DNA from: Ginglymostoma cirratum | Taxonomy: Eukaryota | Length of the DNA: 64,000 nucleotides | Direction of reading: 5' to 3' | Assembly: GCA_024137785.1 (NCBI GenBank) | Contig: JAHRHZ010000084.1 | Coordinates: forward strand, 6,845,573-6,909,572 | Shown: one piece after another, positions 1 through 64,000 of the stretch | How positions within the stretch are numbered: position 1 is the stretch's first letter | Layout of the letters: every line of letters begins with the position of its first letter | Translations under genes and position numbers: made by a program | Notes under the pieces: generated by a model | Database searches by the model: none | What the model was told of the DNA's origin: nothing | The model's input: the letters and a program-made list of their open reading frames with translations, nothing else

Positions 1-99
1 GAAACGTTAACTTTGTTTTCTCCTTCACAGACGCTGCCAGACTTGCTGAGATTTTCCAGCAACTTCTTTTTTATTCCTGATTTACAGCATTCGCAGTTA

Positions 100-1730
100 T
101 TTTGGTTTTTAAAGCGTTTTAAGATGTTCTCTGTAATATGGACATTTTTCAAGATGTCATTACTTATTTGCCCACATTCTCTATCTTCCCCACCCTTCTC
201 CACAGTGAACACTGATGTAGAACATTTGTTTAGATCTCCCCCTTCTCCTGTGGTTCCACATATAAGTGGCCTTGCTGATTTTTAAGCGGCCTTATTTTCT
301 CCCTAGTTACCCTTTTGTCCTTAATATATTTGTAGAAATCTCTGAATGCTCCTAAACCCTGTTTGCCAAAACTATCTCATGTCCCCTTTTTGCCCTCCTG
401 ATTTCCATCTTAAGTGTACTCCTACTGCCTTTGTACTTTTCCAGGGATTCACTTGAACTTGCTGTCTGTACCTTCCTTTTCATTCTTAACCAAAACCTCA
501 AATTCTCTAGTCATCCAGCATTTGTACAGCTACCAGTCTTGCCCTTCACCCTAATAGGAACATACTGTCTCTGGACTCCAGTCATGACATTTTTGAGGGC
601 TGCCCATTTTCCAGTTGTTCCTTTACCTACGAGCATCCATCCTCAGTCAACTTTTGAAAGTGCTTGCCTAAACTCATCACAATTGGCCTTCCTCCAATTT
701 AGAAACTCAACTTTTAGATCCAGTCTATCCTTTTCCATCACTATTTTAAAATTAATAGAATTATGGTCACTGGCACCAAAATGCTCGCCAAGACACCTGC
801 CCAGTCTTATTTCCCAACAGTAGATCAAGTCTTGCACCTTCTCTAACAGGTACATCCAAATACTGCATAAGAAAATGTTCTTGCACACACTTAATAAATT
901 CCTCGCCATACAAACCTTTAACACTGTGGCAGTCCCAGTCTATGCTTGGAATTTTAAAATCCCCTATTATCGCCCTATTAATTTACAAATAACTGAAATC
1001 TCCTTACAAATTAGTTTCTCAATTTTCCAATGACTATTGGGGTGGGGATTGGGGTTTATAGAATAATCCCAATAAGATGAGCATCCTTTTTTTGTTTCTC
1101 AGTTCTACCCAATAAACTTCACTGGAAGTATTCACCGGAATATCCTCCCGATGTACAGACACAATTTTATGCTTAATCAAAAACTTTGCTCCCCTCCTCT
1201 CTTGCACCCCCTTTCTATCCTTCCTATAGCAGCTATACCCTGGAACATTAAACTGCTAGACCTATCCACGCCTGAGCCACATCTCTGTAATTACTATGAT
1301 ATCCCAATCCCTTGTTCCCCTGAATTCTTCTGCCTTACATGTTAGGGCTCTCGTGTTTGAAATAAATGCACATTCATTTTCCGGTCCTGCCTTGTTCCCT
1401 GCTTCTTTTTCCTGCCTTCCCTGATTATTTGACTTCTTTTCCCAACTGTACCATTCTGAGACTGATCTCTTTCCATACCATCTCTCCGGGTTCCACGCGC
1501 ACCTACAACCCCCAACAACCTTGCTAGTTTAAATCCTCCCGAACAGCGCTAGCAAATCTCCCCCCCACCCCGGGATCTTCATCCCCTTCCAATTCAGGTG
1601 CAATCCGTCCTTCTTATACAGGTCACTTCCATCCCAGAAGAGATTCCAATGATCCAAAAATGTGAATCCTTCTCCCCTGCACCAGCTCCTCAGCCATGCA
1701 TTCGTCTACTCGATCCTCCAATTTCTACCC
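100..1730 (-). mobile_element. Decayed CR1-type LINE fragment (endonuclease/linker region)
   Basis: Minus ORF 643-924 reads ASDHNSINFKIVMEKD...LNWRKAN, typical of CR1 ORF2; many stops. Confidence 0.75.
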
Positions 1731-3429
1731 TTACTGTTATCAAAATAGTTTCCCAGTCACAGATGTTAAACACCAAGGCTTGTAGTTTCTGTGTTTATCT
1801 CTGCCTTTTTTTTAGTGAAAAAAGATACCACATTAGCTATACTCCAATCTTCTGGCATCCCCGTTGTGGCCAGAGAGAATTTAAACATGAATGGCAGAGA
1901 CCCCACAATTTACTCTCTGGCCTCCCACAAAAGCCTTGGACACTTCTCACAGGGAACTAAGGATTCATCTACTTTCAATAAGGTTAGAACTGTTAATACC
2001 TCCTCCCTTTCAACTGTAATTCGTTTAAATATATGACACTATGCCTTCCTGACCCACATCCTCTGTCTCTTGTGTGATTACATATGCTGAGTACTCATTA
2101 AAAACCTCAGCTGTGTCCTCAGGCTCCACGCATACATTGCCATTTTCGTCGCTACTTTTCCCTTTGCTTGTTCTCTATTTTTTGTTGAAAGTTAATAAAT
2201 TGGTCTGGGGTGTGGGCGTTTGGTTTTATTTTTTAACCTGGTCATTGGCTCTCTTCTAAGGTCGAAATCAATGACCAATGAACTTATTGCTGGCCTTCCT
2301 CGTTTTAACAATTTTCCAGTTTCTAAAGATATTTTCCCGAAGTTAAATATTTGGATATGGAAAGTTAACTCTGCCTCCTCATTCGTACACAACAAACCAT
2401 TCCAGAATCGAACTTTCACACTGAGGACATCAGCAGATTCACCTTGGATCCAGGCTCTGGTCAATGCAGCACTCTTGTCAAATCAAACGTACCAGATTCC
2501 ACCAACTGTCTGACAAAGTTGTCCAAAGCACATCCGTACTTCAATTAATCAAAGCTATTTGATATTAGAGATACACTGAATCAACCAGGCATGAAGTTTG
2601 AAATGTTACAGAAAATATATTTATTTACAAGCCGGCTGAGTTGAAATGTTGCAGGAGTTTGCATTGTAGTTTATATCATATGTTCAATGTCCCATTGAGC
2701 ATTGATCAAGTTAAATGAATTGGACTGTATTTCGGAGCAACATTCATCCAAATTTCTGCAATTACTGTGGAAAATAGTTGGTGAATATGCTGGAGAATCA
2801 GGAAGTTGGCTACTTACAGCATTTTTCCATGGTTTCACAGGGTTACCACATATAATTTTACTGACTTTTTAACCTTTGTAAAGTTAATGCACATGGGGTA
2901 GTATGTATCTACAATCGTTTCTTCAACTGAGTTATATGATCAGGAATACAGTACAACATTCAGCCTATGTATTCTGATTCATCATTTTGTTCCATTATGG
3001 CTGTTTTCGCCCCCACACCATTCATCTGTATGGCTCCCGATTCATGAATAATATCAATGACCACAAATCAATTTTCACAATCTTAAAAGGTCACACCTTC
3101 TGCATTTTGGAGAGCAGGTTCTAGATTCCAATGAATTTTTATGTGAAAAAGAAATGTTTCCTCTTTTCACTTACGAATTTGAACATATTACAAATTTGAG
3201 CTTAGATTTTGAACATATTCTCCCGTTTTGGATTTGAAAGAACCTCAGCCCGTCTGGCAGTGGATAGAGAAGCCATGTCAATGTAATGAGTCCAGTAGGA
3301 ACTCTTCATCGGAATTGAAGGGGGCTGTAGAATTGCTTTTATGTTGCTGACCTAAGAGAGTTAGTGTAGATGGGAGCAGTAGGAAAGAACAGTGTACGCA
3401 TTGTGAGGGTGCCCAGAGTGAAAAAATAC

Positions 3430-5150
3430 AAACCACAAGGCCATAACACATTGGAGCAGAAGTCGGACTTTCAGTTCATCAGGTCTGCTCCACCTTCAGT
3501 GAGGTAATGACTGATCTAATAATCTCATTTTCTGCTTTTTCACCATAACTCTTGATTCCATTAACTATTTAAAACTCTATCTCAGACTTGACTTTCATTA
3601 AAAACTCAGTTTTAAAGGTTTGTGTGGGAAAGAATTCCACAGATTTACGACCCTCTGAGAGAAGAAGTTCTTTGCATCTTTGTCTTAAATGTGCAATCCG
3701 TGATTCTGAGATTATGTCCTCTATCTGACACTTTCCCACGAGGGGATGCAATCTTTCAGCATCTAACCTGTCAGGTCCCATAAGAATCTTTTATCTTTCA
3801 ATAAGATTGCTTCTCACTCTAAATTCCACTGATTAAATGCTCAACTTAAACAGCTTGTCTTCATCAGACACTCCCTCCATATCTGCTGTCATCAGAGTGA
3901 ACGTTTCCTGGTGGGCCTCCAATACCAATATATCTTTCCTCAGAATACAGAAATAAAGTTGTCCACAGTTTTCCAGCTACGGGCTGATTAGTGCGTTGTA
4001 CACTCTTAGCAAGATCTCCATACGTGGATACCACAATCCCTTTGAAATAAAGGGCAGCATTCTATTTGCCTTCCATATTAACTGTTGAGCTTGGATTCTG
4101 GCTATTTGTGATTCATGGACAAGGACTCAAAAATCTTTCTGTTCCATAGCTTTCTTCAGTCTTTATTCATTTAAGTGGTATTCAGGTCCTCTATTTTTCC
4201 TGGCAAAATGTACTCCTTCACATTTTTATCAAATGATAACATAACTTTTTATATTTCTCTGCAAACCCTCTGTCACCCTCATCACTTGATATCCCAACTT
4301 TTTTTTTGTACCATCTGCAATCCTGACTATAGAACATGCACTTTCCTCATTCAAGTCATCAATACATATTGTAAATAGTTGTGCCCACAACACTGAACCC
4401 CATCATGCTGCATTAGAGTCATAGAGTCATTGAGATGTAACGCATGGAAACAGACATTTCAGATCAAATTGACCATGCCCACAAGACCTGTCTAAATGAA
4501 TCTAGTCCCATTTGCCAGGATGTGGCCCATATGCCTCTAAACTATTCCTACTGATGGGCTCATCCAGATGCCCTTTAAGTGTTGTAATTGTACCAGCATG
4601 CCCCACTTCTTCAAGCAGCTTGTCCCATCCAAACACCACCCTCTGCGTGAAAAGGTTATGCCTTAGGCCCCTTTTAATTCTATCCCGTCTCATCTTAAAC
4701 ATATGCCAGCTAGTTTTGGACTCCTACACCCTGGGAAAACGACATTGGCTCTTCAGACTATCCACGGCCCTCATGATTTTATAAACCCCTATAATGTGAG
4801 CCATCAGCCTCCGATGCTCCAGGGAAAATAACACCAACCAAGCCCACCTCTCCCTACAGCTCAAACGCTCCAAACCTGGCAATATCCTTGTCAATCTTTT
4901 CTGAATCCTTTCATGTTAGACAACGTTTTTCCCATAGCTGGGAGACCAGAAGTGAACGCAGTAAGTAGCCGCACTCATGATTTATAATCCTGCAACATGA
5001 CTGCTCAAATCTGATACACAGTGCAATTACCAATAAAGACAAGCGTGCCAAGCACCTTCTTTGCTATACTGTCGACTTGCGACTCTACTTTCAAAGAACT
5101 GTGAACCTGCACTCCAAGATCTCTTTGTTTGACAAAGATGTCCAGGACCT
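3430..5150 (-). mobile_element. Adjacent CR1 LINE 3-prime fragments
   Basis: Minus ORF RHNLFTQRVVFGWDKLLEEV matches the CR1 ORF2 C-terminus FFTQRVVxxWNxLP; short tandem CATAGAGT tail repeats near 4415-4430. Confidence 0.75.
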
Positions 5151-7164
5151 TGGAATTAAGCGCAGTTGCAGGTCATATCCTGAACTGTGGAGAGAGACCT
5201 CGGTAAAACATGAGGTTAGTAAGCATCACAAAAATAACAGCTTGATGTTCTGTGGGGTCAGATAAAACAATGTGCCAGAAACTAAGTGCTGAACGTGTAA
5301 CAAGTAGAAGAGAACAGCACCATCCTTACCAGCAAATCTGGTAGCAGATTCAAGGTTAGAACTGCGATAATTGGAGTGCAACAAATTTTGAGGGATACAG
5401 GTTTTTGTCTGTAACGGGAGCTGGGCAAGTAAGGCATTCAATGTGAAATTGACCATTCTCAAGCTGAAAGACCGAGGGAGGGTTCCAGTAGAGGGGAGTG
5501 CTTGGAAATGCATAAAAGAGTCCATGGAGTAGCATGGGATTCCTGCCCCAGAGTTCGACATCATGTTCGTCCTGAAATTCATTGAGGTGGGTTCAAAAAG
5601 GCAGAGATTAAATTCTTTGCTGAGTATTGATTGTCGGCATCTGAGTTTATAAAGAAAAGTCACCATGGTCTTACTAGACCATAGGGCTGCCCTCCAAATT
5701 GCAGAGAGATGACTGGTGGTGGTTTCAACTTGAGAGTTACCTTGATTCAGGCCACCGGAGAGTTTCAGATGGAAAATCCTTTATGGCCAACGCACAAAGT
5801 AAACCCATACCTTTCGTGTCACGCTGCATTGCAAACCAGCCATTCAAGGTAACTGACCATCGTTGGAATAGTGAACACTCAGACAGTATCGTGAATCCAG
5901 GACAAATTGTGAAATTAGAAGAAGGGATAAAGTCAGTGAATAAGAAGGGAGGAAGAATCCAGAAGGGCGCCAGCATCCGTGAATTTTTGAAGCTTGTGTT
6001 CCTTAACAACTGAAAGGAAGAAAAAGTGATTGTTCTTAAAGCTGTGCATGAAAAAATGAATAAAATGGAACTGGAGCCTGAGACAGTGTGAAGTGGTGCT
6101 GACGGAGAAAGAGGTATAAAACTGTGCATGTGGTGGCACGTGGCACTGGGTATGGACGTGAGATGAGGTGGGATCAGTTGAGTATTATTGCTGACCACTT
6201 TTCTAGTGGTGCCCCTGCATCTAGGAAGGAATAAAATACTATGGTAATTCACCCTTCCTCCCCGTCATGTCCACCCTCACATGCATGTGCAGTCCAGGAA
6301 GCAAGACATTTAAACCAAGCCCCCAACCACTCTTCGGACAAACAGCCTTTCCAGTGTATCCTGGCCAGCCGTTTTTTTCCACAATTTATTCATTCGACCC
6401 CCTCTACTTCGACATGTTATTGGCTCGCATCATCTGCTTTGGTTAACATCAATCAAAATAGTGATGACATTCTCTAATTTTGCATTTGGCCTCTCAATAT
6501 AATTCGCAGCTTTGTACCAATGGCTACCACGAAACGTTTTGCCACCTGTTTACTATTTTAAGGTTGTAGAAGACATTTCAGCTCTATTTTATTACAACAG
6601 CTATTCAATTCTTAACCTCTCTTTGCCGCTACTATTTTGGTCTTCAATTTCATTGTTAGTTTACTGTGCTTGGTCTGCTCTGTGTATGTAGGTATTTATG
6701 GCTGTGTGCATTTGAATATTTTTAGGCTTGTACCCTCATGCGAATGTGCGTATGACTGTTTATGAACACCTATATATATATGTATGTATATATGCGCACT
6801 TGCGCCATTGAGTCCTGCAATTCCTATTCAGACAGCATCTCCTTGTTGGTTTACTACATTGGCTTCTGATCTAGCTTCTGATCTTTATTTTAAAATTCTC
6901 GTCTCTGGTTTTTAAATCCTTTTAACACCTTGTTCTTGCTTTAATTCTGATCTCATATTCATGTCTAATTTTCATCATTTGTGGAAATACCCTGGGGTGC
7001 AAAAATTCAAAAGCTCGGTAATTCAATCCAAAGAAACCTCTGCCTGTGTATCCTTTTAAACGTGATATTTCATTAAGCACCAGAATCTGATGTTACTCAG
7101 CTGTAAAATAATTGATAACGTTCTATGTGAAGCGCCTGTTGAACTTTTTTACATTATTAGTAGG

Positions 7165-7500
7165 ATGAGGGTATCACTGGCTAGGCAGCATTTATTACCC
7201 TTCTTAATTAACCAGAGGGCAGTTCAGAGTCAACCATATTGCTGTGAGTCTGGAGTCACAAGTAGGCCAGATCATGTAAAGATAGCAGTTTCTTTCCTTA
7301 AAGGACATTAGTAAACCAGATGGGTTTTTTTTTCCAACAATCCGAAATAGATTCATAGACATAATTAGATTCTTAATTCCAGATATTTTATTGATTTAAA
7401 AGTCCACCATCTGTCGTAAGGATGCAAACGCGGGACCTCAGAACATTTTCCTGGATCTCTAGATTAACAGTCGAGCGATAATACCACAAGGCCATTACTT
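7165..7500 (-). mobile_element. SINE with L2/CR1-type 3-prime tail, present only in duplication copy 1
   Basis: CAGCATTTATTACCC tail motif is shared with 9750 and other copies. Absent at the homologous position near 51930. Confidence 0.6.
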
Positions 7501-9709
7501 CCCTTGTACACCAACTAATTGTTTTACTGTTACATGCGTGAGTGTGGGCCTGTATAGCCGTCTTTGTTTAATTTTGATTTTCTCGCCTCAATTCGCCCTT
7601 TTACTTTTAAATTCTTCTCATTTGTCATTTATTCCATACTTATTCAAAGTTTTGGCCGCAGAGAGACCTATTTTTGGCATTTTTTCTATTACATTATTGT
7701 TGACGCTCAAGTGTGAATTCTTGCAACTTATCTACTAAAACAGATTACAATAGATTCCAAATTCTAGCTCGTTTTTAGTTTCATTTAGTTAATCATTGCA
7801 GTCATTTGGAGAACAGAACTTCATTACAGCTAATAACATGATGGAAACACTTGCGGTTAGACGTTGCGTGCATCTCAGCATGGTGCGAGTTAACACTGCG
7901 CTCATTTTACTTTGACGCTTGGTCGAAGTACAATTTAAGAAATGTATTTATAATTTCGCAACCAAACAGTTCTACAATCGCTCTGCAATGTCCATGTTTA
8001 GCAATTCCTAAGCGCGTTGATTCTGAAAGGCAGTACGCGATGTCAACTCAATCATCATTGTTATTCCGAGTTTGCCCTCAGTTCAACACCCGCTGCTCCT
8101 TCATTTGGGGTGTTTACATCGTAGGTCTTGTCAGTGGCGTTTCACGTCGCCTTACTCGTCCATTTATAGGGTCAGAAATCCGGTTCCAAGTCTACTTAAG
8201 GCAGAGTGCAAATCCAGCTATGTGATTTACCTACTATCAACGTTAAACATAATTCACTTTAGAGAAAAGTATTTTCTTTTAACTTGAGAATATTTAACAG
8301 AGAATCATTTACGTTTTTCCTTCGAGTCAATCACTGAACAGTTGACTACATCCAGAAAGCTTAATCTGTCTTTATTAAGTTACATCAAGCCTGGAAAAAA
8401 AGGAGGGAAAATGACAGTTATATCCAGTTATTATGGAGGATAAAACTGTGGCTCAACAATTTCTTGGGGTAATGAATTGTCGAATATTGTAGTTTGCGCA
8501 TTCCAAAGGAATGCTCCTGTTGTGGTAGAAGATAACATAATGCAATTCACCATTGATTTTCTGCAGCGCATTTTGCGGCCACTTGAGCTACCAAAGTAGC
8601 TCAAATAACTTGACATATTTGATACGTCTACATTTGTCATGTTGTCACTATCATGCTGGAAATATGGTGCCCACACTGCACATAAAAAAGCCCCACAAAA
8701 GGAAACATTATAGCGAGCAGTAAAATACTTCGGTGAAGTTGTTTGAGGGATGAATATTAGCCAGGACACAATCAATACGATGAGTGACTGTACTAAACAA
8801 CTTTTATTCACGTCATTTTGAATTTCACAAGAGGATATCGTTACAGTATATCATGTATAAGTACATCATTACTCGACTAGTAAGCAACACACAAGGAACA
8901 TGACACAGTGTTTATTAGGTTCTTGCCTCCCATCTTTGTTTAAACAGTTATTTCCTGCAGAAGGGAAAGAGATGACCATTAGTTATTAATGTACCCAAGC
9001 ATCCTGGTGGTTGTCAAAGAGCTGAGGCTGCTGTGGCAAGAGTAATGGTGTTAGGTCGCCTGGGTATTGAGAATCATATGGAGAACTCTCACTCAATGTT
9101 CTGAATTCCACTAAAATCCCGGCTCTGGATTTACATTGGGAAATGGGAGCATTGGGAAGAAACCAGTTACAGCTCATTGCTATTGTCTTGCTGCTACCGC
9201 TTCATAATGTTGCATTTTATGCGCATTGAGTTCTGTAAGAGTTCTCGAGAATTGTTAAATTCTAATTAATTTTATACATGTCAGCGATATCATATTGGTG
9301 AAATAAATATATTTTATTTTATTTAGCACTTCATTGACTCTCTTTTGAACGATCTGTTCGTGCCAGAGGGAGAAGTGGAAACAGATATGTTCATTGCAAA
9401 ATCTTATTACCAGCAGCAGATAAACGAAATGACTTGCATAGACATGCAACTCTCTGAAAAGGCTTCACCACCATGAAGTACTTTTGAAGTTTTGGCAACT
9501 GCTGACGTCTGAAGAAATATGAAAGACAAGTAACAATCTGATGAGTGACGTGGACAACAATTAGATAATCTGGAAATACCATCTATGACATATTTTGGCC
9601 ATAGCTCCAGAAGAGCTCATTAAGGCATGTGAATAATACCTATTATACGAGAGCCTGAAAGGCATAATTCAGAGAAAGTACATTTATGAACATGAGACCT
9701 TTTTTTTTA

Positions 9710-12550
9710 AATATCATTGGGAAGTGGGGCTTGGGCGTAACTGGCTGGCCAGCATTTATTGCCCATTCATAGCTGCCCTTGAGAAGGTGGTGGCGAACTG
9801 CCATTTTTAATTGCTGCAGTCCACGTGAGAGGGTGATCATCAACGCCCGTATTAAGGGAATTTCCAAGTCAAGGTGGTGAGACGCTTGGAGAGAAACTTG
9901 AACGTGTTCCCATGTATCTGCTGCCTCTCTCCTTCCAGATGGCAGTGGTCCAGGGTTTGGAATGTACTTTCAAAGGATCTTTGGTGCACTTCTGCAGGGC
10001 ATCTTTCAGAAGGTAGACACAGTTGCGACTGAGCACTGTTGCAATGAAAGGAGTAGATGCTTGTCGATGTGATGCAAATCAAGTGGGCGAAGTTGTCATT
10101 GGGTGATATCAAAATTCTTCAGAGTTGTTTGAGATACAGCTATCCAGGCAACGTGAGGAGTATTCCATCATTCACCTGATTTGTGCCTTGTAGATGGTGG
10201 GCAGAATCTGGGGAGTCAGGAGGTGAGTTAAGCACCGCAGTATTCCTAGCCTCGAACCAGCTTTTGTATTCGTTATGTTTATGTGGCAAGTACAGCTGAG
10301 TATCTGGTTAATGATAAACCCAGGGTGTTGATTGTGGAGATTCAGTGATGGTAGCACCATTGAATGTCAAGGGCAGTGGTTAGATTATCTTTTATTTGAG
10401 GTGATCATTGCTGGTGTTTGTGTGATACGAATGTTACCTGCTATCTATCATCCCAAGCCTGAATATTGTCCAGATCTTGTTGCATTTGAACATGGGTTGC
10501 TTCAGTAGCCGATGAGTCATAAATGCTGCTGAACTTATACAAACATTGCAGAATATCCCCACTTCAGACCTTATGATGGAATAAAGGTCATTGATGAAAG
10601 AGCTGAAGATGGTTGGATTTGTACACCACCTTGAAGAACTCCTGCAGAGATGTTTTGGAACTGAGATAACTGCCCTCCAACAACCACAACTATCTTCAAT
10701 AATGCCACTTATGACTACAACCAGTGGAGATTTTGCTCCCTGTTGTCCATCAATTCCAATTTTTCTCGGACATGTTGATGCTACATTCAGCCCAATGTGG
10801 CTTTGATGTCACGGGCTGTCACTCTCAAGTCCCTTCTCCAATGCAAGATAACAAGGTGTAGAGCTGAATGAACACAGCAGGCCAAGCAGCATCATAGGAG
10901 TACGAAGGCTGATGTTTCGGGCCTAGACCCTTGAAGGGTTGAGGCCCGAAACGTCAGCTTTCCTGCTCCTATGATGCTGCTTGGCCTGCTGTGTTCATCC
11001 AGCTCTACACCTTGTTATCTCGGATTCTTCAGCATCTGCATTTCCTATTATCCCTTCTCCAATACAGCTCGTTTGTCCATGTTTGGAACAAGGCTGTAAT
11101 GAGGCCAGGAACTGTGTGGCCCTGGCTAAACCCTTAGTGGGCCCCAGTCAGCAGGTTTTTATGAGCAGATAATACTGGCTAGCACTGTCGATAACAACTT
11201 CCATTACTTTAATTATGATTGAGAGTCAACTGTTTGGGCAATAATTGGCTGGGTGGATTTATCCTGCTTTTTGAGTACAGGGCATGTCTGGGCTATGTTC
11301 CACATTATCGGATTGATGCCACGATTGTCGATATACTGGAAGATCTTGGCTAGGGGCGCAGCAATTTGTAGAGCGCACGTCTTCAGTATTATAGCTGGAA
11401 GGTTGGCGAGGCTCATAAGCTTTGCGGTATCTAGTGGCTCCAGCATTTTTCTTGTTATCATGTAAAGTGAATCGAATTCACTAAAGACAAGTGTCTGTGA
11501 TGTTGGGGACCATAGCAGGAAACTAAGATGGATCATCCACTCAGGAATTTTGGCTGAAGTTTCCTGTGAATGATTCAGTTTTACCTTTATCACTGGTGTG
11601 TTCGGCTCTTCCAGTATTAATGATGGGGATATATGTGAAGCTTCCTCTTTGTACAGTGAATTATGTAATTGTCCGTCACAAGTTATGCCAGGATGTGGCA
11701 GGATTGTGAAGCTTCAATCTGATCTGTTGGTTTTAGGATTACCTAGCTCTGTCTATCATTTGCTGCTCCTGCTATTTGGCATGCAAGTATTACTGTTTTA
11801 TAGCTTCACTAGGTTGATGCCTCAATTTTAGGTATGGCTGGTGTTACTCATGGTGCGCCCTCCTGCACTGTCCATTCAACAGTGTCAATCCTGTAGCTTA
11901 ATGTTAATAACTGAGTATGAGAATATGCCAGGCCATCGAGTTATAGATTGTGCCGCAGTACAGTTCTGCTGTTATTGACGCCCCAAAGCGCCTCATTGAT
12001 GCCCAGGCTTACGTTGCATGATCTGTTCCATTTAGCACAGTGACAGACTCACACAACAAGATGGAGGGTATTCTCAATGTGTAGACGGGCAATGTTTCCG
12101 CAAGGAGTGTGCAGTGGTCACTCGTACCAACACTGTCATGGACAGATGCATCTGCTGCTAGCAGATTGGTAAGGACGAGGTCAAGTATTATTATCTCCCC
12201 TCTTTTTGGTTCCTCAACTAGCTGCCACAACTCTAGACTAGAAGTTATATCCTTTCCGGTCCGGCCAGCTCGAACAGTAGTGCTTCTGCAGAGCCACTCT
12301 TGGTGGTCAGCATTGAAATCAACCACCTGGTGTACATTTCGAGCCCTTGCCACCCTCAGTTCTTCTTCCAAGCATTGTGCAATATGGAGGAGCACTGATT
12401 CATTAGTCCAGAGAGGATGGCATGTGATAAACAGCAGGAGGTTCTTGTCCACGTTTAACCTGAAGTGATGATACTTCATGGGGCCCAGAGTCAAAGTTGA
12501 GGACTGCCAGGTCAAGTCCACTCCGACTGCACACGACAGCGCCGCCAACT
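9710..12550 (-). mobile_element. Decayed L2/CR1-clade LINE (APE endonuclease and RT remnants)
   Basis: Minus ORFs: VVDFNADHQEWL...ILDLVLTN...GTSDH (APE) and PAIILKTCA..IAAPLAKIFQ..WNIAQTCPVLKK (RT N-terminus). Tail near 9750-9800. Confidence 0.8.
10846..11050. mobile_element. Palindromic short element derived from a Penelope-like terminal repeat, nested in the LINE
   Basis: AGATAACAAGGTGTAGAGCTG...CAGCTCTACACCTTGTTATCT inverted arms of about 85 bp. The same arm heads the element at 29870. Confidence 0.8.
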
Positions 12551-12947
12551 CTGCTGAATCTATCCTGCCAAAGTATTTTTTAATTGTAGTCGCAATCGTC
12601 ATCAGCTGTTGACAACCTGCGTACGATAGAGACCTACAATTAATACAGATAATTTCCCGTTTTTTTTAGCAGTATTGGCTAAGTTCAGAAAGCGAAAAAA
12701 AAACCCTTCCTCCTATTCCTTCAAGTGATGGGTGAAATTTTTTAAACATGATTTTCTTATAGAATCATTATTCTGTACAAAGCAGATGCTGTTTAACATC
12801 ACTCAACCTTTAATCTTGAGATCTTTAATAGCGAAAATGCTATTCAACTCTCGAAAACAAAAAAGGCGAATATTTTATTCTGAACTCGATAATTCTAGGA
12901 AACACAACTGAAGTGAATGTGGTAATATTTGTAAGCACGATTCCCTG

Positions 12948-13678
12948 ACATGTCAAGTGCAAGATGCAAGATTCTATATCTGTTATGACTTCATTAAATG
13001 GAGAAAAACCTGGGAGTGTTATGCAGAGAAGTCTTATTCCTGTGTGACGAAGCATAACCAAATTCAATTCTCCACTTGACCTTCACACTGACCTCTCTGT
13101 GCTCGGTGCGTCGTTGTGTTCCAGTAATGCTCATTGATCGCTGCACGAAGAGCATCTTGTTGTCCGATTAGGGACTTTATAGTCTTACGGACTAAACACT
13201 GAGTTTATCAGTTTTTGAAAGCAGTCTTGCGTTTTGTTGCTCATATTACAGCAGTGTGCCTGTTCAAGGGCACGAGTTCTGTTTCATTTTTTCTTTTCGC
13301 GCATTGCCATTCTATTTGGCTACGTCCGAGTAACTCTCCAAATGTCCATCACTTCTGTGTTCCCCCTTTCAGAGGCCTCCTTTTGCACGATTTTTTAACT
13401 CTCTGTCTGAACGTGTTACGCTTTTGAACTTTACAAATTTCTAATGGAAAATTGCTGTCCTTGGAAATTTACTCGGATTCTTCTTCCACCTGTGCTGCCT
13501 GATCTTCTGAGGGTTTGCACCTCCTGGTACATTGCACGCAGCTGGAAAATGGCACTTGATCACATGTCAAGTGCAAGATGCAAGATTCTAGATCTGTTAT
13601 GACTTCATTAAATGGAGAAAAACCTGGGAGTGTTACGCAGAGAAGTCTTATTCCTGTGTGACGAAGCATAACCAAATT
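12948..13678 (+). repeat. 117-bp direct repeat (12948-13064 and 13562-13678)
   Basis: Two near-identical copies (2 mismatches seen); the duplicated ORF text MLRHTGIRLLC reflects this. Confidence 0.9.
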
Positions 13679-15772
13679 AACCCCAATATGGCTCATAAAA
13701 AAGTCAACAGATACTGAAAGATCATGAATGTATTTCTAATAGTTAATATTTAATGTCATGTCTCCATTTTCGGAGTTTTCATTCCACCAATCTAACTTTA
13801 CCTTTGTATGAGATCTTACTGATACCTGTCCTGATATTGCGCCCCTTGCTACTTAGTAACAATTACCCGTTGTAAATCGTAGTGAGACTTTGTTCTTCAA
13901 ACACCACAAATAATTACGACACACATTTGAGCCTGTATGTGACAATTTATTTCTGCTCCAGTGGTATCTATCTCTAACTTCGCTGGAAGATAATCACTGT
14001 AAGTCGGCACAAGGAAAACAGTGTCATACATAGATGGCAAAAACTCGCAAATCATTAGGATATAATGAGGGGAATCAATTGAAGTGACCAATCATTCTTC
14101 AACAACCAAATTGCCAACCGAAATTCGCAGCTTTCGATCAAGCCGACGCGAAGAGGAATTTCACATGTCTATGGCAATATTGAAGATCTCACAGTTATGG
14201 TTAGAGAGTATAATGAGCCATTTATTGGTATAACTTCCAGAACTCTGTCCTGAATCAGTTAAGATGTGAGGTCACCTTGCGTTTCCGGGCTTGACCTGTC
14301 ACCACAGGGGTTCTTGTGCTGCACTGATAGTTTCCCCACTTCTGAGCCAACAGAGCCAAATGAAACAGGCTGTAGTAATGATTCGTAAATTCTCTAAACG
14401 GGTTGATTGGAAAATAACAAAACCTGTCGTCTTTCCTACTCCACATTAAAATGAACAACGATAATTCGCTCAATGACAATTAGGGATGGACAACAATCTT
14501 GCCTTGCTTCTAATGTTCATAATGCTAGTTTTAAAAAAGCAAACAGACAGAATGATTCGCGTTTTAACGATTGACGAGCGAAGAGAGGTGTACTTGAAAG
14601 TAAAGGTCTAGGGTGTGTTTGCAATATTTTGAAGGTGGGAGAGAAGTGGCTCATAAAACATAAGGCAAGTATGTTATATTAAACTAGTCCCAGCCTTTAG
14701 ATGTATGCTCAACTCTGAGGGATGTCAAGGCCTTAAAGTGGACGTTAGAAGCTACTTATTGGAATGTTATTAGGGCTGAGAAACTTCAGTGATGTGGAGG
14801 AAGTGATGTTATTCTTGATAAAGATTGGCTGCATTCAAGATTGTGAAAAGTTTGCGTGGTATAAACTAGCATAAATGTTTTGAAGGCATAAACTAATTAG
14901 GATAAAACATATTCTATCAGCTAACCCGGTAACGAGAGGACAGATTGCTAAAAGCCCCAGATGTTTTTGAATTTCACAGTCGCAATGAGTCCCAGCCTAA
15001 CCGTTCCTGCTGAGGAACAAATGTTCGTGCAGATCCGTAGATGACGGTTACCACCCGGATTCCTGAATGACATTCGTCTACTAATTCAGTGCAAATAATT
15101 CTATTCAGCAAACTGCCACTTGCAACAAGCCACAAGTCTGAAAAACTTGGTCTTACTTTCAGTAAAGTTCCCTTGCTCCGTGAACGCTGTACAAGCTTGT
15201 TTCTGCTCGCCGTTCCACCTCCAGGTATCACCAAACGCATTGCTGTGATTATCTGTTGTGGTTTGAGTGGACTAATAGCTCCAAAAGAAAACGATCTGGA
15301 AATAAGTCTAATTGTCCTCATCAGCACTGCAATAGGAAAAAAGATGAATATAATTATCAATCCAATGGTTCCTGCTGGAAACTTGGGTGATCGGAGGATG
15401 TTAAAGATAATGGTGGCAAGAACCTCAGAGGTCCCAAGATAAGTAGTTGCTTACGTGAAGAGGAATCGTTTAGATGAAGGAGCTGGAGTACTGCGGCGTG
15501 TCCCTGTGGTGACTGAAAACAAAGCAAAACTGTCGATCTTCTGATGGAAACGTTTGAGCAGTAAATTAGGAGGGGACCGCCGACCTAACAAACTCCCACA
15601 GGGTAGTACAACCATAGCCAATACGCCGCATTAGTCATGTGATAAGTTATGTCATAATCTCAAGTTTAACATATTTAGCAATGAAACTCATTTGACCCAA
15701 ACCGACCCAAAACCAGTCAGAATTCTGTCCTCGTTTACAGCAAGTAGACCACTCTCTTTAATCGTTTGCAAT

Positions 15773-15827
15773 ATGTCATTGAGAGCAGCGGTTCTGTTCA
15801 TGGCGCTTCTGGTTATGACTTGGCCAG
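15773..15827 (+). CDS. Locus A exon 1: signal peptide (MSLRAAVLFMALLVMTWP, phase 1)
   Basis: ATG at 15773, 18 mostly hydrophobic codons, then G|GTACTC donor. Phase 1 matches the V exon. Identical copy at 57724. Confidence 0.85.
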
Positions 15828-16041
15828 GTACTCTTAAATGTTACGAAGTGCCCTCTTAGTGTAACTTAGACTGTATTTCATATTCACAGCCACTGTGCGT
15901 TGCAATGTTAGATTCTCTGCTTCTCCAATCCGATGCGCGTAATTGTTCTAAAACGTTTCTTGTATTTTGTTCCTCCGTTGTTTTGTCTATTTTGTAGTCT
16001 TCAGCTATTATTACAATTCTTACTTGTTTTATTTTTAATAG

Positions 16042-16347
16042 TCACTAAAGTAACTTCGAGCAAAGTAGAACAGTTTCCCAAACTCTTGAAGTCGGTCAAA
16101 GGTGACAACGTTTCCATGTTCTGCACATTTCCCATATCTGAAACTGTTCCTGAAGTATTTTGGTGGAGACGCAATGAGGAATCCTTTCTGGAATCCGACA
16201 GCAGAAAGCGATTCCATGTCCAGAAAGGAAGGGGCTCACTTCATATCATCAATATCACTGTTGCAGACTCCGGAATGTATTATTGCAAAATAAAACATCA
16301 GCAAACTCTCATTGGAGCTGGAAGTGGCTCGATGCTGACAGTATGCG
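16042..16347 (+). CDS. Locus A exon 2: V-type Ig domain with germline J-like G strand
   Basis: TTTTAATAG acceptor, G|GTAAGT donor, 306 nt. Motifs MFC, VFWWR, SLHIINITVADSGMYYC and GAGSGSMLTV. Confidence 0.93.
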
Positions 16348-17781
16348 GTAAGTGACACTTCCAGGGGCAGACAACTCTTCAGTTGTTTGGTGTAATTTAT
16401 GTGACGTGAGGTTTTATAATTCGATGAAAATACAATGATGGTGTATTCACTTCACACCTTCATGGGGATCTCTTCCCCGTTGACTTCGCTGTACAACGGT
16501 CTTTGATTTGCTTTCGCCTGTTTTGTGCCTTTTTTCAAGATTAATTCCACTGCTCACTGCGATCATGACTGCACAGTGCCGTTAATGTGATGAGTGCAGA
16601 AACGGTTTATCTTGCGTCAAGATAGTGAAACAGGACAACAAATCAAATCTTGGGGTGAAATTAATTGATGAAATACCATAAAATAATGAACTGCGGAGGC
16701 TAGAAATCGGAAAAAAAAGAAATTGCTGGAGAAACTTAGAATGTCTGGCCGCATCAAGTGTAGAGTCGCCAAGCGTTTTAACTGTACATTTTTCCAATAC
16801 TAGGATGCTCGAAACGCTAACTTTTTTAAAAACAAATGAATAGCAGGATCCAATAAGAGGGAAATCTTTGATCTGGCCCTAAACATTAGATTCTATCCCC
16901 AGTCGTGAAGTTTACAGGACAGTGAAGGTACCCACTTCGTCTGTGGTTCGCCAACTGGACTTTCTGTGATGCATGCACAACAGGGATAGTGAATGAAGGA
17001 CTGTACCAATCATACATAAAGACCTCTGGGATCCTGTGTTTGTAATTTATTATTTCGATGCAGCGTGACTCACGACCGGAGACCAAGATAATACTTTTTT
17101 TTGTCCAAATGGGATTTCTGTAATATCTAAAGCAGATCTGTGGGGAAAATTGAAAAATTCTCTACCTTTGATGGCAATAAAAACTCGCATAAATTTGGAA
17201 ATGAATAAAATATCTCACTCAAACTCAAGCACCATAAACATGCCGAGAAGACATGTTAAGAATATTTGTTATAATAAACAGTAGAACAATACAAACCCAG
17301 GAACATTACTTCCACCTAAGCATTAACTGCGGATCGAGAGGGTGCATGTTTACTTTAGTAATTCGTTAAGGTGGAATTGATATTTCGATGGGGTGTGGGT
17401 AGTTCAGGCAAAGGCGGAAATACGAATCACTTCTAATTCCCCTGTTTACACCAGGGAGAATCTCCTCCAGGGAAAGAAAAAAACATGTCCAACAAACGAA
17501 TGCACTTTCAGATGGACAAATCCCTTAGAATTATTTTAAATCCTCCACTTTACCAAAGGTTTTCCGCCCGGGTTCACCTTCGCTGTGCATTGTTTGAAAA
17601 ACATCCTAACATTATGCCGTGTATTTTTAAAAATAAATGCAAAGACCAAGGTTAAAATACGATAACAAGGAAAACTGTTATCGCATCATGAACAATGTGG
17701 GATGGATGGGGGTGCGGACGCAGTGGAGAGGAGGAAACAAAAGGGGATGTTCGTTAATTAAAAAAAAACTTTCTGTTATAG

Positions 17782-18078
17782 TTCCCCCTACCGACCTGAA
17801 AATCATTCCCGTTGAAGGAGCTTCAGGGAATTACCTGAAATTCGAGTGTAAAACGACTGCTTTTTACCCTGAGGATTCAGGAATCTCCTGGCTAAGAGAT
17901 GGTGTTAAAATTCAGGCTGGAATAGAAACTGTGATAAACAAGACCGTGGATGGCCTTTATGAAGTTACTAGTTCATTGGAAGAAACACTGCCTGCGCAGA
18001 GCAGCGCAGTTTATACCTGCCTGATACCTCACGAATGTCTTAAGGCACCCGCCAGCGTCAGCTACACTTTTAATCGAG
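17782..18078 (+). CDS. Locus A exon 3: C1-set Ig domain
   Basis: TTATAG acceptor, G|GTAAG donor, phase 1-1. C1 signature: ECKTTAFYPEDSGISWLRDG, DGLYEVTSSL, YTCLIPH. Confidence 0.93.
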
Positions 18079-19488
18079 GTAAGATTGAACATGTTCCCAA
18101 AATGGAATTGGGGTCTGTGATGGCGGCGGGGTGGGAATCGGGTAGGAAAGAACTTAAACGTGTACTTTTAAGGCGTGTAAGGGTGACCGGTGTTCATTCG
18201 CAATGCCACAGAAATGGAAACAAAACAAAATATTTTAAGGTCGCTTGCTGACACAGAAGGGTGAATCGGTCTCTGAATGACCTGAAACGGGAGGTTGACG
18301 GGAAAACTGCTCAGACGTTGATAAATCGACAACATTTAATTGCTGAGTGAAATGAAAGTTCATATTAAATAGATCCATTCCGCCTGAGTACCTTTTACAA
18401 GCGGTACATGTATATTGTTTACCCTGTCCAGCAAATCTCCGCCAACAACGTCTTCAGTTGTCTGTATCCTAAACTTGGAAAATTCCGGCCTCTCCCTGTA
18501 CCGCTGTGGTTTTCCTTGTTTAGGACGCTTCTTCATCCTTATTTCTCTCTCTCCTAGGACTACTTTATGTATGGCTGATAACGCCCTGTGAAGTGTCTTA
18601 GAATTATTTTTAACACAGCTAAAGGAGCAGTATAATTGCAAATTGCTGTTGTTACATATACCAAAAGTGTCAGTCGGTTTTGTCCGAGAAGGCTGGAGAA
18701 GGGCGTCATAAAGCATACAAAATCCTTTCAGGGCTTGCCAAGCTAAATAAGGAAAGGGTATTTCTCCTGGATGATTGTCTAGAATCGAAAAAAAAACGTT
18801 TCAAAATAAGGGGCAGGTCATTTAGGACTGAGGTGAAGAGGAATTTCTTCAACCACAAACTTGGGAATTCAGAACCACCCTCCCCTGCCCCGCACCGCTC
18901 CCCTCCCCACACTCCACCGCAATGCCGGAAACACTGGGCCAATCAGGTTATAAAATACTGAGATCGACAGATTTCCAAACGTTAAATGATATGTAAATAT
19001 CGCAAGTAAATAACGCTGAGGAAGTTCAACCATGATATAGTTGAATGGTGGAGCGTGCTCGAAGATCCCAGTGTCTCACTCGTCCCTGTCTCTATGTTCC
19101 TTGGTAACCGAAATTAGGAATTGACAACTTTGCCAGATCTTGCAATTGTTGTTCATCTGTCTGGTTTAAGACAATGAGTAAGTAAGTGCAAATTCCTTTA
19201 CTTACAGCAAACAACCCTCCTATGCAGCGAGGTGGTTCTCGCTGCTTTAAGTCATGAAATGTGTCTTCTCCATAAAATGCATGCTGAGCTGCTGAGTTGA
19301 CGTCCTCTGATGCACTTTACCGCCCTTGTGTAGTTATTCCCATCGAAATTAAAACGCTCCAACTTGGCTAATGGCAGGGTTATGCTGGGAGACATCTTTG
19401 TAATTCGTTATCCTGTACATGATGCTCTGCGCATGTAACTCGTTGTGTTTCACAATTGTTCACTTCCATCAATTGTTGATCCCTGTAG

Positions 19489-19593
19489 GTGAAGATATCA
19501 ATCTTCCGCTGATCGTTGGATGTGTCGGAGGGACATTGGCAATGTTACTATTCATAATATGTTTGATGACACACAAGTTGAAGGCATGGGCTG
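19489..19593 (+). CDS. Locus A exon 4: transmembrane segment (GEDINLPLIVGCVGGTLAMLLFIICLMTHKLKAWA)
   Basis: CCCTGTAG acceptor, G|GTAAG donor, phase 1-1. About 22 hydrophobic residues with no charge, followed by a basic stop-transfer. Confidence 0.88.
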
Positions 19594-19924
19594 GTAAGAA
19601 CCTTTCTTATTTTGCTGGGTACCTTTTATTTCCTTAGATCCAGCTTAAAAGCATGAAGAGCGTGTGATCAATCAAGGGCTGTGACTTCACATTGTGCAGA
19701 TGAGAGCCTAACGCAGATCTGAAATGCAAACATTTCACCTTCTTACCCGAACTATACACTTGACTTTTTCATGACCATATTGCTACAATTGAAATTATTA
19801 TTCAGTGCGGATCTAGTTCCTAAACAGGAAAATTTCTGAATCAGATTTTGACTTTCGGCATTAAAGTGAATGTTTTCGAACTGACGACTAGATACGCACA
19901 TCTACAGATTTTATTTCCGTTGTA

Positions 19925-21285
19925 ATGTTGTGGCGTCAATGGGCCGCCGACCCACATTTTGCACTATCACACGGAGACAAACTGTCCATCATTGGGTGCA
20001 GCGCAATGTGAGCAATGAACAGATGGAGCTGGTGCGTTTCATTGCAAATTTTTCGTCACCCTGCGAGGTAGTATCGTCAGTGCGCCTCCGTCGAAGAGTC
20101 GGTGTTCTGACCCGCTTGTTATTTATATACCTCAGTTTGTTGGGGTGTTTGATACCACTTCCGTTTCTCAGTGGTTTGTACACCGGGTCTATTTCAACGT
20201 TTTTGTTGATGGAGTTCTGGTGAGAATACCAGGCCTTCTGGAATTCCCTAGCTCGTCTCTCTTTGGTTTGTGCGATTATGGATCTGTTTTCCCAGTCGAT
20301 CTCGTGTCCCTCGTTGTCACCGAGTGTAGTGAGAGAAGTGAGAATTGGTCGTGTCTCTTGGTGGCTAGTTGGTGTTCGTGTGTCGGTGTTGTCAGTTTTC
20401 TTCCGGTTTGGCCCATGTCGTGTTACTCACATGGGCCTTGCATGGTATTTTGTATGTTACACAGGTTTTACTGGTTTTGGGCATGGGATCCTTTACATTC
20501 GTCTGTCTCCGTCGTAAGGTGGTTGTTAGTTTGTGGGCTGCTCTGATACTTAGGGGTCTGAGTAGTCTTGTGGACATCTGTGAAATGTCCTTGATGTAAG
20601 GTAGGGTGATTAGTGAGTCAGGTCGTGTTGTGCTCTGTCTCGGAAGTAACGGCGGGTTGTGCTATTTGGATATCTATTCCTTTTGAAGACTCCGTGTAAG
20701 CGCTCTGTTCTGCTTTATGTCGTTCTGGGCTGCTGCAATGTGTTGTCGCTCGTTTAAATAGTGTCCTAATGCAGCTCGTTGGTGGCTTTGGAGTGGCCGC
20801 TAGTGTAATTGAGTATCTGCTCCGTATGTATGGTCTTTCACATACGCTACTCTGGAGTTTCCCGTTGTTTTTGCGTCCTACCATTGTAACCAGGAAGGGT
20901 AGTCGGTTGTTGTCCTCTTTTTCTTCTGTGAATTTTATCCCAGTGAGGAAGTTGTTTATGTGTCGATGGGTTTCTTCTAGTTTTATGCATTTGATAATCT
21001 CGAAGGTGTCATCTACGCTTTGGATCTAACATTTGGGTTGTAGAGTGGGGAGCGCTGTCCATTCTAACTTTTTCACGACCCCTTCTGCAATCATTCCTGA
21101 TATTGGGGATTCCATTGGTGTGCCGTTGATTTGTTTGTATATGCCGTCGTTGAAGGTGAAGTGGGTTATGAGGAACAGGGCTAGTAGTTTCATGATGCTG
21201 TCCTTGTCGATGTTTTTGGCGTCCTAGAGTGCCTGCCTACTTGATTCGTCCGGTAGTGCGGCAATTGTTTCTTTGGCCAGACGAT
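19925..21285 (-). mobile_element. Penelope-like retroelement fragment (RT C-terminus plus GIY-YIG) in intron 4 of locus A
   Basis: Minus frames: YKQINGTPMESPISGMIA, CIRTLFKRATTHCS, TLPYIKDISQMSTRLLRPL, VTYKIPCK. Confidence 0.85.
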
Positions 21286-21435
21286 CTCACTGCAGTTAAT
21301 ACTGCTGAACACCTACGGAAGGTAGGTTTTCGTACTAAGTAAAAAAGTAAATGTTTCTAGCAACGAAAGCATGACATTAGATTTTCTGATACATTGATTC
21401 CGTTATTCACAGTAGATTTCTTTGCTTTCTATTAG

Positions 21436-21479
21436 GCAAAGGGATAAATTCGATGGAAGCAGGTCAGAATGACGAGCTG
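21436..21479 (+). CDS. Locus A exon 5: short cytoplasmic exon (GKGINSMEAGQNDEL)
   Basis: TTTCTATTAG acceptor and GTAAGG donor. 44 nt converts phase 1 to phase 0, as needed to join exons 4 and 6. Confidence 0.72.
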
Positions 21480-22409
21480 GTAAGGCAACATTATTCTTTT
21501 TATTCCTAACAAAAATGGTAGAGGAGGTGGGCTCATGGGAAAGATAGTAATGGATTTTATATTCAGTCGAAATTATTTAGATTTCATAGAACACAGAATT
21601 CTATAGCAAGAGATGCATCGCCTGCGCCTCTGCTGCCTCTATGAGATGAGTCAATTTATCCACTCTCACGTTGTTTAGCTATTTATCTGATTTTTCGTTT
21701 CAATCTAATTTCCCCTTGAAGGTTCCTATCGAATCTCTTTCTGTCACTTTCTGTTGATGGGCAGCTTACTGCAACGGGCTGTAGAAAAAGATTCTTCCTA
21801 GACGACAAGGGACCCTTTCAGCAAATCTCTTGTTATACGCCCTCGAAAACCTTGGCACCTTCAAAAAGTAGTACCTGCAGTGAGTGGTTCAAAAGATCTC
21901 AGGTCTTTCTGCGCTGTATGCTGGCTGCAGTGCGTGTCGGAGGTAGGGGGTGGGTGGGAGCAGATGGGTGCAATAACGGTTGTAGAAATGTTAGAGGAGA
22001 CTTTTGTCAGGAATTGTTGGTCGCCACTTGGGGGATATAACTTTACAGAAGTGTAACGAGAACAGACTAACGCTTCGCTGTCATCTCTTCTATCAGATTT
22101 GGCTAACTATGGAATAGGAAGACTACCTCGCCACAACAAGGTCAAAGAGAGTTAGAGATAAATGACGGAATAATGAATATCTATTATTCATTGGCTAGAT
22201 GTTAAAATGTAGGGGAATACATTAAACGCTCTGCGTTTCATACTTAGCATGTTACTCCGCACCACATTGGCGATATATTAGGCGCAAATCATTGAGAATT
22301 GCCAGAATACAATTGCGACATTGATTGTCTGCTGTCTGTATATTTACCTTCTCAGGTTCAATTCCAATCGGTGATGTTTGGCTAAAAAAAAATCAGATTC
22401 GCTGCTGTT

Positions 22410-22882
22410 ATAGCCATAGAGTCACACAACCCGGAAACAGACCCTTCCGACCAACCAGTCCATGCCGAACGCATTCCCAAAATAAAATAGTCCCACCTGC
22501 CTGCTCCTGGCCCATATCCCTCTAAACATACCCTATTCATGTACTTATCTATTGTCATTGTACCCACATTCACCACTTCCTCAGGAATTTCATTCCACAC
22601 GTAAACGATCCTCTTTGGAAATAAACGGCCTCCATTTTTTGACATTTCTCACCTCTCACCTTAACATGTCCCCGCGGTCTTGATTTCCCCTCTCTAGGGA
22701 GAGGACAACTACAACTAACTCCATCTATTCACATCATTATTTTATAAACTTCTATAAGGTCGCCACTCAAACTTTTTTGCTCCACTGAAAAAAAATCCCA
22801 GCCGAGCCACCTTTTTTTATAACTCAAACCATCCATGCCCAGCAATCTCTGGTAAATCTCTTCTGAACTTTCTCCAGCTTTA
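22410..22882 (-). mobile_element. CR1 LINE 3-prime fragment
   Basis: Minus ORFs RIVYVWNEIPEEVV and LSGDLIEVYKIM. Confidence 0.8.
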
Positions 22883-22908
22883 AGTATTTCATACATTTTT
22901 TTCTCTAG

Positions 22909-23019
22909 CTTAGACAAGGAACAACTGAAGAAAATGTCGTCTATGCTACTGTAAACTTGACAGATAACAAAGGAAAATCCAAACACAGGCACAAAGAAGA
23001 ACACATTGTCTATTTCCAG
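22909..23019 (+). CDS. Locus A exon 6: cytoplasmic ITIM exon (LRQGTTEENVVYATVNLTDNKGKSKHRHKEEHIVYFQ)
   Basis: TTTTTTTCTCTAG acceptor, CAG|GTAAG donor, 111 nt, phase 0-0. Contains ITIM VVYATV. Confidence 0.85.
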
Positions 23020-23919
23020 GTAAGATGGAGAATTGTCAAATATGAAATATCCATGTTACACCCATGTGAGGTCAACACTGCGACAATGGAGTCATTTTTT
23101 AAAAAAAGGCACTGCGCAGTATTAAGGGAAGAACGTCTTTTATTTTTATTTTATGGAGCAGGGCAGGCAGTGGTAATCCAGATGCCAAGGTTAAAAATAT
23201 GAGGACACAACAAGGTCAAGTAGGGCTAGAGATAAATGAGGAAATAATAAATATCTATTATTCATTGGCGATATGTTAACATGTCGTTGAATGCATTAAA
23301 CGCTCTGGATTTCATATTTAGGACATTACTCCGTACCACTGGAGCAGCTAATGAAACTTAATCGGAATCAATAGATTTGGAATGTAAAGCTAGCCTCAAC
23401 GGTGTTGATCATGCGAACTGTCATCAATTGTATCAGAAAAAAAATACAGGGCATTGGTGAGAACACATTCGAAGTATTGTGTACATTACTGGTCACGATT
23501 TTGATGGAAATATATTAATTCATAGAAAGCAGCGCAGGGAAAGTTTACTAGACTAATACCTGGAATGAGTAGATTCTGTTACGTGACCTTACGTTGATAC
23601 GACATGGGTTTGCTAATGGACTTCAGGGAACGAAAACGATCATCCTTACCTGGTCTGCACTACGTGTGGGTCCAGGGCCACAGCAATGTGATTGATTCTC
23701 AACTGCAATCTGGGCAGTTCGGGGTGGGAAATGACTGCTGACCTAACCAGTAATGCTCACATATTATGAATGAATTAACAAAATAGAAGAAATCCGTTTA
23801 GACCATCGAGTCTGCTTCGCCATCCAACGAGATCAAAACGGATCTGACAAGCCTCTATTCCACATTCCTGCTTCTTCCCTGTAACACTTTATTTGTTTGT
23901 TAACTGGAGACACAGAAAG

Positions 23920-25900
23920 CCATAGCGTCATAGAGCCGTACAGCACGGAAACAAACCCTTCGGTCCAACAAGTCCGTGCCAAACATAATCCCGAACTAAA
24001 CTAGTCCCACCTACCTGTTTCTGGCCCATATCCCTCCAAAACTTTCCTGTTCATATATCCATGGAAATGTTTTTTTAAGCGTTGTAATTATACCCGCATC
24101 CATCACTTTACCCAAAAGTAGATTACACACTCAAAGCATCCTCGATGTAATGAACAATGCCGCATGTATTTTTAAGACTCTCTCCTCTCACCTTAAAAGC
24201 TTGCCCCTTATTCTTGAAATTCCCCATCTCAGGGAAAAGACAACTACCATCAACTCTATATATACCTTCCATTATTTCAAAAACTTCTATCAGTTCACCT
24301 CTCAACCTCCTATGCTCCAGTGGAAAAAAAGAAGTCCCAGCTTATCCATTCTTTCCTTACAACGTAAATCTATCAATTTAGGTTTGAGTGTTCTTAAGCT
24401 CTTAACTAAGACAATCTTTTATACGAAATAATTTGACAGATTCACTACCCTCTCAAAGAAAATACATCCTCATCAGTTTTAAATTTGCAACCACTTATTC
24501 TGAGATTATGCCCTCTGAATCTGGACTCTCTCACATGGGATGCAATATCTCCACGTCTGTTCTGTCAAGTTCCCTACGAATGTTATATGTTTCAATAAGG
24601 TTACCTCTCCTTCTTCAATGACACCAGGACCAGCCTACTCAACCTCTCCTCACAAGAGAGTTTCATAAGAGATGAACCTTGTCTGGACTACCTCTAATGT
24701 CAGTATGTCTTTTCTGAGATCAGGGGAAGGAAACAGCTCACAATATTCAGCCATAGCCTAACTAGTACCTCGTATACTTTTGGCCTATTTTTATACCCTA
24801 TTCCCTTTGCAATGAGACCCACATTTCATTTGCCTTCTGAAACGTACTCAAATTGTGTGCCATCTCTTTTTTTGTGATTCATGCATGAGTAATCCCGAAT
24901 CCCTCGGCTCCATGGCTTTATGACGTCCTGCATTTAAATAACATTCAGCTCCTCTATTCCTCCTTCCAAAATGCATAATCTCATATTCCACATTATACTC
25001 CATCTGCTAACTCTTTGCCGATTCATGTGTCCTCCCTATATCCCTCTAAAACTTTTTGTGTCATCCTTATAACTCTGTGTCCCACCTACTTTAATGTTAT
25101 CCATGAACTGGCTGTTGTGCATGCACTTTCTGCCTCCAAGTCTTTCATATATATGTGTGGAAAAAATGTGGCCCTAGCACTAATCCTATTGCCAATTCAC
25201 AAATTCCAGATTTATATTCTGAAAATGCCCTACCCCCATCCCAACTCTCAGTGTTTTATTCATTAACTAGTGCTCTAACCATATTAATGTACTACCTCCG
25301 AGGCCATAGGTTTTTACAAGTAACCTAATGTGTGGTACCTTAGCAAATGCCTTATGAAAATCCAAATATATTACATCCACTACTTCTCCTTTATCTGTCC
25401 TCATATTTACCTCCTTACAGAATTCTAATAAAATTATAAGGCATGATTACCCCTACGTGAAGCCATGCTAACTCTCCTACTTCTAAATACTTTATAACAG
25501 ACTGAAGAATTCCCTCCAAAATGGATGTTCAGCGAACAGGCCTGTATTTGCATATTACTGTCTCCTTCCCTTTTAAATAAAGACGTTGGTTTGGCAAATT
25601 TCTAACCCTCTGGGAGTCTTTTATCTCAAAATCTAAGCACTTCTGGAAGATTACTACTGGTGCATCCAGTACTATGGTTACTTTCTTTGATATCCGAGGA
25701 TGCATCCCATCAGGTACAGCGTACTTATTAGACTTATGCCTCATCAGCTCCCACCCCCCACACACATGTTTTCTCCAGTGATAGTTATATTTATTTCATC
25801 TCCTCCTTTTGTCCTTGAATATTTAATAATTAGGTAAGCTATTACCGTCTTCTACTCTGAAAACTAATTCAAAGTATTCATTCAACACCTCGACTGTTTC
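23920..25900 (-). mobile_element. Nested or adjacent CR1 LINE fragments in intron 6
   Basis: MRGELIEVFEIMEGIYRVD and PDGMHPRISKK, both CR1 RT-region motifs. Confidence 0.75.
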
Positions 25901-27379
25901 CTGATTCCCCATTATTCTTTGCCTCCGCCTCATTTTTGGCTTCTGTCTTCAGTTTTGTAGGCTATAAGCCGTAGGATAGGTATCGTCTTGAGTTTAGAAG
26001 ATTCGGAAGTTACTTAGTCGAAACATATACAATCCTGGCAGACTTGACCAGGTGGCTGTTGAAAGGATCGTTCCTTTTTTTTTGAACAATCTAAAACTAG
26101 AGCTTACTGTTTAAAAATGAGGGACTGCCCATTTAATACAGAGTGAGGATTATTTGTTTCTCTCCTGGGTTTATGAGTCTTTGGAACGTCCTTCCTTAAA
26201 AGGCAGTAGATGCAGAAAATTTAAATATTTTTAAGGCAAGGGTAGATAGATTCTTGATTACCACGCAGATGAAAGACTAGCGGGGTTGGTGAGGGGCTGT
26301 GGTGCAGAAATGTGGAGTTGAGTGTACATCAAATCAACCATGATCTCATTGAATGATGGTGCGAGCTTGAAGGGCCAAGTCGTCTGCACGTATTACTTGT
26401 TTGTATGATGCAGGCAACTTGCTGCTATGTTATTACCTGGCCTGCCCGACATATGATCTGGACTCCCAGCCACGTGATTGATATTTAACAACTATAGCAA
26501 ATGGCTTAGCAATGTACTCAGCTCAAGAACATTAGCGATGGGCAACAAATACTGATATTCTCACTGACATCTTAATTAGATGACAAAAAAAGGCAAAATA
26601 AAGGCACTGTTCGGAAATCAACATCTTTCCTACTGATTTGTCGGAAACATAAATCGCGGCAGATGTCAAACGGGCAGCGGGCATTTACAGACAAAGTACC
26701 ACACTGAGAACAAGTTGCCTTATTTCTGCCTTGTTGACTCCAGCACCAGGAAAAATAAAACAAACCCAGGCAGGCAGAGGAGAGTACTGTCTATGATCAC
26801 GTACAGCTTTACCACTTACTGTAATACTTTCAATGTCACTTGTACTGCACTAAACTATAGGAATTGAAAGATCCTTAATTTAACCTGCGTTCGATCATCT
26901 CAACCAAAGGTCACTGTATTCGCCCTGGGTTCCAGGGATCAGAAGATCAGCTGCAGTGGGGTAAAAAGACAGTTGAAAACTTTGACTTGAGGCCTCTCCA
27001 TGGGATAAGCAGATCAAATTGGTTGTCATGTTTCAGAATTTGGGGCTTGAAAGAGATGTTTTGCAATATCAGTATTCCAAACACATTTAACATGCCGGCA
27101 TTTTATTGCTTTACTATTTTAATTGAAGTGATTGCCTGTTCCCCTAAACGGGCAATGTTGATATTCTAATCCATTTTGAGAGAAGTGCAGACCAGAATAC
27201 CAGGAAGTTTTACGGCAAGGCTACATAGTGGAGAGAAATCAGAGATAGAAAACAATACAATCTGAAATTGGTAACTGACGACGGGAAATTTCACTAAAGC
27301 CTTTAAAATAAAATCTTGACTGCCTTTGGAAATGAATCGATGAAAGACTAATGTGTGGTGCAAAATTTTACTTTCACAG

Positions 27380-27520
27380 ACCAAGCAAGAAAGCGAAAAT
27401 AATAAACTGACTTACGCTGCTCTGCAAATAGCTGATTCCAAGAAAGCATCAAAACCCAAACAGCAAGACAGTTCCGCATTATATGCAGAAGTAAAGGTGA
27501 CAAAGAAAGCGAGAATCTGA
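27380..27520 (+). CDS. Locus A exon 7: terminal ITIM exon (TKQESENNKLTYAALQIADSKKASKPKQQDSSALYAEVKVTKKARI*)
   Basis: CTTTCACAG acceptor, phase 0. ITIM LTYAAL and ITIM-like ALYAEV; TGA at 27518-27520. Confidence 0.85.
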   Translation, partial: TKQESENNKLTYAALQIADSKKASKPKQQDSSALYAEVKVTKKARI

Positions 27521-28099
27521 GACTCTAAATATATCGGGAAGATGGAAATATTAATGGATGCAGGTCCAGAACATTTCGTTACGTATCATAAAACGTGCTC
27601 CAATCACTATTATCATTCATTACAGTCAGGCTAAGAACGAACTATCTGGAATATCTGCGTCTATTAGGGAAATGCTACCTGGAAGAATTGTTGGCCAGTC
27701 CATTACAAAACCCTTCCAATGCGGCAAGTTGAAAACTAATTTCAGACCAAGAGTTCTGGTTTTTGAACGTGCACTTGTTTATGCGTTTTGACATTAACAT
27801 TTAGTTTGTACGTAGTTTCTTGAGGTTCACGAATATAATTTACAATACTTTGGGGGACTGGCTACTGTTGGAACCGAAAACAATCATTCACTAAACACGA
27901 TATCCTATATGGTCTTCTTGGTCATGGGATAAGCAAGAGGAATGACACTGCATCCAAAACTCCGCAACTGGCCCTGAAACCGTTTTCTTTAGTTATTCGA
28001 GTTTAGTGTCTTCCATTTACAATAGTGAAACACCAAGCTCAACAGGCACAGGGATACAATTAAGTTCTACTCTTAAGGCGAAAATATTACTAAAATGCA

Positions 28100-28400
28100 C
28101 CAGCCTCCGAGCTTTGGTGGGACCTGCGTTTCCGCGAGGAGTTCCAACAGTTCGTCAACTTCGGGGACACCTTCCACCCCGCCCTCAAATTCATCTGGCA
28201 GCACGACCATTGCCCCGAGCAATGCCTGCCTCTTTGTGGGATTGGTAGAACAGTCCCTCTTTCGTAACTACACCGGTACCATCCCTCACCTCTTTCTCCG
28301 CTATATTGATGACTGTATCGGTGCGGGCGTCATGCTCCTGTGAGGTTTTCGAGCAGTTCATCAACTTTGCCAACACCTTCCATCCCGCCTTCACATTGGC
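28100..28400 (+). mobile_element. Penelope-like RT fragment
   Basis: ACLFVGLVEQSLFRNYTGTIPHLFLRYIDDCIG, containing the YIDD RT motif. Confidence 0.8.
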
Positions 28401-29869
28401 TCACCCCTGAGCTGCTGTACCACTGTAGGCAAAATGTATATATCATATTCTATTCACAAACAAAACAGAAAATTAAATATGGGCCCCAAAGGTTTTTTAA
28501 ATCAAACCTTTACTACAGGAGGCCGACTGAGTTAGAGAGAACAGGTTAGAAACAATTTATTGAAACACAGAAGCAATTTAGTTCATGCCTCTCAAAAATA
28601 TGCCCATTTAGAGCCCAAACCCCGAGATCCAGTCGTGTCAAAATGAACTCTGACTGACGTCCGCCTGGCTGTCGTCCAGAATTGTACTGTTTTCATTGCG
28701 ATGTTGTAACCTGTGCCGGTTCGATGAGTCCAACAAGGTGTAGACATAGACATCTGCTAAAAGGCGTTATTGCAGAACAGAGCAGAACACAGAGGTGCAC
28801 CCATGGTTCCAGTATTGCAGATCAATTTATTTCAAGCCTAATGAACTTACAGGAGCAGAAAATGGTCAAGACACTGCAGGAACAAGGCACGTGCCCAGGT
28901 TGAATCCTCTACAAAGATTAGAGAGAGCTCGTCAACAAACTTGTAACTGTGTTCAAGGATTTAATTGGCCAACAAATCGTCGACTTTCCATTGTAAACAA
29001 TATAAATAGTCTGGCCAATGCTTACATTGACTTGTTATCTGGTAAGACATTGGCGCCACTTAAGTGATATGTGATATGTCCTCGGGCATAATATTTTGGA
29101 ACAATTTACTAGGTGATGGTGGGACAGGTCCATTGATTTTGAAATTCCATAGTCTGCACGTATCAATTCGCTGTTTCAAAGCTGACAGAGCTGTTTGCCC
29201 AGCAGGGTGGGTGGTTGGTAGGAGTGGGTCTTAGCAACAGGAGTTAGCGGGTGTAAGCCATCACCTGTCATTTCATGTGGTTTGTCGAAGTTTAAAGCAG
29301 TGACCTGTAATGCCTCACTGCATTGCACAAGACCCAAACTTAAGCTATGCTTGCACTGCATTTGCAATGTAAATTAAATTTTTCTTCATTCTCTCTATTA
29401 ACAGACATTTTCCAACCTGTTAGTCATGACCTCTTTACAGATCTCTCGAGATAACAAGAAGCTGTAACAAACAATATACATTAAGGTATAATTGCATGCA
29501 TCATTTTCAACGAAGCTTAGTATAAAATAATACATATCTACAGCAAATATAGTTAAATAAGCAAAACAATGAACAATAGATGCTGGAAAACTCTTTTAAA
29601 AAAACCGAGGAATTACTGTCCAAACTCAGTAGATCTGGTAACATCTGTGGGGAGAACGTGGAGTCAACATTTTCAGTGCAGTGATGTTCTGGTCAAAGTT
29701 CTGATGAATACTACCCAGATTCTAAATTTCTCAGTGACACTCCCAGCTTCTGCCAGAGATAATGTTCTACCACATTATCTCGGACCAAAGCTTAAAACTA
29801 CATTAATGGACAACATCAAGATGTAACAGACTTCTCACTCGCTAAGAAAAAATACATGGAAGAAAAGTT

Positions 29870-31980
29870 GAGATAACAAGTTGTGGAGCTGGATGAACAC
29901 AGCAGGCCAAACACCATCAGAGGGACAGGAAAGCTGACGTTTCGAGTCTGGGCCCTTCTTCAGAAATAGGGGAGGGGAAGGGGATTCTGAAATTAAAAGA
30001 GAGAAGAAGAGGCGGATGGAAGACGGATAAAGGAGCAGATAGGTGTAGAAGAGACAGACAGGTCAACGAGGCGGGGATGGAGCCAAGAAAGTTGAGAGTA
30101 GGTGGGGAGTTAGGGTGGGGATAATTCAGTCCAGGGAGGACGGACAGGTCAAGGAGGCACGATGAGGCTGGTAGGTAGGAGGTGGGGGTGGGGCTTGAGG
30201 TAGGAGGAGCAGATAGTTGGGCGAAAAGACGGACAGGTCATGGAGGCGGGGATGAGCTGGGCTGGTCTTGTGATGAGGTCGGGGGTGAGGAGATTTTGAA
30301 GCTTGTGAAATCCACATTGAGACCATTGGGCTGCGGGGTTCCCAAACAGAATATGAGGTGCTGTTCCTCCAGCCTTCAGGTGGCATCTTTGTGGCCAATG
30401 TGGTGATTTGGAGGAAGCCTAGGATGGACATGTCGTCCAAAGAGTGGGAGGGGGAGTTGAAGTGGTTCACAACTGGGAGGGTCGTTGTTTGTCATGAACT
30501 GAGCATAGACTCCGCTTGGTTTCCCCGATGTAGAGACCACGGATTCAATATACCACATTAGCAGATGTGCAGGTGAACATCTCTCCATTGTGAAAGGTTC
30601 TCTTGGGGCCTGGAATGGGGGTGAGGGGCGAAGTGTAGGGGCAGCACTTCCTGCAGTTTCAGGGAAAAGTGCCAGGTTGGTGGAGCGGATGAGGGAATCA
30701 CGGATAGAGCCATCCTTCCGGAAGGCAGATAAGGGTGGGAGTGAAAAATGTCCTTGCTTGTGGGGTCAGATTGCAGGTGGCGGAAGTGGTGGAGGATGAT
30801 GCCTTGAATCCGGAGGTTGGTGGAATGATCGGTGAAGACGAGGGGAATTCTGTCTTTGTTGTTATTGCAGGGCGGAGTTGTGAGGGATAAGTTGCGGAAA
30901 ATGCGAGAGCTGCGTTCGAGGACATTTTCAACCACTGTGGAGGGGAAATTGCATTTCTTGAAAAAAAAAACGAGGACATCTGGGATGTCCGGGAGTGGAA
31001 GGCCTCATCCTGAGAGCAGATGTGGTGGAGGCGAAGGAATTGGGAATAGGGGATGGCATTCTTACTGGAGGGTGGGTGAGTGGAGGTGTATTCTGGGTAG
31101 CTGCTGGAGTTGGTGGGCTTGAACTAGATATCAGTTGCCAGGTGGTTAGCAGAGATGGAAACAGAGAGGTCCAGAAAGGAGAGAGAGACATCAGAGATGG
31201 TACTGGTGAATTTAAGGTTAGGGTGGAAGGTGTTTGTTAAGTGGATGAACTGCTCGAATTCCTTGTGGGAGCACGAGGTAGCGCCGATACAGTCATCGAT
31301 TTAACGGAGGAAGAGGTGGGGAATGGTGTCAGTGTAGCTGCGGAAGAGGGACTGCTCCACATATCCTACAAAGAGGCAGGCATATCTTGGGCCTTTGCAG
31401 GTACCCATGGCCATCCCCTTTGTCTGTAGGAAGTGGGAGGAGTTGAAGGAGAAGTTGTTAAGGGTAAGAACGGGTCGGCTAAGCAGATAAGTGTGTTGGC
31501 GGAGGGGGACTGGTCGGGCCTGTGGGAGAGGAAAAAGCGGAGGACTTTTCGGCCATCTGCATGGGGAAAGCAGGTATATAGGGACTGGACATCCACGGTG
31601 AAGATGAGGTATTGAGGACCAGGGAATCAGAAGTTTTGGAGGAGGTGGAGGGGTGGTTGGTGTCACGGAAATAGGTGGGGAGTTCCTGGACGAGAGGAGC
31701 GAAAATTTAGTCTAAGTGGAGATAAGTTCGATGGGACAGGAGCAGGCAGAGACAATGGGTCGACCAGGGTAGTCAGGTTTATGGATTTTGGGAAGGAGAT
31801 AGAAACGGGCGGTGCGGGGTTGTGGTTGGAGGCTGTGGGTGAGAGGTCGCCTGAGGTGATGAGGTTGTTGATAGTCTGGAAGATGATGTTTTGGTGGTCG
31901 GGGTGGGGTCAGGATCAAGGGGGAGGTAGGACGATGTGTCAGAGAGTTGGCGCCTGTCCTTGGCGATGTAGAGGTCAGTG
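29870..31980 (-). mobile_element. Penelope-like retroelement, 5-prime truncated and frameshifted
   Basis: RFYLLPKIHKPDYPGRPIVSACSCP and NNFSFNSSHFLQTKGMAMGT; GIY-YIG region remnants; terminal repeat with a hammerhead core at 29936-29963. Confidence 0.9.
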
Positions 31981-34900
31981 CAGTTTGGATTGGCACAAAC
32001 TGCACTAATTTACTAGTTCTGTTCCGTTCGGAGACTATGTTTCTTTAGATCTCAAATTGCTAAAAGACCATTGGTTACTGTATTATAAAATTCACATCCA
32101 AAAAACAAATACCTGTGATTCATATCAATTATAGTCTCTGCAGTATGGTTGGGTATGTATATTTCAACATGTTCTGGAGAGACAACCAGGTTCAGAGTCT
32201 CTTTCCCACCGTTGAGCATTTCTATTGACACATACTTGTTATGAATGGAAAGTAAAATGGCATCAACAGCGATGTCTCTGGCATGAATAGCCAATTTGAA
32301 TCACTTAACATAGTTTGGAGCAGCCAGAACTAGTGCAGTTATGGCTACAGTTTTAAGTTGTGGAATGCACTCCGACAGTGTTGTCCACTTACAGTTATTG
32401 CTATTCTTTCAGAACCTTGATGGAGTAGCTACTAAGAACTGAAATTCAGAACAATCTTTTCATCAATTCCATTCATTCATTCTCCAGTCGTTCTGGCATT
32501 TTTCATGTTTCTGCGTTTTGCAAAAGAAATGTGTTCTGATTTCCATTCCTGCCTCTTGCCCTTATTCTTATCTCATGTTAATTGCCCTGGAGACCACGAA
32601 CTCTTAGCGTCTGAATTAGTCTTCTATGTGAGATCGTGTAAAAAATACCTCGCCGAAGTGCATGTAGACCACGTCATCTGCACTATCCTCATTTACCCAC
32701 TCAGTCATATCCTCGAAAAATTCAATCAAATTTGTTAGACATGCAGGCTATCATTAGTTATTCCGTTCCGCAATAAGTAGAGAGTACATCTGTCATTCAG
32801 CATTTTTTCCGAACATTCAGGAACCCTGAAGGAGTCTTTGTTGGAGAGTCCTCTGAGAAAGGTGGAGATTTTTTGTTGTGGTGGACAAAAGTTGGACTGA
32901 TAATCTCAGTGTGATTGTGCCTCATTAGATAATCTGCACCAATGAGACTCAAAATAAATTGCGAGCACTTCAGATGGAAAGCGTGGAAATATATATCATG
33001 TTATGATATGTCATGTTGGGGCCAGTGAGATGGAAATGCCATCATGCCAACATTTGCAAGCGGATTGACTCTTCTGCAGGGGCATGCAATCAACTCTGAA
33101 GTGGAAACCTATTTTTATGAGCGAGGGAATGTCTGGGTGCACTTTGTTTCTACAGATACTTTTCCATTCGTTTCTTCATCTGGAGACTGCCGTCCCCAAT
33201 GTTTCATACTGTGGGAAGAGGCGGGTACCCCATTATAATCGTTGTTTTTTCAATTCTACCTGACTCTGAAGTGCCAGTTTGTGCAGAGAGCAGCCTGCCA
33301 ATATCACATATGAGGTATATTGCAGTGCTACCGAGGATCTGTTAATATCATTCGATATTGTTGTTGTAATCAGAATGCGTTTGTTGCACATCACATTTGC
33401 AAACGTTACCTTTGTAATATAGGGTAGAAAATCCAATCTCACAATTCAAGGAAAGATGGACAGATCAGGAACTGAAGTATGTCAGGAAGCCTGATGTCAG
33501 CAGTGCAGAGCCTGCTATGATCGAAGCATAGTAGGAGATTTTTAGAAGTCCTAACATTTTTCAGCTAAATTAACTCAAAATTACGAAATGTAGCAGTGCT
33601 TGAAAAAAAGTTTCTTTTTTAGGTTCTCGTAAATGGGGTAAAGCCGGAAGAACCCAACACAGAGAGCATTGGAGGTTTCAAAAACAAACAACGAATTAAG
33701 TGTTATGCGAGAAGCTATTGCTTAATTCCATAAACAGAGCTTTTGGAAATCGAGTATTGAATTTAAGAGTATTTAGAGATAAGGATATATGGGGCATAAA
33801 GATTGGAAGACTATAATTAATGGGGTTCACTGCGATTAAAGTTTAGGTCGAGCAATTTACAAGGGAAGAATTTGTTGTAACATACCAATGTTCACTGATG
33901 ATAAAACGCAAAATGGCAAAGTAAGCTTTCAGGAGGAAAGGAGATAAATGATGTAACAACTGAAGATGATTCAATTTCGGAAGGTGTCGTGTGGAACACT
34001 TACAGTGATCCTTGCCACAGTCAACCAAATGCTGCCTTGATGGCAAAAGCAGTCATTCTCAGGTCACATCTGACATTCAGAATATTTTCTCCGTAAATGG
34101 TTGAAAGTTTAAATGAGGTCGGGAGCTGGGGGTTCTGCGCTGAAACAAAATGGAACATCAGTGAGCAGGTTATTATTGATGAACTGTCTATTTGCATAGA
34201 TTACATTAAATTGCTGATGATTACATGGAGAATAATGGAGCATCAGTTAGCCTATTTAACAAACCGGGGTCTACCGTCGGTCTGAAACTGAACCGGAACC
34301 TCCATATAAATACTGTAGCTACAATGGCGTGTCAAAGGCTAGGAATCCTGCAACAAATAATTGATCATCTGACTCCCCAAACCCTGTCCATCATCTGCAA
34401 GAGTGAAATGACTCCCAAATTACCTAGATGAGTGCAACCCTAATCATACTGAAGAAGCTAGACAACATCAATCACAAAAAGCCCAATAGACTGGCACCAC
34501 TCTCAAAAATATTCAATTACTGAAACAGTATAATTGTTAGTTCACAGTTCAACTCTCAACAAATTATCTTTTTGAGTATTTGATCAGAATTTCAGGAGAC
34601 AGAGTGGGGTGGTCATTTAGGAAACATCTCGTAAGTTAGAAAGTGATATTTTCCCTAACTTGGCAGTGACTTTGTGGGCTTACAGTGGCTCTGCGGTCTC
34701 GTTTGGCTTAGGAAGAACTGTAGTCACTCAGATCCTGGTCTCCAACACTACTGGATTTTATTTTTTGCATTGCAGGCTCTACTCAATTCAAAGTTTGTGC
34801 ATACACGTTTTTTTTCCCACCTGAAGCGTATGCTTATTCATTCTTTCCAAACCACAGTGCACAGTTTGATCAATGGCATTACTACATCCTGACTGGCCTA

Positions 34901-37126
34901 GAAAAGGACTCTTTCTATCAGGTTCAAGAGGTGACTGTTTGGTGTATGGTTGTTTCTTAAGAGTGGTGGACGTTTAATGATGGTATGTCCCGTTATCTCG
35001 GATGGGTTCATTTAAGTGTCCCTTGTCTAACATAAGCGGATATTTCGTATTTCCCTTGATGATTTGTCAAAATGTGTTTTCTATGCTGCAGATCATTGTT
35101 ATTGACAATCTAAGCTGAGACCTACTTTTCTTGGGGTTTGCTGTCTTGTTATGAGACTCACTCTGTATCGAACTTGTGGCCAGTGACTTTTTTGAACAGA
35201 CCATTTCTCGGTTGATGTCGTTTTATCTCTATGATTGCGGTGCCTACACCAGGTTTCTTCACTTTTAAGGAAGGAAGAAGTGGAGAGGTATCCCTCAATT
35301 CTAGCGACGATTACGTTCCACGTGCTTCGTCGGCTTCAGACACCATCCAGCACAGCATGAATGGAGGATGGGTCTAAATTGATACCAACTTGTCATCTTA
35401 CACACCCTTAAAATGAAATAAATGATGAATCCTTTATCACACTTTTTCACAAGAGTAAATTAACTCACAGGCTCACTGTTGAGACTGCGATTTTGTCGGA
35501 ACATGACTTGCTGTTATCTGAACGAAGAACGCTATTATGTGTGTTTGAGTAAGATATGGCACTGGACGCAGTGGAAATCTACAAATATCAATACAAGAAT
35601 TTGAAATCAGTTCAAAAACATAAAAAAGACTTGAAGCACGAAACATGATTTGCTTAAACTGATAACTCATTTCATGAACAAAGAATGAAAATATTTGCTC
35701 ATTGTTAACCTGACACTGAAGCTATTGAAACTATTAAAAGAAAAACCCGATTATTACAATCGCCGAATCTACTCACGGATAAAGCAACACTAAACTAACC
35801 GTTCACCTACTATCTGGACTATATGTGATCCCAGTACTCACTTAAAATGGTTGACTGCGGCATGTATTCCGAAGAAAAACAGTGATGCATTTCGTTTTCA
35901 GTAAATTGCAAGCAAAAGAGCCGGGAACGCCACACCCTGGTGGCAAATCTATTGGCTCAAAAACCACCAGCAAACTAAGGATAAAATCTGGGCTGAAAAT
36001 GTTCAATTTCCAATCTTTTCATTTCTAAGTGCATGAAACTAGCCTGCAATCATTCTTTTGCTGTCTAAAGCATTTATGACTTAACTTTGCCATACGAGCT
36101 AAAAGGTTGAGTTGCCATAGCCTTAAAAGACCAGAGGACTGCTTTCTCATTAGAGATAGTAGACTGGTGGAGGTTTCAACCTGGCGATCACCACGCCTCA
36201 GGCGACGGGGGAGACGGAGAAGGAAAGCCTTACTTACTGTTTTATACGTGAAACTGTGTTTCAGTTGCGTACTTCAGATATGAATTAAACTACGTGGATT
36301 GTTTTTCTGTCCACTTAACTCAACCAAACTGCCATCACATTTGCTATCGCTGATACGGGCCCTGCTCTAACCAAACTGTTAATCAATTCACGTAGTTAGA
36401 AGCAAGACTTCTGGATAATGTTAAAATTCCAATATGGATCAATTAACTCTCTGCAAAGTAAGTTCGAAAAAATAACATAGCACAGGTTGGAGTCGAACAT
36501 GAATGTCTTCATTCTGTTGAAGTTTGCTTCCTTGTTGCAATCAAATAATTAAGGGCCATTCTTGTCAGCTTTTTTCAGCAGTTATATCTGCAGATATCAG
36601 CAAACAGTGCTAGAACACTTCCTTGTTGTGCATAGTGTCAAAACACTGAATTTTGTGGGTAATCGAGCACAATTCAGAATACAATTTCTATCCTACGATT
36701 TCTGAAATATATTGCGCATGGGCACTGGTCAGTATCAGGGTCACACAAAGCGCAGAGGACCTCGGGCCACATATCTCTTTGACAGCTGCACATTCCGGCA
36801 AGTGAAGTTGATACTTTCACCATTCAGAAAATGTTCAATGTTCTGTGGCAACAGAGAAGATAATTGCAAAAAAGTGCCACGTAAACTGGAACGTAGAAGT
36901 GCATTTCAGACAAAACAAACTTCTCAGAGAGGAGCAGAAGGGAAATGCCTACTTCCACAATGCTCGGGACAACAGGATAGAATAGATAATGCTCATCATG
37001 TGATATTTCATGTCCTGGTTACACATTTCCTGTAGCTATCGAAGAAATTCATTTCTTAAGCCAACCATTTAGAGCACGAGACTCGATTCAAACAATTTGA
37101 TAATCAGCTTTATTCAATGCTGCAAC

Positions 37127-37181
37127 ACGCTGTTGTGAACTACAGTTCAATACAATTTTCTTATGATCATAGTATTGTCAG
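37127..37181 (+). pseudogene. Locus B degenerate leader exon
   Basis: Same 55-nt length and TGCAA upstream context as the locus A leader, but ATG is ACG and codon 4 AGA is TGA. G|GTAAC donor; intron 207 nt versus 214 nt in A. Confidence 0.6.
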
Positions 37182-37388
37182 GTAACAGGAGCTCCTTCTT
37201 GGGTTCATCAGAATAGCTTAAATTTGATATTTGTTTCATATGAAATCATTTCGTAATTCACTGTATATTCTCCAATTAGATGTGCACGCTTCTTAATTGT
37301 CTTTTTTGCATTGTATTATTCCTTGTTATACATTGCTTTCTCTGATGTATGCAGCCTTTCTCACTGTTTTGCTTTACTTTTCTGATAG

Positions 37389-37694
37389 CCTCTGAAGTAA
37401 CTTCGAACGAAGTAGATCAGTTTTTCAAACTCTTGAAGGCCGTCAGAGGTAACAATGTTTCCATGTTTTGCATATTTCCCATATTTGAAAATGCTCCTGA
37501 AGTACTTTGGTGACGATGCAATGTAGAATTACTTCTGGAACCCGACAACAGAAAGTTACTTCATGGACAGAAAGTAAAGAGCTCACTTCATGTTTTCAAT
37601 GTCACTGTTGCAGACTCTGGAATGTATTATTGTAACATAAAGCATCAGCAAACCAACAATGGAGCTGGGAGAAGAGAGTTGTTGACTGTGTTTG
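37389..37694 (+). pseudogene. Locus B V exon, inactivated
   Basis: Colinear 306-nt homolog of A exon 2 (GNNVSMFCIFP, NVTVADSGMYYC). TGG became TGA at 37511-37513 and the donor GTAAGT became CTAAGT. Confidence 0.9.
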
Positions 37695-39489
37695 CTAAGT
37701 CTCATTGTATTGGGGATAGGAGCATTTCAACAGTGCGCAGAAAATAAAATCTGAGCATTGTCACAAGAAAAAAAAACTGATGGTAGCTAATTGACTTAAC
37801 ATTAATGGGGTCTTAATCGACTTTTGTGGGTAAGGTCCATTGATTCTCTTTTTTTTGATGCAATTGCAATCATTATTGAGACAAGATAGTCAAAGTGCGC
37901 AACCATTTAAATACTAATTTGAGATTAAGAAATGGGAGAAGATGAGCAGCTTCCTTGATAATGACAAAATTCGAACAATAATAGCATCTTCTAGATAATA
38001 AATTCTATGAAATTTTGATTCATCTCAATTCGCCACAAATAAGTGACTTATTGCGAACTCAGAATCAAAATCTCCTGCTACAACCTTGGAGACCTCATCA
38101 AGCAGCTTGCATTTCAATCCACTGATTTAAGTTGCCAATCCATAACTTTTTCACCAAGTTGACCAAAACTTCAGTCGCATAAGGCTTTTTTCATCATTAA
38201 CGTTAAGCGAGTAGAAATATGTCAGACAAGTAGAATTGAGATATAACCAACTATGATCTAAATGACTGTCAGGGTATGTTCGAAGAATGGAATGGACTAT
38301 TTTGGTCCCCATTTTTGAGCATTACACATTACATATGTACCCATTGATTAAGTGTTTGAGACAACAAACCAAAGAAATCCTACAAACACTATGTAATCCT
38401 ACAAACCACCTCGGGGGCAGGTGTTGATATTGATGCCAATGCTGGTTTTCAACCCATGTCCTAGAACATGTAATATTATGATTATGAACATTGCTCATTT
38501 CTGTGAATCTCTGCTATCAGTTGCTTGGGTTGTTTTTTTTCCCATACACTCATCAATGTCTTGTCTTTTGCAAATAACCTCTCACGAGCATTTCTGTAAA
38601 TGCATTGATCTGGTAATTATAAATCATAATATTCACTCATAGTCCCAAGTCTCACATAAACGATACAAGTGAGTTCGGAATGTTGTGCTCATTCATGGAC
38701 AATCAATTGCATTATATGAGAAAGCTGAAACAGATCAATGGTCAAGGAATATAATAATTATCCGAGGAATGAATCCAACCGAATAATTTCACAGCTGATT
38801 GAACCGGTATAGTTTTTGCATAAAAATTCAAATTGTCGAATTAATGAATAACGTGGCGGGCAGGTCAAACAGACGACAGAGACTCGGAGAAAGGTAAGAA
38901 CCCTGCAATTAAAGAAGACATGCAAAATAAGTCTTAATTTGCAATTCAATATTCCTTCTCTTTATGAATGCATTCAATTAAACAACAGCCAGAAACATGT
39001 CTTTCTTGGCTAATTGCGATTAGTCTCAAGTTTTGTGGAGTCATTATCGCTTCTCGGCAGGTTGATGTTTTCCCCCAAACTCGTTGCTTTAATTGATGAC
39101 TGAAAACTCGCAGCCAGAATCACCCTTAAATCCTTCTCATCTTAACAGAAGCCTCTTCCTGAGCGATTGGTCAATCACCCAGATATCAGAATTTACCAGC
39201 ATCTTGTGAACTATACTTGAAAGGATGCTCCGCTCCTGGGAAAGTACTGTCAGTCCAGAGCTGCACTGAACAGTTCCTTACTTTTGCCACGGATATGGCA
39301 GGCAGGGGAAAATCTGACACATTTGTGCGTGTATGGTCCTGCAGGTCTCACTGAATTGGCTAATACACAAGCAGAATTAACTCTATTCCACGGCAAACAG
39401 TGAAGGCCATGGCAAAGGACCGAGCACAAAATGTCTTTGCAATATCAGTAAACTCTTATTCGCCAGTGTGGTCTTAGGTATAGCATTTA

Positions 39490-39965
39490 AACACTGACCA
39501 ATGGCCACGGAGTAGCAGATGGAGTTTAATTTAGCTAAACGTGAGATGCTGCAATTTGGAAAGGCAAATCAAGACATGGTTTATGCAATTAATGGTAAGG
39601 CCCTGGGGAGCGTTACTGAACAAACAGAGCTTGGAGTATATTTGCATACTTCCTTCCTTGTGGATTCGCAGGAAGATAGGACAGTGCAGAAGGAGTTTTG
39701 TACGCTTGCATTTATTGGCCAATGCATTGAGTAAAGGATTGGGGAGGTCATGTTGTGGCTGTACAGTACATTGTTTCGGTCAATAAGGCGTGCAATTCTG
39801 GTCTCCCTGCTAAGGACGTTGTGAAATTTGAATGGGTTCAGAAAAGATTTAGAAGGACTTTGCGAGGATTGGACCGTTTGAGTTATTGGGAGAGGATAAA
39901 TAGACGTGGGGATATTTTGCCTGGAGAGTCGGGGCCGAGGTTTATAGAAGTTTACAAAATCACGA
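39490..39965 (+). mobile_element. CR1 LINE RT C-terminal fragment
   Basis: MEFNLAKREMLQFGKAN; KFEWVQKRFRRTLRGLDRLSYWER; IEVYKI. Confidence 0.8.
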
Positions 39966-40648
39966 TGGACATGCCACGCATCTCGCCATAACCCACGCTT
40001 CTCAGCGTTTGGTAAGATTCTTCCCAGTGACATACAACCGTCAATATTGAGCTGACAAATTTTACAACCCTCAATCAGTACCCCGTCTCCAACCAGTGCG
40101 AATATTTCTCAGGTAAACATCCCACAATTTGAAAACTTTATCACAGACATAGGAATGTTTGTGCTCAATTGCATTGGACAAATTTTAATTGGTGCATTTT
40201 GCACAATCAATTCTGATATCTTTGTAGGCGCTGAAGGTGTCTCTGTCGACTCGATATTCAGGCAAAACAACGTAGGCGTTGTACTTTTAATTGACTTTTG
40301 CTCTTTTTAACAAATGGACAGATTATTTAATAAATGGACAAATTATTTAATCTGGTACGGGCCATAATGGAAACAAAAACAAGGCATGGTTCCAATGCAT
40401 ACCATGATGATCTCGTCTGTCTGATACATTTGGTGAGAAATTTAATTCGATTCTTTGCTGCTGAGCTTAGCCACTGTCAGAATCTCCTACGTGTTTTGAC
40501 AAGATTATAAAATGTAAACGAAAGGAGAATAAGGGTAAGCAATATAACACATTACCCTGGTCATAGCTATGTTGTAAGAGCGCTACTCGAGCATACCAAT
40601 GCAACTACACTCCTTTGCAAGAAAGCTACAACTTTCTTTTCGGTCATT

Positions 40649-40945
40649 GTGCCCCAAGCCAGTTGAAAATTACCCCCATTAAAAGGTTCTCAGTGGTTTC
40701 TCCAAAACTCGAGTGGAGAACGATCGCCTTTTATCCAGAGGATGTAGGAATCCCCTGGCTAAGGGATGCTGTCACAATTCTGGCCGGAATGGAAACTGTG
40801 AAAAAGAAGACCGTGGATCGGCTGTATGAGGTGTCCAGTTCATTGGAAGAAGCATAGCCCGTGCGGAGTGGTGTAGTTCATACCCGCTAGGCATCTCATG
40901 TCTGTCTTAAGGTGCCTGCCAGTGTCAGCTACACGATCAGTAATG
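40649..40945 (+). pseudogene. Locus B C1 exon, inactivated
   Basis: Colinear homolog of A exon 3 (AFYPEDVGIPWLRD, LYEVSSSLEE). No AG acceptor, both canonical Cys lost (to W and R), TAG stops at 40855 and 40888. Confidence 0.9.
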
Positions 40946-41869
40946 GTAAGATAGAACACATTTTCAGTGGGGCACACACTCGAACCTGATATACAGAGGA
41001 TAGTGGGTGTGTGGATTATGTTATTCTCAGTGAAACTATGGGAAATCAATAAAAACTGTGAAGGTAAACGATAGTTGAAGTAGGAAAAATATTTTCTGGA
41101 ATAAATCGGAAACGTTTATGTTGACCAAAAGTTGAAAGGTTTTGCCAGATCAAACATGCCTATTATGCTTACAAAGCATCTGCTTTAACAAAATTTTTAC
41201 CAGATTCTCTGTAAAACGTTAAGTGACAGCTTTCAAGCACATTCCCTCCCTCACTCATATAAGTCAACATGACTGATCTGTTTCTCTTGCATACATGCCT
41301 CCCGCAAATATCTTCTATTCCCTGGAATTATGACTTTACTGGTTTCCTGTTATCTTTGAGTTACTATAAATTGCTCAGATACGAAGACATCTTCCTAGCT
41401 CGATTATAGTAGCAGTTAAGGTTATAGGTCCTTTACTTCAATTAATGGGATTGCAAGAATCGTTTAATCGTTAGCACTGCGAGGGCAAACTGATAGAATG
41501 GCAGAAAGTACTTGACAAAAGTCGATAAGTTGTTTTAGGAAGAGCGAATCAGCTTTGGGGAACATCTACCTGGGTGAAAATCGAGAAACATCATTCTGAT
41601 ATATTTAGCAACCAGACTACAGCGTAATATACAGAAAGCTAGATTATTGGTAATTTTGATCGTAAAGCAACAGGTTTGGGAGACACAATTGTCTAGTTGT
41701 ATTTTATGATCGGGGGATTTAGAGGAATACGCATGCTTTTATTACCCATGGAAGAAAATATGTTGGATGTGACTCTCACACTGCCCATTTGCCTCCATTG
41801 CTAATGATACCAGCTAAAGATTTCACAGGTTGTAGTTCATCAGAAAAAAAACACGAGTAGAAACTGAAG

Positions 41870-42755
41870 AGAAGCCGAAAGAACTGTGGATGCTGTAAAT
41901 CAGGAACAACAACAAAATTGCCGGAAAAGCTCAGCAGGTCTGGCAGCATCTGAGAAGGAAAAAGTAGAGTGAACGTTTCGGGTCCATTGACTCTTCCTGA
42001 GAACTGATGGTGGCTTGAAAACGTCAGTTTACATACAGAAAAAAGGGGAGGGAATGGGGTAGGGAGTAAACGATAGGACAGAGCCTAAAGTGAGAGAACA
42101 GCAGTTGGACAGACTAAGAATTTGTAACGATCAGGCTGGGAGGGTGATTGGTTGTTAATGGAGACTATTGGTGACTAATAGCAGGTAGTGTGTAATAGCA
42201 GGCTATGTGGTAACAAGGCCTGGTGTGTCTGGTAGGGGGCTGGGACATGGGAGAGTTTAGGCCCTAAAATTATTGAACTCGATATTGAGTCTGGAGTCTG
42301 CAGGGTCCCCCAGGGGAAAATGAGGTGTCGTTCTTCTAGCTTGAGTTGACCTTCGCTTGAACACTGCAGCAAGCCAGAGACAGATGTTGGCCAGGGAACG
42401 GGGTGGTGTGTTAATGTGGCAGGCAATGCGTAGTGCAGCGTCTTTTTTGCGAGAAGAATGTAGATGTTCTGCGAAGCAATCACCTAGTCTACCTTTCATT
42501 TCCCCAATGTACAGGAGACCACATTGTGAGCAGCGAATGCAGTAGACTAGATTCTGGGAAGTGCAAGTGAATTGTTGCTTTACCTAGAAGGCATGTTTGA
42601 CCCCTTAGATACTGGGGAGGGAGGAGGTAATTGGGCAGGTGTTGCACCTTCGCCGGTTACAAGGGAAGGTGCCATAGGGCTGGTGGGGAGGGGGGTGGTT
42701 TTAGGGGTGAATGAAGTGTAGACTAGGGTGTCCCGGAGGGAACTGTCCCTGCGGT
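41870..42755 (-). mobile_element. Penelope-like 3-prime fragment (GIY-YIG plus terminal repeat)
   Basis: MKGRLGDCFAEHLHS and LEERHLIFPWGTLQ. Confidence 0.8.
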
Positions 42756-45700
42756 CCCTGTACAGAAGCCGACAGCCTCATAAAATCGCGCTATCACCAA
42801 AAGTAGACGATATTGGAAGTGGATTACATCATAGCAGGTGCAGACATGGTGCTTATTTTGCAGAGCATATTGTTCGTCTATTATGTAGATACTTTATCAG
42901 CAATGTAAATTCGAGCTTCTTGAAATCAGTATGTTAAGTGACCTATTTCACTTCTACGAACGAATCCTCGTCGTATCCAATAGATAATCCTTGCACACAT
43001 CTATTTTATAAACTTGTTTTAATTCTGCACTGTAGAGAACAGTTTCCATGTAATTGCAATTGCGCGATTTCCTGTGAGTTTCATCATAATTCTTGGAATG
43101 ACGGGCATTATTATGTATCATGTAAAAAACAGTTTCAACAGAAGCTGAGTGAACACTTTTCTAACTTGTAAAATTTAACCTAATTTTCCAACCAACCCGT
43201 TCAGAGATGCTATTTCACACCCTGTGGCACACGTGGGACTTGAATCCCGCCTTCGCGGTCCAGGTGTAGGGACAGCACTACTTTTAACTCAGTAAGCCAC
43301 ATTCAAAGCAGATTCACAGGTAGCATAAATAGGCTGCGATGGGGAAATGTGCTTCTGTAAAAAGCACAGTTTTAGAAATTGACATATATGATTACTTGCT
43401 TGCTACCAAATGCTTTCAGCCTGAAACGTTGACATTCCTGCTCCTCGGAACCTGTGCTTTTCCAGCCTCACAGCTTTCGAGTCTGGCTTCCAGCATCTGC
43501 AGTCCTTATTTTCTCCAAGTTAAAGAAGGTTTAGGTATGAATCTTTATATTTAGCTTGGATGATAAGACACAGGATGAAACGTAAACTGTTTCTCTTTGC
43601 AGAGGTGGTAAGTATATCCAAAGTGTTTGTTTTCATTCCAGATTTCATTAATTTCAACACGAAGTAAACTTTATCACAAGATAAGTAATAAAAGAATGGA
43701 GGTCAATTGTGTGCCTTGACTTAATTGGGACTTCTTTCAATAGAAACGTCTCTTTTCAAGTTCTCATTTGATCAAAGGGACTTGTACACAAAATTTATAC
43801 AATGTCAGCTGAACGTACTGCTATTCAATCGAGTGTCTAAAATCTTTAATAGAGGTTTTTCTGCTCTATAGAATGAATAGAAAATTGGGCTAAAGGGCTC
43901 TATTCGCAGTACTGACCGTTTATGTACCAGGAATATACCTCAACCAAACTTCTTTATTTATTTCACTGTTGTTTGCCATGGCCAATAATCCATTTCATCT
44001 AATAAGTACTATTTGGACTTCCGTAACCAGAAAATTCATTGTATCAATGCAAATTCTTCCTTATTCTTTAAAAAGTTTGTATGAATGGTTGAATAATCCA
44101 TCACATATGTGCTATTTTCCCAGTGTTCTTTGACATTATTCCTTCAATTGCTACGAAAATTGCAAAGATAGTCAACTGGAAGAAGCACTTAATGTGATAC
44201 ACTTCTAACTCATTCTCAAGAGATAGATGTTGCTGAGTGGGCTGGAATCGTCCATCACTAATTAACCTGGGGGAGGAGACTGCAAAGCGATTTTCTGAAA
44301 AGCAGTAGTCTTTGCTGTTTGAGGATACCCAATGTACTATTATGAATGGAGTTCTAGGATTCTGAGCTGTTTTCGTGATGCTAGCTTCATAGGGTTCTCC
44401 TCATATTCCTTTAAGGCATGGATACTAGGTGTGGTGCTGTCACGTTTTATTTCTTGTGAACTGCTGGGGTTTGGTGGTAGAGTAAAGACTGGCATGTATC
44501 AAACTGTTGACCTCCAATACAACTTAGGTAGAGGTCTCTAGATATTGTTCACAACAGAACAAAATCCTAATTGCTTATGCATGACAGCTTTGCACAATGT
44601 TATCCTGCACTCTCTGACAGCTCGGGTCAGTTTTAACTTTTTCTATGCAGCCGAATTGATGACATCAGGGAAAGATCAGCATAAAATACCACCCTGCTTT
44701 GGAAATGTACGTGGCTTTTCCTTCACTATCGAATGGTCAAATTCCTATTACTCTTTTCCAACTAGCAGTATGGGCATACCTAAACCAACTGGGGTGCGGT
44801 GGTTTAATAGGCGTCACGCTACTCAAGAATAATTGGAGTTCATTAGTAAATGCCAGTGAAGCCCAGGTCGCCTGAACGATTTCTTTTTTAAAAAGTGGAA
44901 AATATCATATGGCATTTCTAACATGCATGGGTCGCTGCTATCCCATCGATTCCTGAAAATATGGCTGTATTCTAAGTGAAAATGTAATTACTTTTCGGCA
45001 TAACATTATATAGAATGCAGAAAATGCTGATGTTGATGTTACAATTTGGATTTTTATACATATCTACAGGAAAAAGAAATATGTTTTGTCTTGTGAAGGG
45101 GTTAAATGTCAGGGGATAGAGATTTTCGGTGATTGTTAGGCGACTAAAAGAGACACGAGGAAAGATTTTTTTCCCTCAGAGGATGGGACGGGTCTAGAAT
45201 TCGCATTCAAAATTTACTGCTTGAGGCCGAAAAACTCGATTCATTTGAAAGGAACGTGGACTTGCAACTGAAACACTACAATGTTTCATTTTGTTGCTTG
45301 CTGCTGGGAAGGGCGATGAAAATGAGGGACTTTTTTTGATCACTGCAGACACGATCGTCTGATTGGCCAGTTCTGAAGAAGAATCGTACTGAACTGGTAA
45401 AGTAAATTGTGTATCTCTCTCCAAAGTCTCTGCTGTGCTTCTTCATCGCTATATTATATTTGTTACACAGACACAATAATCTTGACTCTAAGAGCATTCT
45501 AAAAATGACAGTTGTGACAAATATAAACTTAGGAAGCTAATTTTAGATTGGAAGTTATAGTGTATTTATTTAAGATCAAGACTTCAGTCCGAGTTCCGCT
45601 AAATTTATTGACAATTTAATAATTATTGTCATATCAATGGAATGTTATTATTGTTGAAAGTTCCTCCACTTTAATGTTACCTTGACTATGAGCCAGTTGA

Positions 45701-46549
45701 GTGTCTATCTGCGTATCTCAAATGATAGAGGCAGCATCTGCTAAAGTAACTCTTTTAGGAACATTCTTGATGATCAAACAATGTGAAAAGTGTGTGTGTG
45801 TAAAATAAAATTTTTAAAAAACAAAGAAAAGTACGTAAATTAAGAAAATATTCCTCATATATTTCCTCATAGTCAGCCGAACAACTATGATATTCTGCGG
45901 CCCTGTAATTCATAATTACTTGAGGGCAATGTTATTTTTTATTGAAGTAGAAGACAGCGTGTTAAGATCCAGTACAGATGGAAAAGCAAAGAATAAACAT
46001 ACGAAAGGGAAGAAAGTGCCTCAGTTGAGACAGATGAAGACGTCTTAAAATTATGTGAATCATCAAGATTTGAATTAAATTCAGATTAGTTATAGAGCGC
46101 TTGGCTGTCTCTTTTAATTAACTGTCTATTGGCCAATTTTTGTGCAGTAAGGTCAGATAAGAGTTAATTGCATTTTTAGTGAACTGGTTAAGAATGATCC
46201 CATTAAATGCTTCAGGTGGCACATCAATACTTATTAGATAATCTCCTTTATGATGGTCAGTGGATAGCACAGCATAGTTTCAGATCCTAAAATATTTTGA
46301 TTTGTCTGCAGTTGTACAATATTTAACGCCAAATTTAGATGTTTCAATATTCATTAAAACTGTAGAAATAATATTTCAATTAAATTTCTATGCCCATTGG
46401 CATTATCTCTGAAACATTGTGTATCATCCTAGATCTGTTCATAATTTCATGGTATATGCCTTTATCTATCTGCTTTGGCTCAATCGAGCCACATGGTGTA
46501 AAATACTAAAATCCTCATCGAATAAATTTATGTCGAACATATCTTATTG

Positions 46550-49439
46550 GATTAATCAATAAAAATCTCTAATTGTGTGATTATCACGAAACTAAATCAT
46601 GCAAGAAATGTTAATTTCTCTGCTAAGCCTCCATGACAGAACCAACGTCAAGGAACTCCTGTGCTGATCTCATCTCCACTAATGTAAGTGTCACAGAATC
46701 ATCTTCCCATGACAGTGTTAAATGAATGATTACGTCGCAGCACTTGTGGATGGACAGAGTTAGTGAGAGTATCTTCCATCAGGTTGTATGGTACTACAAG
46801 CCTTGCTAAATAGTTTATATTCTGAACAGAGCTGGCAGCTCAAAACATGAGCTGTTTTCCATCAGCAGATGCATTAGATTTGGATTTGTCTGTTGCTCTA
46901 TAGCCGAGAATATCTCTGTTGCTACACTAACCATCAATTCCATCAACCAATTCTGGTGCTATGTGCAACATATGAAAGCAAATCAGGAGTAGAAACAAGC
47001 ATAACTAACAGAGATCATCCACTGGGCAAGACAACAATGCAGGATCATATATGTATGGTGCAGTGGACAGAACACTCATAGAAAGAACTAACAGTCCCAC
47101 AATGAATGAAACAGATCATAGCTCACTAGTCTTTCGAATCCATGGAGAATGGAACAGCCAACACCATCAGAAGGCTAAGCAAACATGTTGGTCAATGATA
47201 CAGAAACCCAACATTCCATACTGATGCTCATAGGTATTTAAAGCAAAATTCAGCCTGAAGCACCTGCAGTCGAGTCAAACCAGCCTCTTCCTAAATTGCA
47301 ACCCCAAAACAGATAATCTTCAGAAACTTTATTCACACCACACGATGTCAAAAAATGACAGAACACGTTGATAAATTTGGTGCTGGAAAAGCAAAGCAGG
47401 TCAGACAGCATCCGAGGAGCGGGGAAGTCAACGTTTCGGCGAGAAACGCTGGCTTCTCCGCTGCTCGGGTGGTCTCAGAAATTCTGTGCTTTTCCAGACC
47501 ACATTTAAGGACTCCAGCTTCCAGTGTCTGCAGTCCTTACTGTCACCAGGTGACTGAACACGTTGGTTGCTAAAAATACCTCGGCAAATTCTTAGCTATA
47601 CTAATTAAAACTTCTGATTCTGGATCAGCGATCAGTTTCCAAGCTGTTATTCTACACCTGCACAACTGACAGCTACCTGGTAATGTGTAAAATCATCTGT
47701 GTAACCCCTGATAACAAAATTAGGAGAACACACGAGCAGGAGATGCCAGATCGGCCATCCAAGCCATTCAACACAATGACTGCTGATTCTACATTGATCC
47801 CTTTCTTACTTTCTTTACCAGCTCCCCCACATTTTTATCCCTTCGTTCTGAGGAACTATATCTAACTCTTTGTTGAAAAGGGGCAGGACAGGTAGGGTTC
47901 TCAATGGTACGATAGTACAGAACCAAGTGAATAGGATGCCAGGTTGGCCAGTAAGTTGGGTCCCATCTCATTACAGTAAATCAGGTGCCGGGTAATCATA
48001 CAAGATTATTGATTACCAACTGGATATGGTGCCACGTCAGTAGGATGACAGCGTGTCAGGTACATAGGATATCAAATGAGTATGGATTATGTTGCCATAA
48101 GGAGAGTTCCAGAGTAAGGAGAATGGGAGGAAACTTCCAGGCTGCAACTTGGAAATTGGGAGTTAAATTTTCCTTTTTTCATTCACAGGATGTGGGTATC
48201 TCTGGCATGGCCAACATTTTTAGCCTACCACTAATTGCCAAAAGGGCAGTTGGAACGTCAACCACATTGCTGTGGCTCTGTAGTCAAATGATGGCCAGAT
48301 ACTACTGGCGTCAATTGGAAAAGTTTAACATGCATTCCCAATAGGGGATTTTAACCTCTATTTCCAAGGATGTGTTGAGAGCATTCCATTTATCCAAGAT
48401 AACTACGCCGTCAGGGATAGACTTGCGAGCTGAATGCAAGTTCTGTGTTACAATTTAAACACAATTACTTTGTTCATTTGAAACTTTAGCAGGAGACAGC
48501 CCAGTGCATTAAGTCAAGAAACATTACTTCGAAAAAAAAGGACAAAATAATTAATGGGCATTCTAAAGTCCTTGCTTTCTGATTCAGCTTAGGGCTCAGT
48601 GATGACATATAATTTCAGATCTCCTTTGCATACATCATCTTCTGTATTCAACTGTACAGCGGGATAATTTCAATTGATGCGGATCTTTGTCACTGAAAAC
48701 AACTAAAAACCAAAAGAACTGCGGATGCTGTAAATCAGGAACAAAAACAAAGTTGCCGGAAAATCTCAGCAGGTCTGGCAGCATCTGTGGAGGAGAAAAC
48801 AAAGTTAACGTTTCGGTTCCGGTGACCCTTCCTCAGACCCTTCCACTGAAAACAACTGCTTATTAACTCTGTCCAAGTCACAACCACAACCGGATCAATA
48901 TCATAACGTACTGATTGATCTCGCTGATGCAGATTTTGTTTTGGTAATTTGTTTAAGAAACATACAATCAATAACTAATTGGCTCTTAAGGATGCTATAC
49001 CTGGCCTCATGTCACTGCCAGCTATCTCCTGATTGGTTCTTTGAGATGCTACTAAAACACTATTCACCTTCTTCATTAAGCTTTGTTACTATTACTTCCA
49101 TTTTTAGTAAGAAGGAGATAATTTATGATACTCTCTTTGTGCATTTGTTTAAGGGAAGGAGATGCATCCTGTTGAGACTGAATGGTCAAAACATTTTAAG
49201 CTCATAATTAATACCATATTCAAACTTCTTTTCGTTTCTTTGGCACAGCTGCCGCTAAATCAGAGACCTATCCAAAGATAACAATGTGTAGAGCTGGATG
49301 AACACAGCAGGCCAAGCAGCATCAGAGGAGCAGGAAAGCTGACGTTTCGGGCCTAGACCCTCCTTTTTATTTTGTTTTTGTTTTCTCTCAGATGCCACTT
49401 CATAGATGATGTCTCTCTCCCCATTCCCCTCTCTCACAC

Positions 49440-49473
<34 letters not shown>

Positions 49474-50860
49474 TTTCTCTCTCTCTTTCTCTCTCAGTGG
49501 CATTTGCGTAAAGGGATTTTTTAAAACTTAAATACATTTGAACACAAATTATATTGACCTGAAAAGGCTGCTCACGACCTCAAAACTATATGACATTAAT
49601 ATAGATCACAGTGTACTAATCTAAACAAATTATTACAGACAGTGCAAAAAATGCAAAGAGGTGAAATGTTATTACACGTTTCATGCCATGCACAATCTTG
49701 CATAATATAAATTTAAATGATTGTATATGTTCAAACTTAAACGCACATTGTTACATAATTATCTCTTACAAAAGGTTCGTTTAGTCTAAATATAAGTTTA
49801 GTCACTTATAATGGCTTCACACATGAAATAAATTAAAACAAAGCAGGGGCACCGCTGCACCCATGATTTTCAGTGACTTTTTTTGCCTTCTTAAAACTCA
49901 ATACGGGCCTAATAAACTGAAATGATATTAACACGGACTTTCTCAACCTTGAAAGCAGCACATTCTCAACAACAGGAAATGGGAATTAAATCAGGAAACT
50001 GGTGGCCTAGACTCTGAAACATAACGTATCATCTTCAATCTGTTCAGAATCTTCTGGAGTATTCCTTCAATTCTTGGCTTTGGCTAATGAAATCAGATGA
50101 TATTATATTCTAAAATTTGTACTGAATGCAGTTAAACAAAAAGGTGTGCATTATTAGATTAATCAATTAAAATTCTTTGTGTGCGTGATTGTCAATGAAC
50201 TAAATCAGTTAGGAAATGCTAGTTTGCCTGCCAATTGTCTATGAGAGAACGAACCTGTCCTGACCTCATCCCTAATGATCAAAATGTCGCAGATTCCCTT
50301 CCCGTGGCAGGGTTGGATGGAATTATTTCCACAGAGCTGTTGTGGAGACCTAGAACCGAAGAGGGTAACGTCCATTGGACTGTGTGGCACCAAAAGCCTT
50401 GCTGAATGGTTAGTATACTGAACACAGCCAGCAGCTTAAATCTTGGCATCCATGAGATGCTTTGGTTTTGCAGATGCATTAGTGTTGTATTTAACGGCAA
50501 TCCTTAATATTATGGCCCTGCATATCCTTAACAATTATATTGCCATCAATGTAAAAAAATAAATTCTGTTGCAATATGCAACACAGGAGTGTAAGTCAGG
50601 AGCATAAACAAGTTACCTAAAGCAGAGTACCCTCGGGGCAAAACTACAATGCAGGATCGTGTGTGCATTATACAGTGGGTGCATAAACAATTAACCAGTC
50701 CCACAATAAATGAATCTGATCATAGCTCACTAGTCTTTCCAAAACTATTAGTAAATGTCCATGGACAAACAACCGAGTAATAGTAACAGGGGGCTGCACA
50801 AACCTCTCCGTCAATGATCCACCAGCCAACATTCCACGCTAAAGCCTATAGATATTCAAA
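46550..50860 (+). repeat. Old ~700-bp direct repeat (about 46550-47243 and 50157-50860)
   Basis: Colinear anchors ATTAATCAAT, ACTAAATCA, CAATGCAGGATC, GATCATAGCTCACTAGTCTTTC and AACATTCCA; diverged in between. Confidence 0.75.
49441..49495. repeat. (CA)n / (CT)n microsatellite
   Basis: About 15 CA units followed by a CT run. Confidence 0.9.
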
Positions 50861-53354
50861 GTGTAGGACAATGTGAAGTGGTGCTGATGGAGAGAGAGGT
50901 TTAAGAGTGTGCATGTGGTGGCACGTGGCACCGAGTATGGACGTGAGATGAGGTAGGATCAGTTGAATTTATTGCTGACTACTTCTCCAGCTCTTCCCCA
51001 AGATTAGGGAGGATTAAAAAACTCTGGTAAACCTCCCCATCCAGTCTCCGCCGCCTCATGTCCACCCTTCCTTGCATTTGCAGTGCAAGAAGCAAGCCAT
51101 CTAAACCAAACACCCAACCACTCTTAGGGCAAACAGCCTTTCCAGTGCATCCTGGCCAGACCATTTCACATAATTTATTCATTCTACCCTCTCTACTTCT
51201 GCATAGTGTTGGTTCGCATCTTCTGCTGAGATTAACATCAGTCAAAATATTCATTAAATTCTCTAACTTTGCATGTGGTCTCTTAGCATAATTCACTGAA
51301 ATGTGCCAATAGCTACCAAGAAATGTTTTGGCATCTGCTTACTAACTGAAGGTTGTAGAAGACATTTCAGCTCTATTTTATTACAACAGCGATTCAGTTC
51401 TTCGACTTTCTTTGCCAGTATTATTTTCATCTTCAGTTTTACTATTATTTTACTGTGTTTGGTCTATGTAGGTATTTATAATTGTGTGAATTTTAATATT
51501 TATATACATGTTCTCGTATGTTAATGTGTGCCTGACTGTCTATGTACGCTTATATATATTTATTTATCTCTGTGCACTTGTGCCGGTGAATCCTATAAAT
51601 TCCTATTCAGCCATCATCTCTTTGTTGGTTTATCTTCATTGGCTTCTGATCTAGCAACAACTTTATTTTAAAATTCTCGTCTCTGATTTTCAAATTCCTT
51701 TCATACCTTGTTCTTGCTCTAATTATCATCTCTTGTTCATCTCTAATTTTCATCATTTGTGGATATAACCTGGGGTGCAAAGTCCCAAAGTTCTGTAATT
51801 CAATCCCAAAAAACTCTGCCTGTCTGCTCTTTTAAACCTGCCATTTTATCAAGTACTGGTATCTGACGTTATTCAGATTTTTAAAAAAGTTGATAACGTT
51901 CCCTGTGAAGCGCCTGATGTACCTTTTCCATACGCTACATAATTGTTTTATTGTTACATGCATGAACATGAGACGATGCAGCCGTCGTTCTTTAGTTTTG
52001 TTTTTTTTTGCCTCAATTCGTCCTTTTCTGTTTAAATTCTTCTCATTTGTCACTTATTCCATTCTGATTGGCCTCAGTGAAATCTATTTTTGGCATTTTT
52101 TATATCACACAATTGTTGGCGGTCAAGTGTGTAATCTTGCAACTTATCTACTAAAATAGGTTAAAACTCCTAGCTCGTTTTTATTTTCATTTAGTTAATT
52201 ATTGCTGTCATTTGGAGATTAGAAGTTAATCATTGCTTAATTGTAAAATGGAAATACTTGTGGTTTGACGCTGTGTGCGTCTCAGCACGTGCTCGTTAAC
52301 ACCTCGCTCAAGTTACCTTGTTTGACGCTTCAAAGAAGTATAATTTAAGAAATGTATTTGTAATTTAACATCTGTCAACCAAACATTTCTGCAATCGCTC
52401 TGCAATGTCCAAGTTTAGCAATTCTTCAGCGTGCTGGTTCTAAAAAGCAATATGCGAAGCCATTATCCCGAAGTCAACTCAATGATCGTTGTCATTATGA
52501 GTTTGTCGTTCGCTCAATACCCGCTGCTGCTTCATTCTGGGCCGGTTACCTGTGCTGTCAGTGGTGTTTCACATCGCCTTACACTTCCATTTACTCCTCC
52601 ATTTATAGGGTAAGAAGTCAGGTTCCAAGTCCAATTAAAACAGAATAGAAATCAGACCGCATGAATTGCCTACTGACAAGGTTAAGTATGATTCATTTTA
52701 GAGAAAAATATTTTCTTTTCCTTTGAGAACATCTAACAGAGAATCAGTTATGTTTTTCTTTCGAGGCAATCACTGAACAATTGACTACGTCCAGAGAACT
52801 AAATTATTCTCTATTAAGTTACATCTCGCTAGAAAACATTAGGAAAAATGACAGTTATATCCAGTTTTAATGGAGAATAAAACTATGGCTCAAAAATTTC
52901 TCAGTGAAATGAAATGTCGAATATTTTAGATTGCACATTCCAACGTAATGCTCTAGCTGTGATAGAAAATAACATAATACAATTCACCCGATGATTTTCG
53001 GCAGCGCGTTTTGCGGCCACTTTAGCTAACAAAGTGCTGTATAGCTAACTTGACATGATTGACATGTCTACATTTATTATGTTGTCACTGTCACATTGGA
53101 AACATAGTTCTCACGCTGCACATAAAAAAGCCACACGAACGGAAACATTATGGTGAGCAGATAACATACTTCAGTGAGGGAGTTGAAGGATGAACATCAG
53201 CCGGGACACAAACAATACGATGAGTGATTATGCTAAGCGTCTTTTATTCACGTCTTTTTGAATTTCACAAGAGGACACCGTTATGGTATGTCATCGTAAG
53301 TATACCACTAACTGATTACTATGCAACGCAGAAGATACATAACACAGTGATAGC

Positions 53355-54210
53355 AAGAACTGCAGTTGCTGGAATCAGAGATTACGTAGTGTTGAGCTGG
53401 AGGAACATAGCAAACAAGGCAGATTCAGAGGAACAGGGAAGCTGACGTTTCTAGTCGGGACCCTTCTTCAGAAATGGGGAGGGATGCTCAGAAATAAATA
53501 GAGGAAGGGTGGGGCTAGGGAAGGTAGGTGGGATGGTGATAGGTGAATGCATACAGGCAGTGATCGGGATTGGTTAGTGAGGTGCGAGTGCCAGATAGGT
53601 GAGAGAGAAGATAGACATGTCAGATGCGTCAGGTCAAGGAGACGGTGAGAGGAGGGAGGGTTGATCATGGGGTGAGGCTGGGGTGAGGGGAAGAATTTTG
53701 AAACTGGTAAAATCGACATTCAGGCCCTCGGGCTTAGGCTGCCCAGGCGGCATATGAGGCGCGGCTCCTCCAGATTGCAGGTGGCTTCATTGTGACGCTA
53801 GGGAAGGCCCAGAATGGACATGTTATCCTGGGAGTGGGAGGGGGAGTTAAAATGTTTCGCGACCGAAAGGTAGTATTGTTTGCCGAGTGTAGAGCGCAGA
53901 TGCTTAACAAAACGGTCTCCGAGTCTACACTTGGTCTCACCGATGTAGAGGAGGCCACATTGGGTGCAACGGATGCCGTAGACCAAGTTAACAGATGTGC
54001 AGGTGAACCCACGTCTGATGTCGAAGGTTCGTTTTTCCCTCGAAAGGAGGTGAAGGGGTATGTGTAGGGGCAGGTGTAGAACTTCCTGGTTGCAGGGAAA
54101 GGTGCCTGGTGTGTGGAGTTAGTGGAGTCAGTGGGGAGTGTGGAGTGGACGAGGGAGACGCGGAGAGAGCAGTCCGTACGAAAGGCAGATAGGGATGGGG
54201 AGATAAATAT
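53355..54210 (-). mobile_element. Penelope-like 3-prime fragment, specific to duplication copy 2
   Basis: MVYGIRCTQCGLLYIGETKCRLGDRF is a GIY-YIG motif. Confidence 0.88.
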
Positions 54211-54269
54211 ACAATCCGGACCCACAACCAAACATATATTTCCGTGGCAGATCCCCCCGACTTGATGTT

Positions 54270-54900
54270 AATAATTGAGTGGGAGAATATGCTGGGCCAT
54301 AAAGTTGTAGATTGCGCTGCAGTACAATTCTGCTGCTATTGATGCCCCACAGCACCTCATGGAGGCCCAGAATAAGTTGCTAGATCTGTTTTAAATCTGT
54401 CCCCCTTAAACAGTGATAGTGCCACACAACAAGATGGAGGGTATTCTCAATGTGCAGTGGTTACTCATACCAATACCGTCATGAGTAGATGCATCTGCTG
54501 CTAGCAGATTAGTAAGGATGAGACCAAGTATTATTTATCCTCCTTTCTTGGTTCCCCCACTATCTGCCACAGCCCTAGACTAGCAGTTATGTCCTATCGG
54601 ACCCGACCATCTCGATCAGTAGTGCTACTTCAGAGCCACTCTTGGTTGTCAGCATTGAAATCCACCACCTGGAGTACATTTTGTGCCCTTGCCACCTTCA
54701 GTTCTTCCTCCAAGTATTGTTCAACTTGGAGGAGCACTGATTCATCAGTACAGAGAGGATGGTATGTGATGATCAGCAGGAGGTCCTTGCCCATGTTTAA
54801 CCTGAAGTGATGATACTTCATGGGGCCCAGAGTCGAAGTTGAGAACTCCCAGGTCAATTCCTCCCCGACTGCATACCACAGCGCTACCAGCTCTGCTGAG
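54270..54900 (-). mobile_element. L2/CR1-clade endonuclease remnant, paralogous to about 11910-12550
   Basis: VLQVVDFNADNQEWL; colinear with copy 1. Confidence 0.75.
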
Positions 54901-57723
54901 TCTATCCTGCCAAAATATTTTTCAATTGTAGTCACTAACATAAGCTGTCAACATAAGCTGTTGACAACTTTTGCACGATGGAGACAGCCAAATAATGCAG
55001 ATAATTTCCTGTTCTTTTTTTTTAGCGGTATTGGCGAAGGGATAATCATGAGCTCAGAAAGCGAGAAAAACCTTCTCCTATTCCTTCAAGTGATGGGTGA
55101 GATTTTTTTAACCATGATGTTCTTGCAGGATCAATATTCTGTACAAAGCAGAAGCTGTTTTACATTACTCAACATTTAATCTTGAGACCTTTAATAGAGA
55201 AAATACTATTCAACTCTAGAAATCAAAACAAAAATCAAATTATTCGATTCTGAACTCGATAATTCTAGGAAACAAAACTAATGTGAATGTGCTAATATTT
55301 GTAAGCACGATTCCATAACTCCCAGTAGCTATCATTTAATTTCTGCTCGTGGCATTCGCACTGACCTTTCTGTTCTCGGTGTGTCGCCGGTGTTCCAGTA
55401 ATGCTCATTGATAGCTGCAGGAACAGGACCTTTTTGTCCTATTCGGGACTTTAAATTTTGACGGACGAAACACTGCACGCAGTAGCGAAATGCCACTTGA
55501 TCACATATCAAGTGCGAGATTCGAGATTCCAGATCTGTTATGAGTTCATTGAAAACCTGTGAGTGTTAAATAAAGAACTCTTATTCCTGTGTGAAGAACC
55601 ACCAAATCTCTAATCATTAACGCCAATGTGGCTTATTAAAAAAAAGGCGACAGATACTGAAATATCGTGAATATATTTCAAATATTTAATATTTGATGTA
55701 ATGTCTCCATATTTGGGATTTTCATTCCACAAATTAACATTTACCTTTGTATGATACGTTATTGATACCTGACCTGATATTAAGCTCTTTGTTAGTAATA
55801 ACCCCGTGTTGGAAATTGTCGTGCGGCTTTGTTCTTCACCTTGGAAATACCTGCAGCAATTGAGGGAAGCATCACAAATAATTATGACATACATTTGCGC
55901 CTGTGTGTGGCCATTCATTTCTGCTCAAGTGGTACCTATCTTTAACTTCTTTCGAAGTTCTTTATTGTAAGTCAGCAAATGGATAATAGTGTCATGCAAA
56001 TATGTCCAAAACTGGCCAATCACTGGGATATCATGTGGGGAAACAATTCAAGTGAGCAAACATTCTTCAACACCCAAATTGCCAGCCGAAATTCGTTGCT
56101 TTAGAACAAGCCGAAACTATGAGGAATTTCACATGTCCAAGGCAATGTTAAAGAACTCACAGTTATGGTTAGTGTGTATCATGAACCAATTATTCGTATA
56201 ACAAAACTCAGTTCCGAATTAGTTAAAATATTAGATCACCTTGCGTTTCCGAGCCCCTGTCACCCACAGGGGTTCTTGTGTTGCAGTGATAGTTTCCTCA
56301 CTTCTGATCCAACAGAGCCAAGTCACACAGGCTGTAGGAACGAATCACAACGTCTCTAAATCGGTTGATTAGAAAATAACAGGACCTGACACCTTTCCTA
56401 CCCCACATTAATATGAACAACGAGGATTCGCCCAAGAGTAATCGGGAATGGACAATAATCCTGCCTAGCTCCTAATGTTCACAATATTAGTTTTAGAAAG
56501 CAAACGGAGAGAATGATTCACGTTTTAACGATTGGCAAGAGAAAGAGAGATGTACTGAAAGTAAAGTTTTAGGGTGTGTTTACAATGTTTTGAAGATGGG
56601 AGACAAGTGGTTCATAAAACATAAGGCAAGTAAGTTATATTAAACTAGTCCCAGCCTTGAGACGTATGCTCAACACTGACGGATGCCAAGGTCTTCAAGC
56701 GGATGTTAGAAGATATTTATTAGGATGATATTAGAGTTGAGAAACTTCAGTGATGTGGAGGAAGTGGTGTTCTTGATCGAGAAGTTTAGCGGTATTCAAG
56801 ATTGTGAAAAGTTTTCGTGGCATAAACTAGCATAAATGTTTTGAAGGCATAAACTAATTAGGATAAAACATATTCTATCAGATAACCCAGTAACTAGAGG
56901 ACAGATTGTTAAAAGGCCCAGAGGTTTTTGAATTTCACAGTCGCAATGAGTCCCAGCCTAACTGTACCTGCTGAGGAACAAATGTTCGTGCAGATCCGTA
57001 GATGACGGTTACCACCGGGATTCCTGAATGACGTTCGCCTACTAATTCAGTGCAAATAATTCTATTCAGCAAACTGCCACTTGCAACAAGCCACAAGTCT
57101 GAAAAACTTGGTCTTACTTTCAGTAAAGTTCCCTTGCTCCGTGAACGCTGCACAAGCTTGTTTCTCCTCGCCGTTCCATCCCCAGGTATCACCAAACGCA
57201 TTGCTGTGATTATTTGTTGTGGTTTGAGTGGACTAATAGCTCCAAAAGAAAACGATCTGGAAATAAGTCTAATTGTCCTCATCAGCACTGAAATAGAAAA
57301 AAAAATGAATATAATTATCATTCCAATGGTTCCTGCTGGAAACTTGGGTGATCGGAGGATGTTAAAGATAATGGTGGCAAGAATCTCAGAAGTCCCAGGA
57401 TAAGTAGTTGCTTACGTAAAGAGGAATCGTTTAGATGAAGGAGCTGGAGTACTGCGGCGTGTCCCTGTGGCGACTGAAAACAAAACAAAACTGTCGATCT
57501 TCTGATGGAAACGTTTGAGCAGTAAATTAGGAGGGGACCACCGACCTAACAAACTCCCACAGGGTAGTACAACCACATCCAATACGCTGCATTAGTCATG
57601 TGATAAGTTATGTCATAATCTCAAGTTTAACATATTTAGCAATGAAACTCATTTCGCCCAAAACCAGTCAGAATTCTGTCCTCGTTTACAGCAAGTAGAC
57701 CACTCTCTTTAATCGTTTGCAAT

Positions 57724-57778
57724 ATGTCATTGAGAGCAGCGGTTCTGTTCATGGCGCTTCTGGTTATGACTTGGCCAG
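57724..57778 (+). CDS. Locus C exon 1: signal peptide
   Basis: Identical to 15773-15827, including the donor site. Confidence 0.82.
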
Positions 57779-57992
57779 GTACTCTTAAATGTTACGAAGT
57801 GCCCTCTTAGTGTAACTTAGACTGTATTTCATATTCACAGCCACTGTGCGTTGCAATGTTAGATGCTCTGTTTCTCCAATCCGATGCGCGTAATTGTTCT
57901 AAAACGTTTCTTGTATTTAATTCCTCCGTTGTTTTGTCTACTTTGTAGTCTTCAGCTATCATTACAATTCTTACTTGTTTTATTTTTAATAG

Positions 57993-58298
57993 TCACTAAA
58001 GTAACTTCGAGCAAAGTAGAACAGTTTCCCAAACTCTTGAAGTCGGTCAAAGGTGACAACGTTTCCATGTTCTGCACATTTCCCATATCTGAAACTGTTC
58101 CTGAAGCATTTTGGTGGAGACGCAATGCGGAATCTTTTCTGGAATCCGACAGTAGAAGGCGATTACATGTCCAGAAAGGAAGGGGCTCACTTCATATCAT
58201 CAATATCACTGTTGCAGACTCCGGAATGTATTATTGCAAAATAAAACATCAGCAAACTCTCATTGGAGTTGGAAGTGGCTCGATGCTGACAGTGTGCG
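57993..58298 (+). CDS. Locus C exon 2: V-J-type Ig domain
   Basis: Open frame with intact splice sites; 8 nt differences from A exon 2 by manual count. Confidence 0.9.
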
Positions 58299-58710
58299 GT
58301 AAGTGACACTTCCAGGGGCAGACAACTCTTCAGTTGTTTGGTGTAATTTATGTGACGTGAGGTTTTATAATTCGACGAAAATTCAACGATAGTGTATTCA
58401 CTTCACACCTTCATGGGTATCTCTTCCCCGTTGACTTCGCTGTACAACGGTCTTTGATTTGCTTTCGCCCGTTTTGCGCCTTTTTTCAAGATTAATTCCA
58501 CCGCTCATTTCGATCATGACTGCACAGCGCAGTTAATGTGATGAGTGCAGAAACGGTTTATATTGCGTCAAGGTAGTGAAACAGGACAACAAATCAAATT
58601 TTGGTTTGAATTAATTGATGAAATACCATAAAATAAAGAACTGCAAATGCTAGAAAACTGAAAGAAAAGAAATTGCTGGAGAAACTCAGAATGTCTGGCC
58701 GCATCTGTGT

Positions 58711-58786
58711 GAGTTAACGTTTCGAGTCCAGTGATCCTTCTTCAGAACGGTTCTGAAGAAAGGTCACTGGGCTCGAAACATCAGCT
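58711..58786. ncRNA. Back-to-back minimal hammerhead ribozyme-like cores in a palindromic Penelope-derived element
   Basis: Minus strand: GTT-CTGAAGA-AGGATCACTGGACTC-GAAAC-GTT-AAC. Plus strand: CTGAAGA-AAGGTCACTGGGCTC-GAAAC-ATC. Confidence 0.6.
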
Positions 58787-58799
58787 ACCTTTTCACTTC

Positions 58800-59085
58800 A
58801 CAGACAGCCTCAAAATAAGGGAGAGCAGATTTCGGACAGTGTCGAGGAAGGACTTCTTCATTCGAAGAGTTGTGAATCTGTGGAATTCCCTACCCAATGA
58901 AATAGTTAAGGCGTCACCTTTGAATGTTACTAAGGCACAGATCGATTTTTGAACAGTAAAGGAATTAAGGATTATGGTGAGTGAGCGGTAAGTGGAACTC
59001 AGTCCGCGAAAAGATCAGCCATGATATTATTGAATGGCGGAGTTGCCTCAACGGGCCACATGCTCCTATTTCTTATTTTCTTACA
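58800..59085 (+). mobile_element. CR1 3-prime end inserted into the palindromic element
   Basis: LKIRESRFRTVSRKDFFIRRVVNLWNSLPNEIV. The right arm of the host element resumes at about 59088 (GATGCTGCCAAACCTGC). Confidence 0.75.
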
Positions 59086-60950
59086 TTCCGATGCTGCCAA
59101 ACCTGCAGACTTTCTCCAGCAATTTCTGTTTTTGTGTCATGGAGGAAAATTCTCGATTGACCTCTAACCGAAGTCTTGGTGCTAAAATGCGAGATTGGAA
59201 AAAAATTCGATACAAAATCAAAGTACTATAGATCCTGGATGTTTGAAATACGAGTACAAATGACTTGAAACGTGTCTGAGCATCGACAGAGGTAGGACGA
59301 TGATAAGAATTAGAACACACGTAGGCCTTTCGTTCCTCAACTCTACTCAGCGACTCAATAGAATTTTGGCTGATCTGATTGTGGTCAAACGGCCTTCCCA
59401 CCGCGATATCCTTGGACGTTCTGGTTAATCAAAAACATAATTAATCTTTCGCATCCCAATCTTTCTTGAGATCAATTATAACACCTCCTACATCATTTTT
59501 ATAACAAACTATAAGACCATCCTAATAGGCATCTCCAACATGTATTCACTTTCAATTCAGGTGAACGATAGAATACCACAGCCATTAACATTCAACCAAC
59601 ACAGGGTAACTTATCAACCTGTACATTTCCCATCAAACCATTCTGGACCAAATTGTTCAAACTTTGAGATGCATATGAAGGGAAATTAATCCTGGGGATC
59701 AAGGGAATAGAATAAAACTGGACAGACGGAGTTGAGATACAGTTCAATCATAACCCAAGTGAAAGGTCGAGTCAGTTGTGGTCGTGTGGATTTAATGGGC
59801 CAATTGTTCTACTTCAACACTGCAGGGATTTTATGTTTCCGTTAATTAGAGAAATTCAAGCACAGAGTTGCCAAGCGTTTTGGCTGCGTATTTTCCAACA
59901 CTGACATGCTAGAAAGGCTTTTTAAAAAACACATGAATCGCATGTTACAGTGAGGGGGTAAGCGTTGATCTTGCCCTAAGCGTTGTATTCAATCCCCAGT
60001 CTAGAATCTTACAGGACAGTGAATTTACCCATTTGCTCTGTGGTTCACCAACCGTACTTTCTGTGATATATGCACAACAAGGATAGTCAATGAAGGACAG
60101 CACCAAACATATCTGAAAAAAAAAACCCTCCGTGCTCCTGTGTTCGTCATTTATTATTTCGATGCAACGGGACTCATGACATGAGCAAAGATAATAGTTT
60201 TTTTCTCTCGCCATGGATTTCTGTCATTTCTAAAGCAGAACCGTGGGGAAAATGGAAAAATTCTCAGCCTCATCGGCAAGAGAAGCTTGCATAAATTTGG
60301 AAATGTATAAAATATCTAACTCAAAATCAAACACCACAAACCTGCAGAGAAGGCATGTTCAGGATATTGATTGTATTAAACAACAGAACAATACAAACTC
60401 AGTATTATTACTTCCAGCTAAGCTTTGATAGCCGATCGAGAAGGGTACATGTTCACTTTAGTAATTCATTAATGTAGAATTGATATTTCAAGTAGGTGTG
60501 AAGAGTTCAGGCGAAGACAGAAAGACGAATGGATTGTTGTATCAGACTTAAAAGGTCGAATAACTTTTCTATTGGAACGGCCTAGTTCGGCTCTTAATTC
60601 TCATGTTTCTTCCAGGCAGAATCTCCTCCAGGGAAAAAATAAGTACAATAAACCGAATATAGTTTCAGAAGGGAAAATCACTCGCGATTATCTTAAGCCC
60701 TGCACTTTATCAAAGATTTTCCACCTGGGATCATCCTCACTGTGCATTGTTTGAAAAGGATCCTAACATTTAGTCGTGTATTTTCAAAAATAAATGCAAA
60801 GACCAAGGTTAAAATACGATAATAGGAAACACTATTGTCACATTAGGAATAACGTAAGGTGTGGTGAGAGTGTGGACGGAGTGGAGAGGCGGGAACAAAA
60901 GAGAATGTTAGTTAATTTTTAAAAACAAAAACTTTTACTTTCTGTTCTAG

Positions 60951-61247
60951 TTCCCCCAACCAAACTGAAAATCGTTCCCATTGAAGGAATTTCAGGGAAT
61001 TACCCGAAATTCGAATGCAAAACAACTGCCTTTTATCCGGAAGATTCAGGAATCTCCTGGCTAAGAGATGGTGTCAAAATTCAGGCTGGAATAGAAACTG
61101 TGAAAAACAAGACCGCGGATGGGCTTTATGAGGTTACTAGTTCGTTGGAAGAAACACAGCCTGTGCAGAGTGGTGTAGTTTATACCTGCCTGGTACCTCA
61201 CGAATGTCTTAAGGCGCCCGCCAGTGTCAGCTATACCTTTAATCGAG
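60951..61247 (+). CDS. Locus C exon 3: C1-set Ig domain (downstream exons not found in window)
   Basis: TTCTAG acceptor, G|GTAAG donor. Open frame VPPTKLKIVPIEGISGNYPKFECKTTAFYPED to YTCLVPHECLKAPASVSYTFNR. Confidence 0.88.
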
Positions 61248-62229
61248 GTAAGATTGAAAATATTCTGAATAGGGAGTTGGGGTGTGCATTGGACTAGCTC
61301 TAACTCGACGACATCATATAAGTGTGACCAGTGTTTATTCTCAATGCCACAGAAATGGAAACAAAACAAAGTATTTCAAGATAATTTGCAGGTGCAGGAG
61401 AGTGAATAGATCCCTGAAATGACTGGAAGCGGGCAGTTGACGTGAAAGCTGCTCAAAAGCTGAAAACTCGACAGTTTTTAATTGCTAAATTAAATGAAAG
61501 TTCAGCTAAAATAGATCTGTTTCACCTGAATAACTTAGGCAAGCTGTACATGTCTATTGTTTATCCTGTTCAGCTAATCTCCGCCAACAACGTCTTCAGT
61601 TGCCAATACCCCAAACTTCGAAAATTCCGCCTCTCTGTCTCCCGCTGTGTCTTTCCTTTTTTAAAGACGCTTCTTCATCCTTGTTTCTCTCTGTCCTAAG
61701 ACTACTTTATGTCTGGCTGACAATGCTGTGTAAAGTGTCTTAGAATTATTTTAATATGGCCAAAAGTGCAGCATAATTGAAAGGTATTGTTATTATATAT
61801 ACTCAAAGTTGCAGTCGGCATGTCCGAGAAGGCTCGAGAAGGGTGTCATGAAGCACACAAAATCCTTTCAGGTCATGGTAGGGTAAATAAGGAAAGGATA
61901 TTTCGACTGGCTGATGGTCTAGGATCAGAAAACAGTTTCAAAATAAGAGGCAGGTCATTTAGGACTGAGGTGAAGAGGAATTTTTTCAAGCAGAAACATG
62001 AGAATTCTACAGCACTTTGCCCTGCCCCATCCTCCCCACCCTAACCCCCACTCTCCCACAATGCCGGAAAAGCTGGTTTAAGTGGTGAATAGTTAAGGTG
62101 GCGAATTCGGTTCAAAGTAAGTGTGCTTCTTTGGCCCAGGTGAATAAAGCGTTTTGACAGTTGTTAAATATGTATCCTTACGGTAATTAGTGAGTATCCC
62201 ATCAAATTCCTGCATTCTATCTTGTAGAT

Positions 62230-63070
62230 ACTAGATAGATTTTGAGGAATTAGGACCCTGCAGAATCCTAATCTCTGACTTGGACAAGTGTGTGGCTGGC
62301 CCAGTCAGTTTCTTGGTTAATTTGATCCTCAGCATGTTGAATGTCGGCAGTCTAGCAATGAGATGCAAATGAATGTTAAAGGAGATAGTTAGATTTCCGT
62401 CTTGTTGGAAATGGTCATTTCCTGGCACTTAAGTGGTGCGAATGTTATTTGTCACTTATCAGCCGCAAATTGAATTATACTTTAATATTCCTTTATTTGG
62501 TCATGAACTATTTCATTTTCTGAGTAATTGCAAATGGTACTGAAAATTCTACAATCATCAGTGAACATGCACACTGTTGACTTTATGTTGGAGGCAAGGT
62601 CACGAAGAAACAAGCAAGATGGTCAGAACAGACCTTTGCCCTGTTGTTACACTGTAACATCCAGTACTGAAATAATTGATATCCAAAACATCCTTTGTTC
62701 TAGATATAACTCCAAACAGTGGCAAATTCTAATCACCTGCATCACCACCAACTCTTCAACAGCAAATCCCACCCTGTTCCCATCGATTAGATTTTCTCTA
62801 GGGCTTCTTGATGCCATACTCGGTCAAATGCAACTTCAATGTTAAGGGTTGTTAGTTTGATGCTTGACCAAATGCTATCGTGCTGTCAGAAGTTCGCACG
62901 CCGTCTGTGGGTCAAAATCCTGGATTTCTGTTCCTAACAGTATTGTGGGGCGACCTACATAACACGGGCTGCAGCAGTTCAAGAAGACAGCTCGCCACCA
63001 ACTTCTCAAGGGCAACTGGGGATGGGCAATTGGCACTGGACAGTCATCGATACCTACATCCCACATGTCA
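62230..63070. mobile_element. L2/CR1-clade fragments (minus 62230-62850, plus tail 62880-63070)
   Basis: Homologous to 10200-10820; plus-strand tail GTTCAAGAAGACAGCTCGCCACCAACTTCTCAAGGGCAAC. Confidence 0.65.
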
Positions 63071-64000
63071 GCAGAAAAAGACCAGTGGAACTCAAGTCAA
63101 ACCTCGGTGAGTAGGGTACTATTGTGCAAGTTTCACCTGATAGCACTGTCCGTGAAAACTGATCTTCCTGCAGAAACCAGAGTTCGCGTCGTGGGACGTT
63201 AACTGGTCATATTTCCTGTGAGTTGTTTTTGTGTAGACAGGGCTTACCTAGCTCCAGCCCCACACTGTGTTATCACTTTTCACATCACTGTGTAGACGCC
63301 AGTGTGGTAGCCTAACAGAAAAGGCTTGGCCTGCATCGTTCAGGAAACAAGTCTACAGCGTTGCTGCAAGAATATCGTCGGGGCAAAGCCCTTTCAGTAG
63401 CAATCATGGCTCACACCTGAAACAACTTACATACTCACAGCCTGTTGATATGAAGAGGTCTCTCTGCTCCAGTGATGAAAATCATAGGCTCGCTATACTT
63501 TTTGAAGAAAAAATCGTTGTGATAATAGCTGATTCATATATAATGGACAAAGCTAGCATACGACTGGGGTTCATTGAGAGCAAATATTTGACGGGAACAA
63601 TCTTGACTACTAAACTTCTGCAATGATGTCGCTCCTTCAGATCAAGTTGCAGCCAATTGGAATAGGATCTGACTGATTGCGCTATTACATATGCCATAAG
63701 AACCGTGAACTCACATTCGTGAACTTTACAAATGCACAGTTGGGAGTGCAGTTTCACTCAATAACATCCAGTGCTGTGCTGCGAGCTCATTCACACGTCA
63801 TGTTGTTTATATCTCCTTATGCGCCACAATGTTCACTCATTTCCTGAGGATAGAACTGCGAAGGCTAACTGAAAGTATTACTCACATTTTAATGGGATGT
63901 GGGGGTTGTTGGCTGGAGGACATGTTGGTTTGTTGAAGTAGCAGACAGTTGGAAGCTCAGGGGTCATATTTGCAGACAAAACTTAGGTGTTCTGTAAAAC

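Follow-up and report, generated by a model that had tools for sequence, protein, structure and literature searches.

The closest parallel to the locus studied here is the primate pair SIGLEC11 and SIGLEC16, in which a tract of about 2 kb spanning the upstream region and the V-set exon has been homogenised while the rest of the two genes is more diverged, and which are expressed together (PMC5701461). Homogenisation of binding exons between receptors with different signalling ends is also reported for CEACAM, KLRC/NKG2 and CD300A/C (PMC2832619, PMC5112662, PMC3210942, PMC12447643). In elasmobranchs, UrIg and UrIg2 are non-rearranging VJ-C1 genes with a single-exon VJ, a split leader and C1-type domains, and gene conversion was invoked by their authors for the near-identical C domains within UrIg2 (PMC12227049).

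We analysed a 64-kb stretch of Ginglymostoma cirratum DNA (hereafter the window), which carries two tandem same-strand paralogues, A and C, 42 kb apart. Both are elasmobranch VJ-C1 receptors of the immunoglobulin superfamily, and a patch at their 5' ends was very probably homogenised by non-allelic gene conversion. The patch resembles that of SIGLEC11/16 in size and content (1.85 kb, of which 940 nt precede the ATG and the remainder includes the leader and V, compared with ~2 kb). The two Siglecs are jointly expressed; transcripts of A and C occur in one run. The two systems differ in background identity (88-93% for the Siglecs, ~82% for A/C) and in spacing (~9 kb versus 42 kb); moreover, the Siglecs are V-C2 lectins with proven inhibitory/activating pairing, whereas A and C are antigen-receptor-like VJ-C1 genes whose pairing is a supposition. 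With CEACAM, KLRC/NKG2 and CD300A/C, A and C have in common an exon-restricted homogenisation of the N-terminal binding domain, but those are tetrapod families with other folds, none of them from cartilaginous fish. A and C share the single-exon VJ, split leader and C1-type domains of UrIg/UrIg2; however, UrIg2 carries at least nine C domains and has not been described with an ITIM tail, whereas A and C have one C1 and A has an ITIM tail, and the UrIg2 conversion was among exons of one gene rather than between two loci.

Gene A consists of a leader, a V(J) exon, one C1 exon, a transmembrane exon and two cytoplasmic exons (Table 1). The duplication that it shares with C ends in intron 3 of A, 550 nt 5' of the transmembrane exon.

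Table 1. Features of the A and C loci, in window coordinates.
Feature	Position	Strand	Basis and remarks
Older duplication unit, copy A	6082..18937	+	Self-BLAST, global alignment; non-homologous block at ~8910-11897
Older duplication unit, copy C	50867..62076	+	Self-BLAST, global alignment
Probable converted tract, copy A	14833..16686	+	Two-breakpoint likelihood scan, LLR 160.4; alignment
Probable converted tract, copy C	56794..58636	+	41,961 nt downstream of the copy in A, same orientation
Transition zone at 3' edge	16687..16753	+	88% identity, 8/67 differences
Leader exon of A, coding part	15773..15827	+	MSLRAAVLFMALLVMTWP + G; 5'UTR reaches at least 15703 (spliced contig X18 record 8)
V(J) exon of A	16042..16347	+	Pfam V-set; GT..AG joints in RNA contigs
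C1 exon of A, outside tract	17782..18078	+	Pfam C1-set; joints 16347->17782 and 18078->19489
Transmembrane exon of A	19489..19595	+	RNA-contig joint; LPLIVGCVGGTLAMLLFIICLM, without charged residue
Cytoplasmic exon of A	22909..23019	+	VVYATV and IVYFQ(V) motifs; homology to horn-shark P0007/P0154
Last exon of A	27380..27520	+	LTYAAL and ALYAEV motifs, stop codon; E 2e-13 to P0007
C-only block, 1152 nt	58704..59855	+	Alignment gap, absent from A; near tract 3' end
C1 exon of C	60951..61247	+	Intact frame, canonical splice sites, transcribed

Self-BLAST and global alignment gave 76-87% identity per 200 nt along the duplication, with a jump to 94-98% over ~14.9-16.6 kb. This non-uniform profile bears out the original prediction that non-coding DNA around the V exon is near-identical between A and C while the duplicated DNA around it is more diverged. 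The edges of the tract were placed by a two-breakpoint likelihood scan, with 2-lnL support intervals of 14831-14866 and 16641-16694, which makes it slightly longer than the 14860-16500 first claimed. Mismatches number 65 in 1843 nt within the tract (96.5% identity), compared with 81.6% identity over the 7073 flank nt of the duplication; the LLR is 160.4, whereas 100 permutations of the columns averaged 5.7 and never exceeded 18.7. The tract begins 940 nt before the ATG and runs through the leader exon and intron 1 to the V exon and about 340 nt of intron 2. Because diverged flanks (~80% identical) lie on either side of it, it is a patch and not the product of a single crossover. The longest perfect run measures 208 nt, compared with at most 81 nt in 1000 permutations; it lies at 15706-15913, covers the 5'UTR, leader and intron 1 donor, and is marginally long for the tract (p ~0.04). 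A younger conversion nested at this run was considered and set aside, this support being marginal. After masking of the tract, no second one emerged: the coding sequence of the C1 exon (LLR 9.3) and a mild rise over 12050-12944 (86.6%) were the only signals, and both lay near the permutation range.

At its 3' end the tract stops no more than ~70 nt short of a 1152-nt indel that distinguishes A from C. The block concerned, present only in C, contains a hairpin repeat and a LINE-type ORF2 tail (ORF 58731-58952), an assignment that we take from its CR1-type C-terminal motif; Pfam returned no match for this ORF, for other repeat ORFs or for the two ORFs overlapping the upstream part of the tract, and TRF detected no tandem arrays. 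The transition zone takes in the start of a very high-copy repeat (its initial ~42 nt, 16712-16753); short contigs map on 16712-16755, and word depth exceeds 10^3-10^4 in the bin 16685-16883.

In the exons, the earlier manual counts were all reproduced. The leader of C (57724-57778) is identical to that of A (0/55 nt differ), and the V exon of C (57993-58298) differs from its counterpart at 8/306 nt, giving five amino-acid changes and three silent ones. The C1 exons differ at 32/297 nt (89.2% identical), with 12 changed codons and 17 silent. As proteins, the V domains are 95% identical (5/101 residues differ) and the C1 domains 88%. The V(J) exon of A carries a germline-joined J-like GAGSGSMLTV.

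Contigs from independent runs of the window's own species support both copies, in part at the level of transcripts. X1 record 3 (378 nt, same species) bridges the 5' edge of the tract in A (14590-14967) with A-type letters at the listed sites that distinguish A from C, namely 14860, 14921 and 14934. X18 record 8 starts at 15703, joins ~15827 to 16042 and combines the leader with an A-type V and an A-type C1; over 307 nt its V departs from A only once, compared with the 8 differences between A and C. X1 record 7 represents the C1 exon of C, with 33 differences from A and C-type letters at 17861, 17989, 17995 and 18007; it has the V-to-C1 splice joint in common with A and runs ~1 kb beyond C1 into sequence that does not match A, the transcript measuring roughly 1.37 kb in all. 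Spliced contigs of A (depth 24.6) and C (depth 10.9) were both present in the single run X1. A and C are therefore two real, separate copies, both transcribed and spliced. Among the matches listed, none crossed the 3' edge or contained C's own V exon. Two sites were considered as polymorphisms shared through ongoing exchange, and neither was retained. At 17935, gene C and paralogue B both carry adenine, so the thymine of the window is derived; at 16184, where an A transcript from another individual has T, as C does, the outgroup B has a third letter, which makes the site uninformative.

Purifying selection on a regulatory module and the V exon might be imagined to keep 1.85 kb alike with no exchange at all, and some constraint is indeed plausible at the 208-nt perfect run (p ~0.04). 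The neutral sites, however, speak against it. K2P distances within the tract are 0.038 for the upstream DNA, 0.029 for intron 1 and 0.052 for intron 2 (about 0.036 overall), and the V-exon dS is 0.047; outside the tract, flanking non-coding K2P is 0.18-0.25 and the dS of the C1 exon, itself under constraint, is 0.32. Introns, intergenic and synonymous sites in the tract are thus homogenised as much as coding sites, and the edges are abrupt. Since the V dS matches the tract non-coding DNA and the C1 dS matches the flank non-coding DNA, the similarity does not come from constraint, as the original prediction had argued. Divergence between species points the same way: contigs of a sister species differ from A at 54/1209 tract positions (4.5%) and at 82/1673 positions beyond the tract (4.9%), a normal pace of change for the tract. 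These contigs are ~95% identical on tract and flanks alike; being short, they could come from the orthologue of either A or C. The V exon of paralogue B is ~79-80% identical to those of both A and C, which are 97.4% identical to each other. Taken together, we consider constraint without exchange an extremely improbable account of the tract.

An assembly or polishing artefact, in which one copy was built or corrected with reads of the other, would find some room at the 3' edge, which lies in high-copy repeat and is unbridged among the contigs listed. Such a collapse would hardly leave 65 evenly spread differences and a 10-nt indel between the copies, and contigs from other runs bridge the 5' edge of A with A-type letters, mRNA links an A-type V to an A-type C1, and the C1 of C is spliced from a V exon; we therefore regard an artefact as very improbable. 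A rather less remote, though still unlikely, alternative retains exchange but alters its course, with a third paralogue elsewhere in the cluster as the donor to A and to C on separate occasions, or with a double unequal crossover. Same-species contigs with deletions of 131 nt and 56/57 nt relative to A over 15285-15457, the shorter of which is also found in the sister species, suggest further copies or old alleles and would fit a third party. Nothing within the window needs one, however, and A and C are mutually closest over the whole tract. Of the interpretation originally proposed, gene conversion has held up, supported by the sharp edges, the homogenised neutral sites and the independent contigs; the pairing of the two receptors we infer rather than demonstrate.

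Under gene conversion between A and C, the locus would have begun with an old duplication of the upstream region and the leader, V and C1 exons, whose neutral divergence now stands at ~0.2 substitutions per site. Much later, non-reciprocal homologous repair would have overwritten ~1.85 kb of one copy with the sequence of the other (a third close paralogue being a possible alternative donor), resetting divergence to ~0.036 over promoter-proximal DNA, 5'UTR, leader, intron 1, V and the start of intron 2. The 1152-nt heterology near the 3' edge is where one would expect heteroduplex extension to halt. Conversion would have last acted roughly when the ~5%-diverged sister species split off. Background identity at the time of the event (~83-85%) is low for efficient homologous repair, so earlier, unseen events may have kept the region similar. 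Such overwriting would leave A and C with one ligand-binding domain and shared proximal regulatory DNA, while the C1 exons and everything downstream stay distinct. How the repair proceeded, what part the indel played in terminating the tract, and any advantage that selection drew from matched V domains are inferred. In horn shark, an ITIM-type protein and a protein with another type of tail are 94% identical in V and 84% in C1; this mosaic of similar V and more diverged C1, seen in relatives as in A and C, counts in favour of conversion.

Protein searches were done exon by exon. The tail of A carries VVYATV, IVYFQV and LTYAAL, which fit (I/V/L/S)xYxx(I/V/L), as well as ALYAEV, and is homologous to that of the ITIM-tailed horn-shark P0007; by these motifs, A is predicted to be an ITIM-form receptor. 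Relatives in sharks have been auto-named 'tyrosine-protein phosphatase non-receptor type substrate 1-like' or "SIRP-alpha-like" by NCBI automatic annotation. SIRPs are V-C1-C1 receptors and resemble A and C in having an N-terminal V with a J-like strand followed by a C1-set domain, and in comprising both ITIM-tailed and basic-transmembrane members; they differ in their second C1: here the RNA joints lead from V through a single C1 exon to the transmembrane exon. Among solved structures, shark UrIg2 matches the C1 exon best (E 2e-14), with SIRP-gamma weak (E 2e-7). As the SIRP name comes only from the automatic annotation of relatives and the C1 is closest to UrIg2, we do not assign A and C to the SIRP family. 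Against a 5.8-billion-protein set, the ORF around the C1 of A matched other species only, the best being Chiloscyllium punctatum at 73%; the V exon of A as sole query yielded no match there, under a length window that shuts out full-length relatives.

The signalling end of C lies outside the window. Homology to A ends at 62076, the exons of C 3' of its C1 lie beyond the window, and neither an A-like nor an Arg-type transmembrane exon was found in the 2.75 kb between the C1 of C and the window end (61248-64000). Paralogue B has, at 43035-43127, an exon of the type with Arg/Lys in the transmembrane segment followed by a short tail. In other sharks, ITIM-tailed forms coexist with forms that have a transmembrane Arg and a short tail, with matched V domains; the occurrence of both tail types with matched V makes a pairing of A and C plausible. 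We propose tentatively, with somewhat more doubt than confidence, that A and C oppose each other, A through its ITIMs and C through a signalling end of another kind, and that recurrent conversion within the antigen-receptor-like VJ-C1 family keeps their binding domains and proximal promoters matched.

Mammals, and frogs in the case of CEACAM, already offer well-documented examples of exon-restricted homogenisation of receptor binding domains; for the shark VJ-C1 "SIRP-like" family, none was found in the literature searched. A sharp-edged example that includes the promoter suggests that the mechanism is old and general. The contrast in silent divergence between V (0.047) and C1 (0.32) also provides a dated marker for the history of the cluster, and trees built from V exons in this family will mislead on orthology. 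Unless C turns out to be the opposing partner, the practical value is modest. If A and C do oppose each other in this way, they would place the strategy of combining paired receptors with concerted evolution at the base of jawed vertebrates, in a kind of gene thought to be ancestral to the rearranging receptors.

Self-comparison of the window revealed a same-strand duplication (A 6082-18937 versus C 50867-62076), broken by a non-homologous block at about 8910-11897 of A and by several indels. Identity between the copies was not uniform along its length, being 76-87% per 200 aligned bases across the duplication and rising to 94-98% over about 14.9-16.6 kb of A. A two-breakpoint likelihood scan of 8916 ungapped homologous columns placed the best tract at A 14833-16686, equivalent to C 56794-58636, with 2-lnL support intervals of 14831-14866 and 16641-16694 for its edges in A. 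This tract held 65 mismatches in 1843 nt (96.5% identity), compared with 81.6% identity over the other 7073 nt; its log-likelihood ratio was 160.4, whereas 100 column permutations gave a mean of 5.7 and a highest value of 18.7. Perfect matching extended over as much as 208 nt, compared with no more than 81 nt in 1000 permutations. These results bear out the original prediction of a near-identical tract inside a more diverged duplication, and its counts were exact: the leader coding sequence is identical in A and C, and the V and C1 exons differ at 8 of 306 and 32 of 297 nt. Once the tract was masked, nothing comparable was left in the A/C duplication. About 3 kb upstream, a mild rise in identity (12050-12944 versus 54410-55314; 86.6% over 860 nt, compared with about 81%) could represent either a conserved element or an earlier exchange. 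Nested in the tract, a perfect run over the 5'UTR, the leader and the donor site of intron 1 (15706-15913) was marginally unexpected (p ~0.04); constraint might explain it, as might a shorter event of later date.

Selective constraint on the tract could in principle account for its near-identity, but K2P distances inside it were low in upstream DNA (0.038), intron 1 (0.029) and intron 2 (0.052), as was synonymous divergence in the V exon (0.047), compared with a synonymous divergence of 0.32 in the C1 exon and non-coding K2P of 0.18-0.25 outside. The non-coding similarity is therefore not due to purifying selection, as had been argued from the sequence. Neutral sites in A and C fall into two age classes; thus, the 89% identity of the C1 exon (dN/dS 0.20) reflects an old duplication plus purifying selection, and the 97% identity of the V exon reflects recent common ancestry. 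Moreover, contigs of the sister species, organism B (run X3), differed from A at 54 of 1209 positions (4.5%) within the tract and 82 of 1673 (4.9%) outside, and the tract is therefore not a slowly evolving region. Assembly collapse or polishing error would also make two copies look alike, yet the 65 differing sites are well spread and accompanied by a 10-nt indel, unlike either artefact. To this we could add Logan contigs of four public runs, aligned to window positions 13700-19650. Several contigs of runs X1 and X18 showed no differences from the window, which assigned both runs to the window's own species, and these independent contigs back the layout of A and C. An X1 contig (record 3) crosses the 5' edge in A (14590-14967) and carries the A letter at each listed diagnostic site. 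In X18 record 8 the leader is linked to an A-type V exon (1 difference, compared with 8 between A and C) and an A-type C1 exon, and X1 record 7 represents C. None of the contigs listed bridged the 3' edge, which lies in a high-copy repeat, and C's own V exon was not directly visible among the contig matches listed. Since diverged flanks lie on both sides of the tract, the event was a patch rather than a single unequal crossover.

At the 5' edge the change is abrupt, from mismatch-rich sequence up to 14832 to near-identity from 14833; at the 3' edge, identity falls over 16641-16694. The 67 nt beyond it are 88% identical and take in the first part of a very high-copy repeat; in C they are followed by 1152 nt (58704-59855) absent from A. 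Extension of heteroduplex or synthesis would be blocked at such a large heterology, and a tract stop within ~70 nt would fit this. A contig of organism B (X5 record 22) matches A from 16754 on, and its preceding 135 nt do not; the 1152-nt repeat body that is missing from A and kept in C may still be present in the A orthologue of this species. Divergence between A and C in the tract (3.5% raw) is slightly below that between A and organism B (about 4.5-5%), placing the last homogenisation at about, or a little after, the organism B split and making it roughly one-sixth as old as the duplication. At the 8 V-exon sites that differ, paralogue B, the third paralogue in the window and here the outgroup, agrees with A at four and with C at one, which says only that C changed more since the event. 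Among same-species contigs, we also observed a 131-nt deletion on a C-like background (15327-15457 replaced by GTA) and a 56/57-nt deletion (15285-15341), the latter shared with the sister species; these variants over 15285-15457 may come from old alleles of the upstream tract or from additional copies of it.

Spliced X1 and X18 contigs set the exon joints of A, all GT..AG, and Pfam identified signal-peptide, V-set (with a germline-joined J-like strand) and C1-set exons. The two tail exons encode the motifs VVYATV, IVYFQV, LTYAAL and ALYAEV, which make A an ITIM-type receptor by sequence. Two sites in A are polymorphic between individuals: 17935 (T, Ile, in the window; A, Lys, in other A transcripts, C and paralogue B) and 16184 (C in the window; T in gene C, in the sister species and in an A transcript of another individual).

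Exons of gene A and paralogue B in window coordinates
Feature	Position	Strand	Evidence or remarks
A leader exon	5'UTR from at least 15703, ATG 15773, end 15827	+	spliced contigs
A V exon	16042-16347	+	joined to leader in spliced contigs
A C1 exon	17782-18078	+	V-to-C1 joint in spliced contigs
A transmembrane exon	19489-~19595	+	C1 joint in spliced contigs
A further exon	~21437	+	next after transmembrane exon in spliced contigs
A tail exons, two	22909-23019 and 27380-27520	+	homology to horn-shark proteins
Paralogue B V exon	37391-37693		in-frame stop (W to stop)
Paralogue B C1 exon	40654-40947		two stops; both cysteines lost
Paralogue B transmembrane exon	43035-43127		other type than A's; Arg in hydrophobic stretch

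Gene C has open exons and the same canonical splice sites as A. X1 record 7 (1372 nt) aligns to the C1 exon of A with 33 differences, carries C letters at all four listed C-specific positions (17861, 17989, 17995 and 18007) and has the V-to-C1 joint in common with A. Its match ends exactly at the C1 donor, beyond which it runs on for ~1 kb with no alignment to A at a 90% likeness threshold. Therefore, C is transcribed and, at that threshold, its C1 exon is joined to sequence different from A's transmembrane exon. The 2.75 kb of window remaining after C's C1 exon yielded no detectable transmembrane exon of the A type or the Arg type. Homology between A and C stops at 18937/62076, inside intron 3, and C was made from an A-like gene of which only the 5' half was copied, much as when exon shuffling supplies a new 3' end; C may encode a soluble form, a displaced ITIM form or a partner of the Arg type. 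The end of the duplication lies just past a LINE-like fragment, represented by ORFs 18680-18961 and 61787-62044; the core of this fragment, 18819-18855, is a very high-copy repeat.

Judged by its disrupted reading frames, paralogue B is a pseudogene. Its transmembrane exon (ENSFHVIAIARFPVSFIIILGMTGIIMYHVK) is homologous to Arg-type forms of the catshark Scyliorhinus canicula, and from its retention we conclude that the cluster once held both tail types. On the minus strand, 30100-31700 forms a G+C-rich block (GC 0.53) with strong GC skew; its ORFs contain a motif suggestive of reverse-transcriptase fragments from a putative retroelement.

The A/C tract belongs to an already known kind of homogenisation between receptor paralogues, with SIGLEC11/SIGLEC16 as its closest parallel. 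Homogenisation of a similar sort has been reported in the CEACAM, KLRC and CD300A/C pairs (PMC2832619, PMC5112662, PMC3210942, PMC12447643), and gene conversion among C-domain exons has been proposed for shark UrIg2 (PMC12227049). A and C differ from known homogenised pairs in their elasmobranch taxon, antigen-receptor-like VJ-C1 fold, low background identity (~82%) and 42-kb separation.

We searched C's C1 exon against 1.84 billion representative proteins and the ORF around A's C1 exon against a 90%-cluster set; both searches recovered a family confined to sharks and rays, in which a Chiloscyllium punctatum fragment came nearest (73-77% identity). Automatic names of members include SIRP-alpha-like, "NCR3 ligand 1-like", "tapasin-related" and "Ig lambda-like". 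Among solved structures, the C1 exon matched shark UrIg2 best (E 2e-14), with IgM and SIRP-gamma behind it, and we would not class A and C as SIRP orthologues. Two tail types occur in the family, one ITIM-tailed, the other short-tailed with both Arg and Asp in its transmembrane segment. In the horn shark, an ITIM-type protein (P0157) and one of the other tail type (P0159) are 94% identical in V and 84% in C1, a pattern like that of the A and C proteins (95% and 88%). In catshark, P0158, of the Arg type, and P0161, whose transmembrane segment is of the ITIM type, are 93% identical in V and 94% in C1, and P0151 is 51% identical to them in V and 91-92% in C1; these three are a strong domain-wise mosaic in the direction opposite to A/C. 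Proteins with matching V domains but opposing tails thus exist in this family. The prospect that A and C form a classical pair, as first supposed, is only slightly less probable than the contrary. Together, the within-species mosaics of horn shark and catshark suggest that domain-wise exchange is a habit of this shark and ray family.

What the first reader, a model, noticed from the sequence alone, without database searches (positions are those of the whole stretch)
15773..27520. Non-rearranging VJ-C1 receptor with a four-tyrosine inhibitory tail
Seen: seven exons with canonical splice sites and consistent phases (1,1,1,1,0,0) give a 352-aa protein of leader, V with germline GAGSGSMLTV J-like strand, C1, uncharged TM, and VVYATV, IVYFQT, LTYAAL, ALYAEV. 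The ORF track misses the leader and most of the tail. Known: C1-set domains are largely restricted to Ig/TCR, MHC/B2M, tapasin and SIRP-type molecules; germline-joined VJ domains occur in NKp30, CD8, SIRP and NITR-type genes; SIRP-alpha has four tail tyrosines. Inference: this is a TCR/IgL-chain-shaped innate inhibitory receptor, a SIRP-like or VJ-C1 family member that resembles the proposed pre-RAG antigen receptor and is probably uncharacterised in this lineage.
Basis: partly seen in the sequence, partly recalled or inferred. Interest (0 to 1): 0.9.

Follow-up and report, generated by a model that had tools for sequence, protein, structure and literature searches.

The report
Shark SIRP-like V-C1 inhibitory receptor gene
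This is a real, transcribed shark gene for a cell-surface immune receptor shaped like a single T-cell-receptor or antibody light chain but carrying an inhibitory signalling tail; it belongs to a family found in all cartilaginous fishes that looks most like mammalian SIRP receptors and that I found described in no held paper.

Summary
Seven exons with canonical splice sites and intron phases 1,1,1,1,0,0 give a 352-codon reading frame. A spliced contig from public run X1 joins C1, TM, a 44-nt exon and the first tail exon at exactly the predicted boundaries.

The domain calls hold:
- The V exon folds as a compact antigen-receptor-type V domain. It has the J motif GxG[S/T]xLxV and no C'' strand, and its best structural matches are shark VNAR.
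- The next exon is a true C1-set domain.
- The TM is uncharged.
- The tail has four tyrosines. Two are canonical ITIMs, and the tyrosines sit in two pairs spaced 23 residues apart.

The gene is not an orphan. Relatives occur in sharks, rays and the chimaera Callorhinchus, under inconsistent automatic names. Long ITIM-tailed forms alternate with short-tailed forms that carry an arginine in the TM, which is the pattern of a paired receptor family. The window holds three copies: A (this gene), B (a pseudogene) and C.

The nearest known family is SIRP, but membership is not shown: there is one C1 domain rather than two, the ectodomain scores about equally against Ig light chains, and synteny could not be tested.

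First-stage notes report SIRP-like V-C1 genes on other DNA pieces of this genome. Interest is moderate.

The parts
15773..15827 (+). Exon 1: start codon and most of the signal peptide (18 codons plus 1 nt); phase-1 'split leader'
   Evidence: ATG followed by a hydrophobic leader and a GT donor. An identical leader lies at locus C. It resembles the leaders of Heterodontus relatives. The length of the X1 contig overhang upstream of C1 (430 nt) fits V plus leader plus about 69 nt of UTR (indirect).
16042..16347 (+). Exon 2: compact V(J) domain. Cys27 and Cys81 are 53 residues apart, and the J-like G strand G93-S-G95-S-M-L-T-V100 is encoded in the same exon.
   Evidence: Pfam V-set 3.6e-10. The AF2 model has pLDDT 91.5, with strands A, A', B, C, D, E, F, a G strand split at residues 93-95, and no C'' strand. 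The top Foldseek matches are shark VNAR, TCR V-alpha, CD79b, VpreB-J and SIRP-alpha d1. G93, G95 and V100 are (nearly) invariant in 33 family rows. No RSS-like heptamer/nonamer was found in 15500-18200.
17782..18078 (+). Exon 3: C1-set Ig domain (Cys22, Trp36, Cys79, FYPED, YTCLIPH)
   Evidence: Pfam C1-set 2.8e-8, 34.4 bits against a cut-off of 21. The AF2 model has pLDDT 87 with A, B, C, C', D, E, F and G strands. The top Foldseek matches are MHC class II beta-2 and Ig CL domains. X1 contigs end or begin at both exon borders.
19489..19593 (+). Exon 4: short stalk and an uncharged transmembrane helix (LPLIVGCVGGTLAMLLFIICLMT), followed by basic stop-transfer residues
   Evidence: Sequence. 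X1 contig record 2 joins 18076 to 19487 and ends this piece at 19592 with no mismatches. It is homologous to the TM of Heterodontus relatives.
21436..21479 (+). Exon 5: 44-nt cytoplasmic exon (GKGINSMEAGQNDEL), shifting phase from 1 to 0
   Evidence: It is the only candidate of 41, 44 or 47 nt with an open frame and AG...GT flanks that lies in bin 21301-21500 and matches both the contig's 44 unlisted letters and the bin depth of 2.99. It resembles the Heterodontus stretch 'NSEEAGQ' at the same position.
22909..23019 (+). Exon 6: first tail module, with VVYATV (ITIM) and IVYFQ(T) spaced 23 residues apart
   Evidence: The X1 contig piece 22908-23019 has no mismatches. It shows 46-51% identity to the same module in Heterodontus and Chiloscyllium models.
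27380..27520 (+). Exon 7: second tail module, with LTYAAL (ITIM) and ALYAEV (ITIM/ITSM-like) spaced 23 residues apart, then the stop codon at 27518-27520
   Evidence: Canonical acceptor, phase 0. It shows 66-72% identity to the C-termini of Heterodontus and Chiloscyllium models, and the module is conserved as far as Callorhinchus.

Best explanation
Locus A encodes an expressed type I membrane protein of 352 residues. It is the inhibitory (long-tailed) member of a multigene family of germline-joined V(J)-C1 receptors found across Chondrichthyes. That family also contains short-tailed forms with an arginine in the transmembrane helix, so it behaves as a paired receptor family of the SIRP-alpha/SIRP-beta kind.

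Shown here:
- The exon structure and its splicing.
- The two domain types.
- The uncharged TM.
- Two canonical ITIMs, and conservation of the four-tyrosine tail across cartilaginous fishes.

Inferred:
- The membrane-distal compact V domain binds a ligand that is not yet known.
- Src-family kinases then phosphorylate the tail tyrosines.
- Each pair of phosphotyrosines, spaced 23 residues apart, recruits the tandem SH2 domains of SHP-1, SHP-2 or SHP-2L.
- These phosphatases damp activation of the cell that carries the receptor.
For: Exon model and splicing.

Domains: Pfam, AF2 models and Foldseek.

Family range: relatives at 44-80% identity occur in Chiloscyllium, Heterodontus, Scyliorhinus, Heptranchias, Mobula, Hypanus, Hemitrygon, Narcine, Pristis and Callorhinchus.

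Tail conservation: for example VAYDSL / TVYTQT / LTYASL / TQYAEL in Callorhinchus and TEYAPL / IIYSQT / LTYAAL / TLYADV in Mobula.

Short-tailed forms: they have Arg at the outer end of the TM and D/N-H at the inner end. A relic of such a TM exon lies at locus B of this window.

Tree: ITIM and Arg-TM forms interleave in the C1 tree with 100/99 and 100/100 support.

Nearest known family: SIRP-alpha d1-d2 aligns over the whole V-C1 unit (42.6 bits, and d3 a further 33.6). The two nearest ESM Atlas clusters are SIRP-alpha clusters, at 0.97 and 0.96.

Against: - No binding, phosphorylation or cell-type data exist.
- The tissue of run X1 is not known, and only one run shows the transcript.
- Two of the four tyrosines do not fit the ITIM consensus.
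- The Arg-TM forms are only presumed to be activating, and no adaptor has been identified.
- Junctions 1-2, 2-3 and 6-7 are supported only indirectly.
Confidence: 0.72

Rival explanations
1. The family is the direct (co-)orthologue of tetrapod SIRP-alpha/beta: same ancestral gene, same tail, and a CD47-like ligand. One C1 domain was either lost in cartilaginous fishes or gained in tetrapods.
For: - SIRP-alpha is the best-scoring non-antibody V-C1 protein in the profile search of solved structures.
- SIRP-alpha clusters are the nearest ESM Atlas clusters.
- Both have a V(J) domain followed by C1, four tail tyrosines in two pairs, and a paired partner with a basic TM residue (SIRP definition in PMC12975943).
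- The RefSeq pipelines often name relatives SIRP-alpha-like or SIRP-beta-1-like.
Against: - There is one C1 domain, not two. The RNA contig joins C1 straight to the TM.
- Ig light chains score as high or higher over the V-C1 unit, at 48.7-51.5 bits.
- ITIM tails of this wording are common to many Ig receptor families, so the tail alone does not prove common descent (general knowledge).
- The automatic names of relatives are inconsistent.
- Synteny and phylogeny with real SIRPs were not tested.
Confidence: 0.3
2. The family is an independent cartilaginous-fish lineage descended from the non-rearranging VJ-C1 precursor of antigen receptors. It would be sister to Ig/TCR/UrIg rather than to SIRP, with an inhibitory tail acquired separately.
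For: - Split leader, a single-exon VJ with GxG[S/T]xLxV, a C1 domain and then a TM: the layout of a TCR chain.
- The V model matches VNAR and TCR V-alpha best.
- The C1 exon's best solved-structure hit is UrIg2, followed by Ig constant domains.
- The V-C1 unit aligns end to end with light chains.
Against: - The UrIg2 score is a sum over three domains, and each domain alone is weak, at E 5e-4 or worse.
- The position of the J-motif Phe is hydrophilic or small in the family (A, N, D, K, T), and C'' is missing. By analogy with VNAR and SIRP d1, this argues against a canonical V-V dimer interface (inference).
- There is no stalk cysteine for an interchain bond.
- Linkage to the MHC or the antigen-receptor complex was not tested.
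Confidence: 0.2
3. It is a B7/butyrophilin-type ligand (NCR3LG1-like or CD276-like), as some automatic names suggest, rather than a receptor.
For: Some relatives are auto-named NCR3LG1-like, PD-L1-like or CD276 homolog. The BTN-type Ig-C model gives a weak hit (4e-4).
Against: - The BTN Ig-C hit is below Pfam's cut-off, whereas C1-set is above it.
- The V domain has a J motif and matches antigen-receptor V domains best.
- The tail carries ITIMs that are conserved across the family.
Confidence: 0.04
4. The tail exons belong to another transcript, or the gene is a non-functional copy.
For: Locus B next door is a pseudogene.
Against: - All seven exons have open frames and canonical sites.
- The contig runs from C1 through exon 6 and on for 334 nt.
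- Protein models from other cartilaginous fishes join the same modules.
Confidence: 0.03

Closest known systems
SIRP family (SIRP-alpha inhibitory, SIRP-beta activating; PMC12975943)
   Same: An N-terminal V domain with a J-like G strand followed by C1-set domain(s). An uncharged TM and a tail with four tyrosines that recruit SHP-1/2 in the inhibitory form. A sister form with a basic TM residue. A tandem multigene cluster. It is the nearest family in the profile search of solved structures and in the ESM Atlas search.
   Different: One C1 domain instead of two. The V domain is about 15 residues shorter and lacks C''. Only two tyrosines are canonical ITIMs. The basic TM residue of the short forms is Arg near the outer leaflet. 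The ligand is unknown. Orthology is untested. SIRPs were so far reported from mammals, chicken and Anolis, 'origins unknown' (PMC9652883).
UrIg and UrIg2, non-rearranging shark VJ-C1 genes (PMC12227049)
   Same: Cartilaginous-fish genes with a split leader, a single-exon VJ and C1-type domains. UrIg2 is the best solved-structure hit of the C1 exon.
   Different: UrIg has three C domains and is secreted. UrIg2 has nine or more C domains. Neither has an ITIM tail described. The per-domain similarity is weak. Those genes exist as single copies, not as a paired multigene family.
Ig light chains and TCR chains
   Same: V(J)-C1 order with the same J/C boundary. They align end to end at 48-51 bits. 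TCR chains also continue into a TM.
   Different: V and J are joined in the germline and no RSS is present. The tail is a long ITIM tail instead of a few residues. There is no stalk cysteine. The V domain lacks C''.
IgNAR variable domain (VNAR)
   Same: The best structural match of the V model (TM 0.78-0.82). Both are compact V domains without a C'' strand.
   Different: Only 24-29% identity. VNAR is made by rearrangement and sits on a five-C-domain secreted or membrane Ig heavy chain.
NKp30 (NCR3) and PRARP, non-rearranging VJ receptors
   Same: A germline-joined VJ domain on a membrane receptor. Both are discussed as relics of the antigen-receptor precursor (PMC10751288, PMC11599192).
   Different: NKp30 has no C1 domain and has an activating-type TM (my own knowledge).

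Membership tests
SIRP family | Membrane-distal V-set domain with a J-like G strand | tested here: met
   Pfam V-set. The GxG[S/T]xLxV motif is conserved. SIRP-alpha d1 is among the Foldseek hits. The domain is, however, shorter than SIRP d1.
SIRP family | [quoted passage not shown] | tested here: not met
   Only one C1 exon lies between V and TM. The RNA contig joins C1 directly to the TM exon. Relatives also have one C1.
SIRP family | Cytoplasmic tail with four tyrosines in ITIM-type motifs that recruit SHP-1/2 | tested here: inconclusive
   Four tyrosines are present in two pairs spaced 23 residues apart. Y1 and Y3 fit the ITIM consensus, Y2 does not, and Y4 has Ala at -2. Binding to SHP phosphatases cannot be tested here.
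SIRP family | Paired partner with a basic transmembrane residue | tested here: met
   Short-tailed relatives have Arg in the TM, and locus B carries a relic TM exon of that type. They interleave with ITIM forms in the tree. No adaptor is known.
SIRP family | Orthology by phylogeny and by conserved neighbours of the SIRP locus; CD47 binding | not tested
No tetrapod SIRP sequences could be fetched, because the word-indexed searches returned only cartilaginous-fish proteins.
Non-rearranging antigen-receptor-like VJ-C1 genes (UrIg type) | Split leader, V and J in one exon with the J motif, and no RSS | tested here: met
Non-rearranging antigen-receptor-like VJ-C1 genes (UrIg type) | C1-set constant domain | tested here: met
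   Pfam C1-set is above its cut-off. The fold matches MHC II beta-2 and Ig CL domains.
Non-rearranging antigen-receptor-like VJ-C1 genes (UrIg type) | Closer to Ig/TCR/UrIg than to other IgSF families; linked to the MHC or the antigen-receptor complex | tested here: inconclusive
   Scores against light chains, SIRP-alpha and UrIg2 lie within about 15 bits of each other. Linkage was not testable.
Pfam C1-set (PF07654) | Score above the gathering threshold; FYPxxI..W and YxCxVxH hallmarks | tested here: met
   34.4 bits against a cut-off of 21. FYPEDSGISW and YTCLIPH are present. C22, W36, C79 and H83 are invariant in 35 rows.
ITIM | (I/V/L/S)-x-Y-x-x-(L/V/I) | tested here: met
   VVYATV and LTYAAL fit. 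IVYFQT and ALYAEV do not fit strictly.
B7 / butyrophilin | IgV without a J motif plus a B7/BTN-type IgC domain | tested here: not met
   A J motif is present. The C2-set_3 and C2-set_2 hits are below their cut-offs, while C1-set passes.
Tapasin / TAPBPR | Large N-terminal domain before the C1 domain | tested here: not met
   Only a 101-residue V domain precedes C1.
PRARP | Sequence relationship to the chicken PRARP genes | not tested
   Neither the paper nor the sequences are held.

The most novel reading that the evidence does not exclude
The family is a surviving membrane-bound, non-rearranging descendant of the VJ-C1-TM gene from which TCR and Ig chains arose. On this reading it is closer to antigen receptors than SIRPs are, and it is kept in cartilaginous fishes as paired inhibitory and adaptor-coupled germline receptors. 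That would make the signalling and pairing of a 'pre-RAG' receptor directly testable.
Probability: 0.15. Interest if true: 0.85.

Novelty: new variant of a known kind. Interest (0 to 1): 0.55.

Why it matters
A 2022 review states that the evolutionary origin of SIRPs is unknown and lists them only from mammals, chicken and Anolis (PMC9652883). A family across all cartilaginous fishes with a SIRP-like layout, a conserved four-tyrosine tail and Arg-TM partners would push this type of paired checkpoint receptor back to the base of jawed vertebrates.

Its V(J)-C1-TM layout also bears on current work on non-rearranging antigen-receptor relatives in sharks (UrIg and UrIg2, PMC12227049). It offers a membrane-anchored example that can be tested at the bench.

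Tried and rejected
- **My first tail model.** It had six exons and 334 aa, with an acceptor at 22919. The RNA contig rejected it: it has 44 extra letters and starts the next piece at 22908/9.
- **Homodimer test.** I tested the ectodomain of the Heterodontus relative P0004 as a homodimer. The result was no verdict, so it counts neither for nor against.
- **Searches for relatives outside cartilaginous fishes.** Two profile searches returned only cartilaginous-fish proteins. Only 8000 word-sharing candidates were scored, and SIRPs and light chains, which score 60-80 bits against the same profile in the solved-structure search, were not among them. This is therefore no evidence of absence.
- **V-exon search of the representative library.** It was swamped by giant multi-Ig proteins. 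Only the single-stretch hits at 41-64% identity were family members.
- **Papers not held.** The PRARP paper, the 2023 UrIg paper and Ohta et al. 2019 were unavailable. Literature searches found no description of this family.
- **Runs X2-X4.** They showed only interspersed repeats and some intron sequence, not the exons.
- **Null scans.** The RSS scan, Rfam and tandem repeats in 29000-33000 found nothing.
- **Joined protein.** Exons were handled one by one by reference, and whole-protein comparisons used database relatives.

Full report
**What is there**

The window is vertebrate DNA of about 40% G+C, rich in interspersed repeats.
- Exon 1, 15773-15827: leader.
- Exon 2, 16042-16347: V.
- Exon 3, 17782-18078: C1.
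- Exon 4, 19489-19593: stalk and TM.
- Exon 5, 21436-21479: 44 nt.
- Exon 6, 22909-23019: first tail module.
- Exon 7, 27380-27520: second tail module and the stop codon.

Every intron starts with GT, ends with AG and has a good pyrimidine tract. The intron phases are 1,1,1,1,0,0. Each exon was searched or folded by reference, and whole-protein comparisons used database relatives.

**Transcription and splicing**

Run X1 holds a 768-nt contig that lies on 17905-18076, then 19487-19592, then carries 44 letters not listed in the pieces table, then lies on 22908-23019, and runs on for 334 more letters. X1 depth in bin 21301-21500 is 2.99. That equals the contig's depth of 13.6 times 44/200, so the 44 letters fall where exon 5 lies.

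A second X1 contig ends at 17781, which is the C1 acceptor, and continues for 430 letters. That is enough for the V exon (306), the leader exon (55) and about 69 nt of 5' UTR.

A contig that skips three introns at canonical sites, in a run of only 106 million letters, must come from spliced RNA. They rest on splice signals, on phase, and on protein models from other cartilaginous fishes that join the same pieces.

**The domains**

Pfam gives V-set (3.6e-10) for exon 2, with Ig_3 and I-set scoring about as well. It gives C1-set for exon 3 at 2.8e-8 and 34.4 bits, against a curated cut-off of 21.

The V domain is short, with 53 residues between Cys27 and Cys81. This agrees with the first-stage note s1-879147. 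An AlphaFold2 model built with 33 family rows has pLDDT 91.5. It shows strands A, A', B, C, D, E and F, a G strand interrupted at residues 93-95, and no C'' strand.

The best Foldseek matches of the V model are shark IgNAR V domains, followed by TCR V-alpha, CD79b, VpreB-J and SIRP-alpha d1. The J-like motif reads G93-S-G95-S-M-L-T-V100. G93, G95 and V100 are invariant or nearly so across the family, and some members have the textbook GTGTQLTV. No RSS-like heptamer/nonamer lies in 15500-18200. The V domain is therefore a germline-joined, compact, antigen-receptor-type V.

The C1 model has pLDDT 87 and strands A to G, including D. It matches MHC class II beta-2 and Ig CL domains best. It carries the FYPxxIxxxW and YxCxIxH hallmarks.

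**TM and tail**

The TM helix has no charged residue. The tail has four tyrosines:
- VVYATV and LTYAAL fit the ITIM consensus.
- IVYFQT does not fit, because position +3 is Thr.
- ALYAEV has Ala at -2, where many relatives have Thr, which would be ITSM-like.

Tyr1 to Tyr2 and Tyr3 to Tyr4 are each 23 residues apart. That spacing suits tandem SH2 domains (general knowledge).

The two-module tail is conserved in rays and in the chimaera, for example VAYDSL / TVYTQT / LTYASL / TQYAEL in Callorhinchus. [quoted passage not shown]

**A family, not an orphan**

The window itself holds three copies:
- Locus A is this gene.
- Locus B has a V exon at 37391-37690 with an in-frame stop and a C1 exon at 40654-40941 with two stops and both cysteines lost. 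A relic TM exon of the short-tail type lies at 43035-43127.
- Locus C has a leader at 57724, a V exon that is 95% identical to A's and a C1 exon that is 88% identical. Its homology to A stops at 62076.

Database searches found relatives in at least ten genera of sharks and rays and in Callorhinchus. Their automatic names include SIRP-alpha-like, SIRP-beta-1-like, tapasin-related-like, NCR3LG1-like, Ig lambda-like, HLA-DO-beta-like, CD276 homolog and uncharacterized. The closest is a Chiloscyllium plagiosum model, 80% identical in V and ending with the same last five residues. The window therefore probably comes from a shark near the carpet sharks.

Short-tailed members have Arg at the outer end of the TM and D/N-H at the inner end. 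In a C1-only tree of 35 rows, loci A and C are sisters (99/92) within a Chiloscyllium clade (100/98). ITIM and Arg-TM forms interleave with full support. This is the pattern expected of paired receptors.

**Comparison with known families**

A profile of nine family members was searched against all solved structures. Over the V-C1 unit it aligns to:
- Ig light chains, at 48.7-51.5 bits.
- SIRP-alpha d1-d2, at 42.6 bits, with d3 a further 33.6 bits.
- UrIg2 V-C1, at 35 bits.

UrIg2's top rank for the C1 exon alone is a sum of three weak domain hits. By language-model features, the two nearest ESM Atlas clusters are SIRP-alpha clusters, at 0.97 and 0.96, which is a lead only.

SIRP is thus the closest known kind in layout, tail and pairing. 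One defining feature, two C1 domains, is not met, and orthology could not be tested.

The held literature describes UrIg and UrIg2 as the non-rearranging VJ-C1 genes of sharks (PMC12227049, PMC10751288). It also says that the origin of SIRPs is unknown (PMC9652883). I found no paper on this family, but several key papers are not held.

**Verdict**

The gene is best described as the inhibitory member of a paired family of SIRP-like V(J)-C1 receptors found throughout cartilaginous fishes. It is a new variant of a known kind rather than a new kind. Whether it is a true SIRP relative or a separate relic of the antigen-receptor precursor stays open.

First-stage notes on other pieces of this genome (s1-878913, s1-879107, s1-879117, s1-878924, s1-879188, s1-879091) describe similar genes. 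The scan has therefore met this family before on other DNA.

Noticed in passing
window 37391-37690, 40654-40941, 43035-43127 (+): Locus B is a decayed paralogue. The V exon has an in-frame stop. The C1 exon has two stops, and both canonical cysteines are replaced. About 2.1 kb downstream lies a relic TM exon of the short-tail type with an Arg (…AIARFPVSFIIILG…), like the TM of Scyliorhinus P0041.
   Followed up: partly
window 57724-57778, 57993-58298, 60951-61247 (+): Locus C has an intact leader, V exon (95% aa identity to A) and C1 exon (88%). DNA homology to locus A runs 13529-18937 against 55470-62076 and then stops. No TM-like open frame was found up to 64000. The upstream, leader and V part (88.9% nt identity over 3.3 kb) is more alike than the C1 part (about 79%).
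   Followed up: partly
window 26691-26806 (+): A relic duplicate of the second tail module lies in intron 6. An open 93-nt stretch (26691-26783) flanked by AG and GT, in phase 0-0, begins TKYHTENKLPYFCL, compare TKQESENNKLTYAAL in exon 7. It is followed in another frame by …EESTVYDHVQ. It may be a dead exon or a rare cassette exon. Relatives such as Heterodontus P0180 have this module repeated.
   Followed up: no
window 22300-22900 and 20100-20700: These intronic stretches are covered at depths of hundreds to thousands, at 90-95% likeness, in all four runs laid, including the two runs labelled organism B. They are highly repeated, transcribed interspersed elements.
   Followed up: no
window 12009-12602 (-) and 28095-28343 (+): These open frames look like fragments of a LINE-type endonuclease and reverse transcriptase (…SDHC…; …RYIDDCIG…). 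They flank locus A.
   Followed up: no
window 30001-32000: This block has G+C of 0.53 and a GC skew of +0.48, far from the rest of the window. No tandem repeat was found there. It is probably the antisense strand of a transposon.
   Followed up: partly

Follow-up and report, generated by a model that had tools for sequence, protein, structure and literature searches.

Locus C of a Ginglymostoma cirratum V-C1 gene cluster joins an A-lineage ectodomain to a class II 3' module

Locus C is a mosaic gene, in which leader, V and C1 exons of the lineage of its neighbour, locus A, are followed from about position 62,080 onwards by the 3' module of a second class of genes in the same cluster (class II), and we hold this structure with high confidence. 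Counted with the structure are the mosaic itself, its open exons and destroyed ITIMs, the conversion tract with A, a contig of C type spliced from V to C1, and a zeta-family adaptor exon elsewhere in the genome. The window, i.e. the whole 64,000-nt stretch analysed (G000:C84:6,845,573-6,909,572), belongs to a 4.36-Gb genome and was examined together with 600 kb downstream, 664 kb in all (20,140 N included); numbers above 64,000 continue the window numbering, and gene letters beyond C are our own. Feature coordinates are collected in Table 1.

Table 1. Positions of the features of loci A and C, in window numbering
Feature	Position	Strand	Remarks
Locus A	15773..27520	+	open 352-aa model, predicted ITIM-bearing partner
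A leader	15,773-15,827	+	
A V exon	16,042-16,347	+	
A C1 exon	17,782-18,078	+	
A TM exon	19,489-19,593	+	
A exon 5	21,436-21,479	+	
A exon 6	22,909-23,019	+	
A last coding exon	27,380-27,520	+	
A/C conversion tract (likely)	56800..58600	+	promoter, leader, V; 100-nt bins 93-100% identical, flanks 56-91%
C leader exon	57,724-57,778	+	identical to A's; open, AG/GT ends
C V exon	57,993-58,298	+	V-set, unsplit, J-like end; open, AG/GT ends
C C1-set exon	60,951-61,247	+	89% like A's; open, AG/GT ends
Junction	62074..62083	+	left A/D/E-like, right like class II G, J, L, I; ~3 nt overlap
C class II 3' module, intronic start	62084..64000	+	68-72% like G, J, L, I
Putative G-E-stop/AATAAA site	62140..62148	+	weak, unconserved
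C TM exon	66,588-66,692 (L001:2588-2692)	+	105 nt, AG/GT, open, phase 1-1, Arg in LLISRW
C exon 5 homologue	68,135-68,178 (L001:4135-4178)	+	44 nt, AG/GT, open
C last exon, coding part	81,925-81,969 (L002:7925-7969)	+	14 residues, no Tyr; ITIM-like motifs destroyed

The junction and the 3' module

A first-pass annotation of the window had placed the breakdown of C-to-A homology near 62070 and had noted that no copy of the transmembrane (TM) exon follows C1 of C between 61,248 and 64,000, A's own TM exon lying 1.4 kb past C1. These observations were borne out: homology ends at 62,076 by measurement, no TM exon copy was found in that interval, and the distance in A is 1,411 nt (C1 end at 18,078, TM start at 19,489). 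To the left of 62,076 the introns of C are ~75-85% like those of A, D and E; to the right of the junction, collinearity with class II genes continues to beyond 84,000, insertions apart, and ~3.2 kb of G is absent from C at the junction. A contig from a second organism (X3 record 19) crosses the junction over 604 nt with 37 other letters and no gap, and the loss of homology is therefore real and not an assembly slip. The junction is also spanned by a 151-nt record of sequence run X1, which may be the assembly's own sample. In G, J and L the switch from the class I intron comes only 13-35 nt upstream of the class I TM acceptor. Two origins would fit the junction in C: a G-like gene may have undergone a deletion and later had its 5' part replaced, or an independent recombination may have taken place.

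Trees of individual exons (10-11 rows each, without the B, I and L copies, which are broken or incomplete, and with tested groups named after the first trees had been seen) placed the two halves of C in different clades. Grouping of A with C was supported in the V tree (100/99) and in the C1 tree (98/98), and a class II clade was rejected in both (p-AU 1e-6 and 1e-80, respectively). C grouped with F, G, J and M in the TM tree (90/93, not starred) and in the last-exon tree (89/86, not starred), and an A+C clade was rejected with p-AU values of 1.5e-5 and 1.9e-67.

The suggestion that C has a different 3' end, with a charged TM segment past the window, holds at genome level: 5.3 kb after C1, at 2.6 kb beyond the end of the window, there is an Arg-bearing TM exon, and the ITIM exon has lost its motifs. 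An ITAM, suggested in the same place, did not materialise, as neither an ITAM nor an ITIM match was found in the modelled 37-aa tail. The TM exons of C and A are of the same length (105 nt) and 68% identical, with Ser-Arg-Trp in C in place of Val-Gly-Cys. In the last exon of C the orthologous acceptor is lost, an AG is gained 4 nt downstream, and the frame is shifted, leaving neither ITIM-like motif; its AATAAA stands at 82,633. No homologue of exon 6 was found in the downstream module of C, and an apparent exon 6 match in class II proved to be a stretch of N. The six exons of C form one open frame with a predicted product of 283 aa and a 37-residue tail that lacks Tyr. A C-specific, decayed LTR-retroelement-like insertion of 6.7 kb occupies ~74,500-81,200 (L002) in the last intron; its direct repeats (75,101-75,487 and 80,562-80,953) are 71.5% alike, and its integrase- and RNase H-like pieces were judged by eye.

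Fourteen related TM exons of two classes were found in the 664 kb. Eight carry a basic residue at the position of A's Gly (seven Arg, one Lys) and make up class II (C, F, G, I, J, L1, L2 and M), with a cluster span given as 0.66 Mb; five are A-like, and the remaining one, at locus N, is related to class II yet uncharged. Class I genes (A, D, E, H and K) have their uncharged TM exon 1.2-1.6 kb downstream of C1, with exons 5 and 6 and an ITIM exon next in line. In all seven class II last exons that were aligned, the first ITIM-like motif has a gap at its final position, which A, H and N lack; a stop stands at that gap in six of the seven. Open models of 282-283 aa were obtained from three class II genes (C, G and M). 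In J the frame closes where the TM exon ends, and the leader donor is missing; F is interrupted by stops and without C1, and V is absent from I and L.

Loci A and C are 42 kb apart in the same orientation within this cluster. The tail of A contains three Tyr motifs (VVYATV, LTYAAL and ALYAEV), and A is predicted to be the inhibitory ('off-switch') receptor of the pair, with its ITIM calls resting on the ITIM consensus. Among the copies seen, only A has all three motifs intact, and the class I copies at 256,000-552,000 in the continued numbering are mostly damaged: D has lost its TM acceptor and has a shortened exon 6, in E the C1 exon contains a stop and acceptor and donor sites are missing, the last exon of K is interrupted by stops, and H is open with His replacing the Tyr of one motif.

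Locus B (window positions 37,388-43,150) is a broken paralogue with stops in V and C1. At ~43,037 it carries a third, Arg-bearing TM type that matches the TM segments of Scyliorhinus and Heptranchias proteins (P0003, P0005, P0010 and P0011), which gives the family two different Arg-bearing TM modules. This third type was considered as the 3' end of C and discarded, its sole match being locus B and none lying downstream of C. The interval between C and D also contains more distantly related V-C1 genes, several of them on the minus strand.

Gene conversion and transcripts

The leader, V and C1 exons of C had been described as intact, and all three are indeed open; Pfam matches C's V and C1 exons to V-set and C1-set domains. 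Only 8 of 306 nt differ between the V exons of C and A (97% identity), and five of these differences alter a residue, which makes A and C convenient for paired tests of ligands and signalling. From the identity profile, the ~1.8-kb tract around V is likely to be a recent gene conversion between A and C. M and N display a second V-centred identity peak (96-98%), likely marking a second conversion: the V exons of M (597,111-597,416, L054) and N (628,942-629,247, L057) are 97% identical, with flanks at ~69-94%. No V-limited peak of this kind was found in the G/H and J/K pairs. M is open with an Arg-bearing TM exon. The TM exon of N is uncharged; neither exon 5 nor exon 6 was found at this locus, and its last exon, shifted by 2 nt, retains two Tyr motifs out of frame, which makes N at most a candidate inhibitory gene.

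None of the three sequence runs used is on record as RNA, and the tissue of X1 is likewise not on record; long pieces that stop at exon ends suggest that X1 is RNA. Two X1 contigs span V and C1. One, of 1,372 nt and depth 10.9, has a single other letter on C1 of C and is of C type; the other, of 755 nt and depth 24.6, has 32 other letters on the same exon and is of A type. At two diagnostic V positions the depth is 35.5, which equals the sum of both contigs, with 24.6 carrying A's letter. Based on these depths and on the C1 and V letters, C is probably transcribed and spliced from V to C1. The absence of C expression had been named beforehand as an outcome that would overturn the reading of C as a partner with its own 3' end, and the C-type contig speaks against such absence to the extent that X1, whose kind is not on record, is RNA.

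Past C1 both contigs continue unbranched, the C-type contig for ~1,000 nt and the A-type contig for ~380 nt (if the orientation of the second record is read correctly). Because they continue without merging, the transcripts of A and C are suggested to differ in their 3' ends. The mean depth of X1 over the bin with the first 30 nt of C's TM exon was 0.03, compared with ~1.0 expected if the C-type contig were there; skipping of the TM exon would account for this, but the uncovered part is uninformative and was weighed neither way. Among the 15 joints listed (1,227 more, with repeats dominant, lie outside the listing), none runs from C1 to the TM exon or to 62,140.

Proposed function and its alternatives

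In the reading that we favour, recombination would have grafted a class II 3' module onto an A-lineage ectodomain to give C, gene conversion would keep the V exon of C matched to that of A, and C1 would be spliced to the Arg TM exon, exon 5 and the last exon, yielding an ITIM-less receptor of 283 aa. The Arg of its TM segment could then pair with a CD3-zeta-type adaptor for activation, and the purpose of C might be to answer a ligand or pathogen that engages the inhibitory A. The splicing from C1 to the TM exon and beyond, the module graft, the V-matching conversion, adaptor binding and purpose are the parts of this scheme that we infer. We regard activation by C through its Arg and a CD3-zeta-type adaptor as evenly poised between right and wrong.

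A candidate adaptor is available. One PF11628 match, a zeta/FcR-gamma family TM exon with the acidic residue present (L070:1501-1605, G000:C32), was obtained among 60 candidates scored; it scores 39-44 bits against most CD3 zeta chains and 34-37 bits against FcR-gamma, and is thus closer to CD3 zeta. FcR-gamma is reported to be absent from cartilaginous fish (PMC4016189). A search for DAP10 gave no match, and none in the controls either, and is uninformative. Several observations count against activation: no read or contig among those placed joins C1 to the TM exon; the Arg, fifth residue of the best 21-residue hydrophobic window, sits early in the helix next to a Trp and may lie at the membrane surface; there is no NxxR motif, and tail and TM segment are in separate exons; the last-exon acceptor is lost and the TM acceptor score is low (2.5, with 2.0 for A's); and five of the eight class II copies are broken or incomplete. 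If exon 5 were skipped, the tail would contain SGYNKL, which fits the ITIM consensus and likewise counts against activation.

Relaxed TM codons are a further point against. The TM exon of C differs from those of M, G and J by 9-11 non-synonymous and 1-2 synonymous changes, giving dN/dS values of 1.7-3.2 on small counts, compared with 0.4-0.6 among G, J and M themselves; on these small counts the codons of C's TM segment give no sign of purifying selection. A Ser has been gained mid-helix. The segment of C has no match in Pfam or PDB, and no annotated protein with this TM type was seen among the relatives returned (17 of 75, 3 of 42 and 3 of 183 candidates); relative P0009 has an Arg one position later.

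With the same exons, C could instead be a membrane-bound, non-signalling decoy resembling SIRP-gamma, which would compete with A for ligand and hold its Arg at the outer surface. The place of the Arg beside Trp near the helix start, the missing NxxR, the TM codons free of signs of constraint, the reported absence of FcR-gamma and the Tyr-less tail would all suit such a molecule. We nevertheless consider it unlikely, although it is the strongest alternative, as a basic residue is found at this place in eight of eight class II TM exons, including one with an Arg-to-Lys change, and travels with the ITIM-killing deletion, and as the genome contains a zeta-family adaptor exon.

Next in our estimate, and also unlikely, is that C is mainly soluble. 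The symmetric TM exon could be skipped and C1 joined in frame to exon 5, which would give a secreted decoy of 248 aa with an A-like V domain. The weak TM acceptor, the long pyrimidine tract before exon 5 and the many residue changes in C's TM segment are consistent with skipping, as are three NCBI models of relatives that lack a TM exon (P0013, P0001 and P0007; P0012 has one). These models are automatic, and TM exons are often missed by gene prediction (PMC12227049). Against a soluble product, the TM exon is open and its two splice sites are present; aligned with class II copies it has 81-91 matches in 99-105 nt, and the less conserved flank upstream of it has 39-65 in 82-93 nt. Its acceptor is the top one of 391 in the intron, in a scan that is partly circular since the training set included paralogous TM acceptors.

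That C is a decaying gene, transcribed from a converted A-type promoter and devoid of a working 3' end, appears improbable. The lost last-exon acceptor, the 6.7-kb retroelement in the last intron, the relaxed TM codons and the many broken neighbours would fit decay; all six exons, however, remain in one open frame, a C-type spliced contig exists, and C1 has stayed open while the flanking introns have diverged by ~20% from A.

A secreted decoy had also been proposed to arise from a short exon at 62,140, with an in-phase Gly-Glu-stop overlapping a polyadenylation-type AATAAA. The letters are as described (acceptor ending at 62,139, GT GAA TAA at 62,140-62,147, AATAAA at 62,143), and the strict pattern is uncommon, being reproduced in 15 of 1000 shuffles and found five times in ~263 kb; a loose version recurred in 119 of 1000 shuffles, and the pattern was defined after being seen. 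The proposal itself received no support. The acceptor comes 13th among the 177 AGs of the region, and each of the 25 training acceptors has a higher score; at the paralogous sites of G, J, L and I the AG is kept, and the stop or AATAAA in none of the four; and the surrounding 341-nt stretch is related to dispersed repeats, its 3' half accounting for most of the 35 matches found beyond the cluster, two of which cover the site. With a complete 3' module downstream as well, an end of C at this stop is very improbable, and the site is probably a chance occurrence and not an exon.

Least probable of all, and refuted at genome level, is that C is another inhibitory gene, with A-like TM and ITIM exons merely pushed away by transposable elements. 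The intron is indeed repeat-rich, and the search downstream for A's exons 4-7 did recover homologues of the TM exon, exon 5 and the last exon. Those of the TM and last exons, however, have only 68-75% identity to A and fall with class II in the trees; the ITIMs are destroyed, and for exon 6 no homologue turned up. A further A-like TM exon is reached only ~200 kb on, past other genes (with N gaps of 400, 100 and 400 between, after C's last exon).

Our favoured reading of C as an activating partner of A can be extended to the cluster. The unsplit VJ-C1 genes of sharks may form a paired-receptor system: a single activating 3' cassette (an Arg TM exon with an ITIM-killing frameshift) would have been grafted repeatedly onto different ectodomain lineages, namely to C beside A, to G and J beside H and K, and to M beside N, with V exons matched by conversion. 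Signalling would pass through CD3 zeta in animals reported to lack FcR-gamma, and the KIR-like turnover of activators would have been invented independently in the oldest lineage that has adaptive immunity. This extension is possible, and we offer it tentatively.

Comparison with known receptor systems

The pairing of activating with inhibitory receptors is a textbook principle, known from KIR, SIRP and CEACAM. Paired receptors have similar ectodomains, with ITIMs in one member and, in the other, a short tail plus a TM Arg or Lys that engages an ITAM adaptor (PMC3533184). The ectodomains of A and C are alike (nucleotide identity of 97% for V and 89% for C1), the A model has predicted cytoplasmic ITIMs (VVYATV and LTYAAL, plus the third Tyr motif), the genomic model of C combines the 37-aa tail with a TM Arg, and the genes are clustered, judging by the 14 TM exons in 664 kb.

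According to PMC2213150, activating KIR were derived from inhibitory ones and spread by recombination, with signalling domains that cluster and ectodomains that scatter. The shark genes resemble KIR and Ly49 in the charged TM segment coupled with ITIM loss, in a signalling module that forms one clade with scattered ectodomains, and in the short life of activating copies described there for KIR and Ly49 (PMC2213150). They differ in having a V-C1 ectodomain (C2 or lectin domains in KIR and Ly49) and an Arg near the TM start, in coming from a shark, and in a ligand and adaptor that are only predicted here. As in CEACAM of mammals and Xenopus, a V-type ligand-binding exon has been matched by recent conversion and then altered by non-synonymous change (PMC5112662). 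Unlike CEACAM activators, which have an ITAM-like motif of their own, C has none, and its tract also takes in promoter and leader. The CEACAM paper ties conversion to opposite orientation (PMC5112662), whereas A and C share one orientation. If C activates, cartilaginous fish would join the animals in which activating receptors are born from inhibitory ones through cassette swaps and conversion of V exons, as KIR, Ly49 and CEACAM exemplify. The principle itself is not new; the family concerned has VJ-C1 domains resembling those of antigen receptors and would probably use another adaptor.

The SIRP ectodomain is of the V-C1-C1 type, with two C1 domains, and the TM residue of the DAP12 type is Lys. 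Unlike SIRP, the shark genes have one V and one C1 exon each, and C has Arg, not Lys. Shared features are an unsplit V with a J-like end and a C1-set domain, an ITIM tail, and clustered ITIM-less members; within SIRP, alpha is inhibitory, beta activates through DAP12 and gamma is non-signalling (PMC3533184). A family profile built from 12 of 17 relatives, run against PDB, placed UrIg2 first (E 6e-27) and SIRP-alpha sixth (E 4.7e-20), behind UrIg2, titin and antibody chains. C is not assigned to SIRP.

Another parallel is the NxxR (TM1) module of FcR-gamma-coupled LILRA, PIR-A, NKp46 and Xenopus XFL, in which the motif lies at the TM N-terminus (PMC2413239). C shares with this module an Arg near the N-terminal TM end and a short tail. 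Asn precedes the Arg by six residues in C and M and is missing in G and J. The TM exon of C ends in a GT donor and is followed by two further exons, in contrast to Xenopus XFL, where TM and tail occupy one exon. Because the TM exon of C derives from the family's own uncharged TM exon, any likeness to the NxxR module is convergent.

UrIg and UrIg2 of elasmobranchs likewise have an unsplit VJ exon followed by C1 (PMC12227049 and PMC10751288). The former has three C domains and the latter nine or more, i.e. VJ followed by three or more C1 (PMC12227049), as opposed to one C1, ITIM or Arg modules and a large cluster here. No mention of SIRP was found in the main text of PMC10751288, PMC12227049 and PMC3964593. 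No description of the shark family in print was found by title or abstract; supplements and subscription papers may hold one.

The nearest named protein relatives are shark proteins, with mixed automatic NCBI names: SIRP-alpha-like, NCR3LG1-like (B7-H6; 4 of 17) and tapasin-related. B7-H6 is absent from the 60 best PDB matches of the family profile. Among 150 candidates scored, 76 were C1-like matches, most of them on C85 and C84, indicating a V-C1 family far larger than its part within the 664 kb.
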